Source: Octopus vulgaris
Taxonomy: Eukaryota
Length of the DNA: 64,000 nt
NCBI GenBank assembly: GCA_951406725.2
Contig: OX597819.1
Coordinates: 88,660,001 to 88,724,000, forward strand
Direction: 5' to 3'
Below are positions 1-64,000 of the stretch, piece by piece (position 1 is the stretch's first letter; each line of letters begins with the position of its first letter). The position numbers and the translations under genes were made by a program. The notes below the pieces were generated by a model. The model was not told where the DNA came from. It did not search any database and saw only the letters and a list, made by a program, of their open reading frames with translations.

Positions 1-559
1 AAAACATAAGTACCAGTTGAGCACTGGGGATTGAAATAATCGACTTACCCCTTTCCCAAATTTGCTGGCCTTGAGCCAAAATCTGAAACCAATATAATAT
101 ATCTGCTGATGCTTTGTTAGGTGCATGAGTTTGAGTACTTCTGGCTGATGAGACACATGTTGAAACACTGATATCCTAGACTATACTAGAATATATTTGC
201 CCAAGGTGCCGTTTTGTGGGGCTGAACCCCAAAACCTCACATTTGCAAAGCAAACAACCACACAACCAAAATATAAGGTTTCACATCACCTATACTCAGG
301 AGGTATAGCAAGATTCTAAAGTTAGGAGTGAGAACATAAAAATAAAGGTGCTTTGACACAGACCAAACAATATTTAATTCATATAAAAGGTGCCAATTTT
401 GAAAAATGTGTTCAAATGGAACAGTCACTTCCCTTGCTTCCCTATTAGCTATGCCACTACCTGTACTACCAATCGATCACATTTAATGAAATCATTACCA
501 TTAATCACAAGGGTTCTTTACAGTTCTATATTTATTTAAGAGACGAGGAATTATGAACA

Positions 560-717
560 TTATTTACATTTTTTTACATTTGACGGATATTTGTCCTCAT
601 CTTGTTTGTTGTTAACACAACATTTTGGCTGATATACCCTCCAGGCTTCATCAGGTGTCTTGGGGAAATCTGGAACCTGGGTTCTCATTCCTAAGGTATT
701 TTTCAATGTTGTTGTTA

Positions 718-763
<46 letters not shown>

Positions 764-1371
764 TATTATTATTCGGGTCACTACCTGAAATCAAACTCGA
801 GACAACAGGGTTGGAAGTTCATGTTGTTGTTATGCCTAGTGTGCCATATATTTGGGGGGTGGGGATGTTGTACTAATGAATGTCTAAAAAAAAAAAAAAG
901 TTTTTTTTTTTTTTTTTTTTTTTTTAAACCGAAAATTATGTTTGTTTTAAACCTTGAGATTACATAGAGAGTATTTTGCGTAGGATATGAGCAGTTCCCA
1001 TGAGCACAATCTTTTGAACTTCTGCCATTTTTGGGTTTCCTGGTATCTGAGTTAGGTAGCTATCAGCCCCTTTTGCTATCATTCCCAGGGCACCTATGAC
1101 AACAGGTATTGTTTTAGTCTTCAGCTTCCACATTTTGCTGATTTCTATTTCAAGATCTTTATATTTGCTTAGTTTTTGGTAGGTCTTGACAGATACGTTT
1201 ATATCGATTGGGACAGTCATATCAATGAGGAGGCATGTTCTTTGTTTGAAGTCTTTCAATATGATGTCTGGCCTATTTGCATCTATCTTCCTGTCAGTTT
1301 GAATGGTGAAGTTCCAGAGGAGTGAGATGTGGTCATTTTCAAGCACTGGGGGTGGTTTGTGTTCCCACCAG

Positions 1372-1429
<58 letters not shown>

Positions 1430-1715
1430 TATTATTATTCGGGTCACTACCTGAAATCAAACTCGGAATCTTGAGGTTAGTTAAGAGCATGGGTTACTAA
1501 CCCCAAGATTCTGAGTTTGATTCCAGGCAGTGACCTGAATAATAATAATAATAATAATGATGATGATGATAATTACATAGAAAAGTACCTTAGGAATGAA
1601 AACTTAGATTTGAAATTTCCCCAAGACACCTGATAAAGGCTGGAGGGTATATCAGCCAAAATGTTGTGTTAACACCAAACAAGATGAGAACAAATATCCG
1701 TCAAATGTAAATAAG
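560..1715. mobile_element. Foldback (probably Penelope-derived) element with inverted arms, interrupted by the Dong-like insertion
   Basis: 560-799 plus 1375-1480 is the reverse complement of 1495-1715; each arm has a decayed hammerhead (ACAC-CTGATGA-stem-(G)AAA(C)GTT-GTGT). Confidence 0.7.
800..1374 (-). mobile_element. 5'-truncated R4/Dong-like retrotransposon (restriction-like endonuclease domain plus 3' UTR) in a (TAA)n tract
   Basis: ORF 960-1374: LLWNFTIQTDRKIDANRPDII...LIDMTVP...KLSKYKDL...PVVIGALG, an RLE motif set; abuts (TAA)n. Confidence 0.8.
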
Positions 1716-1964
1716 GGTTCTTTAGTTTTGCCTGGGTTTCCAACCTGGAAATATATATATATTCCCTGAAGGCTTTTATTCAATTGAAATTATGTTGAAT
1801 GACAGGGAAGTGAAACAAAGTAAACTAGGATACCTTCAAGTCAGGTATTTCAATTAACAAAAAAACTTAATAAACATGGGAAATATTTACTCTAATTATT
1901 AACCATTTTTTTGTTATTTAAGCTAGTATGATATTGTCATAACTTTCTTTTCTTTTTCTTGCAG

Positions 1965-4919
1965 TAAAAAATGGTGCAAAAGTTGCCTTTTGTGACATCC
2001 TTGGTATGACTTAAAATTTTTCTTTCCAAAGCAGTTTTTCAACCAAATTTTTACAAGCCAATATTAATAGCTTTATAAAGGTGGCAATCTGGCAGAATTG
2101 TTAGCACACCAGGCAAAATGCTTAGTGGCATTTCACCTGTCTTTATATTCTGAATTCAAATGCAGCCTTGTGCCAAAATTGTTGGCCTTGTACCAAAATT
2201 TGAAATCCAAATTAAAAAAGGAATTACCCCACATTTTCTTGAATGTCTATAAATCTTATTTCCTCAAAAACGTACAATTCTTATTGGTGAGAATAAAATT
2301 ACTAAATTGGACAGAGAATTTCAAAGGATCACTTTGATACAAGAAGACTTTCAAAGGGTCACTTTGATTAAAATTACTAAACTGGATAGAAAATTTCAAA
2401 GGATCACTTTGACAGGAAGAATGTCTATCATGTCTACAGGAGATGTAGGTCCAATCCCATGGGTGGCCTTTGACTCTGTCTATCCAAAAGGGGTTTTCAA
2501 CATGCTGCTTTTAATAGTCTTATATGCACATCATGATCCAATTTCAAAAAATAATTCTTCTGCATCCTCTGGAATGTTCATAAATTTTTATGACTTCAAC
2601 AAAGTATAGTGTTAAGTTGCTTAATATATCTCCTGCATTACAACACTGTGATCAGGCAGAATCTTTAGGACATCAGGCAGCATTTCTTCTGTCTTTACCT
2701 TATATGTTCAAATTCCATGGATGTTGACTTTGTCCTTTAATCCTTTTGGGGCATTAAAATAAATACCAGCTGGGCACTGGAGTTGATGTAGCTGACCAGA
2801 CCCCACTTCCAAAATTTCAGGCCTTGTGCTGATAGCAGAAAGGAATGTATATGCCTGTTGTGTAAATTATCAACAAATATGAGAATATTTTTATAAACAA
2901 ACATTGAAGCAAAGGGTAAATTGGTATTTTTAGAAATAAAGAAAATTTTGAATGCAGGAGTCTAGCTGTGAAAACAGCTTTAGGAAATTGGTTAAAAATA
3001 CCCCTTCTGGAATGTTCTCACATTCCAACAGATATTTATTTAGCATTATAAAAGACAGTATCTGTTATCATGGATCATTCAGTTCAATGGTACAGAGGGC
3101 TCAAATGGAATTTATGCAGTACAGAATTCAATTGTCTGTGGTGGCTGCTGGCCGTTTTTACTCTTGTCTATAGGTGTATTCTTATCAGATTTTCTAAAGC
3201 TGTTTTCACAACTATTCTCCTGCATTTGAAATTTTCTTCATTTCTAAAAATATCAACAAATATATATATATATATACATATATACACAAACACATAATTA
3301 TACACATAGGTGTGTGTGAGTGTGTAAATGTTGTTGAAATTTTATCAATATATTATATTCTATTTTATATAGCTTCACAAACAAAATTCAACAAATGTGA
3401 TAGAATTTATTGAACAACTTTTTTAATTTGTTTTTCTTATATTTTTGTATACATTAATGATAAAGTTTTAAATAAAAATATACACAAATATATTTTGAGC
3501 TGATTTTTTTTTTTTTAACAAAAAAATTCTATTTCAGATGATGAAGCTAAGCCTACAGAAGAAAAAATGAACAAAATGGGACCTGGAGAAGCATATTATA
3601 TCAACTGTAATTTACGTGATGAAGCACAAATCAAAGTAAGGGAGTATAATGTTTTATATTTCATAAGGAGGATATCATCTCCTTACTTGTTTTTCTAAAA
3701 TGTACCATAAATGTTCAATAATATTGAGATCTGTGGTGGCCAGATAAGATGTTCAACTTCACTAGAATGTTCCTTGTGCCATTCAGTAACAACTTTAGCT
3801 GGGTGAATTGGTGCATTATCATCCTGAAAGACTTTGTTTCCTTCTGGAAACATTTCTGAAACTATAGGATGAATTTGATCAGGTAAAATGCTTAAATTGT
3901 CTTGACTATTAATTCTGTCATGAAGGGAAATCATTGGGCTGGCGATTTCCAAGATATAGCTCCCCAGATCATCACAGATCCTCATCCATGTTTAACAGTT
4001 GGAAGAAGGCAGTCTGCGTAAAATGCTTCTTTTGGCTGTCTCCACACGTATACTCAGCTGGTGGTTGGAAATAAGGTAAAGGATGACTTGTCCGAGAAAA
4101 TAACATTCTTCCATTGCTCTAGGGTCCAATTCTGTAGGTTTTTACTCCACTTTAAATGCTTTGCAATGCTTGTTTTTGAAAGTAGTGGTTTTCTGATTGG
4201 GTTCTCGAGGTGGTCATTGAGCTCTGCAGTAATTTTTGGAGCTGTATTTTTGCGATTCTTTCTAACAATTCGTGTAAGAGTCCAGTAGTCCCTATCTCAA
4301 AGTTTTGGTTTTCTTCCCGAGTTTTGTTTCGAGGAAGTTTTTCCCTCTTTCTCAAAGGCTGTCACTACTTTTGTGACAATACTTCTTGATACACCAAACA
4401 TTTCGGCTGTTTTCATTACGCTAGCACCTGCCATATGAGCATCAACAATTTAACCTCTTTGAAAGTCCAATTGATCTGTCATTTTAATGAATTTTAACTA
4501 CCTTTTTTTGATGATATCTGAAAAGAAACAGCAATTTTAGCAAAATATATTAAGCAATACTAATAATAAGTCAAAAAACATAATAAACAAGCTTTTGATG
4601 GTTTTATAGATATTTCAAAATTATGATGCTATGATGCTAGAGGTTTCCATTATTTTGTCCAGCCCGTGTCAGTAGACAGTGAACAGTATTATATAACCAT
4701 TACAGCCAATCTTACCAATCGGTTTCACACTAGGGGTTCTATGGAGTGTTAGGTAACGGCCCAATTATGTAACCCTGTGCTCATCAGAAGTAGCCAATTA
4801 ATCAGACTGTTACCTAACACTCTGTTGAACCCCTAATGCAAAACCAAATGGTAAGACCAGCCGTAATGGATATGTAATACTGTACACTTCAATTAATATA
4901 TACCTACCTATATAAACGT

Positions 4920-4969
<50 letters not shown>

Positions 4970-5007
4970 TGCATACATACATACATACATACATGTATAT
5001 ATATATA

Positions 5008-5067
<60 letters not shown>

Positions 5068-8000
5068 TACATGTATATATGTGTGTATTTATATATATCA
5101 CCATCATCATCTCATCAAACTTGCTGCTCAGGCAGTGTGTGTGTATATGTTTGCGTAGGTATTTGTATCATGGTTTAATAATATTCCTCATCTTTTCTCT
5201 TTTGCCAGAACATGATTGATAAGGTGGTTGAGAAGTATGGCACCATAGACTGTTTAATCAACAATGCTGGCTACCGTAAGTTAATATCACTCCTAGATAT
5301 TTAAAAAAAAAATTATTTATATAACAAACCAATGAGGGTGTCACTATGAGGCTGCATGACTTATTAGAAAGAGCAGACAATTTTTTATTGCATTTTCTTA
5401 CCACCAAAGTCATGACATCTTGACATTCTTTGTTGCCATGATAATAACATCTTGAAATATTTTTCACTGTAATATTAGTACAGTGAATGATTTTTAGCAA
5501 GTATTTTTTTTTTTTTTTCAGACCCAGGATATGCTGTCATTGATGATGTTACAGTTGAAAGCTTTAATAAACTTCTTCAAGTAAATTTAATTGCTGTATT
5601 CCTCACATGCAAGGTTAGTTTCCTCATTACCTCATTTATTCTTCTCTTATAAATCACTGTTATTGTTATCATCATTTCTTTCCATCATGTCTTAATTTTT
5701 CTATGTTATATACCTTCCACTATAAGCAAATAGCATTCCCTTTTTTTCTACAACTCTCATTGGAGATCCATCACACATGCCCATGCCAATACATTCATCA
5801 CTCTTTGTAGGGCCTCCTATGCTGGGCAGATCAAATGATAGAGGCCAGACTAATATGAACCACCTGCTCCCAGAGGTAAAAAAAGAGTTTGCATAAGGCA
5901 AACACCTCTACCAAGAAACAAGCAGAGTTACAGAAGCATCAATGACAATTCAAAGCCAAGAAAACCTAGGAAAGGAAAGAAATACATAAGACAGCCCAGA
6001 GTCAAGAGCAGGAAAAAGAAGTTGTCAATGTCCTAACCTTGATAGGGCGCAAAGGGCTTAATAAGAATATACCTGGCACCATCATGAAGTCTTGCATATT
6101 TTTGCTGGCAGAAAAAGAAATGCAAGAGAGTCAATGTAATGAAGATCCTCACAAAAATTTGCAAACTGTTATTTTGTAGAAGGAGCATGAGAAAGGACAA
6201 TACAGGAGTATAAACAAAGGAATATCGATATTCAGACTTCTGCTGGTTGCTAATGGTTGTAATGTGCAGATAGATTCAAAGAAAGTGCCCATATTTCCAA
6301 GTCATATTACAAAAATGCAGCAACCTACTGACTTCATGGTATGGTCTGAATTGACAAAAACAAAATACAAGCAAAACTAATTTTTCCTATGTAACTACAC
6401 TACACTTCATACAATAATCAACAGCATCAAACAATTCCTTTTTCACTCTTTGCCACTGTCTTTGGTGCTTGACATTTTTATAGAGAATCCATTTCTTGTT
6501 ACCAGTCACTATTCGGTCCAAAAATAGTTAATTCATGAGATATGACAGCAAAGAAGAGCACACATTCACTCTCTGCAGGTGATTAGACTCAGAAAGTTTG
6601 TGAGGAACCCATTGACCAAATTTGCTGACTTTTCTGATGACAGGCAGGTGTCTATGAATGTTTGAATGACCAAATCCAAGCTTGTCTGCTAGTTCCTCAA
6701 CAGTTACAATGAGATTTTGTTCCACTAAGGTTTGCAGGACATCCTCATCGAGCTCTACAGATCTTCCAGGTCGAGACTCATCTTCTAGGCTGTAGTTTCT
6801 GGCTCAGAATTTCTGAAACCCCCACTGACACTGGCTTATGCTTATTGTCTGATCCCTATATACCACATTAATATTCCTCACACTTTCCATTGCATTATTG
6901 CCTTTATTGAACTCATAAAGCAAAATATGCCGAATATGCTCCTTTGTCACTTCCATTATAGCCTTGTAAAAATAACGGTTATAATCGAACTGCACTCTTC
7001 GAAACTTGCACACACAAGTATGCACTTGCAGAAAATTATGCACATGCAGACAAGTATGCACTTGATGGGCTTTTTTCAGTTTCCATCTATCAAACCTATT
7101 CACAAGGCTTTGAGTCACCCAGAGCCCCAGGACTTTAGTAGAAGATGCCCAAAGTGCCACACAGTTAGACTGAACCTGGAACCCTGTGGTAGAGAAACAA
7201 ACTTCTTACCACACAGCCATACCTGTGCCTATATCAACTTTCAGACCTTATTAGGTTCTCATCACCTGACCAATCACTTGTTTATTCAAAATATCTTTAT
7301 TTTTCTTACAAAAGTCATTACAATTTTTTTTACATCTATATTATGAATATTTTCAGCTTTCAGCATTTTTAGCCCTATATAGATCCAATTTTTCATTAAA
7401 AAAACTTTTTTTTTTCCTAGTATGCCCTTCCCTACATACGCCTTGCCAAAGGTAACATCATTAATATTGCTAGTGTGACGACTTACCTTGGCCAGAAAGA
7501 CTCCATTCCTTATACAGCATCAAAAGTAAGTAGTGTCATATATTTTATTTTTTATTCTTCTTCAAAAATTGAATACAGATACAACACTGCCTTTCTGTAC
7601 ACAAATGGTCCAGAACCTCTAAAATAATCACATTATAACTCTACTTCTCACTCTCTTTGAAAGTTAACACATGCATTATATTCTGTCCATTTGCTACTGC
7701 TCTTGCTTGGATAAGTTACCGTATGAGTTATTGCTAAAGACCTATCAATCCAGGACATATATAGACAGCTGTTTAATGAACATTAAATGACATTTAATGA
7801 AAATATTTAAGTTTTTGCATTTGTAAATTGTTAGTTTGCTTATTTTTCTAACTAAATTTTGTAGTGGTAGCTTCAACTTGATGACTATAATGGATGATTA
7901 TGATATACCACAATTACCTTGTTTAATTAATTAAACTTCAGTATTAAAAAAAATATATAACATGTTTTTCAAGAGATTCAGGCATAAGTATTGATTTTCT

Positions 8001-10698
8001 AAAACCTTGAATTATAGTTTTTAAAATCCATTACTCATCTAGATATCCATTACAAGCCACAAATGCACTGCAACACAATGCTAAAACTTCAGTGGCACAT
8101 AAAAAGCACCATCCGAATGTGGCCGATGCCAGTGCCGCCTCGACTGGCTTCTGTGCCGGTGGCACGTAAAAAGCACCATCCGAACGTGGCCGATGCCAGC
8201 GTCGCCTTGACTGGCTTCCATGCCGGTCGCACGTTAAAAGCACCAACCGATCGTGACCGCTGCAAGACTCCCCTGGCACCTGTGCTGGTGGCACGTAAAA
8301 AGTACCCACTACACTCGCGGAGTGGTTGGCATTAGGAAGGGCATCCAGCTGTAGGAACACTGCCAGATCAGACTGGAGCCTGGTGCAGCCTCCTGGCTTC
8401 CCAGACCCCGGTCGAACTGTCCAACCCATGCTAGCACGGAATACGGACGTTAAACGATGATGATAGAAAAATATACAAACAGCACAAAATATATGGAAAA
8501 AAATATTTGGGGAAAACATTGAGAATATAAAAAACAGCACTGAAAACGTTGTGTGATATGTAAACCATTACCATTCTTTCACATATTAACCATTTATGTT
8601 TTGTTGGCAGGGTGCTGTTGCAAGTATGTCAAAGACGTTGGCTATCAGTGAAGCTAAACATGGTGTTCGAGTGAATACGTGAGTAAAATTCTTTCCAAAT
8701 GTGAAACCCATTACTGCAATTGTTGCTTTTTAGCTCTCTAAGCAAACTTTTTGAGAGGCAGCACACAAAATTTGGTTTCAATAAGGGCATAGAATTTCCA
8801 AATGGAGAGAGAATGGAAGACCCGGATGATGATGTGTACAAGTACCTTGGGATCCTGGAACTGGACAATATCTTGCTCAGAGAAATGAAAGACAAGGTCA
8901 TCACTGAATATTTGAAGTGCCTCAAACTTTTCTTGAAATCAAAACTCAACTCAAGGAACCTTGTGACTGCCGTCAACATATGAGCTATTGCTGTAGTCTA
9001 CTACAGTGCACCCATCTAGAAATGGACACAAGTTGAGATTAACTAACTTGATCACACTACTCGAAAGATAATGCCAATGCATGGTGCCCTCCACCCTAAG
9101 GCAATTGTACACAGGCTCTACATGAAGAGGGATAAAGGTGGATGTTATGATGATTAGCATATGGGAGTACATCAATAGTGAAAGAAAAAACATGGTAGAA
9201 TATTTGGTAAACAGCAAACAAGACCTGCTGCAGTATGCTGCTAATACTGAAGAATTTACCAAAAATGGACTTGAGAATGCTCGTGAATTCTGGTCATGAA
9301 CAGCCAATGAGAGAGAAGAAACCCTACTCCACATGGAATTACATGGTCAGTTCTACAGTGAAACTAATAAATTAAAAGACCAGGAAGTATCATGGAGGTA
9401 GCTTAACAAGGGTGACCTAAAAAAGAATACTGAAAGCCTAATCATTGCTGCCCAGGACCAGGCATTGAATACCAACTCAGTGAAAAATAATTTATACTAC
9501 ACGAGTGCAACGGACCTCTGCAGAATGTGGGGAAGAGGGTCAAAAGCGTGACTCACATTGTTAGTGCTTGTGAAAGTCATGTGCAGAAAGAATACAATCA
9601 CAAACATGACAAGGTAGCCCAGAACCTTCACTGGCTACTATGCCGGAAGTATGGGTACAAGGTAATAGGTGCTTCATACCAACATACACTGGAAAAGGTA
9701 ATGGACGAAAAAGAGAAGGCAAAAATCCTCTGGGACTTTGACTTCCAAACAGACAAGGTGTTAGAGCACCAAAGGCCAGATATAGTAGCCTTTAGGAGGG
9801 ACAAATAAGAGTGCCTAATAATTGACACGGCAGTGCCAGGAGACCAACATTTCATCATGAAAGAAAGAGAAAAGATCGATAAATATAGAGACCTGAGAAT
9901 TGAGATCACTAACATGTGGCAGCTACAAGAGTCAAACATGAAGGTTGTCTCTATTGTCATTGGAACATTAAGTTCAATACCACCCAAGCTGGAAAATACA
10001 TCTGGAAACTTTAGAGATACCTACAATCTAAATGTATTGCAAAAATCAGCATTACTTGGAATTGCATGCATACTGCATAAAGTACTGTCTGTCCGGGGTC
10101 CTTGTTGTGACTTGACAAACAGTACAAACCCCTGCTAGGCAAATCTTCAATCAACAACATCATGATATTGGATACTATGTGACGTCTTAAATAATAATAA
10201 TAATAATAATAATTGTACATATTTTGTCTTGGTATAAAAGATGAGCTACAGCAAATATTCTGCTCAATACATTTGCTTGTCAGTCGTTTGACCTTAACCA
10301 GTTGACCCATTGACCATGTCTCTTAGTGGCTGATGATATGTGCATCTATGATTACGAGCAGAAGCAGTGGGGAGCATCATAGCCATGTGTTGAGAGGAAT
10401 TCTTTGGGGTTTGAATAATTCACCTCTGGAAACATGGGTCTCTCATTCAACATCCTTAAACAACCCTTATTCAAAGACCTTTTGAGCAAGATAGGCTACT
10501 TGACCTGGAGAAAATTCGGAGCCCCACCTGCAAGTTCATGCACAATTTATCTTGATATGAAATCACCATGTTGTGCATATATGGTTGTGATGCATGTGCC
10601 TGGTGTACCCTTATCAAATGGGTATTCATGATGAGTATACTGGGCTTCATATACTTTATGCCAGTGTTACTTTGATGGCATGCACTTCTCTCTCACTC

Positions 10699-10760
<62 letters not shown>

Positions 10761-13364
10761 TGGACTTATTGTATACTATGCTCAGGTGTTCTACAACTCA
10801 TCATAAAATGGTAAAAGAGGTGACAAAAAGCAGCAGTAAATCAAGTAAAGAATGACTGCAATGAAAGCCAAAAGTGCATGCAAAGTACAGAGGATAAAAT
10901 AAAAAATACAGAAAATCAAGTCGTAAAAGAGTTCTGGGGTCAATTTGTTTGACTAAAACCCTTCAAGGCGGTTCCCTTGCACAGCCACACTGCAATGACA
11001 CCAAATAAGTAAAAAAATAAGATACATTTTCCTGAAATAATCAACCCTTCCATCTCTCTATCACAAAAATGACCAACCAATGGAAAGACCCATTTCTCCT
11101 ATAGAGGTACAAGTAGGTGCCCCGTGACAAGATATAGGATATTTCAGTGAAGTTAGAAGTGGGTTGAAGAGAACTATCTGTAACAAGTTTCTGCTCTTAC
11201 CTGTGAGAGTGTGAAACTGTTTCTTTCTTGCACATCTTGCTAAGATAATGCTGGTTGCTGTATAATAAAGGCAATAAGACAGCATTCTTGAAATGTTATG
11301 TTGAGACTTTCGTATTTGACTAAGATTTTTCTTTTACCTGAGGATGTAACTTAATTTCTGCATTATTTTAGGGATTTTTGTATTATTGTGGCTGTGTGGT
11401 AAGTAGCTTGCTTACCAACCACATGGTTTCGGGTTCAGTCCCACTGCGTGGCACCTTGGGCAAGTGTCTTCTGCTATAGCCTCGGGCCAACCAAAGCCTA
11501 TTGAGTGGATTTGGTTGACGGAAACTAAAAGAAGCCCGTCGTATATATGTATATATATGTGTGTGTGTTTGTGTGTCTGTGTTTGTCCCCCCAACATCGC
11601 TTGACAACCGATGTTGGTGTGTTTATGTCCCCATAACTTAGCAGTTTGGCAAAAGAGACCGATAGAATAAGTGGTAGGCTTACAAAGAATAAGTCCTAGG
11701 GGTCGATTTCCTCGACTAAAGGTGGTACTCCAGCATGGCTGCAGTCAAATGACTGAAACAAGTAAAAGAGTAAAAAGAGTATGTAAGTACATTATTTATT
11801 ATTAAATGTAATAAAATATATTATCTTTACATGCTTTAAGTTACAAAACAATTTGTATGATATTTGATATTTGTTATGATATTTGATACTTTAATTTTTT
11901 AATATTTTTTGTCATTTTAGAGTTTCTCCTGGAGCTATATGGACACCTTTGTGGGCAGAATTAAAGAGAAATGCAGAGAATCCAGAAAAATTTTACAATG
12001 AAGGTGTGTCTTACCAGGTGAGAAATATTTCACAAATATGCTTGGTTGTGAGGTTAAGAAGATAATCTCCTAACTGCATGAATGGGGGTTCGATCCTACT
12101 ATGTAGCACCTTCAGCAAGTGTTTTCATTTAAATCTCCAAACCAACCAAAGCCCTGTGAATGGATTTGGTAAGTAGAAACTGGAAGAAGCCCATGATGTG
12201 TGTATGTTTGTATTTCCTTGATACTGCATGATAGTTACAAATGATTCTTAATATCATACAAGCTATATTATGCATTTCCAATATTCTGTGAGAACACATC
12301 TGACCATGGGATGATATCACCTTGCTTGGAAACAGCTGAAGTTTAGTGACAGGAAGAGCACCCAGCTGTAGAAAACCTGATTAGATTGGTGCCATTAATG
12401 TTCTTCTTGAACTTTGTTGCAAGTCAACACCTGCAGAAAGGACATCAGCAAGGAGAAAGGTCCAGAGAGCTGATGCATGGGAAGGAAGAACTGCACGTAG
12501 TAGTTAATATAGAACCCAGATCAGGTGAGGTACAGGGCTATGCTGAGCTTTAGTGTCAGCTTTGGTGTGCTTTTTATACCTGGATTCACCTTCCCTAACA
12601 CCAACCTCATTGCAGGGTGCAAGACAGAAAAAGAACAGGGTAAAAGGAAAAAGCTCCTGCTGCTAAGTGGAGGAATTAGTCGAGAGGTGGATGGCTTTAT
12701 GCCAGGTGTTGGGTGGCTAAAACATGATAGAGGGACAGGTTATAGAGGAGACTTGGCTACCCAACATTATACAGGATTGAATAGAAGTAGTTCTTTTCTA
12801 CTCTAGGCACAAGGCCCAAAATTTTAGAGGAGGATTCCAGTCGATTAGATCGACCCCAGTACGCAACTGGTACTTAATTTATCGACCCAGTAAGGATGAA
12901 AGGCAAAGTCGACCTCGGCGGAATTTGAACTCAGAACGTAAAGCCAGATGAAATACTGCTAAGCATTTTGCCCAATGTGCTAACGTTTCTGCCAGCTCAC
13001 CACCTTCCTTTGGATTTGTTCCACAGAGAACATTTCCAATTACTTTTAGGTACCTTCTCATATTATTTAATCTTATATGTAAGCTATAATAGTTTTTGTT
13101 GTTTCATTTACTTAAAACAAATGCCAGTTGAAATATTTATTGTCTCAAAAATCATTCATACATTTAATTTAGAACAACTTCCATTAATCAAATGTTTCTC
13201 CTTTTTCTTTGAAGGTTATGGGCCGTATGGGAACACCTACAGATATTAGTACAGCATGTCTTTACCTAGCAGCTGATGGCACATATTGTACTGGTATGGA
13301 TATGAATGTTTCTGGAGGAGTAGATATTTCTGTTGGCAGCAAGAATGAAGTTGCTCTATCTTAA
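1965..13364 (+). CDS. HSD17B14: HSD17B14-like short-chain dehydrogenase/reductase, copy A (exons 2-9; exon 1 lies upstream of the window)
   Basis: Exons with canonical AG/GT and consistent phase: 1965-2003 ([13 protein letters not shown]), 3538-3635 ([10 protein letters not shown]...DEAQIK), 5209-5275 ([22 protein letters not shown]), 5522-5613 (HPGYAVIDD...[11 protein letters not shown]), 7421-7525 ([35 protein letters not shown]), 8611-8678 ([22 protein letters not shown]), 11921-12017 ([12 protein letters not shown]...SYQ), 13215-13364 (VMGRMG...EVALS*). NNAG, catalytic S and YxxxK are present; DCxxNNAGxHP, ALPY and SPGxIWTPLW are characteristic of HSD17B14 (recalled, not searched). Confidence 0.9.
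3690..4668 (-). mobile_element. Decayed Tc1-like DNA transposon
   Basis: Transposase remnants FQDDNAPIH and WPPQ..LNI; TIR-like end CACGGGCTGGACAAAATAATGGAAACC at 4668-4642. Confidence 0.75.
6440..7010 (-). mobile_element. Decayed mariner transposase 5' fragment
   Basis: [19 protein letters not shown] (HTH), TVEELA, WVPHKL and DRIVTG motifs across frameshifts. Confidence 0.78.
8085..8464 (+). mobile_element. RTE 3'-UTR fragment; related copies at 14755-14990, 19735-20180, 30300-30845 (+) and 47208-47982, 56185-56450 (-)
   Basis: About 65-bp repeats GTGCCGGTGGCACGTAAAAAGCACC, conserved GGTTGGCATTAGGAAGGGCATCCAGCTGTA and tail TAAACGATGATGAT, shared with the RTE at 33372-34560. Confidence 0.78.
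8740..10212 (+). mobile_element. Degenerate R4/Dong-like retrotransposon 3' part (RT end, CCHC, RLE) ending in (TAA)n
   Basis: [59 protein letters not shown]; several stops and frameshifts; lies in intron 7 of copy A. Confidence 0.82.
11388..11780 (+). mobile_element. tRNA-derived SINE (family 1)
   Basis: A/B-box-like head GTGGCTGTGTGGTAAG...GGTTCAGTCCC, internal (TA)(TG) tract, tail CAAATGACTGAAACAAGTAAAAGAG; many near-identical copies in the window. Confidence 0.85.
12790..13005 (-). mobile_element. Family-2 SINE (alternative tail); related copies near 1-95, 2080-2210, 2650-2845, 13925-14295, 46979-47185, 61840-62045
   Basis: Shared head GAGCTGGCAGAA..GTTAGCAC, GTTCAAATTCCGCC (B-box-like) and core GCCTTTCATCCTTTCGGGGTCGATAAATTAAGTACCAG. 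Confidence 0.75.
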
Positions 13365-13523
13365 GGTACTCAAAATAATGGAGAGAAAAAAAAGAAAAAA
13401 GAAAAAATATATTATGCTGTTGAATAATTGATATTTTCCAAATTTGGGATTTATATTTTTCAACAATAACATAAATACTTTTGTATGTGCATTTTTGAAA
13501 ATACATCATAGTATTTTAATGTC

Positions 13524-13529
13524 AATAAA
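13524..13529 (+). promoter_or_regulatory. Likely polyadenylation signal (AATAAA) of copy A
   Basis: AATAAA 160 nt after the stop; GTCAATAAA is conserved at the equivalent place in copy B (19290-19295, -) and copy C (about 56891). Confidence 0.6.
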
Positions 13530-15361
13530 GAATTTATTGCTTTTTTGTCAGTTGGAAATTTTTTGTAGTCATTACACAGTTAATTAGCTTAATGATTCTG
13601 CGAATAGCATGAATTTCACATCATCTCATTTTTCACAGAAGCTTGAAACTTCCTGAATAAGAATTATAAAAATAATAAGAATTATGAAAAATAAGAATTA
13701 TAAAAAAAATGGTCTACATTTTGGAAGAAAATAGGGGTTTTGCAACATTCACACCTTGTTGCCAAAAGTTACGAATGAACTCACTTCGTTTACATATCTT
13801 TCCCAAGATATGTAAATGAAGAGTGTGCACCTAGTCAGAATTGAAACCTGACTGGAATTTCAACTTGTTGAAAGCTAAACTGCTGCTATGCACATCACTT
13901 CATTTAAGAAATTAATATTAATACTTTCAAATTCTGCTGAGGTCAATTTGGCCTTTCATCCTTTCGGGGTGATAAATTAAGTACCAGTTGCATACTGGGG
14001 TCTATCTAATTGAGTGGTCCCTCCCCCAAAATTACAGGCCTTGTGTCTAGAATAGAAAAGAATATCAATACCTGCATGAAGGTGGTGAGTTGACAGAATT
14101 GTTTCTGTGCTGAAAAGAAGGTGGCGAGCTGGCAGAATCATTAGCGCACCAGGTGAAATGCTTAGTGGTATTTCATCTACCATTACATTCTGAGTTCAAA
14201 TTCTGCCGAGGTCGACTTTGCCTTTCATCCTTTCGGGGTCGATAAATTAAGTACCAGTTATGCACTGGGGTCGATGTAGTCAACTTAATCCCTCTGGAAA
14301 ATAGGTCAGTTTCAAAACATTGGTATTCAGGTCACAAAAGCAAAGTTTGAAGTGAATAGTAGTAATTTCCTTCAATTTCTAGATAGATGCAAATAGGTTA
14401 AAAGACAACAACAAAAAAAAAGAGAAAATTTGTTACATGGTCTACTCTTACATGTTAAGAAGAAAACAAAAGTTTAATTTTATTGTTCCAAAAATCATGT
14501 GCGTGTTATAAATGGCAACATACAGGACATCAAGTTACCATCTGGCTCATATGTTATGTTAAAATATAATACACCTTATATATATTTGCTGTAGCATGTC
14601 TAAGTCTGTATTCTAATTCATCATGAATTTTTTGGTGTTGTTCTTGTTGGTTTAATCCAGTCTGTAATATTAATATTTTAATATGTGGTGCTTGTTGTTT
14701 AGCCCCAGGTCAGCCTGAATCAAGCAGACATTTGATCAAAAGCATTCTAGCCAGTGCCGTGTAACTGGTACTCATGCCGGTGGCACGTAAAAAGCACCCT
14801 TTGAGTGTTGGACGATATGTTGTGCTTGAGAAGATCTGTCAAACCAAGTACAATCGTAGTCATGGCCGATGCCAGTGTTGCATACCTGGCATGGAAAAAG
14901 CACCCATCGAACTTTGGGCCTCACAGAAGCAGTGAAAAGTGATTGAGACCTTTGGCAATATACGTGCTTGCGAAGACCTGTCAAGCCAATATTAGTAAAT
15001 TGAATGAATACAGTCATGTACCTACAATCTTAGGTACCTGTTATACATACATACATGCATGCTTGCAAGTTGATAGCAAACAACGAATCCAAACACAAAA
15101 ACAGCAAAGGGACAGGGGTCAAATGAATATCATTAGTCTGAATTTGGAAAAAAAAGGGAGCTAATCACACTTGTTGGGAATCTAAGGGAGGTAATCATGC
15201 CTGTTGTCCAGACTGTTAACTTATCGGTATTAACACGGGTTTCAGTCATTCTTCGATAAATTTTCACATCTATTTTCACGCAATACCGGACCAAATATCC
15301 GGAAAACTTGTGAGCAGAGGTTGTCAGGATGTGCGGATTCACCAGTTTGCTAGAAACATTC

Positions 15362-15394
<33 letters not shown>

Positions 15395-15514
15395 CTTTTT
15401 AAAATATTTTCGATAAGGTTCGTCTTTTCAAGAAGAACCGAAACATGTAAAATTTCTAAGAAAATTAAAATTTATCTTATATAGTGGCGTTTTCAAACTT
15501 CTTTTTTATAAATA

Positions 15515-15558
<44 letters not shown>

Positions 15559-16004
15559 TGGTATTATTAAATCCATAGTGGGTTGAACCTAGCCAACTGA
15601 AAAGATGGATGTTGCAAGGCAATTATAATAATCACAGAAATATAGGAACTTAACTATAGATCTCAAGTTATTTATCCAGGGATTCAATGCTTTTGAAAAT
15701 TCATCACCTTAATAATCAAAATATATTTATAATGGACTACGTCTCTCAGTATATATATAGAGAGTCTGGTGAAATGAATTGATAGGTCCACATGTAACAT
15801 CCCAAGGCATATCTTTTTTCTCTGACGAAATTATGCTCATGTTACATAAATTCAAATTTTATGTAAAAATTTGTAATTAAAATATTGAGTATTAATTGAA
15901 ACAGCTGTGTAAAGCAAAGACGACCAGTTTGTTAATAATAAATAATTGTTAACTTCCTTATCTCTATTTTCTTTTCTTCTTTTAACTGGACATATATATA
16001 TTTC

Positions 16005-16635
<631 letters not shown>

Positions 16636-16734
16636 CCAGGTGAAAATTTACTTTCTCTGCTAAGGGAATTTTTTCCTAGGTTTCCAGTATCTTTTATCAT
16701 ACATTATTTTCAAATTTTTTATCATATCCGTATG

Positions 16735-17275
16735 AATATATGTAAGCAATTGATCATTCTAAGAATTAATATAATTCAATAAATGTCATCAAATAAAATT
16801 AAATGAAGCAGATTTTAATGTTAATGATGGATTTTTCATTTACTCCATTATCCCAGACAGCTGTTTCTGTCAAAAAGACCATGATATAATTTTTAAAAAT
16901 GCATATTATCATCATATAATGTCTTTTTGTATTCATCAGTGAATTATAAGTAAAAATTAAAAATTAAAACAATAATGTGTTTCATGAGTGTAAAGAACTG
17001 ATATAATGATAAGAAAGAAAAAAACTCAAGGTAGTAAATTCAAAACATCTTATTGTTTAAATTTTTATTTTTACTTATGAGTACAAAAAGATATTATATG
17101 ATAATAATATGCATTTTTTTTTAATTATATCATGTCTTTTTGCCAGAAGCAGTTGTCCGGGATAATTAAATAAATGAAAAATCCCCCATTAACATCAAAA
17201 TCTGCTTTATTTCATTCTATTTGATATTTATTGAACTCCATTTAATGAATTAATTCTTATAATGATCATTTGCCT
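16735..17275. repeat. Foldback element with a hammerhead-like motif in each arm
   Basis: 16735-16950 is an imperfect reverse complement of 17050-17275; the minus strand reads CTGATGA(16939-16933)...GAAACAGCTGTC. Confidence 0.7.
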
Positions 17276-17284
17276 ATATATATA

Positions 17285-17872
17285 TTATCTGAAGAGTGCA
17301 GTATTATATATCAATTACGGCCGATCTTACTAATCAGTTTTGTGCTAGATTCAATGAAATGTTAAGTAAGAATCTGATTATGTAACCCTGTACTCATCAG
17401 AGGTAGCTGATATGGGATGAAATATGGTGACTGCTCTCGATTGTTGGAGGTGAATAGACACATCTGGTTTGCGATTGCTGTAGAAAAGATGATGAAACTG
17501 AGTAGGGGATTGAGTTAAGAGTTATGGCCCTTGGTACTAAAACCTTGCCTCCTGGGTGGTTATTTAGTAACTTGGTAAGAGTTTTCTGGAAAAGTATATC
17601 TCCTTAAGATTGATGTTCTTGTGGACATGGAATTTATGTAGTGGTACTATATGTGTAACTTTTCCACAGCAACTGCAAACCGGATGCGTCTATTCATCTC
17701 CAACAATAGAGAACAGTCACCGTATATCATCCCACATCAGCTACCTCTGATGAGTACAGGGTTACATAATCAGATTGTTACCTAGCACTCCATTGAATCC
17801 TGAACATGAAACCGATGGGTAAGATCGGCTGTAATGGATATATGATAGTGTACACTTCGGATAATATACGAA
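17285..17872. repeat. Foldback element (about 200-bp arms); shorter relative at 4690-4895
   Basis: CTGATTATGTAACCCTGTACTCATCAGAGGTAGCTGAT recurs inverted at about 17735-17773. Confidence 0.75.
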
Positions 17873-19463
17873 TACATTCTTTCCCGACTTATGGACTCTT
17901 AGACAACTTACACACACACACACACATATATACTGTTGTTTGTCATACTTTTGAAAATGTTAAAATCAAGTGAAAATTCTCAAATTAAGTATATTGATGC
18001 AGTTTTTCATTTTGAATCTGATTTTATTATTCACTTGTTCCAGAAATATTTTAGTAAAATGTTACAATAAAAAAATAAATGCACCCTTTTAAAACCTCCC
18101 CCTCCTCCCTACTTTTCCAGGAACCGGTGGCTTGCAGCAGGTTTGGAAGTCAGATACATTGAATGCACTAAAAAAATTCCAGGGAAAAAAATTATTTCAC
18201 ACAGAGGTATGGAAGGGTCCTTTACAAAATAATTTACCATAAAATTTTAAGTTTTGTGACAACATAGTGACTCGATACATTCTAATGAAAAAGTGAGAGA
18301 AAGAGATAATACCACCCTCTGTCTTTGGAAGAGAAATAAATTTTGGAGCAAGTGGAATTGAACACAGATCCACGTGGACTTGTAAAGTGAACTTCTTAAT
18401 CATACAGCCATGCCTGCAAGTATTGATATTAGTTCCAAATTTTAGCACCAGGCCAGCAATGTGAGAGGAGGATTTAAGTCGATTATGCCAACATCAGTAC
18501 TTAACTGATACCTATTTCATTGAGACCAAAAGGATGAAAGATAAGCTCAATGCCACCACCATTTTTACCTGACTTGAAAATTTGATGGTTGGTTAGAGGA
18601 AGGGCATCCAACTGTAAAAAAAATCCATCTCAGCAATAATCCATGTGATCCATGTGAGCATGGAAGAGTGGACGTTAAAACAATACTGATCTCATTATTG
18701 GTGTACAATAGCATCGTTAGCATTGAAGACACTTGGCCAAAGTGCCAAGCAATGGAACTGAACACAAACTCACATGGGCGTGTAAAGTGAACTTCTTAAC
18801 CATACAGACATACCTGCAAGTATTGATATTGGTTTCAACTTTTTGGCACAAGACCAGCAGTGTCAGGGGAAGGGCTAAGTCACTTATACCAAATACAGCG
18901 CTCAACTGATACTTATTTCATCAACCCTAAAAGGATGAAAGTCAAAGACAACCTCAGTGGAATCCTGCAAGTATTAATACTAACCTATATGAAGAATAGT
19001 GCACAACAGTAAATTAGCTTTCAACAAGTTGAAATTCCAGTCAGGTTTCAATTCTGAGTTGGTGCAAATGCTTCGTTTATATACTTTGATAAAGATATGT
19101 GAATGAAGTGAGTTCATTCATAACTTTTGACAACAAGGTGTGAATGTTACAAAATCCCTTTTTTAAAAACAGACCTTTGTGATTTCTTATTTAGAACGTC
19201 TTAGCTTTGATGAAAAATGAGATGATGCAAAAGTCATGCCATTCTCAAAATCATTAAGCTAATTAACTATGTAATAGTTACAGAAAATATTTATTGACTT
19301 CAAAACAATATAAATTACAAGCAAATATGATATATTTTCAAAAATTTACATACAAAATCATTCAAGTTATAAACTCCAAAGTTGAAAAATATCAATTATC
19401 TAACACCATAAATTTATTTTCCTTTTCCTTCTTTTCATTTTGTTCTCTATTATTTTGAGTACC

Positions 19464-22400
19464 TTAAGATAGAGCAACTTCATTCTTGCTGCCAACAGAA
19501 ATATCTATTCCTCCAGAAACATTCATATCCATACCAGTACAATATGTGCCATCAGCTGCTAGATAAAGACATGCTGTTCCAATATTGGAAGGAGTTCCCA
19601 TACAACCCATAACCTGCAAACAAAAAACAGAAACATTTAATTAATGGAAGTTGTTCTTAAACTATAATTATTAGTTGTTTGTAAGTGAATAGAGGACTTC
19701 TGCATAAAGGAGTGCCACACTCTAACTATGAAGGGTACCTGTGGAAGGGGTAAGTAAACCCAGGGAGACATGGGATGAAGTACCAAGAAAGGATCTTTGG
19801 ATGCTGGGCCTCACTGAGGAAATGACAAGGGACTGGGAGATGTGGGGATTTGCTGTACTTGATAAGACATGTCAAGCTATGTAAAATCGCTGTCTGCCAC
19901 ACATACAGGTTTGTTCTTTTAGGTGCCAGTGTCACTTAAAAAGCACCCATGCTGAGTGCTGCATAAGCACACCCTTGCTGGTGGCATGTAAAAAGGACCC
20001 AGCATACTCTATTGAGTGACTGGTGTTAGGAAGGGCAGCCAGACATAGAAACCATGCCACAACAGACAATTGGAGTCTGGACAGCTCTTTGCTTGCCAGC
20101 TCCATGTTAAACCATCCAACCCATGCCAGCATGGAAAGCAGATGGTAAATGATGATGATGATGATGATGATGTTGATGATTTAACATTCCAACTGCAAAG
20201 AAACAGAAAGGACAGCCCAGAGTTCAGAACAGTGGTAAAAAGTCATTGAAGGTTTATGCTATTACTGGACATGTAATGTCTGTATGCACAAATGACAGCA
20301 TTTAAATAAGCTAGTTGAGTACAATAGGAATCAAATGCAGAGTAGAATCTTTTTGGTTGCTGTCACAGATTTCCTTATTTTTTCAATTTTTTTCCAATTA
20401 TTTTCAAATATGTTTATACCAATTTAATTTCATATGCTTATTATGACAATGAAATAAATTTTGGCTATAAATTAATAAATAAAAAGTTTATAGCTTTTAA
20501 AGTTTGCAAATTTTGGGTAATTTTAGCCCATCAAAAACCACCATAATACACATGAGCATAAATCTCACACTGGTGTCTGTTTCCATAGTAACAAGCAGAA
20601 CCATAGTCTACCTTGTTTGCTTGTATATTTTCCAACCTTAATTCTTTGTACATCATTTTCATAATTTGATCTGGTTTCCTGGACATTTTCCAACAACATC
20701 ACAATTCTACATCTAAATACAGTATTACCACTGCAAAATCATGTAACCTTTCTTGTTGATAGAGAAAATACAGACCAAGAGGATGCAGATTGATTCTTAC
20801 TTTGGAGACAAGGGTGTTGTAGCTAAAAACAAGTTGTGTAAAGAAAGACATTATATGAAGAAGCTTGAATATTTCACAAGACATTATTCGTTAAAGCTCA
20901 TTAAAACCTTCATAACATTTTGCTCTCATTTTGTTGCTGCTGTCAATCATTTTGACACAGACAGCTATCATGCAGAAAATACCAGCTTCTGATTCATGCT
21001 TTTTGATTGGCTAAAAATGATCAAACTTTGAACTTCTGTAAGATTTTTCTAAAGTTTTTTCTCAGGAATAAATGAATCTCAAATTTGGATTCAGCATGAA
21101 AAATTACATCAATATATCAAATTTGGAAATCTGTGACAGCAAGCAAAAAAATTTGCAGGGTACAAGAAAGAAGGCACTAGTACAGGCATGTGATACATAT
21201 AGATGATGACGGATATATGAAGAAAAGTTTAGTGAGTGTGGTCACTAATTTATAGTATGAAAGTTTTCATAGAAAAGTCCTGTGAGTGAGCTTTTGAGAC
21301 GCTGTGTAATGGAATATCAGAAGGCAATTTTTAAACAAATAATGTAATTTATTAAATTATCTCAAGAGCTAACAAGTAATAAGAGCATAGCCTGGGTGTG
21401 TGTACATCAGTCAGGGAAAGCATTTCTACTTACGTTTGAAAAATAGATTCATTTGGAAGTTGCTATAAGCTAACAGAAATGGAGTTAGTACTGAAAAGTT
21501 CCTGGCTTTAAGTTTTCGTGAAAGGCCTGGTTGGAGACCCAACCTTCTGAGTTCTTTTACAAGGCTTAGAAAAACTGAAGGACTGCTGCAATAAGTGTGT
21601 GAATCTGGGAAGGGAAATATGTTGAATAAAATCACAATTAACTGATCCGATTATGTTTTTTTATCCAAAGCCAGGAACTTTTCCTCACACCCTTACACAT
21701 ATTTACTCTAGAAGCAGCTGTAGGTTTTGTCTCCAAACTATTACATTCAGTGAACTGGATCATTAAGATACTAGAAAAAGTCTTGCATGTAGCTACTTTA
21801 GAGTAACTTTTTTTCTTTTTGTGTATGAGATAACAAGACCAGAGTAGTGGGCTGATGTCAATAAGAATTTCGTGGAGCAAAGGGCATAAGTGAAATAGGC
21901 TGTTCATGATGTAGCAAGTTGTGAATGGCTAAAAATTTAGAGCTAGAGGTGTGAAGTTGGAGTGAAAAACAGGGAGGCTGTTCCCATGCTGTGACAGGCT
22001 AGGAGCTGATACAATCCAGAGCTAGCAGCGTGAGGCTGGTGTGAAAAACAAAGAGGCTGTTCCAAGAGAAATGTTGCTTGCCTGCTGTCTATCTGATAAT
22101 TGATTAAAAATTCCCACTTCATGGATAGAAAACTACCTTTGGTATTCATATATGCCCAGTCCTGATTGGCTGGAGAATGCCATAGTACAACTGTGATATG
22201 ATGTGACCTTTAAAATAGCTTTCTTGACTTGCTACAAAAGTATTCAAAGTTGAAATCTGTGGAAATGGAGACACAGGAAGACAACTCAGGATGCTGATCC
22301 TCATAGAGGAGATAACTAAGAACTGAGATAATTGGCAACAAGCAGTGCTAGAGAATAGTTACACACTTGTGCAAACATCATTAAATCGATGTCAGAAATG

Positions 22401-23628
22401 GTGGTAATAACAGACACTAGGGGGCATAATATATGTATTTATATACATGTGTGTCTATGTATATATGTAGGTTATACACACTAACATCAGGGTCCCTCAC
22501 ATAATGTGTCCTTGTCAATATAGTTTCCATAAATATAAAGATATCTTTTGTTTATTTATTTTAATTCTGTCTATTTTACAGTTATGAAACATCAATAAAG
22601 TATTCAGGTGAGGGTTATAGCTTTACCTTTTGTACAAACAAACCACACACAAAAGAGAATGGAGTAACAGGTATCCCATGGTTAAACATATCAACTGCAG
22701 TACATATTTTTAAAGTTGCAGAGATGTAAATAAACCAGTACCTATAGTCAGAAGGTATTGGTCAGCTATGGGGTGTAGTAGAAGACACTTGCCCATAGTG
22801 CCATGCAGTGGGACTAAACCTGGAACCACATAGTTGCAAAGCAAGCTTTACTATCATCATCACGGTTTTTCCACTGCTTTTTGGACTCATCTATAATGTT
22901 CACAGTTGCTCAGTGCTGGTTGGGCTCATGCTTCCTCCACTCAGGAATTCTTGACTTGCTCACCTTTTTAATTTCATCACTTACTGTTGCATCCATATGC
23001 CAGGAGGTCTCATATTAACTACTACATGCAGTTCTTCCTTCCCATGCATCATCTTTTTGGACCTTCCTCCTTGCTCTCTTTTTTTCTGCAGGTGCTGACT
23101 TGCAACAAAGTCCAAGGACGTTAACGGCACCAATCTAATCAGATATACTACAGCTGGGTACTCTTCCTGTCACTAACCCTCACCTATTTCCAAGCAGGGT
23201 GATATCATCCCATGGTCAGACATGTTCTCACACAACATTGGAAATGCATAATACAGCTAGTATGTCATTGAAAATCATTTATTAATGACTTGTCAGGATG
23301 TGGTATTTTGTTATGCCACCATAATATACTGTAAATTATGTTAATCGTTTTTTTGTAAGCCAATACTGTGTTCTACAGTGTGAGCAGCATTTATAACTAT
23401 CATGTAATGTCAACAAGATACAAACATACACGCATACTCTTTTGCTCTTTTACTTGTTACAGTCATTTGACTGTGGCCATGCTGGAGCACTGCCTTTAGT
23501 CGAGCAAATCGACCCCAGGACTTATTCTTTGTAAGCCTAGTACTTATTTTATCAGTCTCTTCTGATGAACCGCTAAGTTACGGAGACGTAAACACACCAG
23601 CATCGGTTGTCAGGCAATGTTGGGGGGA

Positions 23629-23666
<38 letters not shown>

Positions 23667-26600
23667 CGACAGACTTCTTTCAGTTTCTGTCTACCAAATC
23701 TACTTACAAGGCTTTGGTCAGCCTGAGGTTATAGTAGAAGACACTTGCCCAAGGTGCCACGCAGTGGGAATAAACCCGGAACCATGTAGTTGGTAAGCAA
23801 GCTACTTACCACACAGCTATTTCTGCACCTATGCTATAGTTGAAGACACTTGCTCAAAGACACATTATATGAAGAAGCTTGAATATTTCAGTGGGACTGA
23901 AACTGGAGCCATGTGGTTGGTAGGCAAGCTACTTACCACACAGCCACTCCTGCGCTTACATGCATGATGAGCTTCTTTCAGTTTCTGTTTGCCAAATCCA
24001 TTCACAAGGCTTTAGTTGGTCTGGGAATGTAAGAGAAAACACTTCCCCAAGGTACAACATGGTAAGGCTGAACTCTAAATCATGGGATTGGGAAAGATGC
24101 TTCATAACCTCATAACCAAGCATATTTGTGAAATATTTCTCACCTGGTAAGACACTCCTTCATTGTAAAATTTTTCTGGATTCTCTGCATTGTTCATTAC
24201 TTCTTCCCACATAGGTGTCCATATTGCTCCAGGAGAAACTCTAAAAAGCCAAAATATTTTTTTAATTAAATATTTTCCTAAGTCATTGTTAGCCACATCT
24301 CTGATCATTATTGTACAACAACCAGCATTAACTTTGCAATTTGTCCAAGAAAGAAGCAGTTTCACACTCACACAGGCAAGAGTTTGAATCCATTACAAAC
24401 TGTTATCTTCTCCCTACTCCTAACATCAATGAACTATTGTATATCTTGTCATGTGGACCTACTTTAACCTTATAGTACCATTGGGCCATTCCACTTGTAG
24501 GTTGTTTTTGTGAAAGACAGAAGGAAGGGTTACTTAGCTTATTCTTGTTTCAGTCATTCAGTGTGGCTCTTTTGGGGAACCACCTTGAAGGGTTTTAGTC
24601 AAATGAATCAATCCCAGTACCTAATTTTAAAGCCTAATATTTATTCTATCAGTCTCTTACACTGAACTGCTATGTTATGGGGATGTAAACAAACCAACAT
24701 CAGTTGTCAAGCAGTAGTAGGGGACAAACACAAAGGCTCACACACACATAGATACATGCATATATTTATATATACGATAGGCTTCTTCCAGTTTCTGTCT
24801 ATCAAATCCTCTCACAAGGTTTTTGTCAGCCTCTAAGTATAATAAAAGATACTTGTACAAGGTGCTATGTTGTGGGACAGAAACAGGAACCATGTGATTG
24901 AGAAGCCAACTTCTTATTACACTCACATGTACATACCTATGTGTGTGTGTGTGTGTGTGTAAATATTTAAATTATCTTTTTATATATCTTTACAATACTT
25001 CAATAACATCCTTAGTTTTATTTTATCTCAAATGAAAATATTTACGTGGCAATGCTGAAAAGTTCCTGGCTTTAAGTTTTTGTGAAAGGCTTGGTTGGAG
25101 ACCCAACCTTCTGAGTTCTTTTACAAGGCTCTGAAAAACTGAAGGTTTGCTGCAATAAGCATGTGAATCAGAGGGGAATATGTTTAATAAAATCACAATT
25201 AACTGATCCTCTTGTATTTTTTTATCCAAAGCCAGGAACTTCTCAGCACAGCTTCACACATTGCTCTAGAAGCAACTGTAGGTTTTGTCTCTAAAGTATT
25301 ACTTTCAGTGAACTTGCGTGTAGCTACTTAAGAGTAATTTTTTTCTTTTTGTGTATGAGATAAGTGGTCTTTATATTCACTACCATTATTAGAAGGTATG
25401 GGTACTGGATTCTTATTTTAGTTTTCAGGAAATTCAACATTCTTCAAATGTATCGCTGAATTTCAGATAATTGTAAATAGTTGATATAAAGTTTGTACAA
25501 TTGAATTAGTTATTCTGTAACTTAGGTCATCAGGGACATCTTAACTGCATTATGGGTCTGCAAGCAAAGTAATGCACTCTGGTCATTATAGTTATTGACA
25601 ACAAACCTCAATATAAAGTAGCATTAGACCCCAGTGTCATGGGGGCTCCTGGATAACTACCCTGCTTGTCCATAACTTAAGACAGCACTGCAAGTCAGTT
25701 TTTATTGAACAAATTTACGGTATGCACATAAACAGTCAAATGACATAGTGTGATCTGCTTTTCCTGTTGTATCATACCTCTGTCAGGCTGAGGACCATAC
25801 AGCATATTCTGACATGCAGTAGTTAATTACACATGATGCATTGCTATGGTCTGCTACTGAACATAATTTAGGTATGTTTGTCAATAACAATCTGTTAGAT
25901 AAACGACATTTCCAAAATAATCAAAAAGGCTGAAGATATCATAGCATCACTCAGTAAGACTTTTGTCAGCTGCTCATTTGCTATTTATTTAAAGCTGTAA
26001 ATGGTTTGAGTACACCCGCACGTATAGTTTGCATCACTTGTCCATAATCCACATTTTGTCCAGAATATCATTCTACTAGAAGCTGTCCAGAGATGTACAA
26101 TCAGACCAATACCCTCTGTCAGTCCCTTACCACATCTTTTTCTCTGAGTATTGATACACGAAAGTTTCAACATCTTGCAAGTGACTTTGTAGAAGTTCAC
26201 CATCTTTAGCCAATTTTTTTTACTTCACTACCTCTACTACCCATAGACAAGCTTATAAAACTAAAAAGCAGAGTAGCACTCGTGGCTTCTAGAAACAGTT
26301 TTTCTTGTTCAGAATTATTAAAGCATGGAATAATGTACTCATATTAGCTGTCATGACAGAGCATCTCTAAAGAATTCCAAGATTCCTTAAATTTGCCAAC
26401 AATACTCCTAATATGCTTATACACTGTTTATGACACTTTTGCTGCTTGATTTTCTGTACTTCTTATAGGTTTTTATCCTCTTTACTATGAATGCACTTTT
26501 GGTTCTCATTACTGCCTTTCTTACTAGATTTATTGCTGCTTTTTGTCCCTTCTTCTAACATTTTTTGATGAGCTGTAGAACACCTGAGCACCGTATAAAT

Positions 26601-29600
26601 AAACCCATTATGACTATTATTAGATTGAAGCTAAATTTTCTGTGGTACCTCTCAAAAAGATTGCTAATTTCTCTAAGAAGCAACAATTGCAGAAATGGGT
26701 TTCATATATAATGGAAGGCAAGGTTTACAATATTGGGAGAATATCTCCTTCTCCCATTATATCTTGTTCTTTGTGTAGTTCAGGCTCTGGCAGGCAAAGA
26801 AAGAATTCTTTAAATACAAATGCAATTTACAACCGGTTTATTTACAAGTTTCACAGAACAGGTGAAGTGCGTTGCTCTCAGCAACAATCTCAAGCTGTGT
26901 GCATGGTGTTGTATCTCTATTAGTACGGGCACATTGCTTCTGGAGATACAACATACAGACAGGCCCAGCCAGTGAAGTGTGCTCAGCAAGCACTGCTATG
27001 TAGAAGCGGAGAGAGGGAATGAATCTGTTTCTATTTTGTTCTTATATTCAGTTTACCATTGTGAGCCTTGTTGTGATCTCACACATGGCAAATGGATACA
27101 GGTGAGGTCTCGCTCCAGTCTCAGAGATAGCAATGGCTGCTGCGAGATCTCATCCAATATGGTGATGACTGCTTGTGCCGCTACACATATTTAGAGAGAG
27201 TTATACTCACGTATTCACTCGAACACCATGTTTAGCTTCACTGATAGCCAACGTCTTTGACATGCTTGCAATAGCACCCTGTCAATAAAATATAAATGAT
27301 AAACATGTTAAAGGATGACAAAATTTCAATTCAAAATTTGGCGTTAATTTCTTATTTGACCTTCATTGTGTTGATATCATTGAGATAGTCTGATCTAGAG
27401 TATACAGGATATAATGAAGTTGATAAGAGTATGAAAACTGAGTATGAAAAGGTGGCAAGCTGGCAGAATCGTTAGCATGCCAGGCGAAATGCTTATCGGT
27501 ATTTCGTCTGCTGTTATGTTGTGAGTTTAAATTCCGCCACGGTAGACTTTGCCTTTCATCCTTTCAGGGTTGATAAATTAAGTACCAGTTACGCACTGGC
27601 GGCGATGTAATCGACTTAATCCCTTTGTCTGTCCTTGTTTGTCCTCTCTGTGTGTAGCCCCTTGTGGGCAATAAAGAAACAAGAGTATGAAAACTGCTTG
27701 AAATAATGGTATATTGAGTTCAGTCATAGGCCAAAGTGTACATACACATACATGGCAAATACGTCAGATGACAATGAATGAAATAGGAAGTCATTAAGAA
27801 CGTAATGTTTTACAAAACAGAGAAAAAATTAGGTAATGTGAAATTATCTTATCAATTCTGAAATTGTTGATAAATTTTGTATTGCTTATATTAATACAGT
27901 AGTAGAATAATACATTGTTGATCAAATGATCAAGTGTGGTTGATTGCCATGCTAAAAAGAGCAACCTAGACTCACAAATTACTTATAGAAATGGAGGGAC
28001 CATTACCATTTTGTGTATCAAATATATTGTCCAATATATCCTTCTTTCAAGAAGGAAATTTGGCTGGTATTCCTAGCAGGTTGAGTGACCAATATGGAAG
28101 GCTTGTATTCTTGGTATAAGAATAAAACTGGAAAATGTGCTAAAAATAAGCTGGTACATATTTATTAGTGGCTGAGCCAATGGGGGAGTCCCTATATAAT
28201 CACTAAAGCTGTTAGAATGAGCAGCTTAACCTCTCATATTCCACACTACTGTTTCAAGTTAAGAATACATAAGAGAATGTAATGTCAGACTCCTTTAAAA
28301 CTTAAAGAAAGGCAGAATGGTCATGGCTGGAATGGTTTTATCATAGGTTTACTTGGTTAGTATTAATGTGGAGCAGTGGTTTTCAACCAGGGTTCCGCGG
28401 AACCTTAGGGTTCCGCCAGTACAGTCCAGGGGTTCCGCAAGAAGTTACCAAAACTGCTAAAATCGGCCGTAATTTTTAATTCTCCTGTGCAGATATGTGT
28501 GCATAAGACTATTAAATTATTGCACAGGGGTTCCTCAAGCCAGTGGAATGCTTCCTTGGGGTTCCGCTCCAGCAAAAAGTTTGAAAAGCACTGATGTGGA
28601 GCTTATCAAAAACATAGTATGATTTAATAAATGCAGGTATGATATCCATTTTCAGGAACCTTTGGTTCCAAAGCCCTTTCAGGTTATAGACTTTTCTGAA
28701 TCACAGGTGGTCACTTTGGTCAACGCATAATAAAATGAAATACAGACACTTGCACATTAGTATAAATGCAACAAGTTCATTAATAGTGTAATTTGCAAGG
28801 TACCAGGGAACTAGTCTGGTGGTTGCAAGAATTTAAAGTTCCTTCTTATAAATTAGAATGGCCTTGCTGGAGCCTTGGATATTTCATGGAGTAGACAACC
28901 TCTACAACATTTTTATTATATTTCTGAAATAATTTCCGCTGCTACAAAACAGATCTCACAGAAAGCATTATTTCAATACAGAGCAATGTGTGAAAAGCAA
29001 CAATAATTTCTGGTGTGTACATTACTGTCAAATAAATTCTTGTAATAGTCTCTTGGTGAAAAATTGTTCACGGTCAAGTTTCACTATCACTAGACCGATT
29101 TATATTCAAACATCATCCCTGTCATTATCAACTGTTTATGATTAGAGAGGGTCAAATGAAAAGAAACAATTGACTTGATTTATCAAATATGAATGAATGC
29201 AATAATTTATATACACTTTTACTTGTTTCAGTCATTTGACTGCGGCCATGCTGGAGCACCGCCTTTAGTCGAGCAAATCGACCCCAGGACTTATTCTTTG
29301 AAAACCTAGTACTTATTTTATCGGTCTGTTTTGCCAAACCGGTAAGTTACAGGGACGTAAACACACCAGTATCGGTTGTCAAGCGATGCTGGGGGGACAA
29401 ACACAGACACACAAACATATGCACATATATATATACATATATACGATGGGCTTCTTTCAGTTTCCGTCTAACAAATCCGCTCACAAGACTTTGGTTGGCC
29501 CGAGGCTATAGTAGCAGACACTTGCCCAAGGTGCCACGCAGTGGGACTGAACCCAGAACCGAGTGGTTGGTGAGCAAGCTACTTACCACACAGCCACTCC

Positions 29601-32600
29601 TGCACCTATATATATGATTTTCTTATATAAACAAATATATAAACATTCACTTGAACACACTCCTCATACAATTCTAAAGTAAATATGAATGTATGGTACA
29701 GATATATTAACCCTTTAGTGTTCGCATTATTCTGACAAAATTAGTGCTTCTTCATCCACATTGCTTTGAACTAATCATTCATCATCTTGTAGCCATGAGA
29801 TTTTGATGAGGTAGCTGTTAATTTTTAAAACGATATAGTAGGGTTGGTGTGAGAGACCAGATCTGGCCAGTATGAACATAAAACAGGCAGAATACTTTTG
29901 GCCGGATATGGCCGGTTTAAATGCTAAAGGGTTAAACTAAATATACAGCACAGAAATATATGTGGTATATAATAATCCATTATAGTTATCCAAGCAAAAC
30001 TACCAATAAAAAAACATGAGCAAACTAATGATTCACAAATGCAATAAGTTGCAAAATGATAATTTCCTTAAAGTTCATTAAACAGTCGTGGATTAGTAGG
30101 TCTTTACCAATAACTCATATGGTAACTTGATCCAAGCAAAAGCAGTAGCACAATTAAAGAGCATACTGCATATGCTAACTTTCTTACAGAAAGACAAGCA
30201 GAATTATAACGTGATTATTTAGAGGTTCTTGGTTATCAGTGCCTGGAAAGTCAGTGTTGTGTCTGTATTCAATTTTTGAAGGAAGCAAGTAAAATCAAAA
30301 TCAAATTCGATGACTGGCATACGTACTAGCGGGGTGCAAAGAGCACCATACAAGTGTGATCGTTGACAGAGCGGCTAACTGGCTTCCGTGTCGGTGGCAC
30401 ATAAAAGGCACCATTCGAGTGTGATCGTTACCAGCATCACCTTACTGGCACTTCTGCCTGTGCTAGTAGGGTACCAAGAGCACCATCTGAGCATGATCGT
30501 TGCCAGAGCGGCTAACTGCCTTCCATGTCGGTGGCACGTAAAAGGCACCATTCGAGTGTGATCATTACCAGCGTTGCCTTACTAGCACCTGTGCTGGTGG
30601 CATGCATAAAAAGATTCGAGTGAGGTCATTGCCAGTGCCGCCTGACTGGCCCCATGCCGGTGACAGGTAAAAAGCACCCACTACATTCTCGGAATGGTTG
30701 GCATTAGGAAGGGCATCCAGCTGTAGAAACTCTGCCAGATCAAGATTGGAGCCTGGTGCAGCCATCTGGTTCACCAGCACTCAGTCAAAATCGTCCAACA
30801 CATGCTAGCATGGAAAGCCGACATTAAATGATGATGATGATGATGAATAAAAACGGAAGTTTAAGATACTACTTACTTTTGATGCTGTATAAGGAATAGA
30901 GTCTTTCTGCCCAATGTAAGCCACCACACTAGCAATATTAATGATGTTACCTTTGGCGAGGCGTATGTAGGGAAGGGCATACTAGATTAAAAAAAAAGGA
31001 AAGTTAAAAATTCCGATCTATATAAAGCTAGCAAACACAGAAAACTGAAAATGTTTATAATATAAGTGTAGAGAAATATATGTAATGAGTTTTGTAAAAA
31101 AAAAGTAAATTAAGGGATTTGGTATAAACAAGGGATTGGTTAAGTGATGTAGACTCCTCTGATGCAAACTCAATGAGGTTTGAAAATTGATACGGGCACA
31201 GCTGTGGCTGTGTGGTAAGAAGTTTGCTTCTCAACCATAGGATCCCAGGTTCAATCTAACTGTGTGACACGGGTGTCTTCAACCATAGTCTTAGGCTCTG
31301 GGTGAACCAAAGCCTTGTGTGTGGATTTGATAGATGGAAACTGAAAGAAGTCCATCATGTGTGTGTGGATATACACACACACACACACACACATGTTGGT
31401 TTGTCCATCAACATTACTTGACAACTGGTATTGGTTTGTTTATATTGTCATAACTTAGCAGTTTGGCAAAAGTGATTGGTAGAATAGGTACCAGCTTAAA
31501 ATAAGTACTGTACTCAATTTGCTCAACTAAACTCGTCAAGGAGATGCTCCAGCATGATGTCAAGACATAGACACACAGATACACACACACACACAGTCAG
31601 ATGTGTCTTCATCATTATTCAAAGCCTATTTTCCATGCTGGCATGGGTTGGATGGTTTGACTAGAGCTGGCAAGCTGGAGAACAGTTTGTTTCTGCTTGA
31701 TTAATAGTATTTGCATTGCATTGAGGGTCTGTAATTGAAAATATCGAAAATTTTGAATTCATCATTCATATGAATTCCTTTTTGTTCTTGAATCTTATAG
31801 TTTCATTGTTTTTGATAAATTTAACCATGCTATAATGTATTACATATGATATAGTTTAAGTATAGTAACAAAACTAGGAGAACTGTTAAGGGGACAGAAA
31901 TCAAGTTATTGCAATCAACCATACTCTCTCAGAAAAGTCAATTTTTCATGGATATTTCCAGAGAAGCCTTCAGATTTCATAGATGTACAGGTGTCATTGG
32001 CAGTAGGGAAAATTCCATGAATGAAGTCCATGAACTGCTAACACTTCTAATGAGACTCGTGTTATAGTTCCTGGTAGTTTATGCTTTGTGGATCTAATGA
32101 GTGTTAAAGTGAGTTATACAGAGTAACAAAAAGGTTGAAATTTTGTGAGTTGTCTCTTCTGTTGTCAGCAAAAGATATCTCTGTATATAAGAAAAGTAGA
32201 CCCTATAGATCATTCATAAAAATTATGATGATATAGGGTAATGAGACATGGTCATAGAGAAGTGTTAACTTTCGTGAAAGGCAATGTATAATTGAGCTGT
32301 GAGTGTGATAGGACACTAAAGGCATCTGTTGATGTCCCCAGGAAAAATGAATGTACTGGCATGGATGTGTACGATGGATTTCCAATGAGTGTTTTGAAAA
32401 ATAAATAAATAAAAAAGATAATGCCGTTTGCTTATAGTGGAAGGTATTTAACATAGAAAAATTAAGACATGATGGAAAGAAATGAAAACAATAACATTTA
32501 TAAGAGAAGAATACAGAAATGAAGAAATGAGTAAAGTCACCTTGCATGTGAGGAATACAGCAATTAAATTTACTTGAAGAAGTTTATAAAAGCATTCAAC

Positions 32601-33083
32601 TGTAACATCATCAATGGCAGCATATCCTGGGTCTGTAAAAAAAATCTATTTACTATAAATCATTCGGTATACCAATATTACAGTGAAAAATACTGTGGCA
32701 ACAGGAAGTTGTCAAAATGTTATGACTGGTGGTAACAAGATGTAATTAAAGAATTGTCTGCTCTTTCTCGTAAGTCATGCAACCTCATAGAGGCACCCTT
32801 ATTGGTTTGTAATATAAATAATTTAGAAAAAGAGTCTAAGAGTGATGTTAACTTACGGTAGCCAGCATTGTTGATTAAACAGTCTATGGTGCCATACTTC
32901 TCAACCACCTTTTCAATCATGTTCTGGCAAGAGAAAAGATGAAGAATATTAAACCATAATATAAATACCTATATAATAATAATAATAATAATAATAGGGG
33001 TAAAATTAATTAATTAATTAATTAATAATTTTATCAAGTAGTCAGTATGTTAAAAAGCCTTTTTAAACCATAATATAAATACC

Positions 33084-33138
<55 letters not shown>

Positions 33139-36100
33139 TAATAATAATAATATAGGGTAAAATTAATTAATTAATTAATTAATAATTTTATCAAGTAGTC
33201 AGTATGTTAAAAAGCCTTTTTAGGTGAATTATACAAAATATTCTATAATTATATACATAATTATATTCAGGGATCAGCTAAATGTCTCGCCATATACTGA
33301 ATTAGAAATAGAGGCTAATGTCTTTTCAGCTACCAGAAAAATCTCCAAGACAATAACACACGTTTTTCATTATCATCATCATCATCATTTAACATCCATT
33401 TTCCATGCTGGCATGGGTTCAACTGGGATCTGGGAAGCCAGGAGGTCCCAATCTGATCTGGCAGTGTTTCTACAGCTGGATACCCTTCCATACCAACCAC
33501 TCCGAGAGTGTAGTGGGTGCATTTTACATGCCACCAGCACAGGGGCTAGAGGAGCTGGCATCGACCACAATCAGATGTTGCTTTTTATGTGCCACTAGCA
33601 CGGAAGCCAATCAAAGTGACACTGGCATTGGCCACGTTCGGATGTTGCTTTTTACGAGCTACTGGCATGGGGGTCACAACTACAATTTCCATTTGATTTG
33701 ATTTTGATATTCATGTTGATGTTGATGTACTTGACTCAATAGGTCTCCTCAAGCATGGCATGTCACCCTACAATCCAAAGTACTTTTGAGTGGGCTGGTT
33801 ATGCAACACTGGTGTAGGTTACAGCTGTGGACTCACTTTATTTGCCAGGTTTTCTCAGTCACAGCATACCTCCAGAGGTCTTGGTCTTTTGTCAATGCCT
33901 CTGTGAGGCCCAATGTTTGAAGGTCATGCTTACCACCTCATCCCATGTCTTCCTGGGTCTCCCTCTACCCTGGATTCCTTCCATTGTTTGGGAGTGGCTC
34001 TTCTTCACAGAGCTCTCCTCATCCATCTGCAGTACATGACCATACCAATGCAAACGTCTTTCTTTCATGCCACATCCAGTGCTTCTTATGTCCAGCATTC
34101 CTCTCAGGGCGCTTACACTCTGTCATGTGTGCACACTGACATTACACATCCAGCGGATCATATTAACTTCATTTCTTACGAGCCTATGCATGTCTTCAGC
34201 AGTCACAGCCCATGTTTCACTGCTGTGAAGCATGGCAGTTCGCACACATGCATCATACAATCTACCTTTAACTCTGAGCAAGAGGCCCTTTGTCACCAGT
34301 AGGGGTAGAAGCTTTCTGAACTTTGCCCAGGCTATTCTTATTCTAGTGGTAGCACTCTCCAAGCATCCACCCCCCACTACAGACTTGGTCACCTAGGTAG
34401 CGGAAGCTATCAACTACTTCTAGTTTCTCCCCTTGGTAAGTGATGGAGTCTGTTTTCTGAACATTTGTGGTGTTTATTGCCTCCATGCATCTGCTGCAGA
34501 CGAAAGCCATCTTCCTTTGATGTTGCTGCACGTCTTATGTGTCCATAGCTTACACTGGGTACATCTTTTCGTATGTCAATAAAAAAATATTTGTGTACGT
34601 TTACCTATTCACTAAAACATCAACAAACTATAGTGAAACCACACTGCCACTGAAAAGACCCTCACATTGGAAGGGAGTTCTCGCCCTTTCGTACCAGAAA
34701 AAGAAAGAAAAAATTTCAACTAGATGTACGTGGCGGAGGAGGGGGGGTTAAGAAGCTTGCTTCTCAAACATATAGTTTTGGGTTCAGTCCCACTGCACAG
34801 CACTTTGGTCACCTGGCTTCTACAATAGTCCTGGGTAAACCCTAGCTTTATGAGTGATTTTAGTAGACAGATCCCGAAAGAAGCCCATAACACGCATGCA
34901 TGCATGGGTGCTAGTATACAATAGCGGTCTACTACGATGTTAAACAGTACAGCCAGGGTTATCTACCTTAAAAGCTACTACTGGGAGATAATGAAGAAAG
35001 ACTCAGATGATTTATTTGCATCGTTCCCTAATGACATAAGAAGTGCTTATCGTTAAAATGGATTGTCTTGATATATCTGTGTAATTTCTTTATCATATAA
35101 AATAATATAAGATTCAATTTTTCTTATTTGTGTAATTCCTTTAGGGTTTGTACGAAGTGTTTTATCTCTGAAATATCTGAAAGATAAGGTAGATAACCCT
35201 GGCTCTAGTGTTGAATATCGTGGTAGATAGCATACTATACTAACACGCATGCATGCGTGTGTTTGTGCGTGTGTTCCATAGCACAGCTTCATAAGCAGTG
35301 TTGTTGTAAATACATCCCCCGCAACTCAGCGATTCGGTAAAAGAGACTGCTGGAATAAGTACGCAACTTACAAAAAATATGTTCTGGAGGCAATCTGTTC
35401 AACTAAACCCTTCAACGCAGTGCATCAGTTTGGCTGCAATCAAATGACTGAAACAAGATATTTTCTCCTGCTATATATATCCTATTTTAGGCTTTTAATG
35501 TTCCGTGCATGTGGTAGTCTTTCATCAGCTCATAAAACATTATTCACTCTTACTTTGATTTGTGCTTCATCACGTAAATTACAGTTGATATAATATGCTT
35601 CTCCAGGTCCCATTTTGTTCATTTTTTCTTCTAAAGGCTTAGCTTCATCATCTGAAATAGAATTTAAAAAAAAAAAAAAAAGAAAAAAACAGGGAAATCA
35701 AAATATAATTATGCATATTTTGCTTTAAAACTTCACCATAAATTTATACAAAAATATAAGAATAACAACTTTAAAAAGCGGTTCGATATATCCTATCACA
35801 TTTGATGAAATGTATTTGTAGATTCAAGGGAGTGAACTCATTGAGATTTTATCATTTCAACAACATTCACATCCCAACACATATAATGGCGCGCGTGCAT
35901 GTGTGTGTGTGTGTGCGCCCGCTTCCACAAGAATGGGTGTGCGATTAAGAAGTTTGCTGCCAACTATATGGCTTTGAGCAAAACCAATGCATGGCTGCTT
36001 GACTAAGTGTTTTATACAGTAGCTGCAGATTAGCAGTCTTGTAAGTAGCTGCTTATGTATGCATGTGCTTATGCATATACATTTGTTGATAACTTGTATA

Positions 36101-37539
36101 ACAGGGATATATATAAAGCAGCTTAGCATATTCCTTATTGAGGTCATAAGAATTTATAGACATTTGAGAGAAAGTAGAGTAAAACTTTCTTGAATAGGAT
36201 ATATTAATAATAGCATGTCAATATTCTTTTCTATTCGAGGCACAAGGCCGAAATTTTGGGGGAAGGGTCAGTCGATTAGATCGATCCCAGTACACATCTG
36301 GTACTTAATTTTATCGACCTCGAGAAGATGAAAGATAAAGTCGACCTCGGCGGAATTTGAACTCAGAATGTAAAGACAGACGAAATACCGCTAAGTATGC
36401 AACTGGTACTAAATTTATCGACCCCGAGAGGATGAAAGACAAAGTTGACCTCGGCGGAATTTGAACTCAGAACGTAACGGCAGACGAAATACCTATTTCT
36501 TTACTACCCACAAGGGGCTAAACACAGAGAGGACAAACAAGGACAGACAAACGGATTATGTCGAATATATCGACCCCAGTGCGTAACTGGTACTTAGTTT
36601 ATCGACCCCGAAAGGATGAAAGGCAAACTCGACCTCGGCGGAATTTGAACTCAGAACGTAACGGCAGACGAAATACCGCTTAGCATTTCGTCCGGCGTGC
36701 TAACGATTCTGCCAGCTCGCCGCCTGTAAATATTAGGTTGAAAAACGATCTGGATAGAAAAAGTTAAATCTCATACCAAGGATGTCACAGAAGGCAACTT
36801 TTGCACCATTCTTCACTGCAAGGAAAACAAAAAGAAAAAAAAAGTTATGACAATATCGTTCTAACTTAAATAACAGAAAATGGTTAATCATTAGAGTAAA
36901 TATTTCCGATTTGACCGGTTTCAATTAAACAAAAGCCTTCAGGGAATATACAGATATTTCTAGGTTGGGGACCCAAGCAAAACTAGAGATTTCATAACAT
37001 ATGATTGATTGTTTATACAGGTGGTGTGGAACCTTATAATTGGGCTGTGAGGTTATTCACTTCACAGTTATGTAATTTTGAGTTCAGTCCCACTAAGTGA
37101 CATTTTGGGCAACTGTATTCTAGTATAATCCCAAGCTGACCAATGTTTTCTCAGTTTTCGAACTGAACCATTAATTTTAGAAATGATCATTATGACTGTT
37201 AGATCAGTTAAACAAGCTTTGATGTGGTTAGCGTGTGAACAACCTCCATATCTCAGAAGTGGAATGACTGTTGATAGTACTCTACTAAAGGGTGCGTGTC
37301 TTGTTCATGCACAGTTAATGACCTGTTATAAAGAACAGGTATTACAAATAACTTACAAACTTCTTATTGCTTGCTTTTTGTAAAGCAAGGAGCGGCTGTG
37401 TGGTAAGTAGCTTGCTAACCAACCACATGGTTCTGGGTTCATTCCCAATGCGTGGCACCTTGAGCAAGTGTCTTCTGCTTTGCCTCGGGCCGACCTGTGA
37501 GTGGATTTGGTAGACGGAAACTGAAAGAAGCCCGTCGTC

Positions 37540-37596
<57 letters not shown>

Positions 37597-38225
37597 GTGT
37601 ATGTTTGTGTGTCTGTGTTTGTCCCCCAACATCGCTTGACAACCGATGCTGGTGTGTTTACGTCCCCGTAACTTAGCGTTTCGACAAAAGAACCGATAGA
37701 ATAAGTACCAGGCTTCCAAAGAATAAGTCCTGGGGTCGATTTGCTCGACTAAAGGCGGTGCTCCAGCATGGCCGCAGTCAAATGACTGAAACAAGTAAAA
37801 GAGAACCACTTAAAGAGAAGAGAAATTTAGTAATATATCAAATTTAGTACATGATGTCAGGCATAAGTAAATGTGTATTTGACTGTTCATTTCTGTCCAG
37901 TAGATAAAAGACAATGTCACACACACAGTCAAGACATTGGAGAGTGTGGCCGAAAGATTGCTGAGAAAGTCGTATTTCAGAACTTTTGCAACATTCTATT
38001 CCTAACGAGCTAAAGTTCTGACTGTAATACACAGACACATGCAGAGAGAGATAAAGAGAGAGAGAAGGAGAGAGAGAGAGAGAGAGCGGGGGCATAGATG
38101 ACAGCAAAAACAAGTTAATTAAAACAGATATAGTTACCGAATGTTTCAACACATCCTTTCCCAATTCCCCGGGCACCACCAGTAACGATGACAACTTTGT
38201 CCTGGTATCGGAGAGACGAATCCAT
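19464..38225 (-). CDS. HSD17B14: HSD17B14-like short-chain dehydrogenase/reductase, copy B (complete, 9 exons, 804 nt, 267 aa)
   Basis: Exons (- strand): 38225-38138 (MDSSLRYQDKVVIVTGGARGIGKGCVETF; TGxxxGxG), 36815-36777, 35651-35554, 32923-32857, 32632-32541, 30981-30877 ([19 protein letters not shown]), 27278-27211, 24240-24144, 19613-19464 (TAA). Lengths 88/39/98/67/92/105/68/97/150; exons 2-9 match copy A in length. All splice sites GT-AG, no stops. Asp in VAFCD suggests NAD(H) preference. Confidence 0.92.
20355..21144. mobile_element. Non-autonomous TIR element (about 790 bp), duplicated in copy C at about 55221-56007
   Basis: Inverted ends TTGCTGTCACAGATTTCC / GGAAATCTGTGACAGCAA. Confidence 0.65.
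21490..21690. mobile_element. Mariner-type MITE (other copies at about 25050-25250 and 50645-50855)
   Basis: TIRs CTGAAAAGTTCCTGGCTTT / AAAGCCAGGAACTTTTC. Confidence 0.72.
23437..24010 (-). mobile_element. tRNA-derived SINE (family 1), full copy plus tandem partial heads
   Basis: Full copy at 23437-23831 with additional head fragments to about 24010; homologous partial array in copy C at 52815-53060. Confidence 0.8.
26707..27185 (-). mobile_element. Probable solo LTR (479 bp) with 4-bp TSD
   Basis: Ends TA(TG)...CA; CATA duplicated at 26703-26706 and 27186-27189; AATAAA on the minus strand near 26840. The paralogous copy A intron (AAATGTGAAACCCATT, about 8697-8712) shows the empty site. Confidence 0.7.
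27451..27680 (+). mobile_element. Full family-2 SINE with Tx1-type tail; TSD AAGAGTATGAAAACTG
   Basis: TSD at 27425-27440 and 27681-27696, with 10 extra nt (AGTATGAAAA) at the 5' junction; tail GCCCCTTGTGGGCAATAAAGAAA. Confidence 0.85.
28374..28593. mobile_element. hAT-type MITE (220 bp)
   Basis: TIRs CAGTGGTTTTCAA / TTGAAAAGCACTG; perfect 8-bp TSD ATGTGGAG (28366-28373, 28594-28601). Confidence 0.88.
29216..29607 (-). mobile_element. tRNA-derived SINE (family 1)
   Basis: Same head, core and tail as the other family-1 copies. Confidence 0.85.
29711..29931. mobile_element. piggyBac-type MITE
   Basis: TTAA|CCCTTTAG ... CTAAAGGG|TTAA. Confidence 0.8.
32951..33222. repeat. Local tandem duplication containing (TAA)n
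   Basis: AAACCATAATATAAATACCTATA(TAA)n...GTTAAAAAGCCTTTTTA occurs twice. Confidence 0.85.
33372..34560 (-). mobile_element. RTE-clade LINE 3' fragment with repeat-containing 3' UTR and (GAT)n tail
   Basis: FRYLG, RIRIAWAKFRKL, YDACVRTAMLHSSETW, RRLHWYGHV, GRGRPRKTW; tail AAATGATGATG. Confidence 0.85.
36222..36724 (-). mobile_element. Nested/tandem array of three family-2 SINE units
   Basis: The unit with Tx1-type tail ends GTAGTAAAGAAATA and is followed directly by GGTATTTCGTCTGCCG (36493-36478), a repeat of 36677-36662. The last unit carries the alternative CCCAAAATTTCGGCCTTGTGCC tail. Confidence 0.85.
37387..37803 (+). mobile_element. tRNA-derived SINE (family 1)
   Basis: Same head, core and tail; long internal (TG)n. 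Confidence 0.85.
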
Positions 38226-38399
38226 GTCTACAGATATCGCTTTCACTTATGAAAATGAATTAAGTGTGTTGCATTAGTTGCCTCTTTGTGAAAAACGCTC
38301 CACCCCTTTTTAAAGATAAAAAAAAAAAAATTTATATCTACTAGATGGATCTCGAGAGCTGTGACACCACCTTTTGCTTTGCTACACTTTCACTAAACC

Positions 38400-38576
38400 T
38401 CCTCTGACTTATGGCATTTGGTGAATGGGGGACTTTGCTGCCCTCAGCTGCATTTATTGCTGCAGGGTATCTTCATCCGGAACTTTTGACAGGAAGCGAT
38501 GCAGTCTCGTTACAAAGATGCCCACATCCACTGCATGCAATTCACTCATGCTTTGTGGGAGGATATTAAAAAGCTG
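38400..38576 (-). mobile_element. Old CR1/L2-like LINE 3' fragment (continues at 44175-44225), interrupted by the SINE and Tx1 LINE
   Basis: Joining across the insertion gives FNRLGFKSPQLFNILPQSMSELHAVDVGIFVTRLHRFLSKVPDE, which resembles a LINE RT-ORF C-terminus. Confidence 0.6.
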
Positions 38577-38798
38577 CGAGCTGGCAGAACCGTTAGCACG
38601 CCGGGTGAAATGCGTAGCCGTATTTCGTCTGCCGCACATGTGTTCGTGAAGTAAGAATTGCTGTTTCGTGGTGTTAATATTGTTAACAACTGTTGTTTCT
38701 TGTTAAACTGTTGAATAACTTAACTGTTGGAGTTTTCAATTGAAAACACTTAGTGCTTGTGGTAGCACGCGTTGTTCATTCCCCCTTTGGGGGGAAGA

Positions 38799-51024: not shown

Positions 51025-54000
51025 TCATCATCATCGTTTAGCATCCACTTTCCATGCTAGCATGGGTTGGACGGTTCAACTGGAGTCTGGGAAGCCAGAA
51101 GGCTGCATCAGGCCCAGTCTGATCTGGCAATGTTTCTATGGCTGGATGCCCTTCCTAACGCCAACCACTCCGTGAGTGTAGTGGGTGCTTTTTATGTGCC
51201 AGACGAGGCTGGCAATGGCCACGAACGGATGGTGCTTTTCACGTACCACTGGCACGAGGCCAGTCAGGGCGGCGCTGGCAATGGCCATGTTCGGATGGTT
51301 CTCTTACGTGCCACCGGCACTGGTATCACAGCTGCAATTTCCATTGATGTTGATCGATTTCGATTCTCACTTGCCTCAACAGGTCTTCACAAGTAGAGTT
51401 TTGTGTCCCCAGAAGTAGACTGGCACATCCTGGGTTATGGTTTCACTTGTCCTGCCGGGTCTTCTCACGCACAGCACACTTCCAAAGGTCTCGGTCTCTA
51501 GTCATTTCCTCAGTGAGACCTAAAGTTCAAAGGTCGTGCTTCACCACCTCGTCCCAGGTTTTCCTGGGTCTGCCTCTTCCACAGGTTCCCTCAACCGCTA
51601 GGTTGTGGCACTTTTTCACACAACTATCTTCATCCATATAGACCTGTTGAGGCAAGTGAAAATCGAAATCAATCAACATAATGGAAATTGCAGCTGTGAT
51701 ACCAGTGCCGGTGGCACGTAAGAGAACCATACGAACATGGCCGTTGGCAGCGCCGTCTTGACTGGCCTCTGTGCCGCAGGCACGTAAAAAGCACCATCTG
51801 ATCGTGGCCGTTTGCCAGCCTCGTCTGGCACCTGTGCCAGTGGCACCTGTGCCAGTGGCACGTAAAAAGTACCCACTACACTCACGGAGTGGTTGGCGTT
51901 AGGAAGGGCATCCAGCTGTAGAAACACTGCCAGATCAGACTGGGCCTGGTGCAGTCTTCTGGCTTCCCAGACCCCAGTTGAACCGTCCAACACATGCTAG
52001 CATGGAAAGCGGACGTTAAACGATGATGATGATATAGGCATATACATGTAAGTGTAATAAGAAGTTGGCCTCTCAATCACATGGTTCCTTGTACAAGTAT
52101 CTTCTATTATACTTACAGGCTGACAAAAACCTTGTGAGAAGCCCATCATATATATAAATATATACCTGTATCTATGCGTGTCTACCTTTGTGTTTGTTCC
52201 ATACTACTGTTTGACAACTGATGTTGGTTTGTTTACATCCCCATAACAGCAGTTCAGTGTAAGAGACTGACAGAATAAATATTAGGCCCAATGGTACTAT
52301 GAGGTTAAAGTCAGTCCACATGACAAGATATACAATAGTTCATTGATGTTAGGAATGAGGAGAAGATAACAGTTTGTAATGGATTCAAACTCTTGCCTGT
52401 GTGAGTGTGAAACTGCTTCTTTCTTGGAAAAGTTGCAAAGTTAATGCTGGTTGTTGTACAATAAAGATCAGAGACGTGGCTAACAATGACTTAGGAAAAT
52501 ATTTAATTTAAAAAATTTTTTGGCTTTTTAGAATTTCTCCTGGAGCAATATGGACACCTATGTGGGAAGAAGTAATGAACAATGCAGAGAATCTAGAATT
52601 TTACAATGGAGGAGTGTCTTGCCAGATGAGAAATATTTCACAAATATGATTGGCTGTAATGTTATGAAGCATCTTTCCCAATCCCATGATTTAGAGTTCA
52701 GCCTTACCATATTGTACCTTGGGGAAGTGTTTTCTCTTACATTCCCAGACCAACTAAAGCCTTGTGAATGGATTTAGCAAACAGAAACTGAAAGAAGCTC
52801 ATCATGCATATAGGCACAGGAGTGACTGTGTGGTAAGTAGCTTGCCTACCAACCACATGGTTCCAGTTTCAGTCCCACTGCGTAGCACTTTGAGGAAAGT
52901 GTCTTCAACTATAGCATAGGCACAGGAGTAGCTGTGTAGTAAGTAGCTTGCTTACCAACCACATGGTTCCGGGTTCATTTCGACTGCGTGGCACCTTGGG
53001 CAAGTGTCTTCTACTATAGCCCCAGACCAACCAAAGCTTTGGTAAATAAAAACTGAAAGAAGCTCATTATGCGTGTATGTTTGTATCTCATTGACATTGC
53101 ATGATAGTTATAAATGCTGCTCACACTGTAGAACACAGTATTGGCCTATAAAAAAATGATTAATATAATTTACAGTATATTATGGTGGCATAACAAAATA
53201 CCACATCCTGACAAGTCATTAATAAATGATTTTCAATGACATACTAGCTGTACTATGCATTTCCAATGTTGTGTGAGAACATGTCTGACCATGATATCTC
53301 CTTGCTTGGAAATAGGTGAGGGTTAGTGACAGGAAGAGTACCCAGCTGTAGTAATCTGATGTCCTTGGACTTTGTTGCAAGTCAGCACCTGCAGAAAAAA
53401 AGAGAGCAAGGAGGAAGGTCCAAAGAGCTGATGCATGGGAAGGAAGAACTGCACATAGTAGTTAATATGAGACCTCCTGGTATATGAATGCAGCAGTAAG
53501 TGATGAAATTAAAAAGGTGAACAAGTCAAGAATCCTTGAGTGGAGGTGACATGAGCCCAACCAGCTTTGGGCAGCAGTGAACATTATAGATGAGTCCAAA
53601 AAGCAGTAGAAAACCATGATGATGATAGTAAAGCTTGCTTTGCAACCATGTGCTTTCAGATTCAGTCCCACTGCATGGCACTATGGGCAAGTGTCTTCTA
53701 CTACAGTCCAAAACCCAGTGAGTGAGTATGATTGATAGAAGCTGTGTGGAAGCCTGTCATTGGTATGTGTCTGTGTTTGTTTCCACTTGACTACTGATGT
53801 TGGTTTGTTTACATTTCTGCAACTTAACAGTGTAGCAAAAGTGACCAATGGAATAAGTATCACACTTTAAAAATATGTCCTGGGATTGATATATTTAACC
53901 ATGGAATATCTCTTACTCCATTCTATTTTGTGTGTGGTTTGTTTGTACAAAAGGTAAAGCTATAACCCTCACCTGAATACTTTATTGATGTTTCATAACT

Positions 54001-56710
54001 GTAAAATAGGCAGAATTAAAATAAATAAACAAACGACATTTTTATTGTATGGAAGCTATATTGACATGGACATGTGTGAAGGTCCTAAATAGTAGTGTGT
54101 AAACAGACATACATATCTTCATAGACACATATGTACATAAATACCTACATATATTATGCCTCCTAGCATCTGTTACTACCACCATTTCTGACATCGATTT
54201 AATGATGTTTGCACAAGTGGGTAAATATTCTCTAGCACTGCTTGTTGCCAATTATCTCAATCCTTTGTTATCTCCTCTGTGAGGATCAGCATCCAGAGTT
54301 CAGTCTTCCTGTGTCACCATTTCCACAGATTTCAACTTTGAATACTTTTGTAGCATGCTAGTTGTGTTATGGCATTCTCCAGCCAATCAAGGCTGAGCAC
54401 ATGAATACTGATGGCAGTTCTCTGCCCATGAAGTGAAGTGGAAGTTTCTAATCAGTTAGCGGACAGACAGCAGACAAGCAACATCTCTTTCAACATAGAA
54501 CAATCTCTTTGTTTTTCACACCAACTTTGCACTACTAGCTCTAAATTTTTAACCACTCTCAGCTTGCTACATCATGAATGGCTTATTTCATTTATGCCCA
54601 CTTCGCCCCATGATATTCTGGATGACATTAGCCCACTACTCTGGTCATGTTATGAACAGTATATTTTCATAAGCCAGCTCCATTTCTGTTAGCTTATAGC
54701 AACTTCCAAATGAATCTATTTTTCAAATGTAAGTTGCTTTCCCTACCTCATGCATACACACTCAGGCTTCACTCTTATTACTTGTTAAGCTCTTGTGATA
54801 ATTTAATAAATTACATTCCCTCTCTCTCTCTTTCGGAGAGGCACTGAACAGCTATATGCACACATACATACACGGCAGTAACTTCCGCCTACCGAATTCA
54901 ATCACAAAGCTTTGGTCGGCTCGGGGCTATAGTGAAAGACACCTCCCCAAAGTGCCACGCAGTGGGACTGAACCCGAAACCATGTAGCTAGGAAGCAAGC
55001 TCCCTAACCACACAGCCATATTTGTTTAAAAAAACTTTCTTCTGATATTCCATTACACATGCTTCTCAAAAGCTCACTGACAGGACTTTTCTACAATAAC
55101 TTTCATACTATAAATTAGTGACCACACTCACTAAAATTTTCTTCATACATCTGTCATCATCTATATATATATCACATGCCTGTACTAGTGCATTCTTTCT
55201 TGTACCCTGCAAATTTTTTTGCTTGCTGTCACAGATTTCCAAATTTGATATATTGGTGTAATTTTTCATGCTGAATCCAAATATGAGATTCATTTATTCC
55301 TGAGAAAAATTTCAGAAAAATCTTACAGAGGTTCAAAGTTTGATCATTTTTAGCCAATCAAAAAGCATGAATCAGAAGCTGGTATTTTCTGCATGATAGC
55401 TGTCTGTGTCAAAATGATTGACAGCAGCAACAAAATGAGAGCAAAATGTTATGAAAGTTTTAATGAGCTTTAATGAATAATGTCTTGCGAAATATTTGTA
55501 CTTCTTCATATAATGTCTCTCTTTACACAATTTGCTTTTAGCAACAACACCCCTGTCTTCAAAGTAAAAATCCACATCCTCCTTAGTATTCATTTTCTCC
55601 ATCAAATAAGAAAGGTTACAAGATTTTGCAGTGGTAATATTGTATTTCGATGTAGAATTGTGATGTTGTTGGAAAAGGTCCTGGAAAACAGGTCAACTAA
55701 TGAAAATGCGATTCAAAGAATTAAGGCTCGGAAATATACAAGCAAACAGGGTAGACTATGGCTTTGCTTGTTACTCTGGAAACAAACACCAGTGTGAGGT
55801 TTATAGCTGTGTGTATAATGGTGGTTTTCGCTGCGCTGAAAGTACCCAAAATTTGCAAACTTTAAAAGCCATGAGCTTTATATTTATTAATTTATAGCCA
55901 AAATTTATTTCAGTGTTACAATTAGTATATGAAACTAAATTGGTATAAACAAATTTGAAAATAATTGGAACAAAATTGTAAAAATAAGAAAATCTGTGAC
56001 AGCAACCAAAAAGATTCTACTCTGCATCTGATTCCTATTGTACTCAATTAGCTTATTTAAATGCTGTTATTTATACATACAGACATTACATGTCCAGTAA
56101 TAGCATAAACCTTCAATGACTTTTTACTGCGGTTCTGAACTCTGGACTGTCCTTTCTGTTTCTTTCCAGTTTGAATGTTAATTCATCATTATTGTTTAAT
56201 GTCCTCTTTCACTGCTGGCACGGACTGGACAGTTTGACATAGAACGGGCTAGCAAGGAACTGTCCAGACTCCAACTGTCTGTTGTGGCATGGTTTCTACG
56301 GCTGGATGCCCTTCCTAACACCAACCACTTATCAAAGTGTGCTGGGTACATTTTATGTGCCACTGGCACAGGTGTGTTGATGCAGCACCAGCACAGGTGC
56401 TTTTCAAGTGGTGCCAGTACCTGAAGGGACAAGCCTGAATATGTGGAAGACAGTGATTTTAATTAGTTTGGCACTTCTTCATGCCACTGTGCTCTATCCA
56501 CTAACAATTACAGTTCATTAAGAACAACTTCCATTAATTAAGTGCATGTGTTCTTTGCAGGTTATGGGTCATATGAGAACTCCTTCCAATATTGGAACAG
56601 CATGTCTTTACCTAGCAGCTGATGGCAAATTTTGTACAGGCATTGATATTAATGTTTCTGGGGGAATAGATATTTCCTTTGGCAGCAAGAGCAAAGTTAC
56701 CCTATCTTAA
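49365..56710 (+). pseudogene. HSD17B14: HSD17B14-like pseudogene, copy C (remnants of exons 4, 5, 8, 9 only)
   Basis: Exon 4 at 49365-49431 with acceptor AG>AA; exon 5 at 49975-50068 with +2 nt frameshift (GGATAT-AT-ACT); exons 6-7 deleted (junction about 50254); exon 8 at 52532-52625 with 3-nt deletion and donor GT>AT; exon 9 at 56561-56710. No exons 1-3 found upstream. Confidence 0.9.
51025..52032. mobile_element. Two 5'-truncated RTE copies fused head-to-head (51025-51640 minus; 51641-52032 plus)
   Basis: (CAT)n tail at the left end and (GAT)n tail at the right end; junction ...CATCCATATA|GACCTGTTGAG; absent from the paralogous copy B site (about 24940). Confidence 0.8.
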
Positions 56711-57098
56711 GAAACTCAAACTAATAGAGAAGAAAATGAAAAGAAGGAAAACGAAAATAAATTTATGCTGTTAGATAACTGATATTTTTCAACTTTGGGG
56801 TTTATATTTTCCTACAATAACTTGAATGATTTTGTATGTGAATTTTTGAAAATATATCATATTTGCTTGTAATTTATATTGTTTAAAGTCAATAAAGGCT
56901 TTATTGCATTTGTCACTTGGAAATTTTCTGTAGCCATTACATAGTTAATTAGCTTAATGTTTCTGAGAATGGCATGACTTTTGCATCATCTCATTTTTTA
57001 TCAAAGCTAAGATGTTCTGAATAAGAAATCAAAATGGTCTATATTTTTGAAAGAAGGATTTTCAAATTTTATTTTAATTAACTCTTCAGTTATCCAAT

Positions 57099-57170
57099 GG
57101 CCAGATAACTGAAGAGATGGTGGCATGGATTTCCACCCCGACATCCGAAACTCTGAGTTTTATCATGGCT
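57099..57170 (+). ncRNA. Type I hammerhead ribozyme-like motif
   Basis: Stem I GGCCA-GATAA / TTATC-a-TGGCT; CTGAAGA 57109-57115; stem II GATG..GTGG / CCAC..CATC; GAAA 57147-57150; stem III CTC-t-GAG; GUU cleavage triplet ending at 57159. Confidence 0.65.
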
Positions 57171-58013
57171 ACCAAATAATTGTCACATATTACATTTACA
57201 GATAAATTCTTTTATTTACATGATATCAAGGTCTCTTTCTTTCTTTTGTTGTCTTACCATTTCTATCAATATATATATAATTGGAACAAAAACGCAACAG
57301 AGTACAATAAATCACTCAGAGATATAGACAATACAATGCGGACAAGAGAAACAACAATTAGAAGGACAGGCAAAAAAAAGACTGGTCATTTGTGGCCTTC
57401 TTTCCTCAGTCACATCCCAGAAGTCATGACTGTTTTGGGCAGTTACACTTGAGACAGTTCGATCTGGTTGCCCCCAAAAAGTCGAAGCTAAGAGTATTAG
57501 ACCCCTTTGTAAGAAAGCTAGCGAATGTGTATGGCAAGAAAGACAAAAAACAGAGAACATGGTACACAAAAAGACGAAAAATGGAAAACATGTTACACAG
57601 TTATGAATACAAACAACAAGCAAATAACAACAGGTGTCTTTCAACTGAGAACAAATCAAATAGAAATATATATATATATATATACAAATATATATATATT
57701 TGTATACCACTAAGTGGACACCCTTATGCTAGAAATAGATCCGCCATGGTCTTACCACTAAGAAATGTTTCCAAGAAAAATTTAGCAAAACAACAAAATG
57801 TAATCGAGCAAGACAAAAGAAAAAGCAATAAAAATATGGATTATTCGCATACATGTTTCACTATTAACATATTACGTAATTTTACTTAACGTAAATGTCC
57901 GTAGATCATTGGTGTGACCGTCCAAATGAATATAATTTGCAGGACTGCATACAAGGACGTCCGCACAAAGTTAGATCTGTAAATAGTTCTACCCATTACA
58001 CCCATGGATAACA

Positions 58014-58057
<44 letters not shown>

Positions 58058-59519
58058 GTGTGTGTGTGTGTGTGTTTATATATACATATGTCCTGTAAAG
58101 TACATACATTCTCCAAACAAACACTTTTTTATTAACTGGTTTCATCTGACAACTCGATAAAACAAGAACTAAAAAGAAATATAAGAATAAAATGAGTAAT
58201 TTATTGAGATATGCTAACAATATAAACAGTGAAGAAGTGCTTTGAAAATAAATCTCCTGCAGATGATTAAAACTTGTGAGTTCACATTTTCATAACTTGA
58301 ACAAACGACAATTGTGTTTCAATCTGATCATTTGACCAAATGATAATATTTGATACTTGAAACAAACAAAAAATGTGTGTTTAGTTGTTGTCGTGGCAGT
58401 AGTCGTTAATAACTATAGTGGTAACAATAATTTTGGGTAGTAGCAATTGAAAATAGAAAAAATATCAGAATATTAATAAATAATATTTAATTGGATGCAA
58501 AGAAAAATGAGATGGAAGTTGGAGGGAAAGGAAAGTGTTACAAGGGAAATAACTCTTCCGTTATAGGTTTACATTTGCAGACCATAAGTATTGAACTAAA
58601 ATCCATATTGTGAGTCCTCACCAATAATCTAAAGAAGGGGTGTAACGTCAGTGTACTAAAAATGGGAAATAAAAAAACAAACAATCAAAAAACCCAATAA
58701 ATAGCGTGAGTAAGCAGAAATGGACATAATGTGGCCATAATTTCACTCGGTTATCCAAATTCCGAGAGTCATTACGCAGTGTTATCTCAGGTAACCTCTA
58801 CGTCAGTTATGGGCAACCTGCAGGACTTTCTGAATGGCACGCCTTACAATAAGCCATGTCTCGTGCGATCCGCTCCTCTAAAAAAAGGTTGCCGACTCCT
58901 TCTCTGCAGCAACGACAAAGAACTGCTCATATCCATGACGTGGCGAGCGCCCGTCAATAAAATCACCAGAGAAGTTGCTTGTCGACCTGACCGTGCTAAG
59001 AGACAAGTGATCGGTATAAAATTAAATTGTGGACATACAAACATGTTTGTCTCAAATACCAATAAGTAAGTAGCACGTTTTATCGGCCACAAAGTATTAG
59101 AAATAAAATTCAAACGCGAAGTAAAGACAAAGCTAAATTACTGAAATACTATTTAGCATTGCACTTTAATGTTTCTGCCACTATCGCTCTCCTTAGATCA
59201 ATGAAACTAGATTCCTTACACTGATACAAGGTCATAATTTGGAGAGGGCATTGTCGATTTATTTGACTATATTCTGTCTCGCAAAATGAAATGGGGAAAT
59301 CTACCCCTACCCAATTTGAACTGAATATAGAGACGTAAATAAAAAATAATACTCTGCTAATGACTACGCTCATAATAAGACATTTAAGGAAAACTAGTAT
59401 TAAATATGCTATCATAGACGAAATTGCAACTTAGTAAAATTCAAATGTTTCACATGTGAAGAAAAAGAATACATAAAACTATTTAAATCGAAGAAATAAA
59501 GAAATAGCAGTAACTACGG

Positions 59520-60325
59520 TGCAATAGATATTGACACAATGCAGCAATGGATCACAGACTGGCAACTGAAACTGGCTGTGGACAAGTGTACCACCATGCA
59601 TTTTGGGAGAAAAAACCCTGCGTTCACATACTCCCTCCACAACACTGATATCAAGAAATCCTCTTGCGAGCGTGACCTAGGCATCACTGTCAGCAGTGAT
59701 TTGCGTTGGTCAAAGCATATCTCTAAGATTGTCAGGAAGGCCGAGGGTGTCTTGGCATCACTCAGCAGGTCTTTTGTTAGCCGCTCTCCAGCCATCTATT
59801 TAAAACTGTATACAGCTATGGTACGATAACACTTGGAATTCGCATCATCAGTTTGGAACCCCTATCTTGCACAGAACATTGACCTCCTGGAATCTGTCCA
59901 GAGACGTGCAACCAAACGCATACCCTCCATCAGACACCTACCATATTCTGAGCGCCTTGTTTCCCTGGGCATGGATTCACTGAAGCTCCGGCGTTTGGCA
60001 ACTTGTAAACACCCACAAAGTTATCAACCACCTCACCAACAACAACACTGAACACCTTTTTGATCTCCATGTGTCTAACACACGTGGACATGCCTACAAA
60101 GTCAGAAAACAATACAGCTCCCATGACTTTCGGAAACATTTTTTCACGCTCAGAGTTGCTGAAGCATGGAATAAACTGCCTGCGTCAGTTGTTGACTGCC
60201 ATGACACTGCATCTTTTAAGGCCCTCATGCTTTCCGAAATCCGCCGAAACTACACCTGATTATATATACACTTTAGATGAGTTGTAGTGCACCTGAGCAC
60301 TGTACATAATTATTTTTATTATTAA
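59520..60325 (+). mobile_element. CR1-clade LINE 3' fragment (related decayed copies at 25880-26620 + and a tail at 10745-10810 -)
   Basis: WQLKLAVDKC, ERDLGI, LYTAMVR*HLEFASSVWNPY, LESVQRRATK, TRGHAYK, RVAEAWNKLP; shared tail GATGAGTTGTAG..CACCTGAGCAC. Confidence 0.85.
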
Positions 60326-60461
60326 AGGCTTTAAAATCTATAGTTATGTCCCTTTATTTCTGTTAGTTCTACAACTTTGTCTTTTAAACTTCAACATTAA
60401 TTCAGTTAGTTAGGCTCGTCCCACTACAGTACGGCTTCCGTAAATTCGGATTAGTTTATTT

Positions 60462-60828
60462 GGATCTTTTCGGTTTGAACGGCAGTTTTTAAAAATAATT
60501 TCCAAGTAACTAAGCACTTTTAAACTTCGTATACTGATAGAATGTGTTTATAAAACATCTTTTTCTCTTGGCTTTATAGAGAAATTTCTATAATTTCAAC
60601 CAATCAATGACGTCTATTGAGGTGAAAACATTCTGTGCCGTATGAAAATGTCCCTCGTTTAAGAAACAGATTGGGTTTATTTACATTTCTGATGAAAAAA
60701 AAAAAGATACCCTTCCCCCCACCCTAAAATAGATTGAAATGCAATAGATCGATACTAGGGTCATAATTATGGGTGACAATTTCATATGACACCGCTAGAA
60801 AAAACTGCTGTTCAAACCGAAAAGATCC
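60462..60828. mobile_element. MITE with about 29-bp TIRs and 8-bp TSD (superfamily uncertain, possibly Merlin)
   Basis: GGATCTTTTCGGTTTGAACGGCAGTTTTT / AAAAACTGCTGTTCAAACCGAAAAGATCC; TSD GTTTATTT at 60454-60461 and 60829-60836. Confidence 0.85.
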
Positions 60829-62823
60829 GTTTATTTAGTTATTTTTTTTTAAGTGGATGAATAGAGATTAAACATACCCTACTTTAACTGAGTATTGGTG
60901 TGTACCTGTATCTGTTTAATAAAATCATATTCTTTACTTTTTTGTTTGGATAATTATCAAACAGACCCTGATTTGTGAATGTATTAATTGCAATCTGTTA
61001 AATCCAATGTAGTTTAATTACTCTTCATAGTTTATTTTATATTTTTAAGGCATATATTTGTCTCCAGAAAACCCTGAAATCCACAAATCCAGAATACTTC
61101 CAGTCCGGAGCTTGCTGAATAATTGGTCCAGTACTGCCTTAAGGTGGGTGGCCAAGAGCCAACGTCAGAAATTATCCAAAGATTAGTGAAATTCATGCTG
61201 ATGCAACTAAATTGATTTAATTGCTTAGAAAACAGGTGTAATTATCCCACTTCGTTTCCCAACTAATGAGAGAGAGAGATTATTTTTAATCAAAACATAA
61301 AGTTAATTGTAAAATCTTGCAACATTTTCGAATTATGTTACTGTAATAAAGCCATTCCCAAATGCAATGAAATTACTACAATTTTTTTTTTTTTTAAGTA
61401 CAGTTTATGAAATATTTCCTGAAAGAAAATTCGAAATAAAAATCTATTATTTAGCACAAAAGAAAATAAAACTGTTCTTTATTTTAAAAGTTGCTTTACA
61501 TGAAAATAATAAACAATTTTTTTCCAAAACGTTAATAGAATACAGCATTTTATAAGTTATGAGTTGGAGCTAAGCTCTGTCTAAATCTCAGATGTTTAAT
61601 AATCTCGACCCAATCTGTTTAGATGTGAATATGTCTCAAGCAAGGACACAACTCTACAAAGAGGGAGACCACTGAATAGTCGGTGAAAATTTTGATAAAT
61701 GAAAATATTGATTTTCAAATCCTACATGTAACCAATGAAATAAAAGATGCAATGAATCAGTCTAAATTATTTTATGAAATTATTACAGCTTAAATCATAA
61801 ATAGAATAATAATAATAATAATAACAATAACAATAAGCTTTGTACTATAAGCACAAGTCTGAAATTTTGTGGGAGTAGACTAGTCAATTACATTGATGTC
61901 AGTACTTAACTGATGCCTATTTTATCAACCCCCGAAAGGTAAAATCGACCTTGGTGGAATTTGAACTTAGAATGTAAAGATGGATGAAATGCTGGTTAAG
62001 CATCTTTTTTCTAGCGTGCTTACGATTCTACCCAGTCACTGTCTTAAATGGAATAATAACTGCACTCATCTTGAATTGTTTAATAATGAAATGGTTTTGT
62101 GAAACCGCTTTGGGGTCTTATTAAATTTCTTCCAACTACCTGATTTTTTCCAAATTTTCTACACTGATGCAGTTTCGCATGGTAATGATGAAAATTGAAT
62201 TCTTTCCCCCCCCCCTTTTTTTTCCCTGGAAATTAAGAAGTAAGACGTTTTCGTCAACACACAAAACTTTATCGAAACTATATATTTTAAAAAATAATTT
62301 GGAGTAAATTTCAAATACTTCAAGACGGTGGAAGAAATTTTAGCAAAATCCTTGCTTTGTTATCACTTCTTGGTGAGATTAAGTTCAATAATCTGAACCT
62401 TGTTTGGTAAGATGTGGTAACGGGACATAACTACGTCAGTGATATACAAAGTATCCCAGAATTAATTAAATATTTCAATGAAATTGGGCAAATTGAAAAA
62501 AAAAAACTGACAGAATTTTATGCTTATTACTTAATTATGACACCAAAATAAATAGATTTGTAAATCTAATGTCAAAACTTTATTGAAAATTTTCATCTCG
62601 TGCTCCATCCCTGCAAATTTCAGCATTGCAAAACACATTTTGAAGCATTTCTGGAGTTATGTCCTGCACTGCTGACAGAGAATGTGTTCTTTAAGTTCAG
62701 CTAAACTATTGCTCCATCATCGGGATGGAGGCAGAGAAAATGATTGCAGCCAAATTGAAAAAAAGCTGTCATGGACAGATAAGCAGAATCCAAAAGGAAT
62801 GGAAAAAAAAATATTCAAAAATA

Positions 62824-63211
62824 GGTGCAGGAGTGGTTGTGTGGTAAGTAGCTTGCTTACCAACCAAATTGGTTCCAGGTTCAGTCACACTGTGTGGCAC
62901 CTTGGGCAAGTATCTTCTACTATAGCCTCGAGGTGACCAAAGCCTCATGAGTGGATTTGGTAGATGGAAACTGAAAGAAGCCAGTTATATATATGTATAT
63001 GTATATATATATGTGTGTGTGTGTGTTTGTTCCCTCAACATTGCTTGACAACTGATGCTGGTGTGTTCACGTCCCTGTAACTTAGCGGTTTGGCAAAAGG
63101 ACCGATAGAATAAGTACTAGGCTTACAAAGAATAAGTCCTGGGATCGATTTGCTCGACTAAAGGCAGTGCTCCAGCATGACCGCAGTCAAATGACTGAAA
63201 CAAGTAAAAGA
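62824..63211 (+). mobile_element. tRNA-derived SINE (family 1)
   Basis: Same head, core and tail as the other copies. Confidence 0.85.
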
Positions 63212-64000
63212 TTAAACAAAATAAAAAATTTATACACTTTTAGTACATATTAAACAAGATAAACATAAATAAAAGTGAATTTTTAAAATAATTGTCTGAT
63301 TTCACTGAAATAAATAGTTTATTCTGGAACACCCTGTATCATATGTGGCGACTTTGTGCGGCAATGATGACCCTCAGAGATGTTAAGACCATTACTTAGA
63401 AACAACCAATTGATGAAAATTTGTCTACTTCAAATCATTAGGTACTTGTACATCTATCTCCAGCAAATAACAGTAGATAAGCCTGTAATATGTTTAATTA
63501 GAAACAGAATATATCACAGCTGTAAAAATATGGTGTTATCTAATATAGAAAAGTGAAAAACATGGAAAATATTTTTGTGTCTTAGGTTTCTCCTTTGTAA
63601 CAAGTTTCCTCTCTGATCTGAAATTGACCAAAGCTGAAATATGAAGAATCCTGAGTATTAAATTGTGACTGATCTTTGATCTTTGCGACCTCAGCTCTTG
63701 AATATAATGAAGTAATCAGAATGCAAACAAAATCTTCCCAAATACTTCTGTATTAATACTTTTAAAAAGAATTTCATAACTGTGAAAGGTCATTCAGTCT
63801 ATTCCACATTGACACAATCTAACATATGACAACAAAATTATTGACTTCCTAAAATTGATTTTGGCTTGGTTGAGGCAAGTTTACAAATCACATTTACAAC
63901 CTTATAATATTTCTTGCTATGAAGCTATTTATAGACCTCACTATCAAGAATATGACACAAAGACAGATGGCAACATCACCACTAATGATAAGATTTAATA

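Follow-up and report, generated by a model that had tools for sequence, protein, structure and literature searches.

A shared junction position in a SINE head for an L1/Tx1-type LINE and its likely partner SINE in Octopus vulgaris

The window analyzed here is a 64,000-nucleotide stretch of the Octopus vulgaris genome (contig OX597819.1, positions 88,660,001 to 88,724,000, forward strand). It contains a full-length L1/Tx1-type LINE of 5356 bp on the plus strand (38635..43990). Its ORF1 (39062..40330, +), 422 aa from stop to stop, has a CCHC zinc knuckle (PF00098, E 6.8e-5, 23.2 bits against a cut-off of 20.8), which is a feature of the Tx1 clade. ORF2 (40339..43518, +) is 1059 aa long and encodes an APE-type endonuclease, a reverse transcriptase and a zf-RVT domain (PF03372, PF00078 and PF13966). 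In this copy, ORF2 is disrupted near 43491 by a frameshift of one base, beyond which it stays open in another phase to about 43745. ORF2 scored 220 bits against human L1 ORF2p and 75 bits against R2. Its best named relative among 61 matches is the 'Transposon TX1 uncharacterized 149 kDa protein' (323 bits). The relatives of ORF1 in an Atlas search are unnamed CCHC proteins only. In a quick reverse transcriptase tree of 45 rows, built without curated Tx1 or L1 references, the query did not group with the 'Transposon TX1' protein. The element is therefore described here as L1/Tx1-type, and its membership in the Tx1 clade is likely. The end of ORF1 contains an internal 98-bp duplication (40122-40219 and 40230-40324, 72% identical) that encodes repeated proline-rich motifs.

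The LINE is located inside a SINE. The head of this host SINE, which belongs to the group that we call SINE-A, includes the A box and covers SINE positions 6-63 (38577..38634, +). The remainder with the B box and the tail is found on the other side of the LINE (43991..44174, +). All SINE positions are numbered from 36724, which is position 1. The LINE is flanked by a 16-bp target duplication. Its left copy (38619..38634, +) corresponds to SINE positions 48-63, and the right copy (43991..44006, +) matches it at 15/16. At the 3' junction, the LINE ends ...ATAAAGAAATT at 43990 (+) and is followed by CGTATTTCGTCTGGCG from 43991. The host SINE-A has its own 16-bp duplication in a non-SINE target (38561-38576 / 44175-44190, +, 15/16). 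Insertion of the LINE moved the A box of the host 5.4 kb away from its B box. The 5' end of the LINE has no homology to the SINE. Together with the true duplication, this indicates that homology with the LINE body does not explain the position of the LINE. A dehydrogenase-like gene has its start codon about 350 bp from the start of the SINE-hosted LINE, which lies upstream of the gene and head to head with it (38577 versus 38225).

The SINE is interspersed, present in high copy number and flanked by target duplications. SINEs make up 3.8% of the window. Between 71,641 and 393,277 contigs per public sequencing run fall on the region, with depth concentrated on the SINE bins. An A-box-like motif at positions 11-21 and a B-box-like motif at positions 73-85 were identified by eye by comparison with the general box consensus sequences. 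ARAGORN found 0 tRNA genes in the SINE, and no tRNA family was present among 5 Rfam matches. Ohshima and Okada reportedly described the tRNA-derived SINEs OR1 and OR2 of Octopus in 1994. Judged by resemblance, the SINE presumably belongs to this OR1/OR2 (CORE) group.

Copies of the SINE carry A, B or C tails. The last 42 nt of the LINE (43948..43989, +) and the SINE-A tail are identical at 35/42 nt, a match equaled in 0/1000 shuffles for both A copies tested. The B and C tails (3 copies tested) do not match the 3' end of the LINE, and for B, 806 and 898 of 1000 shuffles gave an equal score. The match in A and its lack in B and C suggest that SINE-A is the likely partner SINE of the LINE. Another SINE-A copy (27451..27680, +) is inserted in a non-SINE target and has a perfect 16-bp duplication (27425-27440 / 27681-27696, 16/16). 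Between the left copy of this duplication and the SINE-A head are ten extra bases (27441-27450) that repeat part of the duplication, which looks like slippage during 5' joining. Elsewhere, the paralogous stretches 13926-14064 (+) and 18963-18845 (-) contain 5'-truncated SINE pieces at one AT-rich spot, one with a B and the other with a C tail. They represent either two insertions at a single site or a tail swap.

The window contains additional repeated sequences. A second family of abundant interspersed repeats, about 400 bp in length, has an internal TA/TG microsatellite and at least 7 copies with 78-90% identity (11388-11780, 16003-16410, 23433-23832, 29203-29609, 37388-37805, 44655-45027 and 62821-63223). 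The regions 19150-25600 and 50250-57060 form a large, shuffled and inverted segmental duplication with 82-91% identity. At 45552-46680 lies a tandem array whose units recur at about 14, 29 and 43 bases and whose three plus-strand frames are all open.

A composite SINE locus on the minus strand (36222..36724) has three segments. Segment 1 (36494..36724, -) aligns as a full-length SINE-A of 231 nt with the LINE-shared tail. This tail terminates in ...GTAAAGAAATA at 36494 (-), and GGTATTTCGTCTGCCG begins at 36493 without a gap. An earlier sequence-only reading of the window claimed this junction between a SINE tail and a SINE body, and the letters are present as it described them. The 16 nt straight after the tail (36478..36493, -) are a second copy of the target, identical at 16/16 to positions 48-63 of segment 1. 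They are the beginning of segment 2 (36394..36493, -), a head-less SINE piece that covers positions 48-147. Segment 3 (36226..36393, -), absent from the earlier reading, is a head-less SINE-B that extends from position 44 to a non-Tx1 tail. Segments 2 and 3 meet with a 2-nt microhomology (position 147 to 44). No T4 run is found inside the composite, and the first T4 is located 541 nt from the head.

The entire composite is enclosed by a 10-bp duplication. The left copy (36725..36734, -) agrees with the right copy (36216..36225, -) at 9/10, and the right copy overlaps the end of the B tail. The 10-bp site is present once (2046-2055) in a paralogous intron of the same window, which confirms the duplication. 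The outer element is thus B-tailed and has a 10-bp duplication, unlike the elements with 16-bp duplications. The composite lies in sense orientation within an intron of a short-chain dehydrogenase-like gene (38225-35300, -). The first exon of this gene is at 38139-38225, and its adh_short match (E 0.0035) falls under the curated cut-off. A paralog with about 85% identity is located at about 1700-3700 (+). Its matching intron does not contain the composite; another, internally deleted SINE is found there about 24 bp further on (2080 onward).

The subfamily letters of segment 2 are mixed. Positions 61 and 63, which fall within the target, have A-type letters and positions 141 and 144 have B-type ones, by an assignment based on 3 A and 3 B copies. 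Target-primed reverse transcription in its standard form takes the downstream duplication from the host. Either the host therefore had these A-type letters, perhaps favored by the enzyme, or a different dimer was the source of the junction. The mosaic could also fit an imported A-to-A dimer junction or a template switch. Segments 2 and 3 both carry 102T and 113C, and 113C is absent from all 8 remaining copies of the alignment that cover this position. The two segments differ at 11/100. Most likely, an older SINE-B with an internal duplication was present first and the A module arrived afterwards. Segment 1 looks slightly younger (2/94 versus 11/188 in segments 2 and 3), a difference that is not significant (P = 0.23). 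A mutation clock that seemed to give a younger age to positions 48-94 of segment 2 was discarded because segment 3 has the same pattern (1/45 versus 6/49). The seamless 5' junction of segment 1 would be read from the single head, in which no diagnostic position proves the joint.

The arrangement of the composite raises the question of template jumping. The tail of one abundant SINE RNA could have been joined to the processed or paused end of another at the hairpin loop described below, with no preference for a DNA target. Such jumping would account for three segments within one 10-bp duplication, and the second junction (147 to 44) is likewise at the hairpin loop. It leaves unaccounted for the 16-bp duplication of the LINE at the exact same base in an otherwise collinear SINE. 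Moreover, segments 2 and 3, with two common variants and 11/100 differences, look more like an old local duplication than like fresh templates. We consider template jumping improbable.

The tail of segment 1 and the 3' end of the LINE both join the SINE at position 48, as the sequence-only reading had claimed in pointing to a common register. A motif search of the window found 4 Tx1-type tail ends, belonging to the LINE, segment 1, the host SINE of the LINE and the copy at 27451. Position 48 follows the tail at 2/4 of these ends, and the remaining 2/4 are in non-SINE DNA. Counting SINE-A copies only, 1/3 in the window is at position 48. Were insertions random and independent, one of the other 3 ends would fall on this base and strand with a probability of about 2.5e-4 to 7.6e-4, taking a SINE share of 3.8% (window) or 11.6% (O. 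vulgaris genome, from the available portion of PMC13282606). The coincidence at position 48 is a real feature beyond chance. The position reads C to the left and right of the LINE and G on either side of the dimer, as expected of duplications derived from the respective hosts. The specificity is not absolute, and here the earlier reading was borne out as well: the copies at 27451 and 38577 interrupt non-SINE sequence, and both are flanked by 16-bp duplications. The measurable duplications of tail-sharing elements are all 16 bp long (3/3) and end in CTG or CCG, a pattern spotted post hoc with a background of 1.9% per site.

The target site is located between the A-box-like and B-box-like motifs. 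Folding predicts a 13-bp hairpin in the SINE head (36665..36694, -), in which positions 31-43 pair with 48-60 around a 4-nt loop (RNA z = -2.6, DNA z = -1.9). The junction base is the first after the predicted loop in both hosts. This placement would fit a site chosen by structure, where the 13-bp inverted repeat extrudes a cruciform, the LINE or a host nuclease nicks the loop, and any retroelement can prime. However, the hairpin is modest, since 3.5% and 16% of 2000 random 60-mers from the window fold equally well. The two non-SINE targets show little likeness to the SINE site and no hairpin at the nick, yet have the same 16-bp spacing. The number of B-tailed or C-tailed SINEs in the window that run into position 48 is 0, which also disagrees with priming by any retroelement. 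A choice by structure alone is thus very improbable.

Recurrence of the junction was assessed in contigs of 4 of the 24 public sequencing runs listed, aligned to 38450-44300 at 80% likeness. Contig counts are not locus counts, those of runs X1, X2 and X15 are lower bounds, and sums of contig depth were not taken as copy number. The alignments yielded 1700 joints, of which 15 are listed, and 5712 loose ends, of which 24 are listed. Among the 15 listed joints is one from 44173 to 44007, which connects the tail to the SINE body at position 64. It occurs in 4/4 runs, in 13, 17, 12 and 3 contigs (at least these numbers in three of the runs). The letters between the two sides are not given, so this joint leaves the register unfixed. 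We set aside a joint from 44139 to 43956, since the 34 letters on one side of it are the same as the LINE tail by itself.

In X15, which we guess to be RNA and which may be biased toward repeated sequence, the consensus of at least 154 loose-end contigs after the tail consists of two letters followed by the target, at 17/17 letters. Simulation indicated that such a majority requires about 20-25% or more of the contigs to be in register. In X2, a deep DNA run, the majority of at least 1164 contigs after the tail regains 1/9 of the G/C target letters, implying that the share of loose-end contigs at the site is below about 15%. The tail in X2 is also joined to SINE position 122 at a similar depth (1304 versus 951). 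The earlier reading proposed a sharp single-position peak as its check. Gauged indirectly from contigs, there is a majority signal in X15; in X2 the share is small and at least one other landing position appears. Kojima (2015) regarded a family as target-specific when more than 20% of its flanks are the same kind of sequence (available text of PMC4494074). By this measure, SINE-A tails reach about 20-25% or more in X15 and less than about 15% in X2, counted in contigs rather than loci. Scans of metagenome, prokaryote and viral collections with junction and SINE patterns returned chance matches of 20-46 nt at most, with the SINE in 0/25 loci.

Recurrence could also reflect the amplification of a few chance nested insertions as units, namely the dimer and maybe a SINE-LINE-SINE sandwich. 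These would be transcribed as far as a terminal SINE-A tail and retrotransposed, or would reach other SINE copies by homologous annealing or gene conversion. The composite, with no internal T4 run over the first 541 nt from the head, is suited to being copied whole, and the sandwich ends in a tail recognizable by the LINE and has its own 16-bp duplication. Segment 2, A-type in the target and B-type beyond, resembles an imported junction. An unbranched X15 contig of 1767 nt, which extends from position 36 of the SINE into LINE sequence, would fit a common master. Compared with the window copy, 9 of its letters are different, and at several listed sites it has the alleles that prevail in the LINE family of organism A, which suggests another LINE copy with the same 5' junction. 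Amplification offers no reason for the use of one base by both elements, LINE and SINE, in hosts with different alleles (C versus G). X1 contains a diverged variant of the junction in the same register, and Pol III would halt at a T4 run in the 5' end of the LINE (38733). The duplication of the LINE and the different alleles at position 48 argue against amplification or template jumping as the sole cause, and we regard amplification as rather unlikely to be the main explanation. Since dimers without a T4 run would be copied as units, part of the recurrence is likely secondary spread.

We favor, with a probability of about 60%, a real but loose preference of the LINE endonuclease for the 16-bp site in the SINE head, which would explain the shared joins at position 48. 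ORF2p would nick the bottom strand between positions 47 and 48, at the edge of the predicted hairpin loop. The top strand would be cut 16 bases further on, and the RNA of either the LINE or SINE-A would then be copied. Copying of the LINE RNA would give an ordinary duplication and a split host promoter. The SINE-A RNA contains the target, so that its cDNA could join the host head by homology. The product would consist of a single head, a tail and a second unit lacking its head. A simple cut in a resident B host needs a host with A-type letters at 61 and 63, segment 2 being a mosaic. The sequence-only reading took the two junctions as separate events that reveal an endonuclease preference. The same register, the common tail and the recurrence in public contigs agree with it; an independent cut between 36494 and 36493 is a possibility only, to which an imported dimer or a template switch would be alternatives.

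A broader and more tentative possibility is a self-targeting loop, in which a young family of Tx1 LINEs would insert mainly into the head of the SINE that parasitizes it. If so, each LINE insertion would split the A and B boxes and silence a SINE copy. A SINE insertion at the same base would restore an intact promoter and swap tails between SINE subfamilies. Such a loop would contribute to the large SINE diversity of octopus genomes.

Known targets of Tx1 elements include small-RNA genes, microsatellites and other transposons. In the available text of PMC4494074, a preference of Tx1-clade elements for other repeats is documented. The closest likeness is found in crocodilians, where Tx1-Mar LINEs and SINEU share a graded preference for a Mariner site, with target specificities of 13%, 23% and 90% in the three SINEU families (Kojima 2015, PMC4494074). 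As proposed for the octopus, a Tx1-type LINE and a SINE that it likely mobilized both favor, to a limited degree, a site within an interspersed repeat. Copies are often in tandem, and hitch-hiking was raised there as a rival explanation (PMC4494074). The crocodilian target is a Mariner DNA transposon with regional insertion sites; in the octopus it is one base in the partner SINE. Unlike SINEU, SINE-A has the 3' tail of the LINE, and its RNA contains the target. In Xenopus laevis, Tx1L in Tx1D is likewise an APE-type LINE at a fixed site in a mobile element, determined by its endonuclease (available portions of PMC4494074 and PMC1919474). Its target, however, is a piggyBac-type DNA transposon and its specificity was shown biochemically, whereas the octopus LINE is known from sequence and its off-target use is evident.

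Head-less SINE arrays occur in Scapharca broughtonii, with one headed SINE and head-truncated units in one duplication, like segments 2 and 3 (Martelossi 2024, available text of PMC11481361). Those arrays differ in being attributed to recombination, and the partners named there are CR1, CR1-Zenon, L2 and Nimb, with no Tx1. Their inner junction is without a complete tail, unlike that of the octopus dimer. SINE-derived satellites also occur in reptiles (PMC10702118, in part). R2 provides a model for the seamless 5' junction. It is co-transcribed with its 28S target, and the target-bearing RNA can aid site-specific integration by homology (PMC4494074 and PMC3414825, available portions). R2 differs in its restriction-like endonuclease, its strict rRNA-gene target and its ribozyme, none of which applies to the octopus case.

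In octopus, L1-Tx1 elements occur in abundance and some of them are active (PMC8967140 and PMC13282606). The 13 active L1-Tx1 families of O. vulgaris average 5.4 kb per insertion (2,288,644 bp / 421), near the 5356 bp of the LINE described here. The available text of PMC13282606 gives no target site or SINE partner for them, and that of PMC3747384 and PMC4758252 names no Tx1 partner for octopus SINEs. In searches of openly readable papers, we found no Tx1 LINE that targets its partner SINE and no site of the octopus type.

If a LINE favors the promoter region of the very SINE that borrows its enzymes, target choice would be tied to the conflict between LINE and SINE. If true, targeting of the SINE head would offer the LINE a very abundant safe harbor, and the SINE would gain a way to evolve as a mosaic. 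Head-less SINE dimers, which inflate automatic family counts, would be explained as well. Module swaps confined to one fixed base can be counted directly. Should dimer amplification account for most of the recurrence, the locus is ordinary repeat nesting. Targeting of repeats by Tx1 elements is known; the unusual point here is the partner SINE as the target.
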